NCBI GenBank assembly: GCA_045542335.1 | Contig: JAZQKV010000086.1 | Location: 69,348-133,347, forward strand | DNA length: 64,000 nt | Reading direction: 5' to 3' | Source: Eubacteriales bacterium | GTDB lineage: Bacteria > Bacillota > Clostridia > Oscillospirales > CAG-382 | In this document: one piece after another, positions 1-64,000 of the stretch | Position numbering within the stretch: position 1 is the stretch's first letter | Layout of the letters: every line of letters starts with the position of its first letter | Position numbers and translations under genes: made by a program | Notes under the pieces: model-generated | Database searches by the model: none | Seen by the model: only the letters and a program-made list of their open reading frames with translations | What the model was told of the DNA's origin: nothing

Positions 1-2
1 CA

Positions 3-140
3 ACGGATGTCAAGGGCGGTCACGATTTTGGTCTTGACACCTGCCTTGTCACTTGGGGAAACCCCTCTGTTGACAGGAGCCTTGCGACCTTTGTTGCAAA
101 AAATCTTGCGGAAGCGAAAAAAATATGTTTGTCCGAATAA
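3..140 (+). CDS. HAD-superfamily hydrolase, C-terminal fragment (runs off window start)
   Basis: Frame from nt 3 reads TDVKGGHDFGLDTCLVTWG...ATFVAKNLAEAKKICLSE*, resembling HAD motif IV (D..GG...G..T..V.WG) and the usual C-terminal tail. Confidence 0.6.
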   Translation, partial: TDVKGGHDFGLDTCLVTWGNPSVDRSLATFVAKNLAEAKKICLSE

Positions 141-615
141 CAAAGCATAAAAATATTTTTAGAACACTTGATTTAATTTTGTGGCTTTTGTGTCCTATAA
201 ATATGACAAATGGCGTTATTTAATCGTTCAAATTTAACAAAAATGTGTCCATTTGGCACAAATCGGAATGGCTTTGCGGTTTTTCATCATTTAACACAAC
301 GGCAATATTTTTAAGTCGAATTTGCCGTTTTTTTGCCATTGTTAAAACTTTGACAGAACAGGCGTGCTTTGAAAGTCACAAAGCGCAACATTTTTCTTAA
401 CTTTTTATTTTTATTTAAGCACATCTAAGTTTACTTTGTAAACTAAAAACGAACTTTTTAAAATTTAGTTGGACTTCAAATGATATACACAAAAAGGTGC
501 TACAATATTCTGCAAGAGGATAAAAGCATAGTGTGCGTCATGCACATAAACCATTTACTCACTTGCACTGCAAACATTCCAGGCACTTTTACTTATCATG
601 AGAGGTTTCAATTTT

Positions 616-1167
616 ATGAGGTTGTTTATTTCGGTTAATTTTGACTCAGAAACAAAGGATGCCCTTTGTAATCATATAGAAAAGCTTCGTGAAGTTTCGG
701 AAAAGGGAAATTTCACAAGACGGGATAATCTTCATCTCACACTTGTTTTCATCGGAGAAACCACGCAAATCGGCGCAATTGTGGACACCATTGACACAAT
801 AAATATGGAAGAATTCTCAATCATGCTTGAGGGAATGGGCAAGTTCAAGCGCTCGGGCGGAGATATATATTGGGTAGGTGTTGAAAAATGTCAGCCGCTT
901 GTGATTCTCCACAAGTTCCTTTACCGCAGCCTTGTAAGAAAAGGCATTTCCCTTGACAAAAATGATTTTAAACCGCACCTCACTCTTGGCAGAGAGGTCG
1001 TCCTGAAAGACGGAATCGACAAAAGTATTCTTGACGATGTTAAATATGATAAGGAAATCAAGGTGAGCCGTGTAAGTCTTATGAAATCCGAAAGACAGCG
1101 TGACGGCGTTGTTTACACCGAAATATACGCCAAAGAGCTTATTAAACACAATTTCGCAGAAATGTAA
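616..1167 (+). CDS. thpR: RNA 2',3'-cyclic phosphodiesterase (2H phosphoesterase, LigT/ThpR)
   Basis: MRLFIS start, two HxT motifs (NLHLTL, KPHLTL), C-terminal LMKS...YT; GAGG RBS upstream of ATG 616. Confidence 0.9.
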   Translation: MRLFISVNFDSETKDALCNHIEKLREVSEKGNFTRRDNLHLTLVFIGETTQIGAIVDTIDTINMEEFSIMLEGMGKFKRSGGDIYWVGVEKCQPLVILHKFLYRSLVRKGISLDKNDFKPHLTLGREVVLKDGIDKSILDDVKYDKEIKVSRVSLMKSERQRDGVVYTEIYAKELIKHNFAEM

Positions 1168-1171
1168 GTAT

Positions 1172-1204
1172 AGTCCTGTGTCATAACACAGGACTTTATT
1201 TTTT
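1172..1204 (+). terminator. Rho-independent terminator
   Basis: AGTCCTGTG-loop-CACAGGACT followed by T tract. Confidence 0.8.
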
Positions 1205-1328
1205 GTAAAATGAAGAAAAATTCATAGTATCGGCATTGAACTGCACGATTCTTTGTGATATAATTTATTCTCATATTGAAAAAATGCAAATTAAATTTGT
1301 TTTGGATTTTTTGAAAGGATAGACATAT

Positions 1329-2270
1329 ATGTCCGCAGAAATCTCCAGCTATACAGCCACGGCAATTTTGCCCGTTTTCATCGTTATATTTATAGGAATA
1401 TTCTTAAACAGACTTGGCTTCTTCTCACAAAAAACAAAGGATGAAATTGTAAAGCTTGTGTTTTACGTCGGCACGCCCTGCCTTATTTTCAAAAGCACGG
1501 CTACGGCAAATTTTTCTCAAGCCTTTGATTCAAAATTCATAGGCTTTGCCATAGCAATGATTTTTGTGCTTATTGCACTTCTCATTGCCATATGCTCTTT
1601 TATAAAGGATCCTGCAAAAAAAGCGGCAGTGATACAGATAAGCTATCGTTCAAACTTTGCAATTGCCGGAATGCCCATTGCAATGAACCTCATGGGCGAC
1701 GAAGGAGTTTCTCTGACGGCGCTTACGCTTTCCTTTGTGGTGCTTATTTACAATGTAACTGCGGTTGCCATTCTTTCGTACTATTGCGGCAAGAGCAAAA
1801 GTATAACAAGCGTTATGGTCAACATGGCGAAAAATCCGCTTCTCATTGCCACAATAATCGGACTTTCGTGGTCGCTCATCGGAATACCAATGCCCTCGGT
1901 GCTTGGTTCAACAGTTTCCACGCTCGGAGATATTGCTTCAAGCCTCGGGCTTCTCATAATCGGTGCTTCAATCACGGTTAAGGGGTTGAAAGCTGACAGA
2001 TTTTACATACTTCTTTCAGTATTTCTTCGCAATGTGTTCTCCCCCCTTCTCATGCTAACTGCAGGTTATTTTGCAGGCTTCCGCGGAGACAGCATGCTTG
2101 TGCTTGCCGTAATGTCCTCAACGCCTGCGGCGGTAAACTGTTTTGCCATGGCAAAGCAAATGGGAGCAGATGCCGAAATATCAGCTTATGGTGTTTCTTT
2201 CACAAGCATTTTCAGCGTTGTCAGCGTGTTTGTTTCGGTTTATATAATAAAAATCCTTGGAATCGCCTGA
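1329..2270 (+). CDS. AEC (auxin efflux carrier) family transporter
   Basis: ~10 hydrophobic segments; motifs VFYVGTPCLIF, SNFAIAGMP, KNPLLIA, STPAAVN. Confidence 0.85.
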   Translation: MSAEISSYTATAILPVFIVIFIGIFLNRLGFFSQKTKDEIVKLVFYVGTPCLIFKSTATANFSQAFDSKFIGFAIAMIFVLIALLIAICSFIKDPAKKAAVIQISYRSNFAIAGMPIAMNLMGDEGVSLTALTLSFVVLIYNVTAVAILSYYCGKSKSITSVMVNMAKNPLLIATIIGLSWSLIGIPMPSVLGSTVSTLGDIASSLGLLIIGASITVKGLKADRFYILLSVFLRNVFSPLLMLTAGYFAGFRGDSMLVLAVMSSTPAAVNCFAMAKQMGADAEISAYGVSFTSIFSVVSVFVSVYIIKILGIA

Positions 2271-2326
2271 TTCAATGCATTTGCCGGAACACTTTTTTCG
2301 GTGTTTAAATATTAACGCAATATCTA

Positions 2327-2355
2327 TTGACTTTTCACGATGGATAGATTATAAT
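2327..2355 (+). promoter_or_regulatory. SigA-type promoter for sufC/sufB-like pair
   Basis: TTGACT-17 bp-TATAAT; overlapped by inverted repeat ATCTAT...ATAGAT (2322-2349). Confidence 0.7.
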
Positions 2356-2434
2356 GTATTGGTGGGAAATGTGAGATTTTTCACAAACTTTTAGAACTTC
2401 ATATTCGTACACAAACGAAAGGAACGATATAAAA

Positions 2435-3169
2435 ATGCTGGAACTTAAAAATATACGTTGGAAGCTTGACAGCGGCGAACAAATTCTCAAGGGCATCGAC
2501 CTTAAAATCCCCGACGGCAAGCTCACAGTTGTAACCGGTCCCAACGGAGGCGGCAAAACTTCTCTCGCAAAGGTTATTTCCGGACTTTACACTCAATCCG
2601 ATGGTAACATTCTCCTTGACGGCAAGGATATAACGGGAATGAATATAACCGAACGTGCAAAAAACGGAATTGCATATGCGTTTCAACAGCCTGTACGCTT
2701 CAAGGGTCTCACAATCCGCGATCTGCTTGAACTTTCAGCTGAGCGTGAGCTTTCCGAAGATCAGGTTTGTGAATACTTGAGCAAGGTTGGACTTTGCGCA
2801 CACGATTACATAAACCGGGAAGTAAACGCAAATCTTTCAGGCGGTGAAAGCAAGCGAATCGAAATTGCAACCGTTCTTGCAAGAAAAGACGCAAAAGTGC
2901 TCGTGTTTGATGAGCCGGAGGCAGGAATTGACCTGTGGAGCTTTTCAAGCCTTATTGACGCCTTCAAGGCAATCAAGGCAGACAGCACACGTTCGTTGCT
3001 TATAATTTCGCATCAGGAAAGAATCATGGAAATTGCCGACAGAATCGTCGTTATTGCCGACGGCAAGGTGAGAACAGAGGGAACAAGAATGCAGGTTCTG
3101 CCCTCTCTGCTCAGCGGTGAAAAGCAAAGACTTTGTCCTCTTGAAAAGGACGAGAAAGGAGAGTGTTAA
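2435..3169 (+). CDS. SufC-like ABC ATPase (Fe-S assembly)
   Basis: Walker A GPNGGGKT, FQQP, LSGGE signature, DEPEAGID, ISHQ; adjacent to SufB/D-family gene. Confidence 0.85.
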   Translation: MLELKNIRWKLDSGEQILKGIDLKIPDGKLTVVTGPNGGGKTSLAKVISGLYTQSDGNILLDGKDITGMNITERAKNGIAYAFQQPVRFKGLTIRDLLELSAERELSEDQVCEYLSKVGLCAHDYINREVNANLSGGESKRIEIATVLARKDAKVLVFDEPEAGIDLWSFSSLIDAFKAIKADSTRSLLIISHQERIMEIADRIVVIADGKVRTEGTRMQVLPSLLSGEKQRLCPLEKDEKGEC

Positions 3170-3171
3170 AG

Positions 3172-4110
3172 ATGTCCGAAAAGGTTGAAATGAAAAAGAC
3201 CACCAAAGAGCTTCTCAAAGAAGTTTCCGATTGGGACGAAAACGCTCTCAAAGGAGCTTATAACATTCGTGAGGACAGCGGATGCGCCGCAAGAAAGTCC
3301 ACGAAAAACATAAAAATCGAATCCAAAAAGGATGCTCCCGGAATTGTCATTCACATAAGTGCCGAAACCGCCGGTGAATCCGTTTACATTCCCGCCTGCA
3401 TCACACATTCCGGTGTTGACGACCTTGTTTACAATGACTTTATCATCGAAGATGGTGCAGATGTTGTGATAGTTGCAGGTTGCGGAGTTCACTCCGAGGG
3501 TGAGGACGACTCACGCCACAGCGGTGTTCACAGATTCTTTGTTGGCAAAGACGCAAAGGTGGTTTATAAAGAAAAACACCTCGGCACAGGCAAAGGAAAG
3601 GGTGCAAAGAAGATTGACCCTGTGACAGATGTAATCATGGCAGAGAATTCACATCTTGAAATGGACACAACACAAATCGGCGGTGTGACCTCCTCCGACA
3701 GAAAGACAACAGCAAAGCTTGCCGCAGGCGCAAAACTCATCATTCGTGAAAGACTCATGACCGACGGTGACCAGGTGGCAAAATCCGATTTCCTTGTTGA
3801 GCTTTGTGGCGACGACAGCGCAGTTGACCTTATTTCCCGTTCTGTTGCAAAGGGCAATTCCTATCAGGATTATCATTCGGTTCTCAAAGGAAACTGCCGT
3901 TGCACAGGACATTCAGAGTGTGATGCAATTCTCGCTGACAACGGCAAGGTAAACGCCGCACCCGAACTCTATGCAGGCTCTCTCGATGCTTCGCTTATTC
4001 ACGAAGCCGCTATCGGAAAAATCGCAGGCGAGCAGATTATAAAGCTTCGCACACTCGGACTTACGGAGCAGGAAGCAGAAAGAAAAATCATTGACGGATT
4101 TTTGAGATAA
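3172..4110 (+). CDS. SufB/SufD-family Fe-S assembly scaffold
   Basis: AGCG..H, GHSECDAIL, LIHEAAIGKI...LRTLGLTEQEAE..IIDGFL C-terminal SufB signature. Confidence 0.85.
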   Translation: MSEKVEMKKTTKELLKEVSDWDENALKGAYNIREDSGCAARKSTKNIKIESKKDAPGIVIHISAETAGESVYIPACITHSGVDDLVYNDFIIEDGADVVIVAGCGVHSEGEDDSRHSGVHRFFVGKDAKVVYKEKHLGTGKGKGAKKIDPVTDVIMAENSHLEMDTTQIGGVTSSDRKTTAKLAAGAKLIIRERLMTDGDQVAKSDFLVELCGDDSAVDLISRSVAKGNSYQDYHSVLKGNCRCTGHSECDAILADNGKVNAAPELYAGSLDASLIHEAAIGKIAGEQIIKLRTLGLTEQEAERKIIDGFLR

Positions 4111-4123
4111 CTAAATAATTTTA

Positions 4124-4158
4124 AAGCCTGTATCTGGCATCGTGTCAGATACAGGCTT
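4124..4158. terminator. Bidirectional terminator hairpin between convergent genes
   Basis: AAGCCTGTATCTG...CAGATACAGGCTT. Confidence 0.75.
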
Positions 4159-4177
4159 GCATTTTTATGTATGGGGT

Positions 4178-5485
4178 TCACACTTCTCCAAGAATGAGTC
4201 TGCGCTTTGAGTTGCAGTCAAAGGCATCGCCGTACTCAATTGCCCCCTCAAAACGTGTTGCGGCATTGGCAATTCTGCTCTCATCCGAGGTGTGAAGCAC
4301 AGCAACAACATCCCCTTTGTTCACCTTATCGCCAACGGTTTTTTCAAGAATTATACCTGCAGAAAAGTCAATTTTATCGTCCTTTTTAATTCTTCCTGCG
4401 CCAAGAAGCAACGAGGCATTGCCTATCTCCTCGCTGTCGGCACGGGTTATGTATCCATCCCTTGCAGCAAGAATCTCATGTTTGAAAGTCGCCTCAGGAA
4501 GTCCGCAGAGATTACCCCCCTGGGTTTTTATCCATTCTTCAAACTTTGCGTATGCCTTTCCGCTGTCAAGGCTATCCTCTACCATTTTTGTGCTTTCTTC
4601 AACGCCAATTCCATGAGTTGCCGCAACCATTCTTGAAGCAATTGCAACGCAGATTTCCCGGAGTGCGCCCCTCTCTCTGCCGCAAAGCACCTCAATCGCC
4701 TCTTTCACTTCAAGGCTGTTTCCGATTGCTTTCCCAAGCGGAACATCCATATCCGTCAAAAGCGCACGGACATTTCTTCCGCACATTTTTCCAATGCTCA
4801 CCATGCTTTCGGCAAGAGCCTTTGCCTCGTCAAAGCTTTTCATAAAAGCTCCGCTTCCCACCTTTACGTCAAGAACAATGGAATGTGAGCCTGCGGCAAG
4901 CTTTTTGCTCATAATACTTGAAGCAATAAGCGGCAAACTTTCAACCGTAGCCGTGACGCTTCTCAGTGAATAAAGCTTTTTGTCCGCAGGGGCAAAGTTA
5001 CCTGTCTGACCAACAACGCAGATTCCGATTTTTTCAGACTGCGCCTTGAATTCTTCCGGCGTCATATCAACACGATAGCCCGGAATTGATTCAAGCTTGT
5101 CAACCGTGCCTCCCGTATGCCCCAAGGCTCTACCCGACATTTTGGCAACAATACAGCCAAGACTTGCAGCAATGGGCGCAACAATAAGCGTGGTTTTGTC
5201 ACCCACGCCACCGGTGCTGTGCTTGTCGCAGGAAAGTGTTCCGAACTGTGAAAGGTCGGCGCTGTCCCCGGAGGCTGCCATTGCAAGAGTGAGGTCGGCG
5301 GTTTCACGGGGTGTCATACCACGAAAAAACACACTCATTGCAAAAGCACTCATCATATAATCCTTTATTTCATCATTCACATAACCGGAAATGAGAAATT
5401 CTATTTCCTCTTTGGTAAGTTCCGCACCGTCACGTTTCTTCTTTATAACGTCATAAGGAGTCATGGCAATTGTGTTTTTATTCAT
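4178..5485 (-). CDS. pdp: Pyrimidine-nucleoside (thymidine) phosphorylase
   Basis: KKRDG, DKHSTGGVGDK, KMSGRALGHTGGT.DKLESIPG, SIMSKK, DVKVGSGAFMK. Confidence 0.95.
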   Translation of the reverse strand: MNKNTIAMTPYDVIKKKRDGAELTKEEIEFLISGYVNDEIKDYMMSAFAMSVFFRGMTPRETADLTLAMAASGDSADLSQFGTLSCDKHSTGGVGDKTTLIVAPIAASLGCIVAKMSGRALGHTGGTVDKLESIPGYRVDMTPEEFKAQSEKIGICVVGQTGNFAPADKKLYSLRSVTATVESLPLIASSIMSKKLAAGSHSIVLDVKVGSGAFMKSFDEAKALAESMVSIGKMCGRNVRALLTDMDVPLGKAIGNSLEVKEAIEVLCGRERGALREICVAIASRMVAATHGIGVEESTKMVEDSLDSGKAYAKFEEWIKTQGGNLCGLPEATFKHEILAARDGYITRADSEEIGNASLLLGAGRIKKDDKIDFSAGIILEKTVGDKVNKGDVVAVLHTSDESRIANAATRFEGAIEYGDAFDCNSKRRLILGEV

Positions 5486-5511
5486 GAAACAGCACCTCTT
5501 TCAGTTTTTTC

Positions 5512-6309
5512 TTATATACCCATATTCTTAAACTCATTCCTATATTCCCCCGGAGTGTAACCAGTTTTCTGCCTGAAAGCACGGCAAAAATGGTACAAAC
5601 TTGCGTATCCGCACGCATCTGAAACTTCCGAAACAGAAAGATTCTCTGAAACAAGCATTTCCTTTGCCTTGTTTATACGCACCTGCTGTATATATTGTTT
5701 TGGAGAAATCCCAAGGTTCTGCCTGAACAGCTTTGTAAAATAAACCTCGCTTATTCCTCCATTTTGCGCAATAACTGAGTTTGTAAGTTCAGGTGACGAT
5801 ATATTTTCCTCAAGATACTTAATCGCAGGTCTCAAAACCGTCGGCATATCACCTTTTCCAAAAACTTCATCCCCAACATCTCCGCTTGCCATTGACAGCA
5901 TCTTATAAAACACAGACATAAGTCGGGCAAAATTATCGGGATTGTTAAGCGAATACATCTGTTCAAGAAGCTTGTGATGCTTTATGAAAACATCCGGATT
6001 CTTTATAGGTATCCTCAAAAAATCGCTATGGTGGAATGAATCAGTACATAAGAAATTAAGAAGAGTGAATCTACCGGGCTTTGTACATTCAAAATGATAT
6101 GTTCCGCCCATCGGCAATATTACAAGATGTCCCGGGTCAGACACTATATCCTTGCCGTTGTGGTGGTACACAATTTCTCCGTCAATCGCAAGAGACATTC
6201 CATACCATGCTCTTAAAACCATGTTTCTTTCAACACCCCGGTCATACTTTACGGTGAAAACATTTGTAATGTGAGTTGCGCAAATTGTGTTGAGAACGCT
6301 TGTCGCCAT
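5512..6309 (-). CDS. AraC-family transcriptional regulator
   Basis: C-terminal double HTH (ISEVYF..LF...LGISPKQY...RI.KAKEML...VSEVS..CGY..LYHF.R.F...TG.TP.EYR). Confidence 0.9.
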   Translation of the reverse strand: MATSVLNTICATHITNVFTVKYDRGVERNMVLRAWYGMSLAIDGEIVYHHNGKDIVSDPGHLVILPMGGTYHFECTKPGRFTLLNFLCTDSFHHSDFLRIPIKNPDVFIKHHKLLEQMYSLNNPDNFARLMSVFYKMLSMASGDVGDEVFGKGDMPTVLRPAIKYLEENISSPELTNSVIAQNGGISEVYFTKLFRQNLGISPKQYIQQVRINKAKEMLVSENLSVSEVSDACGYASLYHFCRAFRQKTGYTPGEYRNEFKNMGI

Positions 6310-6480
6310 GTGTCACCCACCTCTCCTCTGCATTTTGATTATATAACACTTTTGTGTCTATTTACACCATGGTTTGTAAATTAGTATCGTAAATGTTAAA
6401 TATTTATTGTTTTGCCCATTTACATCTGATACAATCCATGTTATACTTACAATGTAAATCAAGGTTTACGGAGGTACATA

Positions 6481-7269
6481 ATGGCAAAAAAATTCACTTC
6501 GTTTCTTGGCAACGAGAGACCAATTCTCACAACAATGGTAATTGCCAACACCCAAGAAGCCGTAATTGAAAAAATGAAAAAGGCAATAAATATCGGCACA
6601 GATGCTTTCTGCTTTCAGATGGAGGGACTTGAAACAAAGTACAAGACCACTTCGTGTATAAAGGAAATTATCGATTCTGCAGAGGGAAGACCAATTTATA
6701 TCACAAACTACCGTAACGGCAATCCTCAGCTCAAGGAAAAGCCTTGCGGCGATGAGCTTCTTGCAGAACAGCTCCTCATGGCTCTTGAATGCGGAGCAAA
6801 GCTCATTGACATAAGAGGCGATATGTTCTGCCCATGTGAGGGTGAGCTTACCATGGACAAGGATGCCGTGGAAAAGCAGATGAAATTTATAAAGCAAGTC
6901 AAGGATAAGGGCGGAGAGGTGCTTATGTCCTCACACGTTCTCAAATTCACCCCCCTTGAAAAAACGCTTCAGATTGCCTATGCTCAACAGTCCCGTGGAA
7001 CTGATATTGTAAAAATCGTAACTGCCGCAACAAGCGAGGCGGAGGTCCTTGAAAATTTTGAGATTACATCAAAGCTCGGACGTGTGCTTGATGTTCCCTA
7101 TCTTTTCCTCTGCGGTGGCTCGCACCGCTTAAAGCACAGGCTTCTCGGTCCTGCCATTGCAAACAGCATATATCTTACCACAACAGAATATGCCGAAGAT
7201 TTTACGCAGCCTCCCCTTGATATGGCAAAGGCTGTGCTTGCGGCGGCAGGCTACACGGACCTTCCGTAA
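6481..7269 (+). CDS. Type I 3-dehydroquinate dehydratase-like TIM-barrel protein (divergent)
   Basis: TNYR, LIDI, VLMSSH and DIVKIV motifs match type I DHQase His/Lys positions. Confidence 0.6.
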   Translation: MAKKFTSFLGNERPILTTMVIANTQEAVIEKMKKAINIGTDAFCFQMEGLETKYKTTSCIKEIIDSAEGRPIYITNYRNGNPQLKEKPCGDELLAEQLLMALECGAKLIDIRGDMFCPCEGELTMDKDAVEKQMKFIKQVKDKGGEVLMSSHVLKFTPLEKTLQIAYAQQSRGTDIVKIVTAATSEAEVLENFEITSKLGRVLDVPYLFLCGGSHRLKHRLLGPAIANSIYLTTTEYAEDFTQPPLDMAKAVLAAAGYTDLP

Positions 7270-7301
7270 TCATAAAACTTTATATAAAGAGGTACATATC
7301 C

Positions 7302-8309
7302 ATGAAGAAAATACTTGTAATAGGTGCGACAGGTGCAATGGGCACCTATCTTGTCCCCGAGCTTATAAGGAGAGGCTATGCCGTTGATGCCGCATCCCTC
7401 GACGAAATGAGCTACACCCATCCGAATCTCCGCCACATCAAAGAGAATATGTTTGACCCGGACACCTTAAAGTCTGTGCTTGCAAATGGATATGATGCAG
7501 TCGTTGACTTTCTCATATACAACAAAAAGGAAAAGTTTGAAGCAGTCATGCCCCTTTTCCTTGAAGCAACAAAGCACTACATTTACCTGTCAACCTACCG
7601 CATATACGCAGGCGAATACCCAATAACCGAAGATTCTCCGCGTCTTATCGATGTGACGGATGACGAGGTTTTGTTAAACTCCGGCGACTATTGCATTTAC
7701 AAAGCCGAGGGAGAGAATGTCCTCAGAGCATCTTCCTACGACAACTGGACAATCATCCGCCCTGCCATAACCTTTTCCAAGAGAAGATTCCAGCTCACGA
7801 CCCTTGAAGCAAATGTCCTCATGTACCGCATTTTCAATCACAAGACGGTGGTACTTCCCGAAGCGGCAATGGACATTCAGGCGACTATGACCTGGGCAGG
7901 CGACGTTGCAAAAATGATTGCCGGACTTCTTTTCAACCCCAAGGCGTATAAAGAGGCTTTCACCGTTTCCACAAACGAGCATCACACCTGGCGTGAGGTT
8001 GCAGGCATCTACGAAAGAATCTGCGGACTTAAATACGTCACCGCCTCAACCGACGATTACGTTCACATTCTTTCGGGTACAAACAACGTCAATACCCGTC
8101 AGCAGCTTATTTACGACAGATGCTTCAACCGTGTAATCGACAACAGCAAGATTCTCTCCGTAACGGGCATGAAAGAACAGGATCTCACGCCCATAGAAAT
8201 TGCACTCCGCATGGAATTTGCAAATCTCATGCCCGGTGACATTCCCCATTCCGTTGAGATTAACGAGAGAATGGACGAATACCTCAAGGCTCATGGCATA
8301 GAAGAATAA
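7302..8309 (+). CDS. NAD-dependent epimerase/dehydratase (extended SDR)
   Basis: N-terminal GATGAMG Rossmann motif, YLST, YxxxK (YCIYK), IIRP. Confidence 0.85.
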   Translation: MKKILVIGATGAMGTYLVPELIRRGYAVDAASLDEMSYTHPNLRHIKENMFDPDTLKSVLANGYDAVVDFLIYNKKEKFEAVMPLFLEATKHYIYLSTYRIYAGEYPITEDSPRLIDVTDDEVLLNSGDYCIYKAEGENVLRASSYDNWTIIRPAITFSKRRFQLTTLEANVLMYRIFNHKTVVLPEAAMDIQATMTWAGDVAKMIAGLLFNPKAYKEAFTVSTNEHHTWREVAGIYERICGLKYVTASTDDYVHILSGTNNVNTRQQLIYDRCFNRVIDNSKILSVTGMKEQDLTPIEIALRMEFANLMPGDIPHSVEINERMDEYLKAHGIEE

Positions 8310-8316
8310 TATAAAA

Positions 8317-8349
8317 ATCGGCTGAACCGAAAGCCTCGATTCAGCCGAT
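8317..8349. terminator. Bidirectional terminator
   Basis: ATCGGCTGAA...TTCAGCCGAT flanked by A/T tracts between convergent genes. Confidence 0.75.
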
Positions 8350-8361
8350 ACTTTTTATTCT

Positions 8362-9615
8362 TTACTGCTTCTTCAAATCCTTAAAAATAAATCTGAAAAC
8401 AAGGGAACAGACAACGCCTATGACGATCGCCACAACAAGGTCAAACACGACCGTTGCAACCATCGTTATGAGGAAGAGAAGAATCGCGCCGATTCTCTTG
8501 CCGCCGAACATCGCCTTGATTTCGTGCCACTCGTTCATTCTCCATGCCGTCACCATAAGCACGCCCGCAAGAGCCGCATTTGGAATGAGAGCCATTATAT
8601 CACCAAGAAGGAACATCGCCGCAATAAGCCAAAGGGCGTGGAAGATACCCGTAAGCCTTGTCTGTGCACCACTCTTTATGGCAACGCTTGTTCTCGCAAT
8701 CGCCGCTGTCGCAGGCACGCCGCCAAAGAAAGGAATAAGTATATTTCCTGCGCCCTGTGCAAGAAGCTCTATGTTTGCGTCAAAAGGCTCCTCCTTCATA
8801 CGGGATGCAGATGCTCCGCAAAGAAGGCTCTCAATCATGCCAAGTGCCGCAACGCTGAATGCAGGGGAAATGAGTGCAACCATTGTTTTTGGGTCAAGCT
8901 GTGCAAGTGAAAAACGCTGTTCAAGGAAAAGGGTCTTGGGGATTTCGCCGATTGTTGCGAACTTATCCGCACCTACGATTACGCAAACGATTGTCGCAAT
9001 AATAATACCCACAAGAGATGAAGGCACTTTTGCGTTCCACTTTTTGGGATATACAAGCATAACCACAACAACAAGAAGTCCTATGAGGACCGTGAAGATG
9101 TCGGGCGTAAATCCAAATTCGCCGTAAGAAATAAGCTTGTCAATTGCACTTTCGCCCTCGGAATGAGTACCGAAAAAGTTGTCGATCTGCCCCAGGGCAA
9201 TTATCACCGCAATACCAGAAGTAAAGCCTGTGATAACAGGAGCAGGGATAAAGGAAACAAGCTTTCCCACACGAAAGATTCCGCAAATAAGCAGAATAAC
9301 ACCCGCCATAAAGCAAACCGTAAACACGCCTTGAAGCAAATACTGTGCAACAATCGCTCCGAGTATTGCCGCCATAGCGCCTGTGGGACCGGAAATCTGG
9401 AATGAAGCTCCTGAAAATGCGCTTATTACAACGCCTGCCACAATTGCTGTAACAAGTCCTGCCGCCGCATCTGCTCCGCTTGCAACGCCAAAAGCAAGTG
9501 CAAGAGGAAGAGCCACCGCCGCAACTGTGAGTCCTGCAAGCAGATCTTTTATAAATTTCCCGCCATTGTAGCCGGAAAACTCACGCCTGAACATAGCCAC
9601 AAAGTTCTTTAACAT
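8362..9615 (-). CDS. SulP-family anion permease lacking STAS domain
   Basis: DLLAGLTVA.VALP.ALAF, ISGPTGAM, PVITGFTSGIA, ESLL, GGVPATAAIART; ends after last TM. Confidence 0.85.
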   Translation of the reverse strand: MLKNFVAMFRREFSGYNGGKFIKDLLAGLTVAAVALPLALAFGVASGADAAAGLVTAIVAGVVISAFSGASFQISGPTGAMAAILGAIVAQYLLQGVFTVCFMAGVILLICGIFRVGKLVSFIPAPVITGFTSGIAVIIALGQIDNFFGTHSEGESAIDKLISYGEFGFTPDIFTVLIGLLVVVVMLVYPKKWNAKVPSSLVGIIIATIVCVIVGADKFATIGEIPKTLFLEQRFSLAQLDPKTMVALISPAFSVAALGMIESLLCGASASRMKEEPFDANIELLAQGAGNILIPFFGGVPATAAIARTSVAIKSGAQTRLTGIFHALWLIAAMFLLGDIMALIPNAALAGVLMVTAWRMNEWHEIKAMFGGKRIGAILLFLITMVATVVFDLVVAIVIGVVCSLVFRFIFKDLKKQ

Positions 9616-9938
9616 ATTTAAGCCACTCCGTATAAAAATAGTGTCGGCAAATATTTTTTGCCGACAATTATTATACTACTTTATTCCACATTTGTCCATA
9701 TGGAAAAATCATGTATTTTTAGCTTTTTTTGCAATTTTTTTGTAGAAATTGTGCATTTTGCCGTTTTTTGCATGTATTGGCACAGTGTCACATCGTTCCC
9801 ACACAATCGCACAATCTTTCTCATGTCATATTTTCACACAATAAAAAAGGTAACAAATTGTTCTCCCGATAATGTTGCATTTTGCCTTTGACGACAGTAT
9901 AATAAAACCATAACCACTAAATGCGAAAGGAGCAAAAT

Positions 9939-10841
9939 ATGTCATCCCCATTTACAAGCGAGCTTGTCATTCCGCATGAGCTTGACAGAAAAAGCATAAA
10001 GGACATACTGTACGGTCATTTTGCCCTTTCGACAAATGCGGTAAAGGGACTTAAGTACAATGGTAAAATTCTGCTTGACGGAAAAGAAGTGACGGTACGT
10101 GAAAACGTTTCTGCGCATCAACATCTTACTCTTGTATTTCCTCAGAGCACGTCTGAAAGTATTGTTCCCGTAGACCTTCCCACCAAGGTGCTTTACGAGG
10201 ACGAGCATCTTCTTGCCGTCAACAAGCCTTTCGGTATGCCGACGCATCCGAGCCACGGTCACCGCACAGACACCCTCGCAAATGCGGTCATGTACAAATA
10301 CGGCGGAAACTTTGTGTTTCGTCCTATAACCCGCCTTGATATTGACACAACGGGTGTAGTTCTTATTGCGAAGAACGCCGTTGTGTGTCACAAGCTATGC
10401 TCTGCTCTTGCCGACAATGCAGACGAGGGGCTAATCAGAAAAACCTATCTTGCACTTTGCACCGCAGTCCCAAAAGAAAAAAGAGGAACAATTGATGCAC
10501 CAATCGGGCGACTTTTCGGAAGTGTGCTCAAGCGTTGTGTCAGGGAAGACGGTCAAAGGTCTGTGACAAACTACGAAGTACTTGAACAGAGTGAAGGGAG
10601 ATGTCTTGTGAAAGCAATGCCCTTAACAGGACGAACCCATCAGATTCGTGTCCACATGGCGTACATTGGCTGTCCGCTTGTGGGAGACTATCTTTACGGA
10701 ACTGAAATTGCAGGCACACGCACCATGCTTCATTGCGAAAGCGTTGAATTTTTGCACCCCATATCAAGACAAAATCTTTGTATAAAAGCTCCCATGCCGG
10801 AGGATATGTGTAGCATAATAAAGAATGACGGAGTAATCTGA
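9939..10841 (+). CDS. RluA/RluD-family pseudouridine synthase
   Basis: VNKP.GMP.HP, RLDIDTTG catalytic Asp, TGRTHQIRVH, GD.LYG, LHC; AAGGAG RBS. Confidence 0.92.
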   Translation: MSSPFTSELVIPHELDRKSIKDILYGHFALSTNAVKGLKYNGKILLDGKEVTVRENVSAHQHLTLVFPQSTSESIVPVDLPTKVLYEDEHLLAVNKPFGMPTHPSHGHRTDTLANAVMYKYGGNFVFRPITRLDIDTTGVVLIAKNAVVCHKLCSALADNADEGLIRKTYLALCTAVPKEKRGTIDAPIGRLFGSVLKRCVREDGQRSVTNYEVLEQSEGRCLVKAMPLTGRTHQIRVHMAYIGCPLVGDYLYGTEIAGTRTMLHCESVEFLHPISRQNLCIKAPMPEDMCSIIKNDGVI

Positions 10842-10851
10842 TTACCCCGTC
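10827..10851. terminator. Hairpin terminator overlapping RluA stop
   Basis: GACGGAGTAATC-T-GATTACCCCGTC. Confidence 0.55.
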
Positions 10852-10957
10852 GTTTCTGTTATATCCTTATTCCAATGCATTTGCCATCCGGACTACTTCA
10901 ATATTCCGGCACGCTGCCGCACTTCCGTTATTCTTTTGTTAAAAGCTTAAAAAGCAC

Positions 10958-13900
10958 TTATTCCGTTGCTCCTGCATAAGATTTGAGGGTTATCGCCTGT
11001 GCGGATTCGTAGTTTGCAAACACTCCCCATGCGGCGATGTCAAAATATGCATCCTCCAGAAGCTCTCCGTTTGCATAGAAATCCGAGCCTTTGCCTACGT
11101 TTTCAAAGAAGAAAATCTGTATTTGCGTAGCATTTGCATAAGCGGAGTTTACGCTTGTTGCAGGAATGATTATTTCCTCCCAGCTTCCGCTTGCGACAGT
11201 CTTTTCTCGTGAGTAAAGGTACATATGACCGCCGGGCACACCCTTTCCTTCGCTGTCAGTAATATTATAAACGTTGAGATGAACAGTGTTACTGTGGTTT
11301 GTGCGATAGAGAATCTTGAAGAATACCGCTCCGTCGGAAAGAGGAATTGCAGGCTTAAGACCATAGCAATCAAGCACCATGCTCTTGTCAATATTACGCG
11401 GCTTTATGGAAACGTACGAAAAGCCATCGATGGGGTCAACCAATTTCGTTGTTGCACAGGCATCTCCCACTTTGGAATAAAGGTTGGAGTGCTTCGCAAG
11501 CTTTACAAAGTAGGGCTCAAGTATCTCGGGAGGTCTTTCCTCAAAGAGGGACATATCATCCTCGACAAGGGGGTACTCAGCGTTGTCGATGACACTCGTA
11601 TTGTAATCAAAGGCATAGTCGGAAATATGCGGTACAATGTAAACCTTTGCGTTTTTGTCGCATACAAGCTCCTTTATACTTGCCTCGGATGAAAGTCCGG
11701 AATATGCATCATATCCTGCTCCGACACCGTATTTGAACAGCTTGTTCCTGTAGCCCTGTATATAGGTGTTTCCGTCCATAACAGGTGCACCGTACTCGGT
11801 GCTGTTGGTCGTTACTGCAAAAAGCTCATAAACACTTCTGTCAAATACATTATTTGTAATTCTTACGTTTTCAAAGTTATTTGCACTTCCCGCTCTGATA
11901 TGACGCTGCACGTTTTTATCCGGACGTGTCGAGCCAAAGCCAAAGCCTGCACGACGAAGGAGGTTTGAGTCTATAAGATGGTTCTCACCGGCACGAAGTC
12001 CGTCTGTCTCATTTCCTGCATCGAGAAAATACTCGATCGAGTAAACACAGTCGGTTATAACGTTGTTGGTGTAAGAAATGTCGTCCATTCTGACCTCACC
12101 CTTGCCGCCTGAGAACTGGTGTGTAACACCTGCATCGTAGCACTGATAAATGTAGCAATTGTCAACGGTATATCCGTCACATCCGCCATATATTTCAATG
12201 CCGTTGCCATAGCGTATCGCCACGCCCTTTGCTCTGCCGTAATCCTGTACCGAACCTCCTATCCAGCCGATTTCGCAATTACTTATTTTAAGGTTGCTGA
12301 TGGTATTTCCGGCAATGCCGTGTGCACCGCCGTACACAATACAAAGGTTGTCAATAGTAATATCCGAGCCTCTGAGCGTGATGATATGATCGTTTGATGC
12401 AAACTCAATTGACTCAAACACCTTGCCGGGATTTCCGTTGTCACATCTCAGATATACCGGTCCGACAGAGGATGGCGATATTGTATTGCCCGCCACAATG
12501 GAGTTTGCACCGTGGAAAAACTCAAGGTTTTTGTCAAGCTCCTCTGTATACACAAACTGTTTGGAATCGCTGCCGCTTACAATAAACTGCGACTTCTTTG
12601 ATGCAGGCACTTCACGCACCGCATAACCCTCTCCGCCATTGAAGATTATGCACCCGATATCCTTGATTTGTGTGTTGGAATACTTCCATATTTTTGCACC
12701 TGTCTGGTTGTCCATGTAGACAAGTGACCATTTTTCAGCGTCCGCACCGTCCTCCGGCGAGCCGTTTATCACAGGCTTGGGAGCGTTTGCGTCACCATAA
12801 GCGGAATATGTTATGCCCGTTCTTGCGGTAAATCTCTGACGGAACACATCGCCCCTTTTAAAGAGTACCGCATCCCCCTCCTTTGCAAGTGAGGTGGCTT
12901 TGTCAACAGTTTTCAGCGGCTCTTCGGGACTTGTACCGCTGTTGTCATCATCACCGTCAGCGGCAACATAATACTTCTGAGCATTGAAAACCTCGACGGA
13001 CTTTGTTCCTCTTATTTCCTCAATGCGACTCTTTTCAAGCGCATCAAGCTCCTCTATCTTTTGGTAAGCCTTGTCGTAGCCGAGCACATCATTTGCATCG
13101 ACCTTTTCCATAAGCTTTTCGACCGGGTCTTCAAGCACATTCATCCATGCACCTTCCCACACGGTATGAAGCACCGTTGACTCCGCTATATCCCCGAAAG
13201 CCCAGTGACCTCTGTCAACGTCCATAAAAAGGATGCTTATTGTTTTGGGAATATCCTCCGCTTTTTTTGACGTACCCCTCGCACGGTTGATGATTGTTAC
13301 CGCCTCGGCTCTTGAAACGGTTTTATCGGGAGCAAAAGTTCCGTCTGAATAACCGCCGATAAGTCCCGCGCTTGCCGCCGCCATAATTGCATCGTATTTT
13401 GTGTGGTTTTCGGGCACATCCGAAAACGTAGCTTTATTCTCCCCTTTTCCCCCGGCAGCAAGCCCTGTATTGTATACAAGCTCGGCGAACTCAGCTCTTG
13501 TTATTGCTTTTTCCGGCAGAAATTCTGCTTCTGTATAGGATTTAAGAAGTCCCTTTGAAGCACAATAGCCAATATACTTGTTGTACCACTTGTCGGCAGT
13601 AACATCGGAAAATGCGTGACTTATCTCTACCTCATCCGAAACCTCGCCGCCTTCAAGTATCCTTGCCACAATGGTACAAGCCTCTGCCCTTGTCATAGTA
13701 CCTGACGGACGGAAAGTGCCGTCGGTGTAGCCGTTCATATAAGGCTCGTGACGGTCGAAAGCAGGCTTTTCCTTTGAGAATATGATTTTGCCTATGTACA
13801 TAACCTCACCGTCGGGTCTTTCGGAAAGAGCGTATTTATTTCCAAAGGGCTCAAGGTGAAGCTGTTTCATATTGAAGCTTGTGGCTGTGTCGGAAATCTT

Positions 13901-14389
13901 GTCCTTTACACTTCTCACGTCAAAAACCGCATATGACCACTCGTTTGCCACAAGGTCATTTACTGACTGCTTATAGTAGCTTCCCGTAAGCACACCTCCC
14001 TGCATAATGCCGAGATTCATGGGGCAAACAAGAGGAGATGCACATTCATAGTAGTATTCAACCGCAATCCAGCCGTAGTATCTCAAATCAATGCCCGCAG
14101 AGGCGTAGTTCCAGCCATCTATTTTGACGTTGCTTGAACTGCTCTTGTTGTTTGATGTAACCTTGAGCACAGTACGCAAGTCAAAATCATAATTTGACAA
14201 AACGCCGGAATTTCCGCCGCCTACAATGCCACTATGATATTTGTAGTAATCCAGAGTGATAACTCCGCTGTCAGCATTTCCGGCTGTGACAGTTTCCTCA
14301 CCCGAAACATACAGTGCTAAGCACATCACGCACAGCACAAGGCTCAGTGCAAATGCTGCGATACGTTTTTTCAGATGTGTTTTCTTCAT
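10958..14389 (-). CDS. Secreted SLH-anchored protein with right-handed beta-helix (pectin-lyase-like) domain and two CBM-like beta-sandwich modules
   Basis: Signal peptide; three SLH repeats (GY.DGTF.P...TRAE); YYVAADGDDDNSG.SPEEP.KT, FKRGD, GNGIE..G, DAGVTHQ beta-helix motifs. Confidence 0.8.
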   Translation of the reverse strand: MKKTHLKKRIAAFALSLVLCVMCLALYVSGEETVTAGNADSGVITLDYYKYHSGIVGGGNSGVLSNYDFDLRTVLKVTSNNKSSSSNVKIDGWNYASAGIDLRYYGWIAVEYYYECASPLVCPMNLGIMQGGVLTGSYYKQSVNDLVANEWSYAVFDVRSVKDKISDTATSFNMKQLHLEPFGNKYALSERPDGEVMYIGKIIFSKEKPAFDRHEPYMNGYTDGTFRPSGTMTRAEACTIVARILEGGEVSDEVEISHAFSDVTADKWYNKYIGYCASKGLLKSYTEAEFLPEKAITRAEFAELVYNTGLAAGGKGENKATFSDVPENHTKYDAIMAAASAGLIGGYSDGTFAPDKTVSRAEAVTIINRARGTSKKAEDIPKTISILFMDVDRGHWAFGDIAESTVLHTVWEGAWMNVLEDPVEKLMEKVDANDVLGYDKAYQKIEELDALEKSRIEEIRGTKSVEVFNAQKYYVAADGDDDNSGTSPEEPLKTVDKATSLAKEGDAVLFKRGDVFRQRFTARTGITYSAYGDANAPKPVINGSPEDGADAEKWSLVYMDNQTGAKIWKYSNTQIKDIGCIIFNGGEGYAVREVPASKKSQFIVSGSDSKQFVYTEELDKNLEFFHGANSIVAGNTISPSSVGPVYLRCDNGNPGKVFESIEFASNDHIITLRGSDITIDNLCIVYGGAHGIAGNTISNLKISNCEIGWIGGSVQDYGRAKGVAIRYGNGIEIYGGCDGYTVDNCYIYQCYDAGVTHQFSGGKGEVRMDDISYTNNVITDCVYSIEYFLDAGNETDGLRAGENHLIDSNLLRRAGFGFGSTRPDKNVQRHIRAGSANNFENVRITNNVFDRSVYELFAVTTNSTEYGAPVMDGNTYIQGYRNKLFKYGVGAGYDAYSGLSSEASIKELVCDKNAKVYIVPHISDYAFDYNTSVIDNAEYPLVEDDMSLFEERPPEILEPYFVKLAKHSNLYSKVGDACATTKLVDPIDGFSYVSIKPRNIDKSMVLDCYGLKPAIPLSDGAVFFKILYRTNHSNTVHLNVYNITDSEGKGVPGGHMYLYSREKTVASGSWEEIIIPATSVNSAYANATQIQIFFFENVGKGSDFYANGELLEDAYFDIAAWGVFANYESAQAITLKSYAGATE

Positions 14390-14578
14390 ACTTATCTTCC
14401 CTTCAATAAGTGATATTTTTCAAATGCACAATACGCATAAATATACTATTTACACAATATTCTCATTTGTATATTGATATTTTACCACAATAGTTGTATA
14501 TTTTAAATGGTAATAATATTATTTTTAGTGACATTTTTTAATAATACTAAGTTTTCAAAGCAGGGGGGACAATGGTCA

Positions 14579-15376
14579 GTGTTTTATCAGAACAACAAAG
14601 AAGTATTATATGAAATAAACGTATGGATACAGAAAGCAATCGGAGCTTCCAGCCATCTGCACAATGCCTCGGAGTTTATATATGTATCGGATGGGCTTCT
14701 CAAAATAGAGTCCGGAAACAAGTCGCAGATAGTCTGCAAGGGTGAAATTGCAACAATAAGTGCCTGCACACCGCACACCTTACGTTCACTTGAAGACGGT
14801 AGATATATTGTTATGACAGTTCCCACGGACAAACTCGAAAAGCACATCTCCACTCTTTGTGAAAACACCTTTGAAAACCTCAAGATTTGTGATGTTCCCC
14901 AAAATATAATCGGAAATCTGTTTGAGATTATGATTTCCATGAGCAGTCTTGGTGAGGAATTCGGTGACATCGAAAAAAGCCACATGGCAAACCTCATAGT
15001 AAATATGATTGTGCCACGTTGCACCATTGCAAAGCGTCCGCACTCCCTTGACATAATAACAAACACCGTGAACTACATTATGGAAAACATATCGTACAGC
15101 AATCTCAGTGTCCGTGAAATTGCACGTTTCATGCATTGCAATCAGCAAAAGCTTTCCCTTGAATTTCGCTCTGTCATGCAAAAGAGCATTACAGAATACA
15201 TCACGCTTTTACGCCTTGAAAAGGCAAAAAAGCTTCTACTCTCCTCGCGGAAAATCACAGTTGAAAGCATCGCTCTCATGGTTGGCTTTAATTGTACACG
15301 GAATTTCCTGCGGTGCTATAAGAATCACTTTGGTTGTACCCCGACACAGACCAGAAATACGTCTGTCACGCCGTGA
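14579..15376 (+). CDS. AraC-family regulator with cupin sensor domain
   Basis: HLH...E..YV..G cupin; C-terminal RLEKAKKLL...IA..VGF...F...FG.TP; likely GTG start at 14579 after GGGGG RBS. Confidence 0.85.
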   Translation: MFYQNNKEVLYEINVWIQKAIGASSHLHNASEFIYVSDGLLKIESGNKSQIVCKGEIATISACTPHTLRSLEDGRYIVMTVPTDKLEKHISTLCENTFENLKICDVPQNIIGNLFEIMISMSSLGEEFGDIEKSHMANLIVNMIVPRCTIAKRPHSLDIITNTVNYIMENISYSNLSVREIARFMHCNQQKLSLEFRSVMQKSITEYITLLRLEKAKKLLLSSRKITVESIALMVGFNCTRNFLRCYKNHFGCTPTQTRNTSVTP

Positions 15377-15390
15377 AAGCATTGCCGCAT

Positions 15391-15467
15391 AAAAAATGAC
15401 GAAGAAGTATCGCAAGACACGCCTCAAGTACAGTACCGGAGGGGTATCAACGATAATTCTTCGTCTG
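15391..15467 (-). ncRNA. Candidate small RNA (single long hairpin, anti-SD loop, U-tail)
   Basis: 15-bp near-perfect stem 15398-15412/15451-15465, A6 (U6 on minus) at 15391-15396, SigA promoter immediately upstream on minus strand. Confidence 0.55.
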
Positions 15468-15472
15468 ACAGT

Positions 15473-15501
15473 AGTATACTTAATTCTCCCGAAAAAAGCA
15501 A
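15473..15501 (-). promoter_or_regulatory. SigA-type promoter for candidate sRNA
   Basis: Minus strand TTGCTT-17 bp-TATACT. Confidence 0.6.
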
Positions 15502-15552
15502 CAAACAAAATGCAAACAATTCTGAAGAACAGTTATCTGAACGTGAAAAGCA

Positions 15553-15584
15553 TGACACCCCTTTGTATATGCAAAAGGGTGTCA
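15553..15584. terminator. Terminator of GH2-GH43 operon
   Basis: TGACACCC(C)TTTG...CAAAAGGGTGTCA inverted repeat just past GH43 stop. Confidence 0.7.
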
Positions 15585-15605
15585 CTCTTTTTATTCGTTT
15601 TCCAC

Positions 15606-16490
15606 TTACCCCACAGTCACAGTGCCATCTGCATGGTATTCCACGGGACGGATTACAAATCTTTCGATTTCTTCCTCATTTTCGCCTTTTATAAAGCAAT
15701 GGAATGTAACGTAATCCTTTCCGTCAAGACCTTTGAAGCTATGGTTGTGACCTGCTCTGTGCCACAGCTCGTTTTCGGAAATAATGGGGTTTATGTCCGC
15801 CGCCTTTTTCCACGGACCATGAATGCTGTCGGAGGTGAGGACACCTGCGGCATAGCCGTTTGTCCAGCTTGAATACCATTGAAAATATATCCCATGACGT
15901 TTCACTATGCACTGTCCCTCAACGCCGATAGAGTCCCATTCTCCCTCATTTCCCTTATGGCAAACAACCTGTTCATCGGAAATATCGCAGGTATCAAGGT
16001 CAAAGCGGTAAAGCACCAGCTTATCTGTGCAGGTAAAACCAATATAAGCCGTTCCGTCATCATCAAGGAAAATGGTTGCATCGTTTCCGTGGTGAAGTGC
16101 CTTTTTAACATTAACTATTTCATAAGGACCTTCGGGTTTTCTTGCCCTTGCCACACCTACGGCATGACCGTAGGCATACCTTTCATCCTCATTGCGGCAG
16201 TTGAAGGTAAGGTAAAACCAGCCGTTTTTACCATCAAAAAGCTCCGGTGCCCAGAATCTGTCACGGCACCACATATCCTCGGGCATATCCTCTCTTTTAA
16301 GGATAAGTCCATGGTCGGTGAAGGTTTTAAGGTCCTTTGAGGACAAAAGTCTTACACCGTCATTTACGCCTTTCCAATAGGGTGGCTGAGTTCCCGTGAC
16401 ATAATATGTATCGCCCACAAGCATAACCATGGGGTCACGGATTGTTGTAAAATTTGCACTTTCGTCGGTAATGTAAACCTTGTTTTCCAT
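15606..16490 (-). CDS. Glycoside hydrolase family 43
   Basis: IRDP, FWAPE, PEGPY, DATIF.DDDG, VEG, GPW, AGHNH five-bladed propeller motifs. Confidence 0.85.
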   Translation of the reverse strand: MENKVYITDESANFTTIRDPMVMLVGDTYYVTGTQPPYWKGVNDGVRLLSSKDLKTFTDHGLILKREDMPEDMWCRDRFWAPELFDGKNGWFYLTFNCRNEDERYAYGHAVGVARARKPEGPYEIVNVKKALHHGNDATIFLDDDGTAYIGFTCTDKLVLYRFDLDTCDISDEQVVCHKGNEGEWDSIGVEGQCIVKRHGIYFQWYSSWTNGYAAGVLTSDSIHGPWKKAADINPIISENELWHRAGHNHSFKGLDGKDYVTFHCFIKGENEEEIERFVIRPVEYHADGTVTVG

Positions 16491-16522
16491 ATTATTACTC
16501 CCTTTCATGTCGCACAATGAGG

Positions 16523-18235
16523 TCAATCCTCAATGGCGGCTTTCTTTGTATTTATTTCTCTGATTACGCCAATGTCAATTTTGGGCTTACGGTCGTATGT
16601 GTAAAGGCCGTTCTGCTCCTGCTCGATGTCATAAAGCTGGGTGTAACAAAAGCCACAAATAAATGGATTGTCAAGAAGCGCATGGGTAAGACCACGGTAT
16701 CTCTCGTAAAACTCCTCTGCAGTCTTTGTGGCAACGCCGTAACTCCATGGATCTTCGCCGTGCTGACCAAGATTTGCCGAAAGACCTGTTCCGCCGTATT
16801 CACTTATGAAAATCGGCTGTCCCTGCCAACTCTGTGCCTTACTTCTGCGCTCGGTGTACACTCCGTCGGTTATTAAAGAAGCGTAGTGTTCCTTAAACTC
16901 CTCCGGGTCCTGACAGTAATCGTGTATGTCATAAATATCTGTCTTTACATGGACATATCCGCTTGTATCAATGCAGGGGCGTGTTTCGTCAAATGCTTTT
17001 GTAATATCATAAATATAAGCAAGGTTTCTAGCCTCCTGCCCCGCATTTCCACCATTAGTTTCGTTGTAAGGACACCACCCCACAATCGACGGATGATTAA
17101 AGTCGCGCTCCAACTCCTCCATCCATTCCGGCAGAATTGATGCAAAGCTCTCAAGGCTCTTGTCATTAAGTCCCCAGTTCGGATACTCTCCCCACACCAT
17201 ATATCCAAGTCTGTCGCAATGATAAATAAAGCGGGGCTCGAAAACCTTTTCATGCATTCTTGCGCCGTTAAAACCCGCCTCCATTGAAAGGATTATATCA
17301 CGGCAAAAAGTTTCGTCATTCTTTGCTGTATAAATTCCATCGGGGTAGTATCCCTGATCAAGCACAAGCCTTTGGAATACACTCTTTCCGTTAAGGAGAA
17401 ATTCCCACTTGCCGAGGCTTACACTTCTCATGCCGAAATAGCTTTTGACAACATCTTGTCCGAAAGTGATAACAAGGTCATAAAGCCTTCCGCAACCGAG
17501 TTCCCAAAGGTGAAGTTCTGAAAGTGCAAGCTCTGCATTAAAGCTGTCATGGCACTTTTTCTCCGTTCTTCCAACCGATTTTCCATCGTAAAAAGCTTCA
17601 ATAGTAACCAAGCCTTCGCCTTTTACCAAACCCTTTACAAGAAGTGACTGATTGTCAATATCGGGATAAACACGAAAAGAGTCAATATAATCTTCCGGCG
17701 TAAATTCAAGATACACTGTCTGCCAGATACCTGTTGTCCTTGTATAAAGACAACCAAAGGACTTATATCTGTCACTCTGCTTCCCCCTGCCCTGACTCTT
17801 TCCGTCCCTGCCGTTGTTGTCCCTTGCAAAAACCACAACGGTATTGCTTCCTGCCACAACAAGCTTCGTTATATCAAAAGCAAAGGGAGTGAAACCACCC
17901 TTGTGCGTTCCGGCGAGAATGCCGTTTATGTAAACCTCGCTCAAATAGTCAACTGCACCAAAGTGAATAAAAACTCTGCCATCAAGCTGTTTTTCGGTTA
18001 TTACAAAGCTGCGTCTGTACCAGACAGCGTTAAGAAAGTCCGTAAATCCGATCCCCGAAAGTTCGCTTTCAGGGCAAAATGGGACTTTTATCTTTTTATC
18101 GTAAACTCCGCCTTGCACCATTCCCCTTTCCTTGCCGCTTGCGGAAAAATCAAAAGCAAAATCCCATTCTCCGTTAAGATTCACCCAATTATCTCTCACA
18201 AATTGCGGATTGGGATGCTCTGATCTGAAAAACAT
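16523..18235 (-). CDS. Glycoside hydrolase family 2 (beta-galactosidase/glucuronidase-like)
   Basis: LNGEWDF, VPFCPESELSG, HFGAVDY, TGIWQTV, GFNGARMHEK, NHPSIVGW..YNE, ISEYGG, YTQLYDIEQE.NG. Confidence 0.9.
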   Translation of the reverse strand: MFFRSEHPNPQFVRDNWVNLNGEWDFAFDFSASGKERGMVQGGVYDKKIKVPFCPESELSGIGFTDFLNAVWYRRSFVITEKQLDGRVFIHFGAVDYLSEVYINGILAGTHKGGFTPFAFDITKLVVAGSNTVVVFARDNNGRDGKSQGRGKQSDRYKSFGCLYTRTTGIWQTVYLEFTPEDYIDSFRVYPDIDNQSLLVKGLVKGEGLVTIEAFYDGKSVGRTEKKCHDSFNAELALSELHLWELGCGRLYDLVITFGQDVVKSYFGMRSVSLGKWEFLLNGKSVFQRLVLDQGYYPDGIYTAKNDETFCRDIILSMEAGFNGARMHEKVFEPRFIYHCDRLGYMVWGEYPNWGLNDKSLESFASILPEWMEELERDFNHPSIVGWCPYNETNGGNAGQEARNLAYIYDITKAFDETRPCIDTSGYVHVKTDIYDIHDYCQDPEEFKEHYASLITDGVYTERRSKAQSWQGQPIFISEYGGTGLSANLGQHGEDPWSYGVATKTAEEFYERYRGLTHALLDNPFICGFCYTQLYDIEQEQNGLYTYDRKPKIDIGVIREINTKKAAIED

Positions 18236-18450
18236 TTATACTCCTCCCATAAGCAAAATTATTATACAAGTTCATTGTATCACAATATTCCCTTGGAGTA
18301 AATGCCAAATACTATTTTTTAATTGATATATTCTACTGTTAAAAATCGTATATTTTGATAAAAAAGTCGCATATATGGCATATTAGCTCTTGACACACTT
18401 GCTGTTTTCTGATATAATTCTGATATAATAAACATCAATGAGGGACAGAT

Positions 18451-19236
18451 ATGCTCAAAATAATAAAAACAAGACACTCATATCCCGAAAGCAAAGGGTT
18501 CTACATGAAGCGCCCCCTCGGGTGCGACGAATATGTGTTTCTGATGTTCCACACCTCAGTAGGCATTGTTCTCGACGGGAAAACCATCCGTACAAAGCCG
18601 TATGCCATGATAATTTACGACAAGCCAACACCTCAGTATTTTTTTGCCGAAAGCGACCTTGTTCACGATTGGATACACATCGACGGCGAGCTTTGCGCCC
18701 TTATGCAAGAGTGTGGGCTTGAATTTGACAAAATCTATTATCCGCTTAATCCTACAAGCGTCACCGAAACTGTTTACGCCCTCGAAACCGAGTTTCAGGC
18801 TGCCAAGAGATATAGCCGGGAGATAAGCGATAGCCTTCTTCGAACCATGCTTTACCGTGTTTCCCGTTCACTTCTTGACGGTGAACGGGATATTAACGAA
18901 AACAGTGACACAATCCGTCGCATCAGAGACTTCCGCACCGAAATGTTTTCCCATCCGGAGCGTCAATGGAATGTTGCTCAGATGGCATACTCGTCGGCAA
19001 TTTCCGAATCGCGTTTTTACGCTCTTTATAAAGATATTTTCGGGATTTCTCCCACCAAAGACCTTATCGGTGCGAGAATCGAACGGGCAAGGTTTTATCT
19101 TTCAACGGGAAAATATTCAGTCAGCGAAGTTGCAGCCCTCGTCGGATACAGCAATGTATTCCACTTTATACGGCAATATAAAGCTGAAACAGGCGTCACT
19201 CCGGGAAAAGCATCAAAGCTTAGTGAACGTGTGTGA
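18451..19236 (+). CDS. AraC-family regulator divergent from GH2-GH43
   Basis: C-terminal HTH RIERAR..L....SVSEVA..VGYSN.FHF.RQYK..TG.TP. Confidence 0.9.
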   Translation: MLKIIKTRHSYPESKGFYMKRPLGCDEYVFLMFHTSVGIVLDGKTIRTKPYAMIIYDKPTPQYFFAESDLVHDWIHIDGELCALMQECGLEFDKIYYPLNPTSVTETVYALETEFQAAKRYSREISDSLLRTMLYRVSRSLLDGERDINENSDTIRRIRDFRTEMFSHPERQWNVAQMAYSSAISESRFYALYKDIFGISPTKDLIGARIERARFYLSTGKYSVSEVAALVGYSNVFHFIRQYKAETGVTPGKASKLSERV

Positions 19237-19297
19237 AGTCTTTGCGTTTTTATTTGTCATTTCACACAATATATTTTTAAAGACACAATACAGAAAA

Positions 19298-19326
19298 AAA
19301 GCGACCATCATAACGATAGTCGCTTT
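19298..19326 (-). terminator. Terminator downstream of rpsU
   Basis: AAAGCGACCATC...GATAGTCGCTTT with A tract (U tract on minus). Confidence 0.7.
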
Positions 19327-19390
19327 CTTTGTTTTAATCTTAAGAGTGTCACATATGTGACCCAACAGTAAGACTTTTCCGGACAAGTTC

Positions 19391-19567
19391 TTACTTGAAC
19401 TTTCTCTTGCGAGCTGCCTCGGACTTCTTCTTACGCTTTACGCTGGGCTTTTCGTAGTGTTCTCTCTTGCGAAGCTCTGTGAGTACTCCGCTTCTTGCAC
19501 ACTGTCTCTTAAATCTGCGAAGTGCGCTGTCAAGGCTTTCATTGTCCTTAATCTTGATTTCTGCCAT
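19391..19567 (-). CDS. rpsU: 30S ribosomal protein S21
   Basis: [23 protein letters not shown]...[24 protein letters not shown]; GGAGGG RBS. Confidence 0.97.
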
Positions 19568-19746
19568 TATTTTCCCTCCCTCCGCGGTAGGCAAAGAGAT
19601 ATTTTCTACACTCTTGGTATTATACATCAAAAAGTATAATCTGTCAAGAGGAAATGCGAAAATATTCTGAAATTTAATGATTTTTTTATAATTTATCCGA
19701 CTTTTCCGGTGCTTTCACGAAAAAATATAGTTTTTTCGTGAAGCAT

Positions 19747-22176
19747 TTATCTCACAACAAGATTGATAAGCTTGTTAGGAACAAAGATTTCCTTGACAGT
19801 CGTTTTGCCTTCAACAAGCTTTGCAAATCTTTCGTCAGCCTTAACTGTAGCAATTGCCGTATCTTTGTCGGTATCCATGGGAAGCGTGATTGTTCCCTTG
19901 AACTTTCCGCAAATCTGAACCGCATATTCTGCCGCTGAATCAACCGTCTTGCTCTGGTCATATTCGGGCCACTTTGCAAGTGAGCAAAGCTCTTTCTTTC
20001 CGCAAACAGAGCTGTAAACTTCCTCGGTGATGTGAGGTGCAAAGGGATTGAGAAGAACGGTATATATTTCAAGCTCATCAAGCGTAAGAGTTCCGCAATC
20101 GTTGATTTCATTCATAAGAGCCATGAGAGATGCAATTGCAGTGTTAAACTTGAGCTTATCTATGTCCTCGGTAACTTTCTTTATTGTCTTGTGGAAAGAT
20201 GCTTCGAGCTTTTCTGTTACTCCGTGTCCCTTTGCAAGATCACACATTGCAACATATCTGTCAATAAACTTGCGGCAACCTCTGATGCTGTTCGATGACC
20301 AGGGAGCTGTCTTTTCAAAGTCACCCATAAACATCTCATAAAGTCTGAGAGTATCAGCACCATAGCTGTTGACAATCTCATCGGGATTTACAACATTACC
20401 TCTGGACTTTGACATCTTTTCTCCGTCCTCGCCGAGAATCATGCCGTGAGAGGTTCTCTTGAGATAAGGCTCAGGACATTCAAGAACACCGATGTCATAG
20501 AGGAATTTTGCCCAGAATCTCGAATAAAGCAGGTGGAGTGTTGTATGCTCCATACCGCCGTTATACCAGTCAACAGGCATCCAATAATTGAGAGCTTCTT
20601 TGGAAGCGAGTGCATCAGGGTTCTGCGCATCGCAATATCTGAGGAAATACCATGACGAGCCTGCCCACTGAGGCATGGTGTCAGTTTCACGTTTTGCAGG
20701 GCCACCGCAGCAAGGACAGGTTGTGTTAACCCAATCCGTAAGAAGTGACAAAGGACTTTCGCCGTCATCACTCGGCTCATATGACTCAACATCGGGAAGT
20801 GTCAACGGAAGCGATTCTTCGGGAACAGCAACCCAGCCACACTTTTCGCAGTTCACAAGAGGAATGGGTTCACCCCAATATCTCTGACGGGAGAACACCC
20901 AGTCACGGAGCTTATAGTTCACCTTTGCAGTGCCGATGCCCTTTTCGGTGAGATACTCAATCATTTTTGCCTTTGCGTCCTCAACCTCAAGTCCATCAAG
21001 GAATCCGGAATTTATAAGCTTGCCCGTTTCAACGTCGGTAAACGCTGCTTCTTCAACGGGAACTTCGCCGCCTGCAACAACTTCGATAATGGGAAGACCA
21101 AACTTCTTTGCAAAATCCCAGTCACGGGTGTCATGTGCGGGAACCGCCATAATTGCACCTGTGCCGTATGTGATAAGTACATAGTCGGAAATAAAAATGG
21201 GGATTTCCTTGCCGTTAACAGGGTTAATGGCATTAACGCCCTCAAGGCGAACACCTGTCTTTTCCTTCTTATCGGCAAGCTCGGTTCTTTCAAAGTCGCT
21301 CTTTTTGGAGGCTTCTTCACGATATGCCTTAACGGCATCCATGTTGGAAATCTTATCTGCCCAAGCTTCGATAATTGGGTGCTCGGGAGCAATTACCATG
21401 TAAGTTGCTCCGAAAAGTGTGTCGCAACGTGTGGTATATACCTTGAGAGTTTCCCCTGCAGTTGTTGCAAATTCAACCTCTGCACCTGTGGAACGACCGA
21501 TCCAGTTTTTCTGCTGAACCTTTACTCTGTCGATAAAATCAATGCCGTCAAGATCATTGATAAGTCTTTCTGCATACTCTGTAATTTTGAGCATCCACTG
21601 ACTCTTTTCACGGCGGATAACCTCGCTCTTACATCTTTCGCAAACGCCGTTTACAACCTCCTCATTTGCAAGCACACACTTACATGAGGTACACCAGTTT
21701 ACCGCCATCTTCTTCTTATATGCAAGACCTTTTTTGAAGAGCTGAAGGAAAATCCACTGTGTCCACTTATAATAGCCCGGAGAAGTTGTATTAACCTCTC
21801 TGTCCCAGTCAAAAGAAAGACCGAGAGCCTGAAGCTGGCTTCTGAAACGGTTTACGTTGTTTTCCGTTACAATTGCAGGATGAATCTTGTTCTTGATTGC
21901 GAAATTCTCGGTAGGAAGACCGAACGCATCCCATCCCATAGGGTAAAGGACGTTATATCCCTGCATTCTCTTTTTTCTTGAAACAATGTCAAGAGCAGTG
22001 TAAGAACGGGGATGTCCAACATGAAGACCCGCCGCAGAAGGATATGGGAATTCAACAAGAGCATAAAACTTTGGGAGTGTGTAATCGTCTTTTGCGTGGA
22101 ACGCTTTCTCCTCACTCCACTTTTTTTGCCATTTCTTTTCGATAGCACCGAAGTCGGTTCTGTAATCGTAATTCAT
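19747..22176 (-). CDS. leuS: Leucine--tRNA ligase
   Basis: [30 protein letters not shown]. Confidence 0.97.
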
Positions 22177-22215
22177 TTATATCTGACCTTTCAAAAATAA
22201 TTGCAATTTATTAAA

Positions 22216-22620
22216 TTATGCTTCGTCGGGAAGTGCTTCAAAAGGAACTTCTTCGCAATCCGCCCAAAGCTTATCAAGCTTGTAAAAATCTTTCGCCTCT
22301 CTGCCAAAAACGTGAACTATAACGCTGTTGTAATCAAGCAGCACCCATGTTCCGCTTCCCTCGCCCTCGGTTCTTGCCGGCTCAATGCCGTCCTCGGTTT
22401 TTAGCTTGAATTCAATTTCTCCTGCAAGGGCATTAACCTGTGTTGTGGAAGTACCCATTGCAATAACGAAATAATCGGCGATAATTGTTTTTTCGTTGAT
22501 GTTTAATATTTTAATTTCCCTTGCTTTTTTGGAATCAAGGATTTTCGCAATTTTCAGCGCAAGCTGTTCGGATGCCTTGATTTCCTTTGCCTCATCGGGA
22601 AGTCTTACTGTATCTGACAT
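22216..22620 (-). CDS. rsfS: Ribosome silencing factor (Iojap)
   Basis: KKA..I, ADYFVI, WVLLDY..VIVHVF...FY.LDKLW. Confidence 0.93.
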   Translation of the reverse strand: MSDTVRLPDEAKEIKASEQLALKIAKILDSKKAREIKILNINEKTIIADYFVIAMGTSTTQVNALAGEIEFKLKTEDGIEPARTEGEGSGTWVLLDYNSVIVHVFGREAKDFYKLDKLWADCEEVPFEALPDEA

Positions 22621-22658
22621 TTATTTTCTCCTTTGATTCTCCGTGAAGTTTTCACGGT

Positions 22659-24104
22659 TTATTCCTCTGTTGGCTGTGCCTCTGATTGAGGTTGCTCATC
22701 AGGCTGAACAGCTTCGGTTTCCGCATCCTGAACAGGTTCAGCTGCTTCTTGCTGTCCATCATCTGCTTTTTCATCATTCTCCGCAGGAGCAGCTTTGTTT
22801 GAAATGTTTTCCTCGGGTGTTACAACTTTGTCCACTGGGACATTCTCCTCTTTTTCAGGTGCCTTCTGCTGAGCATTTCCCCAACCGCCACCGACAAAAT
22901 TCAGCTGCGGAGGTTCGTTTGAAATATCATCTGCTGTGGTCTGCTCGATGGTATAACCGTCCGGCTCGTTGACAAGTATTCTTATCTTAACGTCCTCAAT
23001 GGTTATGTCGCTTTTGAACACGTTGAAATGTTGGTTTACAATCTGAAGATTTGCCTTGGGATACATTGAAACATAGGAAACGTTGTTATAGTTAACCGGC
23101 ATTCCCTCCATGGAAAGCATAATAATATTGCCCATTTCAAGCTTCAATGCCGCTGTCGCAAATGCTGTCATATCACCAACAGAAACGTTTGTCACAACAT
23201 TCTTTGAAACAACTCCAACAAGCTCGGGGATTTTTGCAACCGTTGAGCCGCTTAAAAGCTTGTCCATAAGAGCAGTCATGAAAATTTTCTGTGCTTCCAT
23301 TCTACCAAGGTCTGCATCCATATATCCTGAACGGAATCTTACAAAGCCCTCAGCCGTCTTGCCGTCAAGAACATGAGTGCCGGCAGGAATGTTGATATAC
23401 AGGTTTTGTTCGGGGTCGTTGTAAAGCATATCCTTCTGAACCGTCACCTCAACGCCACCAATGGCATCAACAATCTCACGGAAACCGTTTATATTGATGT
23501 GAACATATCTGTCGATAACTATACCAAAAGAGCTGAGCAACGCATCCGAAAGAGCTGTCATACCGCCCTCAATACATTCTTCAACGCTTCCGTTCTTTCT
23601 TCGGATATCGGAATAACCCGTTGAGAAAATTGCGTTGATTTTCTTGTTGCCCGTAAGAGGACTTGCTTCAACATATGTGTCACGGGGAATCTGAACAATA
23701 GCCGCCTTGTTGTTCTCCATATCAAGGGAGGCAACCATAATCACGTCCGTGTTAAGACCTGCGTTATCTCTGCCGACCACAAGAAAATTATAAAATCCTG
23801 TCTTTCTTGCATCAGGGTCATTCACGTCAATTGTCTTAATAACATTTGCAAGGTCAATCTGCGTTTCAATTTCAATGCCGCTGCTTGTTTCACGCTTGCC
23901 TGCGGAATCGCCATCGGACACAAGACCTCCAATGCTCATCTGCTCCGGGGTAAAGCTGTCCACAACCATATCATGGAAGAACACAAAATATCCCGTCACA
24001 CATAGCGACAACGCAAGAATCAATATAACAGTGCAAATTGCAATGCTCTTGGTCTTATTTCTTTTTTTCTGGGTTCCCATAACCGCAACATTCATTCCTT
24101 TCAT
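22659..24104 (-). CDS. LytR-CpsA-Psr (LCP) family cell-wall polymer ligase
   Basis: Single TM; TDVIMV, IPRDTYV, KINA, VDAIGGV, FVRFR...DLGRM..Q; acidic tail. Confidence 0.9.
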   Translation of the reverse strand: MKGMNVAVMGTQKKRNKTKSIAICTVILILALSLCVTGYFVFFHDMVVDSFTPEQMSIGGLVSDGDSAGKRETSSGIEIETQIDLANVIKTIDVNDPDARKTGFYNFLVVGRDNAGLNTDVIMVASLDMENNKAAIVQIPRDTYVEASPLTGNKKINAIFSTGYSDIRRKNGSVEECIEGGMTALSDALLSSFGIVIDRYVHININGFREIVDAIGGVEVTVQKDMLYNDPEQNLYINIPAGTHVLDGKTAEGFVRFRSGYMDADLGRMEAQKIFMTALMDKLLSGSTVAKIPELVGVVSKNVVTNVSVGDMTAFATAALKLEMGNIIMLSMEGMPVNYNNVSYVSMYPKANLQIVNQHFNVFKSDITIEDVKIRILVNEPDGYTIEQTTADDISNEPPQLNFVGGGWGNAQQKAPEKEENVPVDKVVTPEENISNKAAPAENDEKADDGQQEAAEPVQDAETEAVQPDEQPQSEAQPTEE

Positions 24105-24130
24105 TTATGTTTAAACCGTCCTGACAAGCT

Positions 24131-24868
24131 TCATTCTCCGACGGCATCCTTAAGTTCCGAATAAATCTGACTGAACACGTCGCTTTGCTTTCCATTGACG
24201 TGTTGTGCGCAAATACTTTCAACAGTATGTACTGTCACAGGGTGAATCCGCTTTCCGTCCTTTGCAAGATGAGAAACCGTTTCAAGTGCCGCCATGCACA
24301 CACATTTGTCAATAAGCACCTCGGCATCTTCCCTTGTTTTTATTTCATATATACCACGGTGAAATACCTCTCTCACCTTTTGGCATGACGCATATTTTCT
24401 CGTCGGCTCCGTGAAATCCGCAAGAAACATAATTTTGTCAAACAGCGACATTTGTCCGCTTCCCGTAGTGTGCTTTAAAATTGCGTCGGTTATACGTTCC
24501 GGCATACCAAAAAATTTCTTTGCCGCCGCCGCACCGCTTACGGAATGAATAACCTGAGGATTTGCAAGGTCATCATTTGTGAGGACAAATCCGTTTTCCT
24601 CGCAAAGCCGAGTCTGCTCGTCAAGGTCTTTTTCCTTTGTGACATCATGAAGCAACGCCATGCACTCAACATCACGCTCACACTCGGCACTCACCCCAAA
24701 AAGCGGGAAGAGAAGCCTTGCCATAAAAACCGCCTCATCACGCACTGCAAGAACGTGTTCTGCTCTTTTGCCGCTTATACCCACAAGAGCATTGGCGACA
24801 ACATTTTCAAGCATTCCGTCCGTGATCTGTGATTTAACCTCTTCAAACTTCTTCTGAAAAATTTCCAT
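24131..24868 (-). CDS. yqeK: HD-domain Ap4A hydrolase YqeK
   Basis: R..H, LLHD..K, H...GA, HTTG, FLADF.EP.R; nadD-yqeK-rsfS synteny. Confidence 0.88.
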   Translation of the reverse strand: MEIFQKKFEEVKSQITDGMLENVVANALVGISGKRAEHVLAVRDEAVFMARLLFPLFGVSAECERDVECMALLHDVTKEKDLDEQTRLCEENGFVLTNDDLANPQVIHSVSGAAAAKKFFGMPERITDAILKHTTGSGQMSLFDKIMFLADFTEPTRKYASCQKVREVFHRGIYEIKTREDAEVLIDKCVCMAALETVSHLAKDGKRIHPVTVHTVESICAQHVNGKQSDVFSQIYSELKDAVGE

Positions 24869-24872
24869 ATTT

Positions 24873-25556
24873 TCACATTTCCTGTGTTGACCGAAAATAC
24901 AGCTCATTGTCGATTATATACTTTGCAACTTTTTCGGTCAAGTAACTTTTTGTCAACATATTGAAAATTTTGTTCGTATCAGCTTCGCCGTCACATTGTC
25001 CGCTTTGTTCTCCAACAAGCTCGCGAATCTCTGTTGACGACATTTCAAGCGGAGGAACATTCATGACAACACTTTTTGCATCGTACAGTTTTTTATATCT
25101 TTGGTCACATTCCAGAATTACACTCATTTCGCCCCTGTCCCTTGGGCAAACACAAAAAACACACAATCTAAAAAGCTCTTGCGCATTGAACCATTTTTCA
25201 AGGCAACAAAACATATCCGTACCTGTATAGACGTAAATTCTGTCGCATTTGTTCCGCTTTGCAAGCTCACTCACTGTCAAAAAAGTGTAACTTTTCCCCT
25301 CTTTTGAAGTTTCAATATCGGATATTTCGATATTATATACACGTTTGTCACAATCTTCAAAAGCAAGTCTTGCCATTTCAAGGCGATGACAGCTGTCTGT
25401 TACAAGTCGCTTTTTATGTGGTGGAATCCCTGTTGGAATAACATACATTTTTGAAAGGTCTGCGGCTTTGTAAAACTCAAGTGCGGCTCTTATATGTCCC
25501 TTGTGAATCGGGTCAAATGTTCCGCCGAACATTCCAATTCTCAATTTTTCGTTCAT
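24873..25556 (-). CDS. nadD: Nicotinate-nucleotide adenylyltransferase
   Basis: GGTFDPIHKGH, PPHK, SYT, G.D, SSTEIR. Confidence 0.93.
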   Translation of the reverse strand: MNEKLRIGMFGGTFDPIHKGHIRAALEFYKAADLSKMYVIPTGIPPHKKRLVTDSCHRLEMARLAFEDCDKRVYNIEISDIETSKEGKSYTFLTVSELAKRNKCDRIYVYTGTDMFCCLEKWFNAQELFRLCVFCVCPRDRGEMSVILECDQRYKKLYDAKSVVMNVPPLEMSSTEIRELVGEQSGQCDGEADTNKIFNMLTKSYLTEKVAKYIIDNELYFRSTQEM

Positions 25557-25867
25557 TTGGTTTTAAGCTCAAGCTTTCGGTTTTCCGCTTTGCTTGCCTG
25601 CTTATAAAGCACAATTTTTCTGCCGATAATCTGAACAGACTGCGCACCTGTTTCCTCGCAAATATGCGCCGCCGCTTCTTTCGGATTCTCCTCGGAATTT
25701 TCAAGAATTGTTATCTTAATAAGCTCCCTTGCTTCAAGAGCTTCGTTTATCTGATTTATAAAATTGTGATTGATTCCGCCTTTTCCAATCTGAAAAATGG
25801 CGTCAAGTCTGTTGGCAAGCCCTCTGAGATAGGCTCTTTCGCCAGAAGTAAGTTTTTCTGCGGACAT
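25553..25867 (-). CDS. yhbY: YhbY RNA-binding (CRM) protein
   Basis: LT..RAYLR..A, QIGKGG, ELIKI, VQIIG..IVLY. Confidence 0.92.
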   Translation of the reverse strand: MSAEKLTSGERAYLRGLANRLDAIFQIGKGGINHNFINQINEALEARELIKITILENSEENPKEAAAHICEETGAQSVQIIGRKIVLYKQASKAENRKLELKTK

Positions 25868-25945
25868 TTTTTGTCCTCCTTTTATTCGTTATACTTGAAC
25901 AGCACCGGAAACCGTCAATAACAAGTGTTCTCCGTGTATTCAGCT

Positions 25946-26569
25946 TCAATTTCCGTTTCTTTTTTTGAGCGCATCGCAAAGTGCATGAAGACCGTTTGCC
26001 CTGTGGCTTACGCTGTTCTTCTCATCCGCACTTGCCTCGCCGAAGGTTTTTCCGAAAGGAGCATAGAAGAACACCGGGTCATAACCAAATCCGCCGTTGC
26101 CTCTCTTTTCACCCGTGATAATTCCCTCAACCTTTCCAAGCACACATATATCCTCGTTTTTGCCGTCAACATATGCTATCGCCGACACAAACCTTGCTGT
26201 ACGCTCGTTTTCGGGAACGCCCTCAAGCTTTTTTAAAAGCTTTGCGGTGTTTGCATCATCGTCGGAATTACCCATAGGAGCCTTCTCGTCATCAAGAGCC
26301 GCATATCTTGCAGAATAAACACCCGGCTCGCCGCCAAGAACATCCACCATAAGTCCCGAATCGTCTGCAACCGACGGAAGACCCGTTGCTTCAAAAGCGG
26401 CTCTTGCCTTTATGAGAGCGTTTTCGGCGAAGGTCACTCCTGTTTCTTCAACGTCCCCCTCAACTCCCGCTTCATCAAGGGTTATAACATCCGTGATACC
26501 TGCATCTGCAAGTATCTTTTTCATTTCTTTAACCTTATTTGCATTTCTTGTTGCGGCAACAATTTTCAT
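25946..26569 (-). CDS. rdgB: Non-canonical purine NTP pyrophosphatase (RdgB/HAM1)
   Basis: ATRN..K, ETG.TF.ENA..KA, DDSGL, PGVYSARYA, GFGYDPVF, SHR. Confidence 0.95.
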   Translation of the reverse strand: MKIVAATRNANKVKEMKKILADAGITDVITLDEAGVEGDVEETGVTFAENALIKARAAFEATGLPSVADDSGLMVDVLGGEPGVYSARYAALDDEKAPMGNSDDDANTAKLLKKLEGVPENERTARFVSAIAYVDGKNEDICVLGKVEGIITGEKRGNGGFGYDPVFFYAPFGKTFGEASADEKNSVSHRANGLHALCDALKKRNGN

Positions 26570-26620
26570 TTTACTGTTCCTTTCACATTCAAAAGCTTAA
26601 AAGTCAAATCCAATCTTAGC

Positions 26621-27535
26621 TTATTCCTCAAACAAAGCATTAACAAACTCTGTTGAGTCAAACGCCTGCAAATCGTCAAGCTTTTCGCCCACGCCAATAT
26701 ATTTAACGGGGATTCCAAGCACTTCCTTTATGGAAATAACAATGCCACCCTTTGCAGTACCGTCAAGCTTTGTGAGTACAATTCCTGTGATTTCCGTTGC
26801 ACTCTTAAACTCCTTTGCCTGACTGACAGCGTTCTGTCCTGTCACGGCATCAAGCACAAGAAGGGTTTCCTTTGCGCATCCGGGAAGCTCTCTGTCAATA
26901 ACTCTGCCGATTTTTGCAAGCTCGTTCATAAGGTTCTTTTTGTTGTGAAGTCTGCCGGCGGTGTCAACAATGAGAACATCTGCATTCTGTGCCTTTGCGG
27001 CAGCAATTGCGTCATAAACAACAGCTGCAGGGTCACTTCCCTCGGTGTGCTTTACAACAGGAATACCCGCACGCTCGCCCCAGATTTCAAGTTGGTCAAT
27101 TGCAGCTGCTCTGAACGTGTCAGCGGCGGCAAGAACAACCTTTTTGCCGTCATTTTTAAGGCAATTTGCAATCTTTGCAACCGAAGTTGTTTTTCCTACT
27201 CCGTTTACGCCGATTACAAGCACAACCGAAAGACCATCTCCGAGCTTTATGGGTTCCCCCTCACCAATCATTTCGCGGAGTATTTCCATAAGTGCCTGTT
27301 TTGCCTGTTCCGGCTCACTTATTCTCTCCTCGCGGATTCTGTCATCGAGCTTTTCAATAATCTCCTCCGTAGGTCCTATGCCGACATCCGCAGCAATAAG
27401 TATTTCTTCAAGTTCCTCAAGCATTTCTTCGTCAACCTTAACAAAACGCTTGAAGATATCGTTTACCTGCTTGAAAATTGATTCCTTTGTTTTCTGCAAG
27501 CCTGCTTTTAGTTTTTCAAAAAATCCAAATGCCAT
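26621..27535 (-). CDS. ftsY: SRP receptor FtsY
   Basis: [33 protein letters not shown]; start [10 protein letters not shown]. Confidence 0.96.
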
Positions 27536-27629
27536 AATCAAACCTCTTTTCGTTTTTTTAATCAAACAAAACGCTTCTGTACTCTGTTTTTTCGCAGGCA
27601 CTTTGCCTGTAATAAGCATTTCTCAATCA

Positions 27630-28181
27630 TTATTTATCGTATTTTTCAACAGAAATAATAAAAGGAGCATCGGGCGAATTTACAATGTGGAAGTGAACCA
27701 CACAGAACAGCTTTTTGTCAAGGCTCTCAAGATGTGAAAGTAACATTTCCCCCTCTGCTCTACCCTCGCTGTGTCCGGGATAAACAGAGATAACAAGTAT
27801 TCCGCCGGGTTTCAAAAGTTCAATTGCACCATTCACCGCCGGAAGTGTGCTTTCCCTCAATGTGTGAATAGACTTATCTCCCCCGGGAAGCCAGCCAAGA
27901 TTAAACATTCCGGCATCAATCTGCTCGGTTATGTATTGCTTACAGTTGGCATGACTGTCATGAATGAGGGTTACGTTTGTATATCCTTTTTCTTCAAGAC
28001 GTGCCCTTGTATTGGCAACAGCATCTGCCTGAATATCAAAGGCATACACCTTTCCCTGCGGCACAAGCGAGCAAAGATACTCGGTATCGTGACCATTACC
28101 CATGGTGAAATCTGCAACAATGCTGTCGGGTTTTATCACACCATGTGTAAATGATTTTGCCATATCCAACAATGAAAACAT
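27630..28181 (-). CDS. YtqB/MnmM-like class I SAM methyltransferase (tRNA mnm5s2U34)
   Basis: [31 protein letters not shown] typical of YtqB family. Confidence 0.8.
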
Positions 28182-28398
28182 ATTATAAGACCGTTCCTTT
28201 CGCACCAAAAGCAGTGTACAAAAGAGCTTATACGCCGAAAAATATTTGCCGAAAGCTCTCCATTTTAATATAAGAAAAATAATTTCACATTATATTCTAC
28301 CACAACAATTTGAATACTTTACCGTTTATTTTTGAATCTATTTATAATTTTTGGAAAAACTCAACATAAAGAAGCAATAATCATCACGGAGGAAAGCA

Positions 28399-30060
28399 AT
28401 GAAGTCATCAAATAAAGACATCGGCGAAAAGGTAGCAAAAATACCATCAGACGAAAAAAGAGTTATCATAATATACATCATTTTTCTCATTCTGTTTGCC
28501 ATTGTAACTGCAAGGCTTTATATACTCGCAAGCGGAGGTGACGATGCGGCAAGCGTATTAAGCGGACAATATTCGCGTCGCCTTGAACTTGCCGAAAGAA
28601 GAGGTTACATTCTATCCCGTGAGCTTATCCCGATTGGCTCCGACACAAAGCCTCACTATATCGCCGTTGTAACTCCAACCCCTTGCACCGATAAGTACAC
28701 AGCCGCCGGAAAACTATCCAATCACACACTTGAGAAAACCGCCGGTGAGCTGCGTGAGCTTTTCGCAAAGGGGCTTCCCTTTACAGTCACCGTTGACACG
28801 CCACTTTCGGGAACTTGTGTGCGCACATATTCCTGTTATAAAACAAATCTCACCGAGGCAATTCACGCTACCGGCTATGTTTCAGGCGGCAAGGGTATGA
28901 CAGGCTTACAGCGTTCCTTCGAGCCGCTTCTCGGCAAAGGCGGAGCTTTTTACGGCAGACTTTCAGCAAGTTATGGTGCAAACGCAGGCGGTCAAATACT
29001 TGATGGAACAGTTGCGCAAATATCAGACGAAAACTTTGGCAACATAAGCGGCATCATAACGACGCTGGACAAATCACTTCAACAATGTGTTGAACAGATT
29101 GCAGATGCGTATATTTCAAGTGGTGCAATCGTGGTGCTGTCTGCGAAAGGAGAGGTGCTTGCAACGGTCTCTCGTCCGGTTTTTGACCCCAACCAGATCT
29201 CAAAATATCTTGATTCTGAGAAAGGCGAGTTTGTGAACCGTGCACTTGAAAGTTTTGCGCCGGGCTCGGTGTTCAAAACTGTTGTTGCGGCGGCGGCTCT
29301 TTGCACAGACCTTTCTTTTTTTGAAAAAGAATACACCTGCGAGGGAAGTGTTGTTTTCGGAAATATGCGCCATCGCTGTCACAAGCCCGATGGTCACGGC
29401 ACACTAACCATGAAAGATGCCTTTGCAATGTCGTGCAACTGCTATTTTATTATGCTTGGAACAGAAATCGGCATGGACAGAATTTTTGAAACAGCAAAAA
29501 AACTTGGCATCGGTTCTCAGGGAAAGCTTTACGGACTTGGCAGCTTTCACAGCACACTTCCGCAAAAAAGCCATTATCCTCCGTCGGAGGTTGCCAATAA
29601 TGTCATTGGTCAAGGGCAAATGATGCTCTCGCCCATTGAAGCGGCGGAAATGATGCTTGCCTGCGCCACAGGAATCTTAAACGAACCATATATTGTAAAA
29701 GGGTTCACAGACGGCGTGTCAACCACTTTTCGCAAACAAAGCAACCAAACCCGGGTCCTTGACCCCCATGTTGTCAGCAAGCTGAAAGAACTTTTGGGTA
29801 GCTGCATATCAAACGGAACAGGCTCGTCCGCCGCCCCCATTCATCTTACAGCCGGAGGAAAAACCGCAACTGCGCAAACAGGGCGTTATTCGGGTAAATC
29901 GGAACTTAATCACCTGTGGTTTGCCGGGGTATATCCGTTAGACACCCCTCAAATCGGAGTGGCTGTTGTAATGGATTTTTGCGAAGAAAACTCTGAAAAC
30001 ACAGAGCTTGCATTTCGTGCCATATGCGAGGAATACTGCTGCCTTGCACAGTTGCGGTAA
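28399..30060 (+). CDS. Class B penicillin-binding protein (SpoVD/PbpA-like transpeptidase)
   Basis: N-terminal TM, RG.I; SVFK (SxxK), SCN (SxN), GKTAT (KTG-like). Confidence 0.85.
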   Translation: MKSSNKDIGEKVAKIPSDEKRVIIIYIIFLILFAIVTARLYILASGGDDAASVLSGQYSRRLELAERRGYILSRELIPIGSDTKPHYIAVVTPTPCTDKYTAAGKLSNHTLEKTAGELRELFAKGLPFTVTVDTPLSGTCVRTYSCYKTNLTEAIHATGYVSGGKGMTGLQRSFEPLLGKGGAFYGRLSASYGANAGGQILDGTVAQISDENFGNISGIITTLDKSLQQCVEQIADAYISSGAIVVLSAKGEVLATVSRPVFDPNQISKYLDSEKGEFVNRALESFAPGSVFKTVVAAAALCTDLSFFEKEYTCEGSVVFGNMRHRCHKPDGHGTLTMKDAFAMSCNCYFIMLGTEIGMDRIFETAKKLGIGSQGKLYGLGSFHSTLPQKSHYPPSEVANNVIGQGQMMLSPIEAAEMMLACATGILNEPYIVKGFTDGVSTTFRKQSNQTRVLDPHVVSKLKELLGSCISNGTGSSAAPIHLTAGGKTATAQTGRYSGKSELNHLWFAGVYPLDTPQIGVAVVMDFCEENSENTELAFRAICEEYCCLAQLR

Positions 30061-30362
30061 GTAAAAAACTCATAAAAACTTAATAACACCACATTTTTCG
30101 CCTTTATGCAAGAAAATATGAACTCGTTTTAATATTTTCTTGTAAAAATGTCAATAACTCACTTTTTGACCTCCCAAAACAGAGAAAAAAGCTCAAAATC
30201 ATCATCGGGATTTTACGGGAATAATTTCCGAAAACCTTCAGTGCCCAACAATTCTCGACAATTGTTTCTGACAAAATTCAGCACGTTTTTGTGAGATGCA
30301 AACAAATCGGAAAACGTTTTTTTGGCAATGCCTACGAAAATAGCTTTTCTTGTCCGAACACC

Positions 30363-30391
30363 TTGAAAAAGCGCAAGTTCCGTGATAAAAT
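30363..30391 (+). promoter_or_regulatory. SigA-type promoter for spo0A
   Basis: TTGAAA-17 bp-TAAAAT with TG extension. Confidence 0.55.
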
Positions 30392-30471
30392 CAATACATC
30401 AAAGCAAAAACAAGCAAGCCGCATGACAAAAATCCCCTGCGGCAATGACATCTTTTGAAGGAGCAAAAAAC

Positions 30472-31296
30472 ATGACTATGACCATGACAACAATCAAAAG
30501 CACAACTTCCACAATGACCTCTCCCATAAGAGTTTTCATTGCTGACAGCAATCACGAATACAGACGAGGACTTGTCGAATTTCTTCGCAGAAGCGGATTT
30601 GAAGCCGTTGGCGAAGCGGCAGACGGCGAAGAAGCTTTTAAAAGAATCAAAGCAAGCTCACCCGATGTTGTAATAACTGACCTCTGGCTCTCAAAGCTTG
30701 ACGGCTCAAAACTCATTTCAGAGATTATGGCAAGCGACATGACACCAAAGCCCGCTTTCATTGTGGCAACCGCCATAGGAAACGCAACAATGCTCGATGA
30801 GGCTCTTGAAGCAGGTGCATCCTTCTGCATCATGAAACCGGTTGATAACAAGGTTCTCGCCTCAAGGATTGAAAGGGTGTGCAGTAAAAATACAGCGGTG
30901 AGAAAAAACGATTTGTACCGTGACGCAAACGAAGATATTGAAACTCAAGTCACAAAAATCATCCACAAAATCGGTGTACCTGCCCATATCAAAGGCTATC
31001 AATACCTGCGCACCGCAATAATCCTTGCCGTTTCCGACAGCGAAATAATAAATTCCGTCACCAAAATTCTTTACCCCGGTATTGCCAAAAAATATGGCAC
31101 AACGCCCTCAAGAGTTGAGCGTGCAATCCGCCATGCTATTGAAGTTGCCTGGGACAGGGGCGACGTTGAAACCCTCAACCGTTACTTTGGTTATACTGTG
31201 CAATCCTCTCGGGGAAAGCCCACAAATTCCGAGTTTATCGCCATTATCGCAGATCTGCTCCGACTCAAAAATAAAATTGCCGAAAAAGTTGGTTGA
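30472..31296 (+). CDS. spo0A: Sporulation master regulator Spo0A
   Basis: Receiver domain plus [45 protein letters not shown]; GAAGGAG RBS before ATG 30472. Confidence 0.96.
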
Positions 31297-31350
31297 GCAA
31301 CGCTTTTGTGACCGTTTTACACTTGCCCCCAACGTTTTCCTCCATATAGC

Positions 31351-31389
31351 AAAACTCCGGACGTGCCCTTTCGGCTCATCCGGAGTTTT
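31351..31389. terminator. Bidirectional terminator
   Basis: AAAACTCCGGA...TCCGGAGTTTT. Confidence 0.75.
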
Positions 31390-31395
31390 ACTAAA

Positions 31396-32211
31396 TCAGC
31401 TAAGTTTCATATATTTCAACCATTTTGCCGAAGCTTCAACCCACGCTCTTGCGTGTTCAATTGCTTCGTTCATGGTGTTAACCTCGTCGGTACAAACCGA
31501 AAGCCCGTGTGCACCGTGAGGATAAACGTGAAGCTCAAAGTCTATGTTATTTGCACGCAAAGCCTTTGCCATATCAAGACAGTTTTCAACGGCAACAATC
31601 TGGTCTGTTGCTGTGTGCCACATGAAAATCGGGCAGGTCTTTTCACTTACATGCAGATGATTTGAGAAATACTCAAGCATTGCTGCGTCAGGCTCTGCCA
31701 CACCCGATAATAAGCAAAACCAATCCTTATGATACTCTGCCGAAACAGGTGCATAAGCAAGTATTGCCGAATCAGGCTTGATGTCGTCATTTTTTTCGTT
31801 GACAACAGCAGAAAGCTCAGGTGTATGCCATCTTGTAGAGATAAGTCCTGCGAGGTGTGCCCCTGCAGAAAAACCTATAACGCTTATTTTTTCGGGATTC
31901 ACAAATAGCCTTTCGCAATTCTTCCTTACATATGCAATCGCCTTTGCCGCATCCTTCAACGGCTTGAAAAATCCCTTTTCGTCAAGAATATCGGGAGTGA
32001 GCGTGTAAAAAAGAACAAATACATTAAATCCATGTGCAAGATATTCCTTTGCCACAGGCTCTGCTTCCCTCTTCGAAAGATGCTGATATGCGCCGCCGGG
32101 GAATATCAGCATGGCAGGTCTTCCGCCATCGGGACATTTTCTGTCGCTGATATATTCGTCTATCCAAACCTTGTCATTATCGGGATAAAGATAAGTTCTT
32201 GTGCAAATCAT
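31396..32211 (-). CDS. Alpha/beta hydrolase (acetyl esterase/lipase-like)
   Basis: PGGAY, GFSAGAHL nucleophile elbow, D..V, HG catalytic His. Confidence 0.87.
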   Translation of the reverse strand: MICTRTYLYPDNDKVWIDEYISDRKCPDGGRPAMLIFPGGAYQHLSKREAEPVAKEYLAHGFNVFVLFYTLTPDILDEKGFFKPLKDAAKAIAYVRKNCERLFVNPEKISVIGFSAGAHLAGLISTRWHTPELSAVVNEKNDDIKPDSAILAYAPVSAEYHKDWFCLLSGVAEPDAAMLEYFSNHLHVSEKTCPIFMWHTATDQIVAVENCLDMAKALRANNIDFELHVYPHGAHGLSVCTDEVNTMNEAIEHARAWVEASAKWLKYMKLS

Positions 32212-32314
32212 TCTTTCTTCTCCTTTTTTTAATGTTTCTCAGTTCACATATTATTATAGTGCCGCAAAGTCCCTTTTTCAACGCCCAAAAATAAACATTG
32301 TGTAAAAACAGAGG

Positions 32315-33127
32315 TCAAAGCGCATTTTGCTGATAAACTGTCGGAGAAACTCCAACGCTTTTCTTAAAAACACGGCTAAAATAGTAAACACTTTCAAAGC
32401 CAAGCATTGCGGAAATTTCCGAAATACTGCATTCTCCGTCCGAAAGAAGAATTTTTGCTTTTTCGATACGCAAACGATTACGATAGCTTATCGGCGTGTC
32501 CCCGATTTCACGCTTGAAAAGTCGGAAAAAGTGCGGTTCACTCAGATAACACATATCTGCAAGAGCCTTTACGTCAACTTCCTCTGCGTAGTGCTTTTCA
32601 ATATGATCAATTGCGGCAAATATCCTGCCATATTCGGGGTTTGACTTTTCGTCATTGATGATTTTACCGACAGCCGTTAAAAAATCGCACAAAAGTGAAG
32701 TGCTTTTAAAAATATTACTTTTTGACATTGTGGTTTTGATAAGCTCTCTGCAAATGTCAAACATCGCCTGCCTTGCCGCATATGTCACAACCGCAGGTCC
32801 TGTCCCGAAAACAATCTCCTCTCCGTCGGAAATATCTCTCAGAACAAAAGAAACTCTGTAAAATGAAAACCCGTGCTCCGTCACGCTCACTCGATGCACC
32901 GATCCCTTGGGAAGATATATAAGACTTCCATTTGAAAGCTCTGCCTCCCCATCTGTCCATTCATAGCGACAACCACCCTTGTCAATAAGCAAGAATCCGT
33001 TGAGAATTCGTCCTGAATGTGCCTTGCTCATTATGAGGCTCTGCCAGGTGGGAGTCTGATATATAACAGAAATATCTGATATTGAAAAGTCATATTGTGA
33101 AATTTCAGAAAAATCAATAATTTTCAT
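32315..33127 (-). CDS. AraC-family regulator
   Basis: LSEPHF.RLFK...G.TP..Y...RIEKAK.LL...ISEIS..LGF....YFSRVFKK. Confidence 0.9.
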   Translation of the reverse strand: MKIIDFSEISQYDFSISDISVIYQTPTWQSLIMSKAHSGRILNGFLLIDKGGCRYEWTDGEAELSNGSLIYLPKGSVHRVSVTEHGFSFYRVSFVLRDISDGEEIVFGTGPAVVTYAARQAMFDICRELIKTTMSKSNIFKSTSLLCDFLTAVGKIINDEKSNPEYGRIFAAIDHIEKHYAEEVDVKALADMCYLSEPHFFRLFKREIGDTPISYRNRLRIEKAKILLSDGECSISEISAMLGFESVYYFSRVFKKSVGVSPTVYQQNAL

Positions 33128-33214
33128 GTCCTTGTTTCTCCGCATCGCAATTGATAGTTTTTTCGGATACAGTTATATATTATCACGTTTTTCAGCCTTT
33201 GTCAAGGTACTTTA

Positions 33215-33279
33215 TGATAGTTTTGTGCAAATAAGAGTTAGTTTTCTGTATTTACAAAAGGCAAACAAAGTAGTAAAAT
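33215..33279 (+). promoter_or_regulatory. Putative AraC operator (tandem half-sites) and promoter for ferredoxin/oxidoreductase operon
   Basis: TGATAGTTTT (33215) and AGTTAGTTTT (33236) 21 bp apart next to TTTACA-17-TAAAAT; third copy TGATAGTTTT at 33152. Confidence 0.5.
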
Positions 33280-33311
33280 ACAGTAAAGAAAACAGCGAAA
33301 GGAAAAACGTC

Positions 33312-33500
33312 ATGAAAACAGTTTACAGAGTGGACGGCGGTTGTCAGCTTTGCCTCATGTGCGTCTATCAGTGCCCCGCAAAAGCAATTGACATAATTGA
33401 AGACGTTTCAACCGTCATCGACGAGGACAAATGCCTTGGTTGCGGCAAATGCGCTTCTATCTGCCAATCGGAAGTCATTATAAAGGTAGAAAAGGAATAA
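33312..33500 (+). CDS. 2[4Fe-4S] ferredoxin
   Basis: CQLCLMCVYQCP and CLGCGKCASIC motifs in 62 aa; AAGGA RBS. Confidence 0.88.
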   Translation: MKTVYRVDGGCQLCLMCVYQCPAKAIDIIEDVSTVIDEDKCLGCGKCASICQSEVIIKVEKE

Positions 33501-33539
33501 ATCACCATTTCACATAACAACAGAAAGGAAGAAATCATC

Positions 33540-35045
33540 ATGAAAAAATATGATCTTCAGAACGGACATATCATAAGCGAAAGTGAAAGTATACCCGTTT
33601 ACGGCGAATATGACGTTGTTGTAGCAGGCGGTGGCATGGCAGGTGTCGGTGCGGCTCTTGCAGCAGCAAAAAATGGCGCAAAGACAATCATTATAGAAAA
33701 CACCTCTGCCCTTGGTGGACTTGTGACAATGGGTATTGTAAACATTCCCCTTGACTTTGTTTCAGGCGTTGGCAGAGAGTTTTTTGACAGGCTTGCAGAA
33801 ATGGGCGGACTCAGAAACACAAACTCCGACCCCGAAAAGCATAAGCTTCTTTTTGACAGAATGGTTAAGGAATACGGCGTTGATATCCTGCTTGTTACCC
33901 CCATCATCGACACAATAATGGACGGCAACGATGTAAAGGGCGCAATCATCCACACAAAAATGGGCAAGAAAGCCGTTCTCGGCAAAACCTTTGTTGATGC
34001 AACAGGCGACAGTGACCTTGTTTTCTTCGGCGGCGGTGAAACCATGACAGGCAGACCCGAAGACGGAATGTCCATGGGATGCTCCCTTGAATTTGTGCTT
34101 GGTGGTGTTGACTTTGGCAAATACAATAAGAGTGAGCTTAAAAAGACCGACCCCAAATGGATAAAGACAATCGCAAAGGCTCTTGAGGACGGAACTCTTC
34201 CCTACGACATCGACAACCATCTCAACTGGATGACACACATCCCCTCCCGTCCCCAGAACTGCTGTAAGGACGAGGTGAGTATCTGCTTTGCACACTCAAG
34301 AAACTGCTATCCAACCTCCAATGACGACCTCACAAGAATGTACATTGAGGGCAGAGAGCAGGCGGCAATCCTCACGGATTTCATCCGCAACACAATCCCC
34401 GGCTTTGAAGACTGCTACCTCAGCTACACAGGCTCACTCCTCGGCGTTCGTGAGTCAAGAAGAATTGTCGGTGAATACATTTTCACAGGCTCCGACATTG
34501 CCTACGCAAGAAAGCAGGACGATGTTATCGCAATCAGCCAGCATGGCTTCGACCTCCATGGCTTCAAGGTTTCGGGCAATATGAAATGGTTCAAGGGCAA
34601 GCTTCCCGATGGCAGAGATGCATATATTGCAAATCGTGCCGGCTGGGGCTCACAGCTTCCTCCCGACGACGGACTTCCCAGAGTCAACATGAAAGAGCTT
34701 ATCCCAGACGGAGAATTCTATTATGAAATCCCGTTCCGCAGCCTTGTCCCGATTCGTCTTAACAATGTTCTTGCGGCAGGCAGAAACATTTCCGCAGATA
34801 TTGCAGGTCAATCCGGCACACGTCTTATCATGTGCTGCATGACACTCGGCGAGGCGGCAGGAACAGCTTGCGCCCTTGCTGTCAAGAATAATGTCCAGGT
34901 GAGAAATGTTGATGTTGCCGAGCTTCAGAGAACGCTTGATGCAAACGGCGTAAATATTGCACAGAGCTTCAGAAAAATCCCTGCACTTGAAGGAAATCAG
35001 AAAAGTGCTTTCGGCGGTATCCACTATATAAATACAAACAACTGA
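33540..35045 (+). CDS. FAD-dependent oxidoreductase (FAD_oxidored/PF12831-like)
   Basis: DVVVAGGGMAG..AA, LGG..T, DATGD.DL, GVRESRRI.G, IP.RSL.P, GEAAG. Confidence 0.85.
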   Translation: MKKYDLQNGHIISESESIPVYGEYDVVVAGGGMAGVGAALAAAKNGAKTIIIENTSALGGLVTMGIVNIPLDFVSGVGREFFDRLAEMGGLRNTNSDPEKHKLLFDRMVKEYGVDILLVTPIIDTIMDGNDVKGAIIHTKMGKKAVLGKTFVDATGDSDLVFFGGGETMTGRPEDGMSMGCSLEFVLGGVDFGKYNKSELKKTDPKWIKTIAKALEDGTLPYDIDNHLNWMTHIPSRPQNCCKDEVSICFAHSRNCYPTSNDDLTRMYIEGREQAAILTDFIRNTIPGFEDCYLSYTGSLLGVRESRRIVGEYIFTGSDIAYARKQDDVIAISQHGFDLHGFKVSGNMKWFKGKLPDGRDAYIANRAGWGSQLPPDDGLPRVNMKELIPDGEFYYEIPFRSLVPIRLNNVLAAGRNISADIAGQSGTRLIMCCMTLGEAAGTACALAVKNNVQVRNVDVAELQRTLDANGVNIAQSFRKIPALEGNQKSAFGGIHYINTNN

Positions 35046-35198
35046 TAACTCCCTTACAAGTATCAGAATGTGTCGCATCAATGTGATAAATTTACACATT
35101 TACCCGACACTTTTCACAACCTCAAAACATATTTGTGGTATATTCTTCGGGACGGCGTAAAACTCCGTCCCATAAGCTTATTTCAAGGAAGTGTTTTT

Positions 35199-36704
35199 AT
35201 GACAGATAACCGTTTTTCATATGCAACGCCGGAAAGCTGCGGCATATCGTCTGCAAAGCTCGAAAAGATGCTTCGCAAATTTGACGATCACGGATTTGCG
35301 ACTCACAGTATTCTCATGGCAAAAGGTGACAGGATTTTTCTTGATGCCTATTGGCATCCGTTCAACTCCGAAACTCATCACCGCATGAATTCTGTCACAA
35401 AATCCTTTGTTGGAATTGCAATAGGACTGCTTGAAGAAGAAGGCAGAATCAGCCTTAACGACAAGGTGAGCAAATATTTTCCCGACGAATGTCCTGCTGA
35501 CCTTGATGGCTACACCAAAGACCTCACAATCCGGAATCTTCTTGAAATGAGAACAACCTCTCTCGGCAGAGGCGGTCATTGGGTGCGTGACGGCATACTT
35601 GACAGAAAAGTACCGTGGTTTATAAGTCCCGCACAGCGTCCTCGTGACACATTGTTCCACTATGACAGCACAGGTAGCTTCATGCTGTGCGTAATTGTGG
35701 AAAGGCTCACGGGAAAAACCTTTGTTGAATATCTCATGGACAAAATGCTTCGGAAAATCGGTTTTTCGGAAAAAACCGAATGCATCAAAGGACCCGACGG
35801 ATATTCCTGGGGCGATTCAGGACTTTTGTGTCGTCCCCACGATCTGCTTGCATTTGCACAGCTTATAAATAACGGCGGCGTGTGGAAAAGCGAGCGTCTT
35901 ATGAACGAGGAGTTTTTGCGCAAGGCAGTTTCAAAAATTTCCGACACCTGCGAAAAAGGCACAAGAAGCTGTGATGACGACGGATATGGCTATCAGATAT
36001 GGCGTTATTACAATGGTGAAGGCTTTATGTTCCTTGGTGCAGGGGATCAGATAATGGTTTGTATTCCTGACAAAGACTTTTATTTCGTATGCACAGGCGA
36101 CAACCAGGAACACCCACAGGCAAGAGCAATTATATGCGACACTCTCACATACGACATTATCAATGAGCTTTCCGACACCCCACTTCCCGAAGATGAAAAG
36201 GCTCTCTGCTCTCTTAACGAATACACAAGCAGCCTTAAGCTTTGCCATATCAGAGGAAACACATCCTCCCATGCTGCAAAGGTTGTAAATAAAAAGACTT
36301 ACACTCTTTCTGAGAACAAAATGGGCATAAAGTGGTTCAAGCTCCGCCTTGACGAGCAAAACAAAAAAGGCATCTTTGAATACGAAAATGCCCAGGGACA
36401 CAAAGAGCTTGAATTCGGTCTTTGCGAAAATGTGCTCACAGAGTTTCCCGAAGAGGGTTACCCCAAGATGCAGATGAATGTTCCTGCTCCGGGAAACAAA
36501 TATCCCTGCGCAAGCTCAGGAGCGTGGCTCGAAGAAAGAAAGCTCGGTATAAGAGTGATGATGACGGGCGACCATCTTGGCGGTCTGTTTATCACGATTG
36601 GCTTTTCTGATGACTATTCCGAGGTTGGTATGTATATGCACAAAAACACTAATTGCTTCCTGCACACATACGCCGGATATGCCGGCGGAACGCTTGCAGA
36701 CTAA
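35199..36704 (+). CDS. Serine hydrolase, beta-lactamase-related (AmpC/NylB-like)
   Basis: SVTKS (SxxK), LL.M, F.Y.S, GYGYQIW. Confidence 0.85.
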   Translation: MTDNRFSYATPESCGISSAKLEKMLRKFDDHGFATHSILMAKGDRIFLDAYWHPFNSETHHRMNSVTKSFVGIAIGLLEEEGRISLNDKVSKYFPDECPADLDGYTKDLTIRNLLEMRTTSLGRGGHWVRDGILDRKVPWFISPAQRPRDTLFHYDSTGSFMLCVIVERLTGKTFVEYLMDKMLRKIGFSEKTECIKGPDGYSWGDSGLLCRPHDLLAFAQLINNGGVWKSERLMNEEFLRKAVSKISDTCEKGTRSCDDDGYGYQIWRYYNGEGFMFLGAGDQIMVCIPDKDFYFVCTGDNQEHPQARAIICDTLTYDIINELSDTPLPEDEKALCSLNEYTSSLKLCHIRGNTSSHAAKVVNKKTYTLSENKMGIKWFKLRLDEQNKKGIFEYENAQGHKELEFGLCENVLTEFPEEGYPKMQMNVPAPGNKYPCASSGAWLEERKLGIRVMMTGDHLGGLFITIGFSDDYSEVGMYMHKNTNCFLHTYAGYAGGTLAD

Positions 36705-36729
36705 ACTATCTTGCAACAAAGAAAAATAT

Positions 36730-36768
36730 AGCTGTGCTTTCCCTGCGGGACGGCACAGCTTTTTCTTT
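36730..36768 (+). terminator. Rho-independent terminator
   Basis: AGCTGTGC...GCACAGCT followed by T tract. Confidence 0.7.
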
Positions 36769-36902
36769 CACATTCCATTACATTTTTGCAAAATAAGGAA
36801 ATCCCTCATTGACAAATCACCCGTTCAAATGCTATGCTTTAAGATATACTTTGCTAAAAATATAATTGCGGTTCTCATCATGTGCATGAGAACCGCAATT
36901 TT

Positions 36903-37247
36903 TCATCTGTAATACTTATAATAAGCCGTTATCGACCGTTCTTCGCCTGTTTCAAGGTCAATTCCCGTGAGGACAAGTCCCTCCAAACTAAGCAACTCCC
37001 ACATCGAAGTATCCGCAATTTTGCCTCTGAATTTTGTTTCGATTCCGCACACAAGAGCAATTTCATCGCCACAGGGAAGAATGTTTATATGTCCCTCCCT
37101 GCCGATAATTTCCTCAATTCCGTCAACACGCTTGGTTATGTATTTTATATGTCTGCCGTCAAGCCTCTTTGCCATTTCCATGCGGAAAGCAGGACTGTTT
37201 TCATCTTTGTTGGCAAAATGTTGTCTGATTTTTTCAATTATGCCCAC
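36903..37247 (-). CDS. Hypothetical protein
   Basis: 114-aa ORF with GGAGG RBS, co-oriented after M15 peptidase; no recognised motif. Confidence 0.7.
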   Translation of the reverse strand: MGIIEKIRQHFANKDENSPAFRMEMAKRLDGRHIKYITKRVDGIEEIIGREGHINILPCGDEIALVCGIETKFRGKIADTSMWELLSLEGLVLTGIDLETGEERSITAYYKYYR

Positions 37248-37262
37248 TTTTAAAAACCTCCC

Positions 37263-38219
37263 TTATTGTCCGTAATACGCCGTAACAAACACACCGCCCA
37301 TATTATCCTCTGACACCGTCACATTCTTTGCACCAACAGGGATCTTTATGTCACCGTCAGCCTTTTGTCTTGAAACAACATAGTCCTCAAAGCTGTAAAA
37401 AGCTCCCATTTCATAGCTTTCAACATACTCTTCAAAGGCAAGTCCCTGTTGTGAAATAATCTTTGAATGGGGTTTCCCGACATAACGGATGTGCCATGGT
37501 TCAAAACGTATGCCCGTAACATCAACCTTATCCGCAGGATAGCGTATGATAAAACCAAAATCACCGCAATTTGAATTGACATATTTTCCTGCATCGCATC
37601 CAATAAATCTGTCGCCGGAAAACTGCGCAACATAAATATCAAGTGCAAGTCCCGTCTGATGCTCGCTTGCACCAACCTCCGTTGCAGTTTCGGGACCAAC
37701 CTCAATTATAACCGCCGCCTGTTCTTCAGCACTTCTGTAACTGCTGCTGATATACAGTTTTTGACCGAATTTTTCCCTTATGGCAGCGGAAAGCTCTGCA
37801 TATGCCTTTGTTATGCAAGAATTCATAAGAACGCCCGTGTCATTATACTCAACTATATCCGCAGGATAATCGTCAGGAATCTTGTTTTTCGTATTCACAA
37901 GAATAAGTGACTGATTAACCGTGAATTCAGGGTTTTTGCAAATCTCATCGAGCGTATATGTTTTGCACTTGAGAAGATGACCGATTGTGCTTTCGTCGGG
38001 CATGGAAAGTGTATGTGATTGTTGGCTTTCCTGTGCAGGATAAAGGCGCAACTCCTCGGTTATTTCCTCACCCGATGTGTCGAAAAATCCGTCAACAATT
38101 TCCGACAATTTATCGGTTTTGTGCAGGTAAAATACACATGTTGCAGATATTATAAATGCAAGCGCAAACACAAAAACCGATGCGGAAATTCTTATCCTGT
38201 TTTGTCCGACTTTCTTCAT
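37263..38219 (-). CDS. D-alanyl-D-alanine carboxypeptidase (peptidase M15B, VanY-like)
   Basis: TM anchor; SSYRS...Q, SEHQTGLALD, GFIIRYP, EPWHIRYVG. Confidence 0.9.
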   Translation of the reverse strand: MKKVGQNRIRISASVFVFALAFIISATCVFYLHKTDKLSEIVDGFFDTSGEEITEELRLYPAQESQQSHTLSMPDESTIGHLLKCKTYTLDEICKNPEFTVNQSLILVNTKNKIPDDYPADIVEYNDTGVLMNSCITKAYAELSAAIREKFGQKLYISSSYRSAEEQAAVIIEVGPETATEVGASEHQTGLALDIYVAQFSGDRFIGCDAGKYVNSNCGDFGFIIRYPADKVDVTGIRFEPWHIRYVGKPHSKIISQQGLAFEEYVESYEMGAFYSFEDYVVSRQKADGDIKIPVGAKNVTVSEDNMGGVFVTAYYGQ

Positions 38220-38269
38220 TTTGTTCTCCTTATTCTCAAGTACCGATCCAAAGTTTTCAGCTAAAAAGC

Positions 38270-40279
38270 TTATTTTTTGCTCTTTTTGTCCGAGCCTGAA
38301 GCTGATGGCTTACCATCCTTTTCAATTCTTATAATTTCATCACGCAGAAAAGCGGCTCTTTCAAACTCAAGATTCTTTGATGCTTCAAGCATCTGATCCT
38401 TAAGCCTGGCAATAATTGCGGCACGCTCCTTTGCAGACAGCTTTTCGGGAGATTTTGCTCCCTTTCCCTTTCCGTCTTTGGTGGAGGAAATGTCGATAAT
38501 ATCCCTTACATCCTTGATAATTGTTTTTGGAATTATGCCGTGCGCCTTGTTATAGCTCTCCTGCTTTTCACGTCTGCGTGCGGATTCGTCAATGGCACGT
38601 TTCATTGATTTTGTTATGACATCGGCATACATTATTACGCGACCGTCGGCGTTTCTTGCCGCACGTCCTATTGTCTGAATAAGCGAAGTTTCACTGCGCA
38701 AAAAGCCTTCTTTGTCGGCATCAAGAATCGCAACAAGCGAAACCTCCGGCAGGTCAAGCCCCTCTCGCAGAAGATTGATACCAATAAGAACATCGTAAAC
38801 TCCAAGACGCAAATCACGGAGAAGCTCCATACGTTCAATTGTGTCCACGCTGAAGTGCATATAACGGCATTTTATTCCTCTGCCGCCAAGATATTCCGTG
38901 AGATTTTCCGCCATTTTCTTTGTGAGAGTTGTCACAAGAACCCTCTCCTTGCGCTCCACCCTCAAGCCTATTTCTCCAATAAGATCGTCAATCTGTCCCT
39001 CTGTGGGACGCACTTCAACAATCGGATCAAGAAGCCCTGTGGGACGGATAACCTGCTCGGCAAGAGTTTCCATGCGACTGCACTCATATTCACCGGGTGT
39101 TGCGCTGACATATATTGCCTGACCTCTCTTTGCCTCGAATTCATCAAAGAAAAGAGGACGGTTGTCATATGCCGACGGAAGTCTGAAGCCATATTCAACA
39201 AGATTTGTTTTTCTCGCCTTGTCGCCACCACTCATACCACGCACCTGAGGAAGTGTCACATGGGATTCGTCGACAAACATAAGATAATCGTCCGGGAAAT
39301 AGTCAAGAAGCGTGTACGGTGTACTCCCGGGAAGTCGCCCCGAAAGAACACGGGAATAATTCTCAACCCCTGAACAATATCCAAGCTCGCCAAGCATTTC
39401 AAGGTCATATCTTGTGCGCTCCTCAATTCTCTGCGCCTCAATAAACTTGCCCTTTGACTTGAAAAACTCCACTCTTTCAAGCATTTCCGCCTCAATTTCC
39501 TTTAATGCTCGCTCTCTCATGTCCATAGAGGTTACATAGTGATTTGCAGGATAAATCGCAACATAGCTCAGGTTCTTTATAATCTGCCCCGTCAATGGGT
39601 TGACCTCAGAAATCTTGTCAACTTCATCGCCAAAAAATTCAACTCTTACTGCTGTTGTGTTTGATGATGCCGGGAAAACCTCAACCGTGTCGCCCCTCAC
39701 TCTAAAACGGTTTCTTTCAAAAGCAACGTCGTTTCTTTCATATTGAATCGCAACAAGCCTTGCAATAAACTTATCCCTTGAAAGCTCCTGCCCCTCCCTT
39801 GCAGACACAACAAGCGATTTATACTCCATAGGGTCACCAAGGGTGTAAATGCAGGAAACCGATGCAACTATTATTACATCACGCCGTTCAAACAGCGCAC
39901 TCGTTGCACTGTGGCGAAGCTTATCAATGTCATCATTTATCGAGCTGTCCTTTTCGATATAAGTGCCGCTTCCGGGAATATACGCTTCCGGCTGATAATA
40001 GTCGTAATATGAAACGAAATATTCAACAGCATTTTCGGGAAAAAACTCCTTAAACTCACTGCAAAGCTGTGCGGCAAGAGTTTTGTTATGGGCAAGAATA
40101 AGGGTGGGGCGGTTGACCTGTGCGATAATATTCGCCATTGTAAAGGTCTTACCGGATCCTGTAACTCCGAGCAAAACCTGCTCGTTTTTGCCATTCTTCA
40201 CACCATTCACAAGTGCCTCAATCGCCTCCGGCTGATCGCCCATCGGTTCATATGGAAAATGTGGCTTAAAGTAATCCAT
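38270..40279 (-). CDS. uvrB: Excinuclease ABC subunit B
   Basis: [39 protein letters not shown]-terminal UVR coil. Confidence 0.97.
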
Positions 40280-40320
40280 AATATCTCCTTCTCCGCACCT
40301 TTATCCAACACGGCAGATTC

Positions 40321-40336
40321 ATCATAACATTTGTTT
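40321..40336 (-). promoter_or_regulatory. Possible LexA box overlapping extended -10 upstream of uvrB
   Basis: TAAC-ATTT-GTTT (2 mismatches to GAAC-N4-GTTC) overlapping minus-strand TGTTATGAT. Confidence 0.35.
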
Positions 40337-40382
40337 GTTAAAAATAGATTTCCCGCCTCTTAAATCTTTCTTAAAACGCAAA

Positions 40383-41345
40383 TTATTCAAAAAACTTGTC
40401 GCCCTGAAATGCGCCTCTTCTGTTCATTTCACGATCCACACCATTCATAACATCAAACTTTTTGACGCTCCAAAGCGGTGCAATAAGTGCATCCCTGCCA
40501 CCATCACCGGTTATTCTCTGCACAACCGTTTCCCATGGCAAAAGCAAGAGCTGATCACAAATAAGCTCAACATATTCATCAAGCTCAAAAACCGGAATTT
40601 TGCCGTCGTAAAACATATTTGCCGCCTCTGTATCCTTTAGTATGTGCAGCATATGCAATTTAACTGAATGAGGTTTTAGTTTTCCAACCTTTTCCACGCT
40701 TTCAAGCATCATTTCCCTGCTCTCGCCCGGAAGACCGTTGATAAGATGAACACAAATCCCTATTCCTCTTTGCGTCAACCTTTCATATGCGCAAAGGAAC
40801 TCATCGTAAGTGGTGCATCTGTTAATAAGCTCGCCTGTTTTGTCATGAATTGTCTGTAATCCGAGTTCAACAGTGAGATATGTTTTCTGCGAAATTTCCG
40901 TCAACAAATCAAGCACATCATCAGGTATGCAATCGGGACGTGTGGCAATGCTCATTCCCACAACATCGGGAAGCGCAAGTGCTTCGTAATAGAGCTTTCT
41001 CAACCTTTCAACTGGCGCATAAGTCCCCGTTCCTGCCTGAAAATAAGGAATAAACTTGATATTTCCATCTTTCCATTTGCCAACAAGTCCTGACTTCACC
41101 TCGTCAAACTGCTCGGAGACGCTGTTTTTCGGATTTCCTGCAAAATCTCCGCTTGCCATAGGCGAACAATAAATACAGCCGCCCTTGCCCTTTGTCCCAT
41201 CCCTGTTCGGACAGGCAAAGCCGCAATTAAGCGAAACCTTTGCAATTTTACAGCCAAAACGTGCTTTTAAATAATTGTCCTGTGTGTTGTAACGCTTGTT
41301 GTTAATTATTTCATGAGCCGGCATATTAAATACATCTTTCATCAA
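40383..41345 (-). CDS. TIGR01212-family radical SAM protein (YtqA/MnmL/YhcC-like)
   Basis: CPNRDG...GGCIYC, YFQA, TRPDC, ELGLQT, HLINGLPGE. Confidence 0.9.
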   Translation of the reverse strand: MMKDVFNMPAHEIINNKRYNTQDNYLKARFGCKIAKVSLNCGFACPNRDGTKGKGGCIYCSPMASGDFAGNPKNSVSEQFDEVKSGLVGKWKDGNIKFIPYFQAGTGTYAPVERLRKLYYEALALPDVVGMSIATRPDCIPDDVLDLLTEISQKTYLTVELGLQTIHDKTGELINRCTTYDEFLCAYERLTQRGIGICVHLINGLPGESREMMLESVEKVGKLKPHSVKLHMLHILKDTEAANMFYDGKIPVFELDEYVELICDQLLLLPWETVVQRITGDGGRDALIAPLWSVKKFDVMNGVDREMNRRGAFQGDKFFE

Positions 41346-41357
41346 ACTTGGTAAAAA

Positions 41358-41386
41358 GAGAGTGCCACAGCTTTTGCGGCACTCTC
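41358..41386 (-). terminator. Terminator after SLH anchor gene
   Basis: GAGAGTGCC...GGCACTCTC with A tract on + side. Confidence 0.7.
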
Positions 41387-41404
41387 CAAAACACTCTTTA
41401 TAAA

Positions 41405-43177
41405 TTATTCGTGATAGTCAATAACCTCATGAGGAACTGCCGCTTCTATCACATCGTAGAATCCCCAGAAGTTTTCGTCAAGATCCTTGAAAGGATTGCC
41501 CTCGTCTTCAACATATCTGTCAAGTCTTTCCTTGGAAGGAACTCTGTCAATTGCACGGTTAACAATCTTCACAGCTTCAGCTCTTGTGATGTCATTTTCA
41601 GGCTTGAATGTACCGTCGGTGTAACCGTCAACCATTCCTGCTGCCTTGAGAGCCATGATATATGCGTTCGCCCAGTGGTCTCCTGTATCGGGGAAGCTGC
41701 CATCTGCTGTAAGCTCAAGAGCAAGCATTCTGGAAATCATAACAGTGAATTCCGCACGGGTAATATACTCATTGGGTCTGAATGTACCATCGGTGTAACC
41801 GGTGATAATTCCGTTATCAGCACAGTATCCGACATATGCCGCATACCACTCGCCCTCCTTAACATCGGAAAGCTTGATCTCATATTCAGCCTTTGCATCA
41901 AAGTCTGTGGAAACCTTTGCAATAATTGCGGCTGCCTCAGATCTCTTGATGTTTGCCCCGGGCTTAACTGTTCCATCCTCGTAACCGCTGATGTAGTCAT
42001 AGTGGTAAGCCTTGTCTGCATCCTCAATGTCTGCAAACACGGGGATAAGCTTAACATCGCCGGTTATCTTGTAAGTGTCAAAGTTGATAAGTGTTTCGCC
42101 GTCAACTGTCCAACCAACAAGCTTCTTGCCCTCAGGAGGAGTGATTTCGGGAACATCCTTGGAGTTTATCTTGCTGTTTCTTTCAACTTCAACGGTAACC
42201 TTCTTCTTACCATCTTCAAACTCGCCGTCACCTGCGGTAAAATCAACATCATACTTTGTTGAACCGCCAACAACAACTGTCACACCGCTGCTGCTCTTCT
42301 TGGGAGTACCTGCAACCTGTGAGGGAACGCCTGACTCAGTGACATTGCCACCGCCGTCAACATTTACAGGAGTAATTGTTGCAACGTAGTCATCACCGTT
42401 CTTAAGTCCTGTCCACTTATACTTTCCGTCTTCCATGGGAACACGCTGTGTACCAACTTCTTCGATAGGGTTTCCGTCATCATCAACCTTTACAAGGTCA
42501 ATATCAACATATTCATAGTTGGGATCCTTTTCCCAGCCAATTGTAAGAGAACCGGAAGAAGCCTTTGTTGTTGTGGGAATAACTTCAAACGCTTCAATAG
42601 CAACGCCATCAACAAACTCGGAGTCTGCTGTCATAACTCTTGCAGGCTTGCCTACAAAATGAGCAAGCTCGGAAACGTCAGCCGCCTCTGCAAAAAGTGT
42701 GTGTGTTCTTTCCTCGGTCTCAACATGACCAAGAGTTGAAACATCGCCGTCTGCCTTGAGTGTATATGTAATTGTTGCAAGAAGAACAGCTTCTTCTGTG
42801 GCATCAACCTTTGTACCACTCTCACCATACCATGAGAATGCAATGGTTTCTCCGCCTGCAAGAACTGTTTCTGTTGCTTCTGCAACCTTCGCAACAACAA
42901 CTCCGTCTGCCGCTACAACAGTTTCAGCGAGCGTTGCCGCAGGCTCAAACTCAAGCGCTTCGTCAACAAGGTCAAGAGCAAGGTTTCCGGAAACTCCGAC
43001 CACACCTGTAAGATAAACTTCTGCGATAAGCTGCGTTGTGCCACCGATAGTCTTAACTTCGTGTGTTACATAATAGGGTTCATTTTCAGCCATTGCAGTT
43101 GTAAACAGCATACCGGAGCAAACCAGAATAAAGCTGAGAACAAGTGCAAGGATTCTCTGTGTCTTTTTCACTTTCAT
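41405..43177 (-). CDS. SLH-anchored protein: signal peptide, cohesin-like domain, FN3, InlB-B/Listeria-Bacteroides repeat, 3x SLH
   Basis: Signal peptide; SLH GY.DGT.KP...RAE x3; FN3 (LTIGW...GLKNG.DY); repeat F....G...P.IT..GK.LVGW; N-domain strand pattern like type II cohesin. Confidence 0.75.
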   Translation of the reverse strand: MKVKKTQRILALVLSFILVCSGMLFTTAMAENEPYYVTHEVKTIGGTTQLIAEVYLTGVVGVSGNLALDLVDEALEFEPAATLAETVVAADGVVVAKVAEATETVLAGGETIAFSWYGESGTKVDATEEAVLLATITYTLKADGDVSTLGHVETEERTHTLFAEAADVSELAHFVGKPARVMTADSEFVDGVAIEAFEVIPTTTKASSGSLTIGWEKDPNYEYVDIDLVKVDDDGNPIEEVGTQRVPMEDGKYKWTGLKNGDDYVATITPVNVDGGGNVTESGVPSQVAGTPKKSSSGVTVVVGGSTKYDVDFTAGDGEFEDGKKKVTVEVERNSKINSKDVPEITPPEGKKLVGWTVDGETLINFDTYKITGDVKLIPVFADIEDADKAYHYDYISGYEDGTVKPGANIKRSEAAAIIAKVSTDFDAKAEYEIKLSDVKEGEWYAAYVGYCADNGIITGYTDGTFRPNEYITRAEFTVMISRMLALELTADGSFPDTGDHWANAYIMALKAAGMVDGYTDGTFKPENDITRAEAVKIVNRAIDRVPSKERLDRYVEDEGNPFKDLDENFWGFYDVIEAAVPHEVIDYHE

Positions 43178-43250
43178 ACCTCCGTAAGAAAAAATGATTC
43201 CATGTGTCGAACAGATCCGCAAATAAAGACAATTCGACTTATACTATATC

Positions 43251-43279
43251 ATTATACTCTGAATCCACTTATTCGTCAA
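43251..43279 (-). promoter_or_regulatory. SigA promoter of SLH anchor gene
   Basis: Minus TTGACG-17 bp-TATAAT. Confidence 0.7.
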
Positions 43280-43345
43280 GTGCGAGTTGTGCACATTTGG
43301 TTAATTTTTTACGAACACAAACACAACTTCGCCCTTGATTTATCA

Positions 43346-43399
43346 TGTTTTCCACAGCGTTATGTTCCGCACTTGCCGTTCTCCATACCGCTGTGAAAA
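43346..43399. terminator. Stem-loop after giant protein gene
   Basis: TTTTC-CACAGCG-TTATG...CATA-C-CGCTGTG-AAAA. Confidence 0.55.
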
Positions 43400-43415
43400 A
43401 CTTCAATCATTATTC

Positions 43416-46400
43416 TTACTCTGCTTTGCGTCCAAAATTGCTCTTTACAAACGAGAGATCCATAACAGTTACCTCTCCGTCCTCATCAATATCAACCGCT
43501 TTAACGAATTCTTCGATTTCGCTGAGTTCTTTCGAGAAGCCTCTGATAATTCTGATAAAGTCATCAATATCAACAATGCCATCGCCACAAATGTCACCAT
43601 AATTTCCCTTGATATCACCGGCTACAAGGTCAAGTTCAAGATTATCAACAATCGTTCCGCCGATTTCGCTTGCAGAATCGTATGTCTTTATCTTCTTTGC
43701 AAGATAACCGTTCTTTTCAACAGAAACCGTGATTGCGCCCTCGGCTGTGATATCTGAAACATCAATGACATTTCCAACTTCAATGTAGTAGAGAGTCACT
43801 TCAACGCCGTCAACAGTTACTGTCTCAGACTTTGTTGCTGTGTTTTCACTCTCAATTGCAATACTCTTTACAAGAGTGCCGTCGGCAGTTCTGAATGTAA
43901 GGTATGCAGGGTTCTTTACTGCACTTTCTGTGGTTCTGTCAACATAAACCTTACCGCTTACCTTAACCTCATCCTCATTTGCCGTATATGCAATTTCATA
44001 AACATTGCCCTCTGCCGTAAGATCAGATGCGGGAATTGTTGCAACGCCGTCGATAACAGTGTATCTCTTGATTTCTGTGTCTGTGGTCTTATCCTTAAGG
44101 ACAACAGTTGAATATGTTGTTGTTACCTTAAAGCCGTCAAAGGTGAAATCTTCGCCGAGAGGATACGTCACGTTATTGTAAACCCATGTTGCGCTTGTGT
44201 CAACAATTGCTTCAACCTTACCGTCAGCAGATGAATATGCTACTATGTCTGCCGCATTTGCCGCAACTGTTGCGCTTGTTCCGTTGTTGAAGATAACAAC
44301 CTGCGTTGCAGTTGCGTTTGTGCCTCTTGCCTGAATGCCTTCGGTAATTGTACCGCCGTTCACTTCAAGAACTGCAACACCAAGCTGTGCGTTTGCACCG
44401 AGAGTGCCCGTGATGGTCTGCTTTGTATAATAACCGTCAGCATCGGGCTGCTGTGTTGCGCCGGAAGAAAGTTGTGACTGGAGATAAACTTTCTTTACTG
44501 TACCGCCGTTGATTATGCCGTGAGCATATCCGAATATGCTGTTGCGTCCGTAATCCTTAGTAGAGGCGTTATTTGCAATTACACCACCGAGAGCCATGTA
44601 ATTTGTTACATTTCCGCCGTCAACAATCAAGGTTGCAACGCCGTCAAAACGACCTGCATGAGTAATTCTGAAGTCGCTTGTATTGCCTTTAAGGATAACT
44701 GTCCTGCTTCCGCTTATTGCTTCAGCCACATTTACCGGATTGTTTTGGTTGTAATTTGCACCCGGTCCAACTACGCCTGCCGTGAAATTATTGCCAATGG
44801 TAATTGTGTTGGTAGATGGCTGCGCATCCTTGTAGTAATTTGAATGGAAAAGACGAATTGTTGAAATGCTCTTATTTATACAGTCATTATATGGAACAAG
44901 ACATTCCAAAAGCGTGCCTGTGCTTTCATTATAGTAAGCCTCGGCTTCGGTTTCGTAGTTTCTGGAGGAATTACACAGATATTCCACGCCATCAATGTTA
45001 AGTTTGCCTGTGCCGCCTATAACATTATCACCGATTGTATAATCGTAGTCCGTCGTGGGCAAAATCGGCTCCATGTTGTTTGCACCGATTGTCAACATCT
45101 TTATGTTATCAATAGTGGTATCTCCCTTGCGATAAGCCTTGAATCCTGTAACCACATAAATGGTTGAATTCTCATCAAGTCCCTTGATGGTTAAGTGTCC
45201 TGTATTTGTGGGGTGATACATTGTAACAGCATCAGTAACTATAAGCGTATAATCAGAACCGTCTTTTATCTTGGCAGATGCACTAACAATTGCGCATTTT
45301 GCGTTTTTCCATGCATATCCGTCGATTCCGGTCTTTACAACTGCATCGGCATCCTTTGTCAATGTTTCTGCCAAAGTATTTTTAATATTGTCCTTGGCAG
45401 TCTGAACAGAAGTAATAGTTACAGGGGTGAGAATTTCAAGCTTTGTTCCGAAAGGCTCCGACGGGTCATAACCGCCATCGGGAGTACCTGTCCAGTCGGA
45501 AATGTACCATACATTTGCATCCACATTCCACTGCGCCGTAAGTGTAACGTCTGCTGTCACACCGGCAATCTCATCGCCGGGCTGATAGGTTGTCTCTCCG
45601 TCGGACCAACCAAGGAACTCATACTTTGCCCCGTTGTTGAATGTGGGAGCTTCAGCAACTGTGATTGCCCCATTGTTTCCGCAGGTTGCGCTTTCGGGAA
45701 CTGTTGCATACTTATTTTCACCGTATGCATATGTTATTTCGTGTTCGATGAGATCATAAACAGCATAGAGTGTTGTTTCACCTGTTACTGTGTACTTTTC
45801 TCCGGTGTAAATCTCGCCGCCCTCGGTGAGAGACCAACCCTTGAACTCATTGATACCATCGGTAACTGTGGGTGTGGGAAGATCTGCAATAACAATATCA
45901 TTGCCCTTTTCAATGGTGATGGAATCAATCTCACTGCCGGCTGTGCCAACATTAAAGTTGACTGCAACATCCTTGTTCTTATAGGTTACAGAGCTTTCGC
46001 CTGTGCCGACTGTTGCCGCCGCAACAGTAACAGTTCCGTCAACTGTTTCGTATTCAACGCCGTCAATAACAACAAGCTCCTTGTCTGTTGTGAATACAAA
46101 GGAAGCAATTGTGTTGTCGTCTGCAAATACTGCGTCTGCACTACCGCCTGCTGCGGACTTGAGATAGTAGTCAATGTTTGCCGTTTCCACGGTATATGTA
46201 AGACCGTTGTTTATAATGAGAGCTGTGTCAAGAGTGTTGTATGTGGAGTTCTTTGCGGTAATCTTTGCAATTGCACCGCCGTTTACTATGAGAAGTGCCG
46301 AGCCGTTGATCTTACCGCTTGACTGTGCACCGACATACGCAACGCTGGTTACTCTACCACCGTTGATAACACCTCTTGCAGTACCTGTGTGAGAAGCATT

Positions 46401-49400
46401 TCCGCCGTGACCGCCTGTACCGAAGGTATGTACAGTCGCGTTGTCGAGAATGATATTTACGTCACCTGTAACCGCACAGGTATTGTAACCGGAAGCTCTC
46501 GTGTGTGCTATATTGAGTCCGGGGCTGTTGATTACAAGAGGCTTGCATTCGTTAAGAGTATATGTTCCACCACCATCTGAAAAATAGTGGATATAAAGAC
46601 CGGCAGAACGTCTTACCGTGGCACCTGTGTAGAGCTCTGTACCCGAAGTCCAGGAAGCAACAGTTGTTCCGTCTTCCTTATAGGTACAATACTGAACGTA
46701 AACCGCTGCAGGATAGTATTCAACAATATTGAAGTTGTCAAACACAACCTCCTGACCGTAGCTGCTGTAATATATCTCACCGTTGTTATTGGGAACGCCG
46801 GTAAGTTCGCCTGCCTCATACTTTGCTCTGTCGCCAAGGCGTATGGTTTTCACGCCAAGAACAACGTCTACATTCTTCCATGTGAGCTTTGCCGCATCGG
46901 AAATCTTGGAATGGTTGATATGAGTGTGCATATAGAATCTTGCACCGTCCTCAGCAGTTATGGTGACATCACCATAGCCGGCAAGAGAAGGACCGGTATA
47001 GACTGTATGCGACACATCCCCTACCATAACAATATAGTTTTCATTTGTCTTATAGGTGTCGGGGAAAGCAGTTGCAAGCTTGTCTGTTGCTTCCTTGATG
47101 GTGTTTGTGATACCAAAAGGATTTTCGGGAGTGAGACCGTTGCCTGTGCCACTGCTTGAAATGTAGAGAACATTTGCATCCTCGGGATATGTTTCCCAGA
47201 TACGCACCTCAACCTCAGAGCCTGTGTTTTCGCCGTCGGTATATCTCATGAGATAGAGACCTGCCGAAAGGCCTGTGATTTCGGTTATGCCTGCATCGTA
47301 GGATGTCCAATCGTCTGCATCATGTTTCTTGATTTCAAGAGCTTTTGATGTTGCTTCAGCAAAGGTGATCTTTGCGTCTTTGCCAAATGCCGTTGTTGCC
47401 TTTGTGACAGTGAAGTTTTCGGGAGCATCGGCAAGTACAAATTCAAACTCGTAGTCTGCAACGTTGTCAACCGAAAGAATTGCAACGTTTGTACCTGTGC
47501 CACCCTCGCCCGCCTGAGTGAGAGTGTAGCCGTAGTATCCCTCGGGAACGGTAACATTGATTGTGGGATATTCAACATTCGTTGAAAGAAGCTCAACACC
47601 GCTTATGTCGATTTCTGCCTTACCGTCCTTGATAGCAACGGGGATTTCATACCTGTAAACCGTGGGGTCAAAGTCAAATACCTGCTCAAGAGCCGCATTT
47701 TCTTCGTCTGTTGCGCCCTCGATTTCAATTGTCGCATTGATTATGGGCTCGCCTGTTATTTCGTCAACAATCGGCTCACCGCTTGCTGTGTCAACAAGTG
47801 TAATGGGGCTTACTGCGGAAATTGTCTTGTCAAGTCCCTCGGACTGTCCCCAAAGCAGGAAGAAACGAATGTCAAAAGGTGTGTTGTTATCTGTGTGGAT
47901 AATTCTGATGGTATGTTCGCCCTCGGAAAGTCCCTTTGCAAGATAATAAATCTTGTTGTTGGGGTAGGAACGGTAAATGTTTGCCGTCTGAATGGGACCG
48001 CCGTCAACGGAGTAAGCAATATTGGTACCGTTCTTGCTGTTCTGTGTACCATAGGACCATGTCCACAAACCGAGATTCTTTGAGTTGAACTTAAAGCTTA
48101 TTACGTCGCCCTCTTTGGAAGAACGGAAATACTTGCCATTGTTATCAACAACAGCATAGTTTCCAAAGCCTGCGGAATTGCCCACCGCTTCGGGAGCAAG
48201 CATGTATGCATCGGAGAGAAGCTCGCCCTTGTTGTTCTCTGTACAGTAAAGTGTCTCGGGAAGAACCTTTGCTGCGTATTCGGTTGCAGTAGGTGTGTAG
48301 CTTGTGGGAAGCTGTTCTTCGAGATAATCGATGATTGATGCAGCATAGTGTGCATAACCTGTATCATTGGGGTGAACGCCGTCAATAGTTCCACCGGAAC
48401 GCTCGAAATACTTCTTCCATGCTGCGTCTGTGGTATTAGGCCACTTGTTGCCGTTTTCTGCGTAAATTGTCTTTGCGAGCTCATGTCCTATATAAAGAAT
48501 AGGAAGATTGTAGTGCTCGGAGAGCTTTGTATAAGGTACACCATAGCTCGGAACACCGCCTGTTGAAGGGATATCCTGCTTCATTATACCGTTGTCACCG
48601 ACAACAAGGAGTACAATGTTTATCTTGGGATTTACCTTATAAAGCTTCTGGATTATAGATTCAATGTAAACATACTGCTCATCCTTGCCGTAAATGCCGT
48701 CATAGCTGTCGTTTACACACATTTCGATAAATACGATGTCGGGGCAATCGTCCTTGATAAGGTCACGGTCTGCACGGAAAATACCAAAGATAGCACCTGT
48801 ACCGCCCCAACCTGCGTTGCGTTCAACAACTGTAGCAGACGGGAATGTGGACTTGAACCAATCTCTTGTTATACCTCTCCAGGAGGTGTTGTTAGCACTT
48901 GTCGCACCTGTACCTGCGGTAACAGAGCCGCCAAAGTATCCGATAACGATTTCCTTGTCAGCCTGGAGCTTGTAAAGAGTATTTATAAGAGCCTCTGGCT
49001 TGTTCTGGTCAACGTTAAAGTTGATTGTGTAAAGAACGGTTTCGCCGTCCATGATGTATGCCTTATAGCCTGTGCCCTCAACTGTTTCGTATGTAACCTC
49101 AACTGTTTCGGGAGCAGTGCCGGAGTTGCCAAATGTAACAACAGGCTGAGCCGCACCGTAATTAAGAGCTATATTGTACTCTGTGGTATCGGCATCAAAG
49201 TCCTCGATTTCAATACCGTCGTAGTAAACCGCTGTCACGCCGAATACTGTAGTACCGCCGGTAAAGTTTACCGTTACAACAGCCTCTCCGTTGTCCTTGA
49301 TTGTGGAAACAGCATTGCCGTCGCCGTCAAGCTTGCCGTTTGTGATAACGACGTTGTCTGTATTACCCTTTGCCACAGCTGTAAGCACGGGGATAGTGCT

Positions 49401-51713
49401 TGCACCTGCAAGGTCGTAGTCATACTCTGTCACGTCGCCTATGGAAACGCCGTCAAGAAGAACATCCGTAACGGTGAAATCTCCCTCAAAATCGGAAACG
49501 TGAAGTTTTGCATCGCCGAGACTTCCGAAAAGGCCGACGTAGCCTATTTCAAATGTATCCTCAAGATGGTTTGCAACGTCATCGGAGGTGAGGTAAACCT
49601 GCCACGCTCCCATTGCACCCTTGGCTGAATAATCGTAGTAAATAACATTCCACTGATTATTTACAAGGGTGGGAGAATCAAGTGCCGTAACAAATGCACT
49701 TTCTCCTGAAACAGCATACCAACGCAAGGAGGGAAGCTGAGGAGCAGCCTTTGCCTTGGGACGTATAACAAGCTTCATAACCTTGTAATCGGTTGTCTTA
49801 TAGTCTTCTACAATACTGCCACCCGGGCAAACCTCACCTGTAGCCCACATGTCAGAGTTTTCAGCGTTGTCAAAATACTGATTACCGGGGTTGACAAGAA
49901 CATACTCTCTGCTGAAATCGTCAACCTTATTTTCTGTAAGACATCTGTGATTTTCAATGCCCTTGTAGCCTATTGACAGTTCAATAGGCTCAACCTCTGT
50001 CGTTGTCGCACCGCCTGTGAAGTTTACGGTATACAACACTTCACCGTCTTTCTCGATTGTTGCCTCTGCAGTGCCGTCTTCAAAGCTGAACTCTGTGTAC
50101 TCAACGGAAAGACCGTCGGTATTACCCTTACCTGCAAGGGTAACTGTGGGAACAACGCTTGCACCTGCAAGGTCGTATTCATACTGGGTAGTAGCGACAT
50201 CAAAGCCGGAGATTGCTGTTCCGTCTACCTTGATGCCTGTGATGCTGAGGTCACCCTCAAAGTCGGAAACGTGAGCCTTTGCATCGGCATAGTTTCCGAA
50301 AAGTGCAAGGTAACCGAAGTCTATTCTTGTATCCTCGGTGAGAGTACCTATATTGCCGGAGAATACAGTACCCATGTAGTATAAAAGACCTGCTTCAAGC
50401 ACGCCGCCTGTTTTGAAAAGGTCAGTCATGTCGTAGTATGCAACAGTCCAATCGCCTACAGTCTTTGTTTCCTTGGCATAGACAGCTGCACCGCCAAAAT
50501 TCTTGTTCATGGGTCTGAAAACAAACGCCTGAGTGTCAGTGGTCTTATAAACAGCCTTGAGAGCCTTGTACTGTGTCTGCTCTGCAGAAAGGTTTCCTCC
50601 GGGACCTACTGTCTTGGTGGCATCGGAAGAAAAGTTAGGTGTAATGCGGTGAACGGTTCTTCCGAAAATGTCGTTTTCATCAACACCGTTGTAGTATACG
50701 GCACAGTTGTTGGAAATATCACTATATGTATACTTGATGGGAAGAGGAGCTATATCGGTAAGCATTGCACCGCCTGTAAAGTTTACAGTATAAAGAACCT
50801 CGCCATCCTGCTCAATTGTAGCAATTGCAGTACCTGTCGTTGTGTCAACGTTTGTACATTCAACGGTAATACCGGATGCATCACCGCTACCTGTCAAAGC
50901 AACTGCAGGGACAGTATCCGCTTCGCCAAGATCGTAAGTATATTCGGTTGTGGAAGCGGAAAAGCCGGAAATGGCTGTACCGCCAACGGTGATACCTGTT
51001 ATGTTAAGCTCACCCTCGAAATCGGAAACATGAGCCTTTGCATCTTCAAGGTCGCCGAAATATCCTGCATAACCTATCTCAAAGGTATCACTTGTATGAT
51101 TCTGAGAAGCTTCCGATGCGTAAACATTGAACATTACGCCGTGCACACCATACTGATAATACGTTTTAAGAGCCTCTGTTGAAGTGTAAGAGTAGTATGC
51201 GGTAACCCACTTGTCTGCCTCATGAGACTTGCCCTCGTCAAACGACGCAGAGATAGTCTTTGCGGAAGTGTTCATTTCGCCGGATTCTTTATTTGCAAAA
51301 ACAGACATGGTGGGAGTAGTATCACTGGGTGACTTGTAAACAACCTTGATTACGTTGTAGTCTGCAGTCGCCTGTGTAAAGGAAGCGGGAGATACAGAAC
51401 TGCTGGGCTTGGTGGAAGCATCCGCTTCAATGATCGTGATTGTTCTTCCCAAAACATCCTTTCCCGTGGAAGCCTTTGCATGCTGGTCGTTAGCATTGGC
51501 GTGGTTGATTGAAAAATTGATGGGGGTAAGCTCTGTTGCCAGAACTTCAACCTCGGCATCTTCCTCTTTGGCTTCTTCCGTTTCGGGTTCTTCAACAACT
51601 TCTTGAGTTTCCTCAACTGTGTCCACCACTTCGGCAGCATATGCGAAAGTGTTGAAGCATGAGAAAACCATAAGCATTGTCAAAAGAATACTGAGCAATC
51701 TTCTTGTTTTCAT
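43416..51713 (-). CDS. Giant (2765 aa) secreted modular protein: 3x (CBM-like + cadherin-like) repeats, SGNH/GDSL hydrolase, two beta-helix-like regions, InlB-B repeats, C-terminal X-module + dockerin
   Basis: Signal peptide; GGSVTAG/NAGWGG/CVND/DGVHPN SGNH blocks; repeated AK.HVSDFEG...ITGI.V.G...F...T.EY; FKGWS/FLGWS repeats; duplicated EF-hand-like DGIVDIDD / DIDEDGEVTVMD...NFG. Confidence 0.8.
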   Translation of the reverse strand: MKTRRLLSILLTMLMVFSCFNTFAYAAEVVDTVEETQEVVEEPETEEAKEEDAEVEVLATELTPINFSINHANANDQHAKASTGKDVLGRTITIIEADASTKPSSSVSPASFTQATADYNVIKVVYKSPSDTTPTMSVFANKESGEMNTSAKTISASFDEGKSHEADKWVTAYYSYTSTEALKTYYQYGVHGVMFNVYASEASQNHTSDTFEIGYAGYFGDLEDAKAHVSDFEGELNITGITVGGTAISGFSASTTEYTYDLGEADTVPAVALTGSGDASGITVECTNVDTTTGTAIATIEQDGEVLYTVNFTGGAMLTDIAPLPIKYTYSDISNNCAVYYNGVDENDIFGRTVHRITPNFSSDATKTVGPGGNLSAEQTQYKALKAVYKTTDTQAFVFRPMNKNFGGAAVYAKETKTVGDWTVAYYDMTDLFKTGGVLEAGLLYYMGTVFSGNIGTLTEDTRIDFGYLALFGNYADAKAHVSDFEGDLSITGIKVDGTAISGFDVATTQYEYDLAGASVVPTVTLAGKGNTDGLSVEYTEFSFEDGTAEATIEKDGEVLYTVNFTGGATTTEVEPIELSIGYKGIENHRCLTENKVDDFSREYVLVNPGNQYFDNAENSDMWATGEVCPGGSIVEDYKTTDYKVMKLVIRPKAKAAPQLPSLRWYAVSGESAFVTALDSPTLVNNQWNVIYYDYSAKGAMGAWQVYLTSDDVANHLEDTFEIGYVGLFGSLGDAKLHVSDFEGDFTVTDVLLDGVSIGDVTEYDYDLAGASTIPVLTAVAKGNTDNVVITNGKLDGDGNAVSTIKDNGEAVVTVNFTGGTTVFGVTAVYYDGIEIEDFDADTTEYNIALNYGAAQPVVTFGNSGTAPETVEVTYETVEGTGYKAYIMDGETVLYTINFNVDQNKPEALINTLYKLQADKEIVIGYFGGSVTAGTGATSANNTSWRGITRDWFKSTFPSATVVERNAGWGGTGAIFGIFRADRDLIKDDCPDIVFIEMCVNDSYDGIYGKDEQYVYIESIIQKLYKVNPKINIVLLVVGDNGIMKQDIPSTGGVPSYGVPYTKLSEHYNLPILYIGHELAKTIYAENGNKWPNTTDAAWKKYFERSGGTIDGVHPNDTGYAHYAASIIDYLEEQLPTSYTPTATEYAAKVLPETLYCTENNKGELLSDAYMLAPEAVGNSAGFGNYAVVDNNGKYFRSSKEGDVISFKFNSKNLGLWTWSYGTQNSKNGTNIAYSVDGGPIQTANIYRSYPNNKIYYLAKGLSEGEHTIRIIHTDNNTPFDIRFFLLWGQSEGLDKTISAVSPITLVDTASGEPIVDEITGEPIINATIEIEGATDEENAALEQVFDFDPTVYRYEIPVAIKDGKAEIDISGVELLSTNVEYPTINVTVPEGYYGYTLTQAGEGGTGTNVAILSVDNVADYEFEFVLADAPENFTVTKATTAFGKDAKITFAEATSKALEIKKHDADDWTSYDAGITEITGLSAGLYLMRYTDGENTGSEVEVRIWETYPEDANVLYISSSGTGNGLTPENPFGITNTIKEATDKLATAFPDTYKTNENYIVMVGDVSHTVYTGPSLAGYGDVTITAEDGARFYMHTHINHSKISDAAKLTWKNVDVVLGVKTIRLGDRAKYEAGELTGVPNNNGEIYYSSYGQEVVFDNFNIVEYYPAAVYVQYCTYKEDGTTVASWTSGTELYTGATVRRSAGLYIHYFSDGGGTYTLNECKPLVINSPGLNIAHTRASGYNTCAVTGDVNIILDNATVHTFGTGGHGGNASHTGTARGVINGGRVTSVAYVGAQSSGKINGSALLIVNGGAIAKITAKNSTYNTLDTALIINNGLTYTVETANIDYYLKSAAGGSADAVFADDNTIASFVFTTDKELVVIDGVEYETVDGTVTVAAATVGTGESSVTYKNKDVAVNFNVGTAGSEIDSITIEKGNDIVIADLPTPTVTDGINEFKGWSLTEGGEIYTGEKYTVTGETTLYAVYDLIEHEITYAYGENKYATVPESATCGNNGAITVAEAPTFNNGAKYEFLGWSDGETTYQPGDEIAGVTADVTLTAQWNVDANVWYISDWTGTPDGGYDPSEPFGTKLEILTPVTITSVQTAKDNIKNTLAETLTKDADAVVKTGIDGYAWKNAKCAIVSASAKIKDGSDYTLIVTDAVTMYHPTNTGHLTIKGLDENSTIYVVTGFKAYRKGDTTIDNIKMLTIGANNMEPILPTTDYDYTIGDNVIGGTGKLNIDGVEYLCNSSRNYETEAEAYYNESTGTLLECLVPYNDCINKSISTIRLFHSNYYKDAQPSTNTITIGNNFTAGVVGPGANYNQNNPVNVAEAISGSRTVILKGNTSDFRITHAGRFDGVATLIVDGGNVTNYMALGGVIANNASTKDYGRNSIFGYAHGIINGGTVKKVYLQSQLSSGATQQPDADGYYTKQTITGTLGANAQLGVAVLEVNGGTITEGIQARGTNATATQVVIFNNGTSATVAANAADIVAYSSADGKVEAIVDTSATWVYNNVTYPLGEDFTFDGFKVTTTYSTVVLKDKTTDTEIKRYTVIDGVATIPASDLTAEGNVYEIAYTANEDEVKVSGKVYVDRTTESAVKNPAYLTFRTADGTLVKSIAIESENTATKSETVTVDGVEVTLYYIEVGNVIDVSDITAEGAITVSVEKNGYLAKKIKTYDSASEIGGTIVDNLELDLVAGDIKGNYGDICGDGIVDIDDFIRIIRGFSKELSEIEEFVKAVDIDEDGEVTVMDLSFVKSNFGRKAE

Positions 51714-51774
51714 GTGACATCTCTCCTGTTGTAAAATTTTTTCATTCCGAATGCAAAAGCATACAGATATAATT

Positions 51775-51803
51775 ATTATACATTAAGATGTATCAAAAGT
51801 CAA
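51775..51803 (-). promoter_or_regulatory. SigA promoter of giant protein gene
   Basis: Minus TTGACT-17 bp-TATAAT. Confidence 0.7.
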
Positions 51804-52066
51804 CAAAGAAAAAAAATTTCGGATATTGTTATAAAAATGTGCCGGCTTTTTTGTGCATATTGACAAGCACTTTTTTCTCAGAGAATTGCACATTTCCGTA
51901 CGCATTTTTCGTACACAGTCTATACACACAGAGTACAAAAAGATTGTCTTTTTTGGTCACAGTTTAGAGTAATGACATCTTTTCGATGAGAATCCGAATA
52001 AGCACATCCATTCAACAATTGCATCCGGCGATTTACCGCTTTGTTTCAAGCACGGAGACAACAGTA

Positions 52067-52095
52067 TTGACAAAAATAATGCTCTGTGGTATAAT
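52067..52095 (+). promoter_or_regulatory. Consensus extended SigA promoter
   Basis: TTGACA-17 bp-TATAAT with TG at -15/-14. Confidence 0.8.
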
Positions 52096-52131
52096 CAGAA
52101 CATAAACTTTTTGGAGAATAGTGCTGTATAA

Positions 52132-52824
52132 ATGAAAAAACAATCCGGAAACACCGGGGATTTACATAAAAATCACCGCAAACGTATGCAGAACAAAGTG
52201 CTAAACGGCGACATTGACAGTATGTATGACCATGAATTGCTTGAAATGCTGCTCTTTATTCCAATTCCAAGGGTTAACACCAATCCCATAGCTCACAGAT
52301 TGCTTAACAAGTTTGGAAGTATCCCGGAAGTGCTTCATGCCTCCGAAAGCGAACTCATAACCGTGGAAGGTGTTGGGAAAAGCACTGCAAAGTACCTCAA
52401 GTCCCTTGAAAAGCTCTTTGAAGATTTTGAGACCTGTTATCAACGTGAGCTTGTTGAACTATCAGAAACAAGTGTCGAAAAGCGTATCGACGAGATTGTC
52501 AACAATACTATTGCCGCGATAAAAGACTCAGACCCCGGCACAATGGCAATCTCTTTTCTTGGAGCAAATGGCTTGAGCAGAAAAATGTATGTAAGCAAAA
52601 GCAATGTGGTAAATTATCGTGAAGTTGTCCGCCTGTCATTGATGTACGGCATAAATTCAATTGTTATTTGCGAAAGAGTAAACGATGTTTCTTCGGCGTT
52701 AATCAAGAAAGTTGTTTCAATTCTTGAAGATGCCAACATTATGACGGTATTTGCCTATCTCGTCACAGACGGATTTTGCATCGAGCTTTTCAGCGGCGAA
52801 GTAAGTGAGCCGACAGACTATTGA
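52132..52824 (+). CDS. RadC-like protein (N-terminal HhH region intact, degenerate JAB domain)
   Basis: HRKRM, DHELLEMLL, NPIAHRLL.KFGS, EL..VEGVG; no HNHPSG motif in C-terminus. Confidence 0.75.
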   Translation: MKKQSGNTGDLHKNHRKRMQNKVLNGDIDSMYDHELLEMLLFIPIPRVNTNPIAHRLLNKFGSIPEVLHASESELITVEGVGKSTAKYLKSLEKLFEDFETCYQRELVELSETSVEKRIDEIVNNTIAAIKDSDPGTMAISFLGANGLSRKMYVSKSNVVNYREVVRLSLMYGINSIVICERVNDVSSALIKKVVSILEDANIMTVFAYLVTDGFCIELFSGEVSEPTDY

Positions 52825-52848
52825 TTCTCCCATAATAAAGTAAAAAAG

Positions 52849-52877
52849 TGCAGCTTCCGTTTCTTTTGGAAGCTGCA
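52849..52877. terminator. Bidirectional terminator
   Basis: TGCAGCTTCC...GGAAGCTGCA. Confidence 0.75.
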
Positions 52878-52921
52878 TTTTGTAATTGCCCTTTTTGAGT
52901 CACAACCTTGTTGTGCACCTG

Positions 52922-54103
52922 TTATTTTTCCTTTTTACCGTTTGTACAAGCGCTGACATTTGAACAGATATTGCAATCCCTGCAAGTGCCCTCTGCCATT
53001 TTGTATTCGCCGTCAGTTATTCCGGGGTAGTTCTTTTCGAGATATTCTTCACGGTAAGGATTTACTCCGGGCGAAACACTTTCGGGCTTGTTTGGAATCA
53101 ACCAGCTCTTTTTCTTGTAGAACGGATTTTTAAATGTGTTCTCTATGCGACCACTTTTTTCAAGAGCATTCATACAGGCACGGATACAGCCTCTTGCACC
53201 GCACACCGCAAAATAGCCCGTATGGGAGAGAATGTAGTTATAATATTCCATAACATCCGAAGTTTCGGGCTTTCTGCCCCATTTTGCAGTTGCCATGGAA
53301 TAGCAGAGAATATAAGCCTCCTCCTCGGTCATTTCGCTGTTTCGCACATCAAATGCCATGTTGGGAAATTCCTTTTTGTGGAAGGGAGAACACTCATTGT
53401 TAAAGCCGTGATGTGAAAGAGTGCATCTACCCATGCGCACATCTCCGTACCATATCTTTTTCTCGCCGAAATCCACTTCAAGACGCTTTGTTTCGTCCTT
53501 AACATCCGGCACTGCATCTCCGGGACATTCCCTTGCGCACGCACCGCAATGGATGCAAATATCGCCTGTGTCAAGGATGGGATCGGGTTCAAGCTCGCAG
53601 TCTGTGAAAATAAGACCAAGACGCACTCTCGGTCCGAACTTCTTTGTGAGGAACACCTTTGAGAAACCCACCTCGCCAAGTCCGCATCCTGCCGCAATAA
53701 GTCGCACGCTGCAAACCACATTCGGCGGCACCTTGTCGGGAGCCACAGGTTTGTTTATGGTTGAGTTTCCCTCGGGAACTGCAGGATAGTGCGCAACCGC
53801 TTCCCAGCCATGGTCCTCTATGAAACAGCAAAGCTCATAGGATTTTTTTGGGCGAAAAAGCGAGTTTAATTTGTTGTAGGAATAAAAAGTATAGTTGTGC
53901 CAATGAGTGCCCTCCTCAATGCCTCTGTATGTACCTCGGGGGATTCTCATGGCAACGGCAATAACGGATTTTGCTTCGGGGAAATAAGTGAGGGGATTCA
54001 TAAGCTCGGGGGCGTTTTTAAAACGTTCCACATTACCTATAGCGATGCAGTCCAGACCTATTTCTGCCGCCTTATCCTTTATCATCTGTGATGTAAGCTT
54101 CAT
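52922..54103 (-). CDS. QueG/reductive-dehalogenase-like 4Fe-4S protein (paralog 2)
   Basis: FPEAKSVI, AAGCGLGEVG, FGPRVRL..IFTD.EL.PD, CIHCGAC..ECP, C...GC...C. Confidence 0.75.
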   Translation of the reverse strand: MKLTSQMIKDKAAEIGLDCIAIGNVERFKNAPELMNPLTYFPEAKSVIAVAMRIPRGTYRGIEEGTHWHNYTFYSYNKLNSLFRPKKSYELCCFIEDHGWEAVAHYPAVPEGNSTINKPVAPDKVPPNVVCSVRLIAAGCGLGEVGFSKVFLTKKFGPRVRLGLIFTDCELEPDPILDTGDICIHCGACARECPGDAVPDVKDETKRLEVDFGEKKIWYGDVRMGRCTLSHHGFNNECSPFHKKEFPNMAFDVRNSEMTEEEAYILCYSMATAKWGRKPETSDVMEYYNYILSHTGYFAVCGARGCIRACMNALEKSGRIENTFKNPFYKKKSWLIPNKPESVSPGVNPYREEYLEKNYPGITDGEYKMAEGTCRDCNICSNVSACTNGKKEK

Positions 54104-54142
54104 CTGAAAACTCCTTTCGTATGAGATGTTGCGGCTTTTCCG

Positions 54143-55048
54143 TTATCTCTTTTTTGCACTTGTAAAGTTTCCGCCGGAAACAACGTCTGTCTTTTCTTCG
54201 ACGTATTTTCCGCACTCATCAAGTGCCCACGCATCTCTTTTTCTGAAAGAGTTTTCAAATTTGTTGCCGACAATTCCGTTTTCTTCAAGGTGGCAAAGAC
54301 AGGTTCTGTTGCAAAGTGCGGCAACTCTGTCGGGCTTGCCCTTGGAGGAAAGTCTGTTGGGAGCAGCTCCGTTTTTACAGATTTTGCACTTTTCGTAATC
54401 AATTTTCGCAACAGTCATTTTCTTTCCGCAGATGTCGATTTCGGTTGTTTCGGTCTTGCTTATCGCACCGAGAGGACAAGCATCCGCACATTTTCCGCAG
54501 GCATCGCAGAGCTTTTTCTGCATAACGGGCGTGGGTTCAAGCTCTGCATCTGTGATAATCATGTGGAAACGCTGACGTGAGCCGTATTTCTCCGAAAGAG
54601 CAATGCCATTCATGCCGATTTCACAGATACCGCAAGCAACAGCCGCATAGTCAAAATCAGGGAAAACGTTGGGAGCAGGTCTGCCAGGCTCAACGGAAAC
54701 GCCCATAGGTGTAACTTCCGGAGGATTGGGGAAAAGAGGAACAGCCTCCCAGCCCTCGTCTTCAATTGCGTTTACAAGTCCATAGCACGCAATGGAGAGA
54801 AAATCATCTTCAAGCCAGGTTTTGCCGAAAAGGGTGTAGTCCTGAAAATTTGTCCCTTCCTCAACCCCTCTGAGTGCACCGCGGCAAATGCGTTTGCCAA
54901 TCATTATGACGGTTTTACCCTCGGGGAAAATTGAAAAAGGATTGTGTGCGGGATCTATACAGTCAAAGCGTTCTTTTGGAGCAAAGCCGATGAGGTCAAT
55001 TCCCTCTCGCTTCACAGCCTCCATGATTTTTTCTTTAAGTTGCTTCAT
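54143..55048 (-). CDS. QueG/reductive-dehalogenase-like 4Fe-4S protein (paralog 1)
   Basis: GIDLIGFA, FPEGKTVI, AAVACGICEIG, YGSRQRF..IITDAEL.P, CDACGKCADACP, C..C, C...C. Confidence 0.75.
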   Translation of the reverse strand: MKQLKEKIMEAVKREGIDLIGFAPKERFDCIDPAHNPFSIFPEGKTVIMIGKRICRGALRGVEEGTNFQDYTLFGKTWLEDDFLSIACYGLVNAIEDEGWEAVPLFPNPPEVTPMGVSVEPGRPAPNVFPDFDYAAVACGICEIGMNGIALSEKYGSRQRFHMIITDAELEPTPVMQKKLCDACGKCADACPLGAISKTETTEIDICGKKMTVAKIDYEKCKICKNGAAPNRLSSKGKPDRVAALCNRTCLCHLEENGIVGNKFENSFRKRDAWALDECGKYVEEKTDVVSGGNFTSAKKR

Positions 55049-55221
55049 AATACTTTCCTTTCATCTCCGTTTTGCCCGGAGCCTTTTATGCTTATTTGCA
55101 TTATAAACTTGTTTTTTAATTTTTGCAATAACAAAACACAATCAATTTTAACTTTTCGAAACTTGATTTGCTTATTTTTGCGTGATATAATGTTGTCATA
55201 AAAACAATTAGGAGGTATATT

Positions 55222-55854
55222 ATGCCTTTTGGTGCATGGCTACTTACATTCATGTTTATAGGTGCGTTTGCTTTCCTTTGGTATCAGGACCGTCATTTTT
55301 CTCCATTGGTTACGCTTGCATTTGTGCCCGCAGTAATATGTGTTGTTCTTATGTGTGTATTGCTCGCAGATGGATTCAACGGTGTGTGCATTACGGAAAC
55401 CGAAGTAGTTCTTGACCGTAAGATTGTCATTAAGAATAGCGGAAAGACAGCATGGTATAATTCTAATATGGCATTTCGTGATGAGAGCGGAAAATTTTAC
55501 TGGGGAATAGGTAAAGGTTTCAGTATTATCAGCAGCAACGAGCCTGAAAAGGTTCGAATCACGCATTTGCCAAAAACCGGATATGTCAAAAAAATAGAGT
55601 TTTACTACGACACAGAGAAGTATCTGAAAGGTATTGATAAGTTTGAAAATGATATTGATGATTCAGCATTGGCAGATTTTTTGGATTCTTCAGAAGTCGA
55701 CAGGTGTGAAGACGATCCAAACTATGTTTTGATTTATTCTGATGCCGATGAGTGGCTGAGTTATTGTGCAATAGTGCCAATTGCAATACTTTGGCTTATT
55801 ATAAAGGAAATTTTTAGAAAAGATAAAAAAACAGAGGAACACGAGAAAGAGTGA
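55222..55854 (+). CDS. Hypothetical membrane protein
   Basis: AGGAGG RBS; two N-terminal and one C-terminal hydrophobic segments; AT-richer than neighbours. Confidence 0.65.
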   Translation: MPFGAWLLTFMFIGAFAFLWYQDRHFSPLVTLAFVPAVICVVLMCVLLADGFNGVCITETEVVLDRKIVIKNSGKTAWYNSNMAFRDESGKFYWGIGKGFSIISSNEPEKVRITHLPKTGYVKKIEFYYDTEKYLKGIDKFENDIDDSALADFLDSSEVDRCEDDPNYVLIYSDADEWLSYCAIVPIAILWLIIKEIFRKDKKTEEHEKE

Positions 55855-55858
55855 TACA

Positions 55859-56647
55859 ATGCATTTCCCGGACAATATGATTGTGACAAGCTTTTACGCT
55901 TTCAGCCATGACTATGAAAAAACGCAACCCATCCATGTTGGCAAAGGACACGTTCACACGCTGACATTCCGCACAAGCGGTACAAAGGTCATCACCCCCA
56001 ACGGCACCGACAACGCTCGCACGCTTGTATCGGAAAAGGGCAGTATCACTTATCTTCCCAAGGGGGTTTCATATGACAGCGACACAATTCTCGGCGGTCA
56101 TATGTACTCTGTACATTTTGAGCTTGACAGTGAGAAAGCGTCAGCCGAGCCATTTGTCTTCACGCCGGGGATTGCCGCCTCTCCCATTACATTTGAAAAC
56201 CTTTTCCGAACCCTCTGCGACAATTTCCGTATTGCCTCTCCCGACACCTATACCTGTCTTTCTGTCTTATATGAAATTTTCGGTCTTATCAAAAGGGAAA
56301 CCGAAGCCGTGTCAAAGGTTGCAGTCCCAAAAAGAATGAGGCTTGCAAAGGAATATATTGACAAAAATTTCGGAAGTCCCGGACTTGCCATTTCTCATCT
56401 TGCGGCGGCTTCGGGTATCAGCGAGGTTTATTTCAGGCGTGAGTTCCGAGCCTGCTTCGGGGCATCTCCAATCGAGTATATAAAGTCGGTACGCCTTGAA
56501 AATGCAAAGGCACTGCTTGGAACAGGTCTTTATTCCGTCAGCGAGGTTGCAACTCGTTGCGGCTTTGACAGCATAAGCTATTTTTCAAGTGAATTTGGCA
56601 GGCTTTGCGGCATGACACCGACGGAATATGCAAAAACTAAAGGGTAA
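55859..56647 (+). CDS. AraC-family regulator
   Basis: ISEVYFRR.F...FG.SP.EY...RLE.AK.LL...SVSEVA..CGF....YFS..F....GMTP.EY. Confidence 0.9.
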   Translation: MHFPDNMIVTSFYAFSHDYEKTQPIHVGKGHVHTLTFRTSGTKVITPNGTDNARTLVSEKGSITYLPKGVSYDSDTILGGHMYSVHFELDSEKASAEPFVFTPGIAASPITFENLFRTLCDNFRIASPDTYTCLSVLYEIFGLIKRETEAVSKVAVPKRMRLAKEYIDKNFGSPGLAISHLAAASGISEVYFRREFRACFGASPIEYIKSVRLENAKALLGTGLYSVSEVATRCGFDSISYFSSEFGRLCGMTPTEYAKTKG

Positions 56648-56783
56648 AACAGAGTTTGCAAAAAAATCCTCCTGGATTATTTGCAAATTCCTGCAGGAAA
56701 CACACTTAAAAAAGAGTATAATTGTTTTGCGCTGTATCGGCTGATGCAACCGCACTGACATTGAAAGGAAAACAGCAAAACAC

Positions 56784-58154
56784 ATGAAACAAAAATCATA
56801 CATAACGGATTTTACACAAGGAAGCATACCAAAGCAACTGTTCTTGTTTGCAACACCTCTTTTTTTGTCAAGCCTTTTACAGGTGGTTTACAACATGGTT
56901 GACATGGTGGTAGTGGGAAATGTAATGGGGGATGTGGGTCTTTCGGCAGTTTCTGTCGGAGGAGACGTTACCACCTTTCTCACCTTTATCGCCATGGGAT
57001 TTTCAAATGCAGGTCAGGTCATTATTTCCCAATATATCGGCGAGAACAGACGTGACAAGGTTGGCAAGTTTATCGCAACCATGTTCACTTTTCTCACAGT
57101 CTGCGCAGTTATCGTGAGCCTTGTTTGCCTTATGCTCCGAAAGCCGATTCTTCGTCTTATGAACACCCCCGAGGTTGCCTTTGAGGAGGCTCTCGGATAT
57201 TCAACAATATGTATTATCGGACTTGTTTTTATTTATGGCTATAACATCGTTAGTGCTGTTCTCCGAGGCATCGGGGATTCAAAGCACCCCTTTATTTTTA
57301 TAAGCATTGCAGCAGTTCTTAACATTGTGCTTGACCTTCTCTTTGTTGTGGTAATTCCCATGGGTGCGGCAGGTGCGGCTCTCGCAACGGTTATAAGTCA
57401 GTGTGTCAGCTTTGTCACCTGTGCGGTGTTTCTTTACCGCAAACGTGAAACCCTTGGATTTGAGTTTAAGATGACGCATTTTCTGAAAATTGACGGCGAA
57501 ATGCTTTCGGATCTTGTAAAGCTCGGACTTCCCATGGCGATAAAAAGTGCCTCAATTCAGTTTTCAAAAATGTTTGTAAACTCATGGATAAACTCTTATG
57601 GTGTCGAGGTTTCTGCATTCGCAGGTGTTGCCAACAAATTCAACAGCATAAGCAACCTCATTTCAAATGCTCTCAACACCGCAGGCTCATCAATGGTAGG
57701 TCAGAACATCGGTGCAAAGAAGTTTAAGCGAGTGCCAAAAATTGCGCTTACAATTGCCGCCGCAACGCTCACAATTGCAACACTTTTAAGTCTTCTCATT
57801 GTCACATTTCCCGAACCGATTTTCGGAATATTTATCGAGGACGAATCCGAGGCAGCAGTTCTTCGTGTTGCCATGGAATATTTGCCCATTGCGGTGCTTA
57901 TTTTCTTTGGAAGTGCTTGCCGTGCTCCTGCCAACGCAATTCTCAACGGAAGCGGCAACTACAAAACCAACTTTGCCACCGCCATTTTCGATGGAATTCT
58001 CATGAGAATCGGCCTGTCCTTACTTTTCGGGCGAATGCTTGCCATGGATTATGTTGGCTTTTGGCTTGGAGATGCGCTTGCAGGCTTTACACCTATGGTC
58101 ATCGGAATTGTGTTTTATGCCACAGGACTCTGGAAAAAAGGCAAAAACGCCTGA
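56784..58154 (+). CDS. MATE-family efflux transporter
   Basis: T.GSI.K.L..FA.P, YNMVD..VVG, LRGIGDSK.P, NIVLD, GAALATVISQ, VGQNIGA. Confidence 0.92.
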   Translation: MKQKSYITDFTQGSIPKQLFLFATPLFLSSLLQVVYNMVDMVVVGNVMGDVGLSAVSVGGDVTTFLTFIAMGFSNAGQVIISQYIGENRRDKVGKFIATMFTFLTVCAVIVSLVCLMLRKPILRLMNTPEVAFEEALGYSTICIIGLVFIYGYNIVSAVLRGIGDSKHPFIFISIAAVLNIVLDLLFVVVIPMGAAGAALATVISQCVSFVTCAVFLYRKRETLGFEFKMTHFLKIDGEMLSDLVKLGLPMAIKSASIQFSKMFVNSWINSYGVEVSAFAGVANKFNSISNLISNALNTAGSSMVGQNIGAKKFKRVPKIALTIAAATLTIATLLSLLIVTFPEPIFGIFIEDESEAAVLRVAMEYLPIAVLIFFGSACRAPANAILNGSGNYKTNFATAIFDGILMRIGLSLLFGRMLAMDYVGFWLGDALAGFTPMVIGIVFYATGLWKKGKNA

Positions 58155-58190
58155 TAACCAATTGAATTTTCAGATTGCAAATATGTGACA

Positions 58191-58220
58191 AAGCAGGTAC
58201 GGCAAAATCCGTACCTGCTT
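58191..58220. terminator. Bidirectional terminator
   Basis: AAGCAGGTACGG...CCGTACCTGCTT. Confidence 0.75.
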
Positions 58221-58225
58221 CCCTT

Positions 58226-58861
58226 TTATATGATGTTTTCAATGATTTCATCAAGCTCCCTTTCCGAAATAACGCAGTCCCTTTCAAAGCATCTCTCCGT
58301 GACGGTGCGAAGAATTTTTTTACGCAAATCGGAATCATAGACATTTTTATAGATGTGTTGGCGCATTTGCGTAAGACCATCAAGGATGGTGTCAATGTTT
58401 TGCGGAATCACGCTGTCTATACGTTGCTTCAGGACAGCTGCCGCCGTTGGTACACATCCGGAGGTTGAAATTCCAATACAAAGTCGTTCCCCTGCCGTTA
58501 TTGCCGGAAAGAAAAATGTGCAAAGTTCCGGAACATCAGCCACATTCACAGGGATTTTTTCCTCTATGCAAAGCTCATGTATTTCTTCTGGGCAAATACC
58601 TGTCCCTTCACCCGGGCAAACCGCCACAAGTACGGGACAAAGCTTTTTAAGATGAGCCTTGCAAAAGCTTTCACAAAGTGTGACAACCCCGGGAAAACCT
58701 GAAAATACATTGAGATTTTCCTCAGTGAATGAGTCAGAGATGACAGTTATATCCGCACCAAATAGCGAGAGCTTATTTACTCTTGAAAGTGCAATTCTTC
58801 CACCGCCGACGATAAGTACCTTTTTGTGGAAAATGTCCGTAAAAAGAGGAAAATATGCCAT
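58226..58861 (-). CDS. Precorrin-2 dehydrogenase / sirohydrochlorin ferrochelatase (SirC/Met8p/CysG N-terminal type)
   Basis: YFPLF, VLIVGGG.IA, PVNVAD.PELCTFFFPA, IGISTSG..P. Confidence 0.82.
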   Translation of the reverse strand: MAYFPLFTDIFHKKVLIVGGGRIALSRVNKLSLFGADITVISDSFTEENLNVFSGFPGVVTLCESFCKAHLKKLCPVLVAVCPGEGTGICPEEIHELCIEEKIPVNVADVPELCTFFFPAITAGERLCIGISTSGCVPTAAAVLKQRIDSVIPQNIDTILDGLTQMRQHIYKNVYDSDLRKKILRTVTERCFERDCVISERELDEIIENII

Positions 58862-58866
58862 GTTTT

Positions 58867-59646
58867 TTACACCTCATTTGTACTTTTTCTGAGCTTGCAG
58901 TCGTAAAGAAATGAGCCACCGTTTTCGACTTTTGTTATTTCAACGCCATATGCCCTTGAAAGCGCACCACAGGAAAATATTTCGTCAGGACTTCCGAAAG
59001 CCGTAATTTTGCCTTGCTCCATCACAGCAACGTTGTGCGCAATTCCAAGAGCCGCAGAAATATCATGCAAAACAACAACAATTCCCTTGCCCTCGGCGGC
59101 AAGTTTTTTAAGAATCTCGCACACCTTGAGCTGATGTGAAATATCGAGAAAGGTCGTCGGCTCATCAAGAAGAATATAAGGCGATTGTTGGGCAAGAGCC
59201 ATGGCAATATATGCCTTTTGCCGTGTGCCGCCCGAAAGCTCGGAGAGCGATTTTCCCGCAAGGTGAGATATTTCCATTTGTTCCATTGCATCCTGCGCCG
59301 CCTGATAATCCTTTTTGCCGTAACGCCGTGGATAGCCGAGATGTGCAAAACGCCCATGAAGAACAAGCTGTCCAACGGTCATATCGGGCAGATTTTTTGA
59401 TTGTGAAAGATAGGAAACGCTTTTGGCAAGCTCCTTCTGAGAAAGGTTAAAAACAGACTTTCCATCAACCGAAATATTGCCGTCTGTTAATTGTGCAAGT
59501 CCGATGACCGATTTTAAGAGAGTGCTTTTTCCGCAGCCGTTGGACCCCATTATCGCCGTTATTTTTCCAGGCTCAAGCCTGAGTGAAATGTCGGTCAGAA
59601 CATTCCTTTTACCATAACCTACCGTTACTTTTTCAAATTCAATCAT
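58867..59646 (-). CDS. Iron-chelate/cobalamin/heme ABC transporter ATPase (FecE/BtuD-like)
   Basis: GSNGCGKST, LSGG.RQ, LLDEPTTFLD..HQ, VLHD. Confidence 0.9.
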   Translation of the reverse strand: MIEFEKVTVGYGKRNVLTDISLRLEPGKITAIMGSNGCGKSTLLKSVIGLAQLTDGNISVDGKSVFNLSQKELAKSVSYLSQSKNLPDMTVGQLVLHGRFAHLGYPRRYGKKDYQAAQDAMEQMEISHLAGKSLSELSGGTRQKAYIAMALAQQSPYILLDEPTTFLDISHQLKVCEILKKLAAEGKGIVVVLHDISAALGIAHNVAVMEQGKITAFGSPDEIFSCGALSRAYGVEITKVENGGSFLYDCKLRKSTNEV

Positions 59647-60643
59647 GGGAATGTCCTCCTTTGCTTTGTATAAGAAGAACAATAAAAAATGGTCCTCCGA
59701 AAATCGCCATAATTATTCCAACGGGTATTTCAAAAGGCGCAAAAATCATTCTTGCCACAACATCGCAAATGGTCACAAACGCCGCGCCGTAAAGCACACA
59801 AAGCGGTATCAAAACCGCACTTCCCATTTTTGCGCCACATCTTGATGCAACACGTCTCACAAAATGAGGAACAACAAGCCCCACAAAGCCAAGCAAACCT
59901 GAAAGGCTCACACTTGCTCCGGAAAGAAGTGCGGCAAGAATGAGAAACAGCGTTTTCGAGGTCTTCACAGACATTCCAAGTCCCTGTGCCGTTTCATCTC
60001 CGAGTGTGAGCACGTCAAGCTCGTTGCAAAGCGTGAAAGCAGTCACAAGTGCAAGTATAATAAGGATTCCCGCCGGTGCAAGTCTTGAATATGCAACCGA
60101 GGAAAAACCGCCCATTCTGAACTCCATGCTCATCACCGAAATCTCCGGATTTACAACGGTTATGCTCTCGCTTATGGCATTCAGAATGGAATTTATCGCA
60201 ACGCCGCCAAGAATAACCGTTGAGCGTGAAGCACCCATGCCATATGCCGCCGCCGAGATTATAAGCACCGCCGCAAGACTTCCCAAAAAGGCGGACAGCG
60301 AAACTGCCCATCCTGAAAGAAGTCCCATAGCAAGGCAAACCGTCACGCCAAGACCTGCCCCCGCATTTACACCGATTATTCCGGGAGATGCAAGCTTGTT
60401 TGAAAGCACACCTTGAAGAATTGCTCCCGAAACGGAAAGTGCCGCACCCGAAAGCATACACGCAACTGTTCTCGGAAGCCTCACATAAAAGAGTATATCC
60501 CGACTTGATTGCAAAAGCTGTGCAAGGGAAAGCTCCGAGCTTCCGAAGCAAATTCCGACAGCAAAAGCGACAGCACACAGAATCACTCCTGCAACAAAAA
60601 GAATTGCTGTTTTATTGTTCAAGGATTTTTTCAAGTTGTTCAT
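59639..60643 (-). CDS. FecCD/BtuC-family ABC permease
   Basis: RLPR, GA.L..SGA.LQ....N.LA.P...GV..GA, LG...A..LG, GFVGLVVPH, PVG....FGGPFF. Confidence 0.92.
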   Translation of the reverse strand: MNNLKKSLNNKTAILFVAGVILCAVAFAVGICFGSSELSLAQLLQSSRDILFYVRLPRTVACMLSGAALSVSGAILQGVLSNKLASPGIIGVNAGAGLGVTVCLAMGLLSGWAVSLSAFLGSLAAVLIISAAAYGMGASRSTVILGGVAINSILNAISESITVVNPEISVMSMEFRMGGFSSVAYSRLAPAGILIILALVTAFTLCNELDVLTLGDETAQGLGMSVKTSKTLFLILAALLSGASVSLSGLLGFVGLVVPHFVRRVASRCGAKMGSAVLIPLCVLYGAAFVTICDVVARMIFAPFEIPVGIIMAIFGGPFFIVLLIQSKGGHSHD

Positions 60644-61562
60644 AAGCTTGCCCCCAAAGTGAATTTGGTTTTAAGTTGTAAAGTCGTTTGTCCATGAAAT
60701 GTACTCTTCCATTTTTAACAGCATCAAGCTTTTGCCATGCAGGGTTTTCGTCAAAAAGGTCTTTTATGCTCTTTTTTGTTGCCTCGGCATTGTCACCTAC
60801 CTGTACCACGAAAATGTGTTGCGGATTTTGAGCGATAATGCTTTCAACGCTCAATGTTTCAAGAAGCGAAGAATCGCTGTCAGCAATGTTGATGCAACCG
60901 AGATCTGCAAGCATTTCGCCAAGAACATTGTCATGGCTGTTCTTTGCCCGGACGCTTGCCGCAGAGGCGCGCAGAAAAAGCACTTTGGGAGGATTTTTAT
61001 GATATTGGGCATTTTTGCTTTGCTCAATTGCGCTGTCAACGGTCTTTTTTACATCAAGTCCGTTTTTCTCATACAGGTCAGGTCTTGAGGTTATGTCGGT
61101 GCAGATTTTAAGCATACGCAGGTAATCATCAAAGCCCGAAACATCAAAGAAAGCAACCGTAATATTTGCCGCTTCAAGGGTGGGAAGCCAATCAAGATGT
61201 TGCTTTGTATTGGTGCTTGCAATGACAAAATGAGGCTTTGATGCAAGCAGAATTTCAAGACTCAGGTTTTTTGTAGCGCCGAGATTTGCGGCATTTGGAA
61301 TCTGCTCTCCGAGCCCGAAGTCGTCCCAGGCATCATCTGCCGTGGCGCAAAGGTTTGGTCCTCCCCCCGACAGCACCCACACATCCGCAAAGCTTCCGAG
61401 AAGAGCAGCGGTGCGTTCGAAAGATGGGATGCTGACCTGCCTTCCGAGGTCATCGGTGAAGGTGTACGACGGATTTTTTACCGTTGTACGGGAGGTACAG
61501 CCACAGAAAAGTGTAGCGGAAAGTATGGTCAACGCAAAGGCGTTAAAGAGAAGTCTTTTCAT
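60612..61562 (-). CDS. ABC substrate-binding lipoprotein (Peripla_BP_2; BtuF/IsdE/FhuD-like)
   Basis: Lipobox LFCGC, FTDDLGR.V, LE.LL...P, E.II.QNP, W..L.AVKNGRV. Confidence 0.88.
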   Translation of the reverse strand: MKRLLFNAFALTILSATLFCGCTSRTTVKNPSYTFTDDLGRQVSIPSFERTAALLGSFADVWVLSGGGPNLCATADDAWDDFGLGEQIPNAANLGATKNLSLEILLASKPHFVIASTNTKQHLDWLPTLEAANITVAFFDVSGFDDYLRMLKICTDITSRPDLYEKNGLDVKKTVDSAIEQSKNAQYHKNPPKVLFLRASAASVRAKNSHDNVLGEMLADLGCINIADSDSSLLETLSVESIIAQNPQHIFVVQVGDNAEATKKSIKDLFDENPAWQKLDAVKNGRVHFMDKRLYNLKPNSLWGQAYEQLEKILEQ

Positions 61563-61581
61563 TGTGATTCAGCTCCTGTTT

Positions 61582-61740
61582 TCACTTTTTTCCATATTGC
61601 ATAGGTGTCATGCCGTACTTTGCCTTAAAACGTCCGTTAAAGCAAGAGGCACTGCAAAAGCCTGTTTGTTAAGCAACATTCGAAACCAATACTTCGGGAC
61701 GGCGTAAGACTTTTGGACAATTTATTTTAGCATATATTGA
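61582..61740 (-). pseudogene. Relic AraC HTH fragment with in-frame stop
   Basis: Minus frame reads AKINCPKVLRRPEVLVSNVA*QTGFCSASCFNGRFKAKYGMTPMQYGKK*. Confidence 0.65.
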
Positions 61741-61968
61741 AATGCTTCTCCACCTGATATTGTTAATTTTCCCCAAAACGACGCATATTTTTCCTGAAAA
61801 TGCATTTACAGATGTCGGCAAACATGATACAGCCCAAACATGATAACAAATATCAACAGCAAAGGAACAACACGAGATAGTTAATTTGCGCCTCCCTTGC
61901 TTTTAATTTCTCAACTAAACAAACCAATTTTTATAGCATTACACTTTTTGAATTTTTTGCGAAAGGTA

Positions 61969-61997
61969 TTGACAAAACGGTACAGATATGTTATAAT
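61969..61997 (+). promoter_or_regulatory. Consensus extended SigA promoter for tRNA-Ser locus
   Basis: TTGACA-17 bp-TATAAT with TGn extension. Confidence 0.85.
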
Positions 61998-62030
61998 ACC
62001 ACCGTTGCGTGAGTTGCCGTAACGATATAC

Positions 62031-62070
62031 GGAGGTGTATCGAAGTGGTCATAACGGTCTCGACTCGAAA
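62031..62070 (+). pseudogene. tRNA-Ser(CGA) 5' half, copy A
   Basis: GGAGGTGTATCGAAGTGGTCATAACGGTCTCGACTCGAAA; similarity stops at end of anticodon loop. Confidence 0.8.
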
Positions 62071-62232
62071 GCTTCTACGTCTAATGGAACTCATATAGCC
62101 CGAAACCCTTGATTTTATGCGGTTTCTGTAATTTGATTTTTAACTTATTTTTGCTTGTTTTGCCCATGTTTTTGCCTTAAATATCATTTTGCCAAATTTG
62201 TCAGGGCTGACATATAAAACAATTTCATATCT

Positions 62233-62275
62233 GGAGAAGTATCGAAGTGGTCATAACGGGGCGCACTCGAAATCA
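62233..62275 (+). pseudogene. tRNA-Ser(CGA) 5' half, copy B
   Basis: GGAGAAGTATCGAAGTGGTCATAACGGGGCGCACTCGAAATCA; no variable arm or T-arm follows. Confidence 0.8.
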
Positions 62276-62310
62276 TGTTGTTTTCTCCAAAAACTGAATA
62301 TTTTTTACAC

Positions 62311-62399
62311 GGAGAGGTATCGAAGTGGTCATAACGGGGCTGACTCGAAATCAGTTTGCGAGCAATCGCACGCGGGTTCGAATCCCGCCCTCTCCGCCA
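62311..62399 (+). tRNA. tRNA-Ser(CGA)
   Basis: Acceptor GGAGAGG/CCTCTCC, anticodon arm GCTGA-CTCGAAA-TCAGT, long variable arm TGCGA-GCAA-TCGCA, GGTTCGAATCC T-loop, G discriminator + CCA. Confidence 0.95.
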
Positions 62400-62434
62400 A
62401 AAACCCTTGAAAACACTACGTTTTCAAGGGTTTT
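62400..62434 (+). terminator. Palindrome after tRNA (terminator and/or att-associated site)
   Basis: AAAACCCTTGAAAAC-ACTAC-GTTTTCAAGGGTTTT. Confidence 0.7.
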
Positions 62435-62447
62435 CACTTTGTCTTGG

Positions 62448-62563
62448 TGGTGCCCGCTTTTTGTGAATGGTGCCCTTGGTGCCCTAATTTGTGGTGCCCT
62501 CGGTGTTTTGCTCTATTCAGTTTATTCATCAAAAATGAATGCTGTGGTGCCCTTATGGTGCCC
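62448..62563 (+). repeat. Six direct repeats TGGTGCCC (probable integrase arm-type sites)
   Basis: Copies at 62448, 62468, 62477, 62492, 62545 and 62556, between tRNA and integrase 3' end. Confidence 0.7.
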
Positions 62564-62726
62564 GAATGTCTTAAAAACCTATAAAAAGTAGTGAAAAGCT
62601 GTAAAGAGATATTCCCGTTATAGCTCTATATCACTACTTTTTTTCTTTGGCTTTTCTTCCTTGCCTCCGTCGCCTTGCTTCTTCTCTCCGTCGCCTTTCG
62701 GCGGGTGTAGTGCCTTGTGGTAAACG

Positions 62727-63920
62727 TCAAGGACGGATTTTTTTACGTTCAAGGCGCACGTCAACGTACTGTGCCGTTACTGCTTCAAGGTTGGTTGAGA
62801 TACCGAGCGACATTCCGATACCTTTTAACGTATGCCCCAAGATCTCACCGACAGTATAAAAGTCTCCCGTGAGTTGGTGCATATTGGTCGCCGCCGTATG
62901 CCGCAAATCGTGAAAACGAATATGCGGCATTTCAAGGTGCCGTACAAGCTGACCGAAATTGTTTGAAACAACGTCGCGCCGATAAGGTGCGCCGTCGGGT
63001 TTTGAGATCACAAGATCATTGTCATAGTACGGTGTCCCTGCGGCGGATGTAAGCTCCTTCCTCCTTTCTTGCAAATTTTTCGCTTGCTCAAAATATGGGC
63101 GCGTCAGATCGGTGATCGGCAATATTCTATCGTTGGATTTTGTCGGTGCCATTTCCGCAACCTCTTTTGTCCCTGCGGGGAGATTAAACGGTAATTGCTC
63201 GACAACGCCGAACGTGCCTTTTTCCAAATCTACGTTCTGCCAACGCAAGCCGAGAATTTCACTCATACGCAAGCCGTACATACCCGCAAGCATAACGGGC
63301 ATTTCCCACTCCGTACCGATAACCTTGCTCATAAAATCTTGCATTTGCTCTATGGTGTACGGGTCGGGTGTCTTGCCCTGCTTGCCAAACTTCGTGATAA
63401 CATCACGGGCGGCATTGTGTTCTATGTAGTGATATTTTCTTGCGTGTTCCAATGCGACGCTCATAATTCTTTGAGCATATCTGACGCTACTGTTTGACAA
63501 TCCGCTATCGAACATTTTTTGAAACATATTGTCAAGCATAGCGGGCGAAAGCTGATTGAGTTGAACATGTCCGATGTTCGGTACAATGTGGTTTTTGATA
63601 TAGCCCTTGTAGCTCGCAAACGTGCTTGGGCGCAAGTTTGCTTTGCCGTGTATCTCTACCCATTCCTCCATATAATCCTTGACCGTCTGCTTGCCTTGTG
63701 CGGAAGCAACGGGGGTATAGACGGGATTTGCGAGCTTGGTTTTCATTTCAGCTTCGTGCTGTGTAGCTTCTTTTTTGGTCGCAAAGCCCTTTTTGGAATA
63801 AGTCTTTTTGCCTTCGGGCGAATTGTATTTGATATTAACGTCGTACACGGTGCCTGGCTTACCCGTCAGAACACCGTTACTATCACGTTTATTTTGTACT
63901 TGTCTTGATGATACCGCCAT
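62727..63920 (-). CDS. Tyrosine recombinase/integrase (arm-binding + SAM-like + catalytic domains)
   Basis: KKGF.TKKEA arm domain, LRPST..SY, GLR.SEILGL.W, KS, RFHDLRHT, LGH, T..Y. Confidence 0.92.
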   Translation of the reverse strand: MAVSSRQVQNKRDSNGVLTGKPGTVYDVNIKYNSPEGKKTYSKKGFATKKEATQHEAEMKTKLANPVYTPVASAQGKQTVKDYMEEWVEIHGKANLRPSTFASYKGYIKNHIVPNIGHVQLNQLSPAMLDNMFQKMFDSGLSNSSVRYAQRIMSVALEHARKYHYIEHNAARDVITKFGKQGKTPDPYTIEQMQDFMSKVIGTEWEMPVMLAGMYGLRMSEILGLRWQNVDLEKGTFGVVEQLPFNLPAGTKEVAEMAPTKSNDRILPITDLTRPYFEQAKNLQERRKELTSAAGTPYYDNDLVISKPDGAPYRRDVVSNNFGQLVRHLEMPHIRFHDLRHTAATNMHQLTGDFYTVGEILGHTLKGIGMSLGISTNLEAVTAQYVDVRLERKKIRP

Positions 63921-63923
63921 AGC

Positions 63924-63998
63924 TTAACCCCCTTGTGTAGCCGGGGATTTAGCCGCCGTCTTTGCTCTATGGTACCAATCCCATATTGCAGAATCGGC
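63924..63998 (-). CDS. C-terminal fragment of small gene upstream of integrase (possibly excisionase/HTH)
   Basis: Frame ADSAIWDWYHRAKTAAKSPATQGG* ends 3 nt before integrase ATG. Confidence 0.4.
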   Translation of the reverse strand, partial: ADSAIWDWYHRAKTAAKSPATQGG

Positions 63999-64000
63999 TA

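Follow-up and report, generated by a model that had tools for sequence, protein, structure and literature searches.

Two adjacent genes on the minus strand of the 64-kb stretch of DNA that we analyzed (the window), which comes from a spore-forming bacterium, encode a secreted protein of 2765 residues, whose C-terminus has the features of a type II-like X-dockerin, and an SLH protein whose N-terminal module (the N-domain) is probably a highly divergent cohesin. The reading we favor, with moderate confidence, is that the two form an anchoring pair in the style of CipA and SdbA, with non-cellulosomal cargo and a divergent cohesin family as the socket. After its export, the anchor would be attached to the cell wall through its three SLH repeats, while an FN3 domain and a Listeria-Bacteroides repeat would act as a spacer presenting the 170-residue N-terminal module. 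The giant, which would be exported separately and carries no wall-binding signal of its own, would plug into this module through its X module and predicted calcium-binding dockerin. The outcome would be the surface display of an SGNH acetyl-esterase-like module along with repeat modules of no assigned family that span about 2000 residues. The plug-and-socket principle is known from cellulosomes, and the socket in this case is probably too divergent for the standard family models.

The giant protein is encoded by the open reading frame at 43416..51713, in which the following features were located.

43416..51713, minus strand: giant gene, with an ATG start at 51713 and a ribosome-binding site, AGGAGAG, at 51727-51721
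51636..51713, minus strand: signal peptide, residues 1-26, read from the translation and ending in FAYA before AE
49014..51368, minus strand: three internal repeats of ~260 residues each, residues ~116-900
48258..48971, minus strand: SGNH/GDSL esterase module, residues 915-1152, from Pfam, a match to 6hfz_A and motifs
47892..48131, minus strand: beta-sandwich after the esterase, residues 1195-1274, a weak CE2_N match (E 2.2e-4, below the cut-off)
45531..45737, minus strand: Listeria-Bacteroides repeat region, residues ~1993-2061 (E 1.3e-5, just below the cut-off)
43614..43868, minus strand: X-like module, residues ~2616-2700, with a VEKNGYL motif, aligned to its counterpart in 4wi0_B
43437..43601, minus strand: dockerin, residues 2705-2759, Pfam PF00404

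A preliminary description of this DNA had presented the giant as a 2765-residue protein without SLH or LPXTG motifs, and this is borne out by Pfam, motif, and hydrophobicity scans: across all 2765 residues there is no SLH match in Pfam, no LPXTG-like motif, and no membrane segment, with the signal peptide being the only hydrophobic window. The peptides that it quoted for the two proteins are all present (SVEKNGYL, LVAGDI...DGIVDIDDFIRIIRGF...VDIDEDGEVTVMDLSFVKSNFG, QLIAEVYL, GNLALDLVDEALE, TIAFSW, and EEAVLLATITYTLK). The internal repeats have no confident family, giving only a weak Cadherin-like match (E 0.46). The module that follows them belongs, at the sequence level, to the SGNH/GDSL esterases, as it matches PF13472 above the cut-off (residues 927-1121, E 2.3e-12) and contains both the catalytic serine of block I, in a GGS motif at residues 928-930 (Ser930), and the Asp-x-x-His of block V, as DGVH near residue 1111.

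The X-like module and dockerin that had been proposed to end the giant are both there. The dockerin is a member of Dockerin_1 (PF00404, residues 2705-2759) with an E-value of 8.7e-8 and 32.7 bits (cut-off 22.9), and with an E-value of 3.8e-9 when the tail alone is scanned. Its second calcium loop, DIDEDGEVTVMD, is canonical; the first, DICGDGIVDIDD, is non-canonical and has a cysteine at position 3. This cysteine is conserved in 14 of 16 C-termini of the X-dockerin family, where an insertion follows the initial GD, and the VEKNGYL motif of the X module is conserved across the 16. When a profile built from 15 X-dockerin C-termini (A3) was compared with the PDB, only two sequences were matched at E ≤ 1e-3, 4wi0_B (6e-6) and 4u3s_B (1e-4), and in both cases the aligned region took in the X module. 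A single-sequence search with the giant's own X-dockerin returned 4u3s/4wi0 at an E-value of 1e-4 and 5k39_B at 1.3e-3. PMC5141474 describes these three chains as type II X-dockerins, each in complex with a cohesin from an anchoring or adaptor scaffoldin. An X module that is contiguous with the dockerin and N-terminal to it characterizes the type II X-dockerin, and judged from sequence alone the giant's C-terminus is of this type II-like kind.

In 15 of 15 relatives, the extreme C-terminus is this same X-dockerin, and the catalytic parts vary widely; the relatives include GH3+CBM35, BNR/sialidase-like, GDSL, and repeat proteins. Relative to the orthologue P0015, the best conserved part of the giant is the dockerin (61%, versus 26-55% for the other parts aligned by BLAST); BLAST did not align the two proteins over the X module or the Flg region. 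Co-divergence of the interface was rejected on this ground, the dockerin being the most, not the least, conserved part. A tblastn search of plasmids with the X-dockerin gave no match.

The second gene has the same orientation, and its longest open reading frame (41405..43222, minus strand) is 605 residues in length. The start codon is most likely the GTG at 43171 rather than that of the longest frame at 43222, because a GGAGG lies 7 nt upstream of it, the homologues begin with MKKT, and the database record of the window's own anchor (P0003) is 588 residues long.

41405..43171, minus strand: anchor gene, 588 residues from GTG 43171, with a ribosome-binding site, GGAGG, at 43183-43179
43088..43171, minus strand: signal peptide, residues 1-28, ending in TAMA before EN, conserved in homologues
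42578..43087, minus strand: N-domain of 170 residues, residues 29-198, divergent and cohesin-like, the candidate socket of the X-dockerin
42341..42568, minus strand: FN3 (Pfam E 0.011, below the cut-off)
42035..42253 (approximate), minus strand: Listeria-Bacteroides (Flg_new-like) repeat, aligned to P0004
41408..42007, minus strand: three SLH repeats and C-terminal tail, for cell-wall attachment

The preliminary description had given this co-oriented neighbor an N-terminal domain, FN3, and three SLH repeats, and the layout, which is like that of SdbA, agrees. PF00395 matches the SLH region in three stretches (E 1.3e-36), giving three tandem repeats, and the anchor family profile matches the Sap SLH structure 3pyw_A at 9e-25. 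The family profile also matches fibronectin FN3 structures at 3e-13, and the assignment of the Listeria-Bacteroides repeat is based on the corresponding repeat of P0004, which matches PF09479 (E 2.2e-5).

The further claim that the N-domain is a cohesin holds only in part: several weak lines of evidence agree on it, and the curated family model does not recognize it. None of 12 family proteins (the window anchor, P0004, P0026, P0027, P0028, P0030, P0031, P0033, P0036, P0034, P0023, and P0024) matches PF00963, with limits of E ≤ 10 for the window anchor and P0004 and E ≤ 1 for the other ten, while the control cohesin proteins P0046, P0060, and P0065 match it at 9e-29, 1.5e-7, and 1.8e-5, respectively. 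The N-domain matches nothing in NCBIfam, and sequence searches of the PDB with single domains and with the profiles A2 and A5 returned no cohesin.

Part of the evidence for a cohesin concerns a homologue and not the window's own protein. In the ESM Atlas, 24 of the 30 clusters nearest to the N-domain of P0034, a homologue of the window protein, carry PF00963, and in the best of these (0.92, with 182 of 256 features in common) 99% of the members carry Cohesin. The whole of P0034 lies nearest to SLH clusters (20 of 30), where 45-48% of members carry Cohesin. By structure, Cohesin occurs in 5 of the 10 rows shown for the P0034 N-domain (TM 0.52-0.59), and the two best rows are the non-cohesin families Big_3 (TM 0.68) and Cu_amine_oxidN1 (TM 0.65). 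A diverse family profile (A6) places 4dh2_A first among 177,635 PDB sequences, with an E-value of 0.59 that is non-significant on its own. This chain, described as 'Cellulosome anchoring protein cohesin region', is presumably OlpC. An hhalign comparison of A6 with the second cohesin of P0046 gave a score of 28.0 (P 7e-4, 100 columns), which was reached by 0 of 200 real control segments, and for the first P0046 cohesin (P 0.005) one of 200 controls scored as high. For three of the five cohesins compared, no signal was seen with the family profile, since 39, 65, and 153 of the 200 controls scored equally high, and profile-profile comparison with a small cohesin alignment was weak (P 0.03-0.09). 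Together, these lines suggest that the N-domain family is cohesin-like, and we infer that the window's own domain probably has the fold of a highly divergent cohesin. Profile A4, built on full-length anchors, also matched 2w1n_A, which we take to be the Coh-FN3 construct of C. perfringens NagJ, at an E-value of 1.1e-4 across the N-domain and FN3. Because this match vanishes without the FN3, with the N-domain-only profile A5 failing to find it, it is not independent evidence and was dropped. Separately, the sole control segment to equal the score of the first P0046 cohesin, from P0052, itself looks cohesin-like.

At present, the N-domain family has at least 14 modules, distributed over 13 proteins: the window anchor, 10 other SLH proteins, and two X-dockerin proteins. 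At least 10 other SLH anchors carry the module, 10 having been found among the 120 SLH proteins listed, and nine other SLH proteins have the whole anchor architecture in common (alignment A4). In P0034, the module is followed directly by SLH (HMM iE 2e-17; hhalign probability 97%, E 7.5e-11). N-domain-like modules, three in total, are also found directly upstream of the X-dockerin in 2 of the 15 X-dockerin proteins. P0023 has two of them (iE 5e-4 and 3e-7; hhalign probability 91%) and P0024 has one (iE 1.4e-6), a layout that by analogy is scaffoldin-like, resembling that of anchoring and adaptor scaffoldins. When the N-domain was searched with HMMER against 1.84 billion representatives, six matches at E ≤ 1e-3 were obtained: one true homologue, P0004, and five repeat proteins that aligned in 2-29 short stretches and were rejected. 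A word-indexed search yielded two of 4870 candidates, one being the window's own protein. Neither the giant nor the second SLH protein of the window contains an N-domain-like module, and BLASTP between these two gave nothing meaningful (best E 0.012).

These relatives raise the possibility of a larger assembly with several tiers, of which we see only this pair; many dockerin-bearing enzymes and adaptors would share several anchors in it, and the neighboring anchor would not be reserved for the giant. The breadth of proteins ending in the same X-dockerin (GH3+CBM35, BNR/sialidase-like, GDSL, and repeat proteins), the adaptor-like appearance of P0023 and P0024, where cohesin-like modules are joined to an X-dockerin, and the abundance of anchor homologues (10 among the 120 listed SLH proteins) are all consistent with this. 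Against it, the relatives come from other sources, and the window itself holds one X-dockerin and one N-domain. We regard such an assembly as possible and hold to it only tentatively; it refines the anchoring-pair reading, and the two are not mutually exclusive. The term two-gene system used in the preliminary description is probably too narrow, given that the X-dockerin occurs on 15 other proteins elsewhere, two of them with N-domain-like modules. Speculatively, the N-domain may be a cohesin family that has gone unrecognized because current models miss it, and that together with one conserved X-dockerin type builds a non-cellulosomal, multi-tier display in uncultured Clostridia, where SLH anchors would hold adaptors of the P0023/P0024 type as well as giant SGNH esterases, GH3 enzymes, and sialidase-like BNR proteins. 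If so, cohesin censuses based on PF00963 would undercount such systems.

A different and rather unlikely explanation is that the X-dockerin is functional and its partner is another cohesin encoded elsewhere in the genome, with the N-domain being a beta-sandwich of some other role (ligand, glycan, or S-layer contact) and its adjacency a coincidence. Our view covers 64 kb of the genome, and the adjacency is found in one genome only. A search for contigs with the anchor returned 41 related loci that matched only in the repeat/SLH part (query residue 309 onward), the N-domain being matched in 0 of 41; the source genome is not represented among these loci. Scanning all open reading frames of these loci and the window with local HMMs for the two modules, X-dockerin and N-domain, picked up only the window's own genes, so that 0 of the 41 loci has an N-domain or an X-dockerin, and Pfam found no cohesin in 29 SLH open reading frames from related loci. 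The single occurrence of the adjacency and the separate promoter-like site of each gene count against the pairing. The following features lie upstream of and between the two genes.

51775..51803, minus strand: promoter-like site of the giant gene, TTGACT-17-TATAAT, 11/12, a sigma-70-like consensus match only
43251..43279, minus strand: promoter-like site of the anchor gene, TTGACG-17-TATAAT, 11/12, a sigma-70-like consensus match only
43347..43401, minus strand: stem-loop directly after the giant's stop, with a 13-bp outer stem and no U-tract

The preliminary description had assigned each gene its own promoter and placed a stem-loop between them. The stem-loop is confirmed, with its outer stem of 13 bp and no U-tract. 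An 11/12 site does lie upstream of each gene; the region contains 27 promoter-like sites versus 18.1 ± 3.5 in shuffles, and a lone site is therefore weak evidence for a promoter. The 193-nt spacer as a whole folds with a z of -3.0, with 1 of 200 shuffles folding equally well, and Rfam returned nothing at E ≤ 0.1 for 40000-53000. The stem-loop and the separate promoter-like sites would suit a partner elsewhere, as would the failure of all 12 N-domain proteins to match Pfam Cohesin and the two non-cohesin clusters that head the Atlas structure rows. What speaks against such a partner is that cohesin clusters make up 24 of the 30 nearest to the homologous N-domain, that the top-ranked PDB match is a cohesin (E 0.59), that hhalign reaches P 7e-4 against a confirmed cohesin, and that N-domain-like modules sit beside the same X-dockerin in P0023 and P0024. 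Moreover, the order of module then SLH equals that of SdbA as given in PMC4045903. Least probable, and quite improbable in our estimation, is an orphan dockerin without a cohesin, serving as a calcium-dependent stabilizing or carbohydrate/wall-binding tail of a giant that is released or attached otherwise: the non-canonical first calcium loop with its cysteine at position 3 and the rumen metagenomes of PMC6487960, where dockerin proteins often lack cellulosomal functions and CAZy modules occur in 158 of 649 dockerin-bearing proteins, would allow it, but the strong C-terminal conservation of the X-dockerin in 15 of 15 relatives is what one would expect of a docking tag common to these proteins, the profile finds no PDB relatives at E ≤ 1e-3 other than type II X-dockerins in complex with cohesins, and the X-dockerin includes the part best conserved relative to P0015 (61% vs 26-55%).

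The anchoring-pair reading is best viewed alongside the C. thermocellum system, in which the X-dockerin II of CipA is bound by the CohII-SLH anchors SdbA, Orf2p, and OlpB, SdbA having a single CohII and SLH (PMC4045903). As in CipA and SdbA, a large secreted protein ends in an X module and dockerin, and the anchor has an N-terminal binding module (predicted here) and a C-terminal SLH region. The gene order is likewise similar, with a big X-dockerin gene followed by that of a putative cohesin-SLH anchor, just as cipA is followed by its anchor genes within a single operon (PMC4045903). Unlike CipA, the cargo neither is a multi-cohesin scaffoldin nor carries cellulases. In agreement with the preliminary description, 43 other open reading frames of the window that were scanned contain no cohesin, dockerin, or cellulase family, with GH43 and GH2 alone being found, so that no multi-cohesin scaffoldin or dockerin-bearing cellulases of a cellulosome were found in the 64-kb window. 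The anchor also differs from those of the CipA system in that its module is missed by Pfam Cohesin, its spacer consists of FN3 and a Listeria-Bacteroides repeat, and each gene has its own promoter-like site. The nearest solved relative is the complex of the Acetivibrio cellulolyticus ScaA X-dockerin and ScaB cohesin (4u3s, 4wi0), aligned over the X module and both dockerin repeats; identity to ScaA is low, however, the window family has the first-loop insertion and conserved cysteine, and ScaA is a cellulosomal scaffoldin.

Should the N-domain function as a cohesin, surveys based on family models are overlooking an entire cohesin family, and partners may exist for many of the 'orphan' dockerins borne by non-cellulolytic enzymes. 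The pair would then be a compact model for showing one very large enzyme or adhesin at the surface without a scaffoldin, and would give engineers of protein display a new orthogonal plug-and-socket. Should the N-domain be something other than a cohesin, what we describe is an ordinary dockerin protein adjoining an ordinary SLH protein. Non-cellulosomal cohesin-dockerin systems are said to have been surveyed by Peer et al. in 2009, and the pair resembles such systems (NagJ) in that the modules are carried by enzymes unrelated to cellulose.

Single-module anchors are known as well, as OlpA and OlpC of C. thermocellum have a single type I cohesin and SLH and can hold individual dockerin enzymes at the surface (PMC4045903). 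The window's anchor is similar in combining SLH with one predicted cohesin module; the partners of OlpA and OlpC, unlike the giant, have type I dockerins without an X module, and the sequence relation to the N-domain is non-significant (E 0.59). Cellulosilyticum lentocellum provides a precedent for adjacency, where ClcC and ClcD are encoded by adjacent cohesin and dockerin genes and were shown to form a heterodimer, with a phylogenetically divergent cohesin (PMC13487519). Here too one dockerin gene adjoins one predicted divergent cohesin gene. According to the same source, and unlike the window's pair, ClcC has a CBM3, lacks SLH, and is cell-free, ClcD is a GH5 cellulase, and the two genes have one predicted promoter in common (PMC13487519).

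For the catalytic part of the giant, the only relative in the PDB is 6hfz_A (RiCEX), which matches residues 915-1152 at an E-value of 4.5e-15. RiCEX is a 2-O-acetyl-mannan esterase of Roseburia intestinalis in which an SGNH domain at the N-terminus precedes a beta-sandwich (bioRxiv 10.1101/788067). The giant has the same succession of SGNH module and beta-sandwich; unlike RiCEX, a protein of 372 residues, its SGNH module is embedded in a surface protein of 2765 residues.

The two genes lie co-oriented on the minus strand, the giant gene upstream and the anchor gene downstream, as the preliminary description had it, and every peptide string quoted there is found in their translations. The features of the pair are:

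43416..51713, minus strand: giant gene, encoding the 2765-residue secreted protein
Giant protein N-terminus: typical signal peptide
Giant residues 116-900: three internal repeats of ~260 residues each
Giant residues 927-1121: SGNH/GDSL esterase module (Pfam PF13472, E 2.3e-12)
43869-47813, minus strand (giant residues ~1300-2615): about 1300 residues almost without family assignment
Giant protein C-terminus: dockerin (PF00404, E 8.7e-8, above the gathering score)
41405..43171, minus strand: anchor gene, encoding a signal peptide, a 170-residue N-domain, FN3, a Listeria-Bacteroides repeat and three SLH repeats (SLH E 1.3e-36)
43222 (TTG, opening the longest ORF), 43177 (ATG) and 43171 (GTG), minus strand: candidate anchor starts

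The GTG is most likely the true start, over the TTG or the ATG, because GGAGG stands 7 nt upstream of it, homologues begin MKKT, and the anchor protein of the window is recorded in the database with 588 residues. A promoter for each gene and a stem-loop between them had also been proposed; a sigma-70-like site matching the consensus at 11 of 12 positions stands 5' of each gene, and a stem-loop that has an outer stem of 13 bp and no U-tract lies just 3' of the giant gene stop. GC content is even throughout the region. The anchor stop is separated from the start of a same-strand radical-SAM gene by 59 nt (41346-41404), where the scan found no terminator-like site, and read-through into the downstream housekeeping genes is therefore possible.

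The signal peptide is the only hydrophobic segment of the giant protein, and Pfam and motif scans found neither SLH repeats nor an LPXTG-like motif in it, in agreement with what had been claimed. Its esterase module, which has the block I serine (GGS) and the block V DGVH, finds 6hfz_A as its sole PDB relative (E 4.5e-15); according to bioRxiv 10.1101/788067, 6hfz is RiCEX, an acetyl-mannan esterase from Roseburia intestinalis with two domains, SGNH and CBM35. Between residues ~1300 and 2615 the only family match is a Listeria-Bacteroides repeat near the cut-off. This stretch appears beta-helix-like when judged by eye, and the protein contains an internal duplication (1754-1874 resembling 2378-2512). 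A collinear orthologue, P0015, is 37% identical across 1969 aligned positions, with the dockerin as the best-conserved part (61%).

The last 194 residues of the giant protein are common to 15 other proteins of 406-1987 residues (of 2705 candidates), and in all 15 the match ends 12 or fewer residues from the C-terminus. Their alignment reveals a sharply conserved two-part tag, with an X module (...VKNGYL...) followed by LVAGDIKg..eCGDGxIDIDDFIRVLRGF...AVDINEDGxVNVxDLxxIKxNFG. By precomputed Pfam labels the carriers are very unlike each other (GH3 with CBM35, BNR/sialidase-like, GDSL and Listeria-Bacteroides repeat proteins) and, to judge from their sequences, one C-terminal tag on such diverse carriers is the behavior of a shared docking tag. 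In the first Ca loop of the giant protein's dockerin (43566-43601, minus strand) extra residues are inserted behind the initial GD, and loop position 3 is a Cys that is kept in 14 of the 16 family C-termini. Dockerins usually have Asn or Asp at this position. A profile of the C-termini has only two PDB matches at E <= 1e-3, 4wi0_B (6e-6) and 4u3s_B (1e-4), in an alignment that extends through the X module, and a single-sequence search adds 5k39_B (1.3e-3) amid many calmodulin EF-hand matches. PMC5141474 describes 4u3s and 4wi0 as complexes of the ScaA X-dockerin of A. cellulolyticus with a ScaB cohesin, and 5k39 as the CipB X-dockerin of C. thermocellum in complex with a type II cohesin. Because these relatives are cohesin-bound X-dockerins, the X-dockerin II-like character proposed for the C-terminus holds at the sequence level.

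The N-domain of the anchor belongs to a divergent family. A search with the SLH part of the anchor returned 5184 SLH proteins, 120 of them listed; among those listed, at least eight more (P0026-P0031, P0033 and P0036) have the length and whole architecture of the anchor, as does its homologue P0004, and their N-domains can be aligned to that of the window though only 22-32% identical. The organism-named relatives among the listed proteins (n = 8) come from Oscillospiraceae (3), Clostridia/Clostridiaceae (3), Bacillus testis (1) and Paenibacillus sp. (1). A full HMMER pass with the window N-domain over 1.84 billion representatives gave P0004 as the one true homologue; the other five matches were rejected as repeat proteins. 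A local N-domain HMM finds the SLH protein P0034 (iE 2e-17; hhalign probability 97%, E 7.5e-11) and two modules within residues 863-1188 of P0023 (hhalign probability 91%), and a single iteration adds a module in P0024 (1224-1336, iE 1.4e-6). P0023 and P0024, both metagenomic proteins, were collected by X-dockerin match, independently of the N-domain, and carry these modules directly upstream of the X-dockerin in a scaffoldin/adaptor-like layout. Within a protein set chosen by SLH and X-dockerin similarity, these matches place the N-domain in two settings, before SLH repeats and before an X-dockerin, the same, by analogy, as those in which anchoring and adaptor scaffoldins have their cohesins. 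The N-terminus (~30-160) of another SLH protein, P0052, possibly one more divergent member, has cohesin-like motifs and aligns with the family over 117 columns (hhalign P 0.0019). No description of this family was found in the literature searched, which does not prove that none has been published.

The N-domain had been proposed as a candidate cohesin, and by standard tests it is not one. Pfam returned nothing for the window N-domain or P0004 at E <= 10 and no cohesin in ten more relatives at E <= 1 (0 of 12 proteins in total), while three control SLH-cohesin proteins match Pfam Cohesin at 9e-29 to 1.8e-5. NCBIfam gave nothing relevant for the N-domain, and the PDB, searched by sequence and by profile with the window N-domain, P0004 and the N-domain-based profiles A2 and A5, returned no cohesin. 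The part of the claim that stands is that the family appears cohesin-like, on four lines that agree, none of them decisive. In the ESM Atlas, PF00963 occurs in 24 of the 30 clusters nearest to P0034 residues 25-200 by language-model features, the best of which (score 0.92, 182/256 features in common) has Cohesin in 99% of its members. By predicted structure, Cohesin accounts for 5 of the best 10 rows for this segment (TM 0.52-0.59), with the top two being non-cohesin (Big_3, 0.68; Cu_amine_oxidN1, 0.65). When P0034 is queried at full length, SLH clusters make up 20 of its 30 nearest neighbors, each with Cohesin in 45-48% of members. A more diverse family profile, A6, reaches two PDB sequences at E <= 10, and first of 177,635 is 4dh2_A, titled 'Cellulosome anchoring protein cohesin region', at a non-significant E of 0.59. 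As a yardstick, P0046, whose cohesins Pfam confirms, finds the classical cohesins 1ohz_A and 1anu_A at no better than E 0.11 and 0.27.

We also compared A6 with single cohesins using hhalign, with 200 real 150-residue segments of other collected proteins as controls. Cohesin 2 of P0046 scored 28.0 (P 7e-4, 100 columns), which none of the controls equaled, and cohesin 1 scored 23.2 (P 0.005), equaled by a single control that proved to be P0052, itself aligning like a cohesin. Comparisons with P0060, P0065 and P0084 gave no signal (39, 65 and 153 of 200 controls as high). The N-domain/cohesin alignments keep one constant register, placing xVYLxG...G...YD..L on cohesin VPVYLD...G...F/YDP.vL, GxIAFxW on GllsvaW and vLIATv on lfTihFKV. 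Earlier, weaker tests gave 19.6 for A5 against a four-cohesin alignment (P 0.03; 0 of 200 column shuffles as high) and P 0.05-0.09 for larger sets in the same profile-type comparison. Additionally, with a cohesin HMM, the first sequence ranked below the true cohesins is the family member P0036 (E 0.043).

We think it probable that the anchor N-domain and the giant X-dockerin form a tethering pair. The anchor would, once exported, attach to the wall polymer via its SLH repeats, with FN3 and the repeat keeping the N-domain away from the wall; the giant protein would be exported separately, and its X-dockerin is predicted to bind the N-domain in a Ca-dependent manner, so that the cell would display the esterase and unassigned modules. 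A gene for a large X-dockerin protein and then one for an anchor mirror the order of cipA and olpB/orf2p/olpA (PMC4045903). The pair may belong to a larger system, a tentative proposal that would refine the tethering rather than exclude it. The other 43 window ORFs scanned contain no cohesin, dockerin or cellulase family, and the earlier statement that no cellulase or multi-cohesin scaffoldin is present here is upheld. The main rival, that the partner of the dockerin is encoded elsewhere and the adjacency of the two genes is coincidental, seems unlikely to us. An orphan dockerin is more doubtful still because the X-dockerin tag is so conserved.

Non-cellulosomal cohesin-dockerin pairs are reportedly already known from Peer et al. 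in 2009. PMC4045903 describes SdbA, OlpA and OlpC as SLH anchors that each carry one cohesin, the latter two serving to hold single enzymes. Rumen dockerin cargo is widely non-CAZy, with CAZy modules in 158 of 649 dockerin proteins (PMC6487960), and a minimal adjacent cohesin/dockerin pair already appears in PMC13487519. What would be new is a single giant non-cellulolytic cargo, SLH-anchored through a type II-like X-dockerin in a predicted pair, together with a candidate socket family missed by family models.

The 43 other ORFs scanned are mostly housekeeping genes (Spo0A, UvrB, LeuRS, FtsY-like, PBP), with GH43, GH2 and several AraC regulators also among them; Spo0A assigns the organism to the endospore-forming Bacillota. 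Three further features stand out:

10958-14389, minus strand: second SLH protein, 1143 residues, three SLH repeats (best Pfam stretch residues 321-363)
62311-62399, plus strand: tRNA-Ser (anticodon cga), adjoining the integrase gene
62727-63920, minus strand: phage-type integrase gene (Phage_integrase E 2.2e-16)

The second SLH protein has no N-domain-like module; it consists otherwise of a ~200-residue N-terminal domain and a ~700-residue C-terminal part without family, the latter beta-helix-like by eye. A small glycan-use cluster at 14507-19236 contains GH43 (15606-16526) and GH2 (16523-18235) flanked by AraC-type regulators, and a BD-FAE-type esterase lies at 31396-32211. The tRNA-Ser and integrase may mark the border of a mobile element that is integrated here and runs off the window.

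Follow-up and report, generated by a model that had tools for sequence, protein, structure and literature searches.

In the window (the whole stretch of DNA analysed here, 64,000 nt), a 21-mer from the D-arm region of tRNA-Ser(CGA) was present in exactly three copies, at 62037, 62239 and 62317, all on the plus strand, and none of 100 shuffled sequences contained a match. Only the third copy was part of a complete tRNA, an intact tRNA-Ser(CGA) at 62311–62399 (plus strand) identified by ARAGORN and by Rfam (RF00005, 54.8 bits), in which both stems are self-paired and CCA is encoded. The first copy lay in half A (62031–62070, plus strand), a 5′ part of tRNA-Ser(CGA) that runs from its acceptor strand through the last base of the anticodon loop, CTCGAAA (62064–62070, plus strand), where identity with full tRNA genes stops; the DNA 3′ of this loop had no relation to any tRNA 3′ part, and the loop is regarded as putative crossover core 1. 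The second lay in half B (62233–62273, plus strand), another 5′ part of tRNA-Ser(CGA), which breaks after CTCGAAAT, i.e. the anticodon loop (62266–62272) plus one base; this stretch (62266–62273, plus strand) is putative crossover core 2. Upstream of half A, and following chromosomal genes of a Peripla_BP_2/FecCD/ABC transporter operon, is a sigma-70 consensus promoter (61969–61997, plus strand) consisting of TTGACA, a 17-nt spacing and TATAAT with a TG extension, matching the consensus at 12/12 positions. An earlier reading made from the sequence only had described one consensus promoter, two 5′ halves broken at the anticodon loop and one intact tRNA, and the promoter scan, the 21-mer positions and the ARAGORN and Rfam results confirmed this arrangement. 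Its limits for half A were correct, whereas the end it gave for half B (62275) was moved to 62273, since the two last bases are chance matches to the intact gene.

The two halves and the full tRNA differ in the acceptor strand and the anticodon-stem strand, as had been noted before and was found again on re-reading. The proposal that the halves represent distinct tRNA alleles was supported by comparison with other tRNA-Ser(CGA) loci: all 41 nt of half B recur unchanged at the 5′ end of the full tRNAs of L074 and L106 (41/41), and the two strands of half A occur in full tRNAs elsewhere, the acceptor strand in L003, L078 and L096 and the anticodon-stem strand in L044, L088 and L115. Judged by this identity, half B is a real allele, its sequence being that with which functional tRNAs elsewhere begin.

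Half A is followed by spacer a′ (62071–62232, plus strand; 162 nt), which is read as the arm of element type 1 nearest its integrase. It contains a hairpin at about 62101–62126, three TTTTGCC repeats (62158–62193) and, upstream of half B, a second and weaker promoter-like site (TTGCCA, 18 nt, TATAAA; 62189–62218, plus strand), which was recognized by eye and was unlisted in the promoter scan. Half B is followed by spacer b′ (62274–62310, plus strand), read as the short arm of element type 2 running from the core to its own tRNA. The two spacers are mutually unrelated and unequal in length (162 vs 37 nt). A T-arm motif was present in a single copy in the window, so there were no 3′ halves within it, and the predicted matching ones would be situated past its edge; with one T-arm in the window and no Rfam match, neither a 3′ half nor an intron of a known family follows the 5′ halves, as would be expected of a split, permuted or intron-containing tRNA. 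Scanning for the T-arm across the window and all loci likewise gave no 3′ half outside full tRNAs, the elements being longer than the flanks covered. The sole matches of the 3′ half search, three hairpin repeats in L012, were unrelated.

To the right of the intact tRNA, the terminator scan identified its intrinsic terminator with a 15-bp stem (62400–62434, plus strand), and a homologous hairpin occupies the same place in L010 and L019. Between the tRNA and the integrase gene are six direct GGTGCCC repeats (62449–62563, plus strand), putative arm-type integrase-binding sites; the motif occurs eight times in the window, and these six of the eight, all on the plus strand, fall inside 115 nt. The same motif adjoins the integrases of L010, L019 and L121. 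The integrase gene (62727–63920, minus strand) encodes a tyrosine integrase of 397 aa, assigned to element type 2, with the Pfam domains Arm-DNA-bind_4, Phage_int_SAM_3 and Phage_integrase. It is followed by the C-terminal end of an excisionase-like gene (63924–64000, minus strand), cut by the window edge, the translation of which matches the C-terminus of a 79-aa ORF upstream of the L010 integrase; this ORF had a weak HTH_17 match (E = 8.8e-5, under the Pfam cut-off). An excisionase-like gene also comes after the integrase in L010 and L019. L089, with contig coordinates starting from 64001, was considered as a continuation of the window, with another tRNA upstream of the integrase, and rejected, as its first 130 nt are the end of a plus-strand gene and not of the excisionase-like gene.

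Both spacer types recurred elsewhere together with the same neighbours. Spacer a′ was 91% identical over 162 nt to positions 2035–2196 of L021, in which the order is a host 5′ half, a spacer of the a′ type, a complete tRNA-Ser(CGA) and a 392-aa integrase, and the host flank is unrelated to that of the window; the half A-type junction at CTCGAAA was also found in L021 and L109. The core 2-type junction followed by a short-type spacer was present in L010, L019, L044 and L088, all of which have homologues of spacer b′ (37–38 nt). In L010 and L019, the module of spacer b′, tRNA, terminator, GGTGCC repeats and integrase recurs behind host halves, with 80% amino acid identity to the window integrase and 72–73% nucleotide identity over 1.6 kb. 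Each spacer, with the downstream full tRNA, the arm repeats and the integrase, behaves like a single transferable unit, located beside unrelated host flanks. The integrases formed two clades, 1) window, L010 and L019, 80–99% identical, and 2) L005, L017, L021, L027, L029, L059 and L124, 39–75% identical, with about 25% identity between clades, and the two clades match the two spacer classes. Type-specific paired direct repeats of 8–10 nt were observed within the long spacers, as expected of arm sites.

When the phage collection was searched with the window integrase, one close match was obtained, L121 (GenBank:MT836268.1; 66%), which has the same arm motif and no adjoining tRNA; a search of the same collection with the DNA of the window region matched tRNA genes only, and nothing closer than about 30% identity was found in the plasmid collection. 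For neither of the two element types in the window was a free attP found, and neither collection contained close relatives of these elements. Searching the phage collection with the L021 and L017 integrases yielded L123, L124 and L126. In L124 (GenBank:MT836946.1), non-tRNA DNA is followed by the core, a spacer, tRNA-Ser(CGA) and the integrase, and genes for ParA, ParB and HTH_17 lie on the opposite side, so that its core junction appears as that of an attP would. Within 8.2 kb, L124 has genes for ParA, ParB, HTH_17, DUF6551 and MazF-like proteins, and none that can be recognised as a phage structural gene. In L123 and L126, contigs of the phage collection, two halves occur together with a full tRNA and an integrase, and the D-arms are quite different from the search motif.

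The recurrence of the arrangement was surveyed in 121 sources, comprising the window and 120 loci (among the matches listed) chosen by the exact D-arm 21-mer, most of them metagenome-assembled genomes, with half and full classes assigned by ARAGORN calls. At least one half was present in 28 of the 121 sources (among the matches listed), giving a total of 34 halves that all ended at the anticodon loop. Their patterns, among these matches, were a half and a full gene (hF) in 16, two halves and a full gene (hhF) in 5 of the 121, hh in 1, a lone half (h) in 4, for which the downstream sequence covered was ≤206 nt, and h? in 2. In the 21 half-bearing sources among the matches listed in which the next gene was complete (16 hF and 5 hhF), it was always a full tRNA-Ser(CGA). 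Over all half-bearing sources listed, the 29 distances from a half to the next 5′ end were either 77–78 nt (5 cases) or 168–204 nt (24 cases). The sequence-only reading had named misassembly as a result that would overturn it; this is unlikely, because the same architecture with the same break nucleotide recurs in 27 of the 120 independently assembled loci (among the matches listed), including those of the isolate genomes L049, L062 and L111.

An integrase gene directly downstream of the full tRNA was found in 6 of 11 half-bearing loci compared with 3 of 41 without a detected half (Fisher p = 0.0014; among the matches listed). The latter three were L027, which begins inside a spacer, L059, which has an undetected half and spacers, and L046, which has a partial integrase only. 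In L059 and L081 the DNA left of the core is not a tRNA half, for which hybrid junctions offer only a loose explanation. The other five half-bearing loci (L022, L043, L045, L049 and L062; 5/11 among the matches listed) had no integrase within about 1.3–2 kb downstream, which would reflect either decay of the elements or the survival of some integrase-less units.

Taken together, these results make it very probable that tyrosine-integrase elements integrated at least twice into the anticodon loop of tRNA-Ser(CGA) and that the array consists of the stacked left junctions (attL sites) that they left. The earlier suggestion of serial integrations, each supplying a new complete tRNA, is thus supported by the transferable modules, the constant break at the anticodon loop, the enrichment of integrases and the attP-like core of the relative L124. 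We infer the following recombination events and their order. The core common to element and target would be only about 7–8 bp (CTCGAAA, sometimes plus T), so that the tRNA would not be rebuilt at the junction; each element would instead bring a complete tRNA-Ser(CGA) in the attP arm beside its integrase, in the order core, spacer, tRNA, terminator, arm repeats, integrase and excisionase. Upon integration, the host promoter and 5′ half would stay on the left and the host 3′ half would go to the far end of the element, placing the element's tRNA 77–78 or about 170–200 nt downstream of the host half. This imported tRNA would be a fresh target, to be split by the next element with the addition of a further 5′ half. 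The 5′ halves would pile up for two reasons: a tRNA carried inside attP makes each integration create a new target, and the elements leave the tRNA at the junction unrestored.

Applied to the window, this scheme would make half A the 5′ part of the resident gene and the host-derived part of the attL formed by an older, L021-like element of type 1, and the promoter at 61969–61997 would be the one that originally served the resident tRNA-Ser(CGA) gene. The visible remains of the type 1 element would be spacer a′ and half B, the latter being the 5′ part of the tRNA imported by type 1, later split by type 2, and forming the host side of the attL of this second element. The latest element, type 2, would run past base 64000; its visible part would include spacer b′, the GGTGCCC repeats, the genes for the integrase and the excisionase-like protein, and the intact tRNA at 62311–62399, which would be the replacement gene that it carried. 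The older element may be a remnant only, and a nested pair of elements could have arrived in one step. Some transcription of the intact tRNA, if not all of it, probably starts at the upstream promoters and reads through the halves, which are presumably still usable for excision.

It had also been proposed that the halves are maintained as a set of tRNA-half RNAs, which would act as anticodon-nuclease decoys, regulators or decoy att sites. We consider such a role, whether besides or instead of being relics of junctions, improbable. A perfect promoter precedes half A, the D-arm is intact in the halves, and the short-spacer type, when inspected by eye, has no convincing promoter of its own, so that the halves are probably transcribed within the tRNA precursor. 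However, the intact D-arms are partly a selection effect, the sample having been picked by an exact 21-mer, and decayed halves do exist (L023, L002 and L071). The halves show no conservation as a family and mirror whichever tRNA allele was struck; neither they nor the spacers matched any family in an Rfam scan at a permissive threshold, and the 306-nt leader folded no better than its shuffles (z = 0.37). Nothing specific to such a set was found, and the anatomy is fully explained without a function of half RNAs.

The array could alternatively consist of scars of classical islands with a displaced 5′ tRNA fragment, the bodies between each half and the next tRNA having been deleted to leave 162 and 37 nt. 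Islands with displaced 5′ tDNA are known (159 of 3919 in the Islander collection as described in PMC4383910), and the five half-bearing loci without a nearby integrase would agree with such a history. Separate deletions, however, would not yield spacings that fall into the two narrow classes in all 29 cases listed. Moreover, the integrase and arm repeats are located downstream of the full tRNA and not between half and tRNA, the spacers have paired direct repeats like intact attP arms, and spacer, tRNA and integrase travel together across genomes. In a classical island the body lies between the fragment and the restored tRNA, and attP has a fragment only, whereas in the window the copies are just 162 and 37 nt apart; deletion scars are thus very improbable. 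That the 5′ part of the resident tRNA was duplicated locally in tandem and then decayed, with no mobile element, is a reading to which we give almost no credence, since, although unequal recombination could produce copies such as the two near-identical tandem half-plus-spacer units of L098 (162 and 160 nt), the two spacers of the window are unrelated, the halves differ in their stems as functional alleles do, and each spacer type recurs beside unrelated host genes with an integrase of the matching clade. A unique arrangement with halves that are simple decayed duplicates, which had been named as grounds for refutation, is likewise contradicted for the window by the recurrence of the spacers and the allele match of half B.

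Streptococcus pyogenes phage T12 recombines within the anticodon loop of the tRNA-Ser that reads UCG; it carries the tRNA 3′ part and the gene stays whole, so that no 5′ halves arise. The window resembles T12 in the proposed position of the crossover and differs in that the gene is not kept whole and 5′ halves remain. Classical tRNA-gene islands and tandem arrays are reportedly the subject of work by Williams in 2002. As described in PMC4383910, such islands share with the elements as interpreted here the use of tyrosine integrases, crossover in the anticodon loop, reuse of one tRNA gene and fragments marking the ends; a carried tRNA fragment restores the gene, and the displaced fragment, usually a 3′ one, is a whole island away. 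The previous statement that integrases acting at the anticodon loop usually leave 3′ fragments is right for these classical elements. Here, in contrast, the junction shows no restored gene, a complete one would be brought in by the element, and the 5′ halves are 77–204 nt apart.

A closer counterpart is tRNA-dependent lysogeny, in which the host tRNA is destroyed and the phage supplies its own, shown experimentally in actinobacteriophages such as Fionnbharth, LeBron and Gaia (Guerrero-Bustamante and Hatfull, mBio 2024, PMC10865867). On the sequence evidence, the window array appears to match it in the short core, the host tRNA that is not rebuilt and the cognate tRNA on the element. In both, a lambda-like tyrosine integrase with an arm-binding domain is used, attB is in a host tRNA gene, commonly in the anticodon loop, where half A also ends, and the common core, only about 8–17 bp in the phages according to that account (PMC10865867), does not rebuild the tRNA. 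In the window, the integrase is beside the attachment region, attB is in the host tRNA, a complete tRNA lies between core and integrase, and at attL the CTCGAAA or CTCGAAAT is followed by a spacer and not by a 3′ half. The window integrase had about 26–27% identity over 88% of its length to those of Boilgate and Yoshi, which are given as family integrases in PMC10865867. The authors of that paper raised the possibility that the tRNA gene carried by the element serves as the target of a second copy (PMC10865867). Several differences were noticed: 1) the elements here occur in Clostridia, at tRNA-Ser(CGA), 2) the replacement tRNA is inside the attP arm, 37–38 or about 130–165 nt from the core, whereas that of Fionnbharth overlaps an unrelated gene (PMC10865867), 3) the same core is used by two integrase clades about 25% identical, 4) there are natural stacks of two, possibly three, 5′ halves, and 5) the genes visible here are only an integrase and an excisionase-like gene in the window, with ParA and ParB in the relative L124. 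Prophage Lj965 of Lactobacillus johnsonii, also of Bacillota, reportedly has no tRNA rebuilt at its junction and encodes the cognate tRNA, as cited in PMC10865867; the likeness is to the description given there, in which no stack of halves is mentioned. A literature search, poor in subscription journals, found no description of tRNA half stacks in Clostridia.

The window together with the 27 of 120 loci (among the matches listed) suggests that integration which destroys and supplies tRNA at tRNA-Ser(CGA) is common in gut and rumen Clostridia. The mechanism shown in actinobacteriophages in 2024 would then extend wider, with two distantly related integrase clades using the anticodon-loop strategy, and, as the target would be regenerated in place at each event, stacks of halves would be a record of successive invasions readable from sequence. 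Programs seeking a tRNA gene and a distant fragment would miss such elements, judging from the Islander filters as described, which include a minimum length of 2 kb and rejection of matches inside full tRNA genes (PMC4383910), and tRNA annotation may list the 5′ halves as pseudogenes. If the imported tRNA outlives its element, a route to horizontal replacement of tRNA alleles would be provided.

It is possible, though rather unlikely, that the units of core, attP arm and tRNA exceed passive records of integration, by way of promoter capture, host tRNA replacement or hitch-hiking cassettes. In the first case, the imported tRNA of the short-spacer type, 37–38 nt past the core, may be designed for the promoter of the split gene. 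As to the second, the five of 11 half-bearing loci (among the matches listed) without a nearby integrase suggest that mobile elements permanently replace the host tRNA-Ser(CGA) allele in gut Clostridia; alternatively, attP-tRNA cassettes devoid of an integrase may be moved in trans. With either allele replacement or cassettes moved in trans, tRNA stem alleles would be horizontally mobile.

The chromosomal genes left of the tRNA region, Peripla_BP_2, FecCD and an ABC ATPase, extended up to position 61562 on the minus strand, and genes for MatE, AraC and UvrB were located further left. Between this transporter operon and the tRNA promoter, translation revealed a remnant ORF with an in-frame stop (61576-61704, minus strand), which may represent the C-terminal helix-turn-helix end of an AraC-type regulator. 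The promoter, with a 12/12 consensus and a TG extension (61969-61997), was followed, all on the plus strand, by half A (62031-62070), the 162-nt spacer a' (62071-62232), half B (62233-62273), the 37-nt spacer b' (62274-62310), the complete tRNA-Ser(CGA) (62311-62399) and a terminator with a 15-bp stem (62400-62434), halves A and B each being a 5' part of tRNA-Ser(CGA). Six of the eight GGTGCCC repeats in the window lay beyond, all on the plus strand (62449-62563), and were followed on the minus strand by a gene for a 397-aa tyrosine integrase with an arm-binding domain (62727-63920) and by the final 24 codons of an excisionase-like gene, the rest of which lies past the window (63924-64000). 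A 21-mer from the D-arm region occurred exactly three times in the window, once per tRNA copy (no match in 100 shuffles), the T-arm occurred once, and both halves ended at the anticodon loop CTCGAAA with no tRNA character beyond it. The array of two 5' halves and an intact tRNA proposed in the sequence-only reading was therefore correct, and its boundaries stood except for the end of half B, which was adjusted slightly to 62273. Opposite the tRNA and terminator (62347-62440, minus strand), Rfam hits below threshold, to two plastid 3'UTR families, are most probably spurious and due to the tRNA-like and hairpin sequence there.

Half B was identical (41/41 nt) to the 5' part of full tRNA-Ser(CGA) genes at two other loci, L074 and L106, the 3' parts of which were complementary to the half B stems. 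Half A differed by at least 3 nt from every one of the 107 full genes sampled; its acceptor strand was present in L003, L078 and L096, and its anticodon-stem strand in L044, L088 and L115. The halves are thus real alleles, as the sequence-only reading had proposed, and not decayed copies of the neighbouring tRNA.

Spacer a' was 91% identical across all 162 nt to a spacer in L021, where the left flank was the end of an unrelated gene and the spacer was followed by a complete tRNA-Ser(CGA), more TTTGCC-type repeats and a 392-aa integrase. Homologues of spacer b' were found in L010, L019, L044 and L088, and the right-hand module of L010 and L019 (tRNA, terminator, GGTGCC repeats, integrase and a 79-aa excisionase-like ORF) aligned with that of the window at 72-73% nucleotide identity over 1.6 kb, the integrases being 80% identical. 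The long spacers followed a common plan despite different sequences: a hairpin about 30-57 nt past the core, a type-specific pair of 8-10-nt direct repeats, a -10-like element and the tRNA. This plan resembles that of the integrase-proximal arm of a lambda-like attP; the spacers belong to mobile modules.

The integrases formed two clades with about 25% identity between them, a division that agreed with two spacing classes of the halves. Clade I comprised those of the window, L010 and L019, plus that of the phage-collection contig L121 at 66-67%; clade II comprised those of L005, L017, L021, L027, L029, L059 and L124 (mutual identity, 39-75%). The window holds a relic of a clade-II-type module (a' and half B) and a clade-I module still with its integrase. 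The closest integrase relative in the phage collection, that of L121 (MT836268.1, 9380-10880), had the same GGTGCCC arm motif, and no tRNA was present anywhere in this 11.4-kb contig; therefore, addition of a tRNA to the arm seems limited to the tRNA-targeting branch of clade I.

Scanning of a genome collection with the 21-mer yielded at least 120 loci, with 2-kb flanks for 80 of the loci listed; full genes were called by ARAGORN and 5' parts by a loose pattern. The 121 sources (120 listed loci and the window) comprised 86 with a full gene only, 16 with one half and a full gene, 5 with two halves and a full gene (the window, L022, L045, L098 and L100), 1 with two halves before the contig end, 4 with a half alone (each with 206 nt or less downstream), 2 with a half followed by a 5' end cut by the sequence end, 5 with only such a cut end and 2 with nothing detected. 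At least one half was thus present in 28 of the 121 sources, and the spacing between a half and the 5' end after it fell, in all 29 cases, into two classes, 77-78 nt (n = 5) and 168-204 nt (n = 24). A motif-independent check of the 99 sources with at least 260 nt of upstream sequence added four loci and two extra pieces. The loci were L002 and L071, each with a decayed half, and L059 and L081, where non-tRNA DNA preceded a core motif; the pieces were a third half in L029 and a truncated one in L098. Matches in L018, L067, L072 and L117 looked like chance. These counts are lower bounds, and the search motif biases the sample towards intact D-arms. Most sampled loci were metagenome-assembled, and the half pattern was also present in three isolate genomes (L049, L062 and L111). 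In L023, a decayed half was observed with no tRNA nearby. In L098 (oriented, 295-785), two near-identical tandem half-plus-spacer units (162 and 160 nt) preceded the full tRNA, which fits two successive same-type integrations or unequal recombination.

Of the listed loci, 52 had a full tRNA with 1300 nt or more of sequence beyond it. The opposite strand carried an integrase immediately downstream in 6 of the 11 with a detected half (L005, L010, L017, L019, L021 and L029), versus 3 of the 41 where none was detected (Fisher p = 0.0014). As for these three, the contig of L027 started inside a spacer, cutting the expected half position, in L059 spacers and a half with a different D-arm were present, and L046 had only a partial integrase. 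Other genes, and no integrase within about 1.3-2 kb, were found downstream of the full tRNA in the five other half-bearing loci, L022, L043, L045, L049 and L062; this retention of stack and tRNA suggests that an imported tRNA is able to outlive its element.

In the phage-collection contig L124 (MT836946.1), the core GACTCGAAAT was preceded by DNA without tRNA features; after the core came a spacer with paired repeats, then a tRNA-Ser(CGA) and an integrase. ParB, ParA and two HTH_17 genes stood on one side, and the other side carried DUF6551 and a MazF-like gene as well as an excisionase-like gene of the HTH_17 type. This fits a free or tandem element that runs from the far arm through the core and near arm to the tRNA and integrase. 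L059 (oriented, about 250-500) had a 5' half with a different D-arm and a spacer, then, at the site expected for the next half, about 50 nt of non-tRNA DNA with the core GCTCGAAAT at its end; a second spacer came next, with a full tRNA and an integrase after it. L081 had a similar non-tRNA left arm, and both may be hybrid junctions between tandem elements. L123 and L126, also phage-collection contigs, carried a full tRNA and an integrase along with two halves, and their D-arms were of quite different sequence; therefore, the phenomenon reaches past the 21-mer. No free attP of the window's two element types was found in the phage and plasmid collections, and no 3' halves were found in the window or sampled loci. 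Three near-identical hairpin repeats in L012 (468-484, 1037-1053 and 1908-1924), with a loop like a tRNA T-loop, were considered as 3' halves and rejected as unrelated to the array.

A stack of attL junctions, left by tRNA-dependent integrations in series, explains the array well, the serial reading being favoured by the recurrence of spacers with a tRNA and a clade-matched integrase and by the enrichment of integrases at half-bearing loci. The integrase would recombine the 7-8-bp core in the anticodon loop without rebuilding the tRNA, and the element's own complete tRNA-Ser(CGA), carried in the integrase-side arm, would take the place of the lost gene and become the target for the next element. 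Every integration would add one 5' half on the left and should leave one 3' half at the distal end of the element coming in. In the window, an L021-like element would have struck the resident gene (half A), and its tRNA (half B) would next have been struck by the element whose integrase remains; both strand exchange and this order are inferred, the history comprising two or more events, unless an element already nested in another arrived in a single event. The intact tRNA is presumably transcribed from upstream promoters through the halves, no convincing promoter being seen by eye in spacer b', and the halves may still provide the host part of attL when an element excises.

A dedicated function of the halves as RNAs (decoys or regulators), also raised in the sequence-only reading, is improbable, given the lack of support from structure (z = 0.37) or Rfam and the occurrence of decayed halves. 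It is very unlikely that the halves are scars of deleted classical islands, each with a displaced 5' tRNA fragment, which would leave unexplained both the two tight spacing classes and the position of the integrase. Classical islands as described for Islander (PMC4383910) rebuild the tRNA gene at their junction, and the fragment ends up an island's length away; the window locus falls outside that definition. Least credible is local duplication of the tRNA 5' part followed by decay, since spacers a' and b' are unrelated to each other, half B is identical to functional alleles and each spacer recurs with its own integrase clade.

The serial-integration locus matches tRNA-dependent lysogeny as described in PMC10865867, sharing a tyrosine integrase, an attB that lies in a host tRNA, a short core (about 8-17 bp), a tRNA that is not reconstructed and a cognate tRNA carried on the phage there and on the element here. 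That paper also points to Lj965, from Lactobacillus johnsonii, which may be a case beyond Actinobacteria, and PMC12429752 states that a similar situation has been described for some rhizobial prophages. Compared with the system of PMC10865867, the hosts here are Clostridia, the gene hit is tRNA-Ser(CGA), and the replacement tRNA lies within attP, always a short way from the core. One core serves both integrase clades, halves form natural stacks, and the elements may or may not be phages. A literature search, with most subscription journals outside its reach, found no description of such half stacks in Clostridia. The feature is real and is a variant of a recently described kind of integration; its significance lies mainly in its frequency and in its consequences for island detection and tRNA allele turnover.

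Elsewhere in the window, a 2765-aa ORF (43416-51713, minus strand) adjoined the gene (41405-43222, minus strand) of a 605-aa protein that has three S-layer homology domains.
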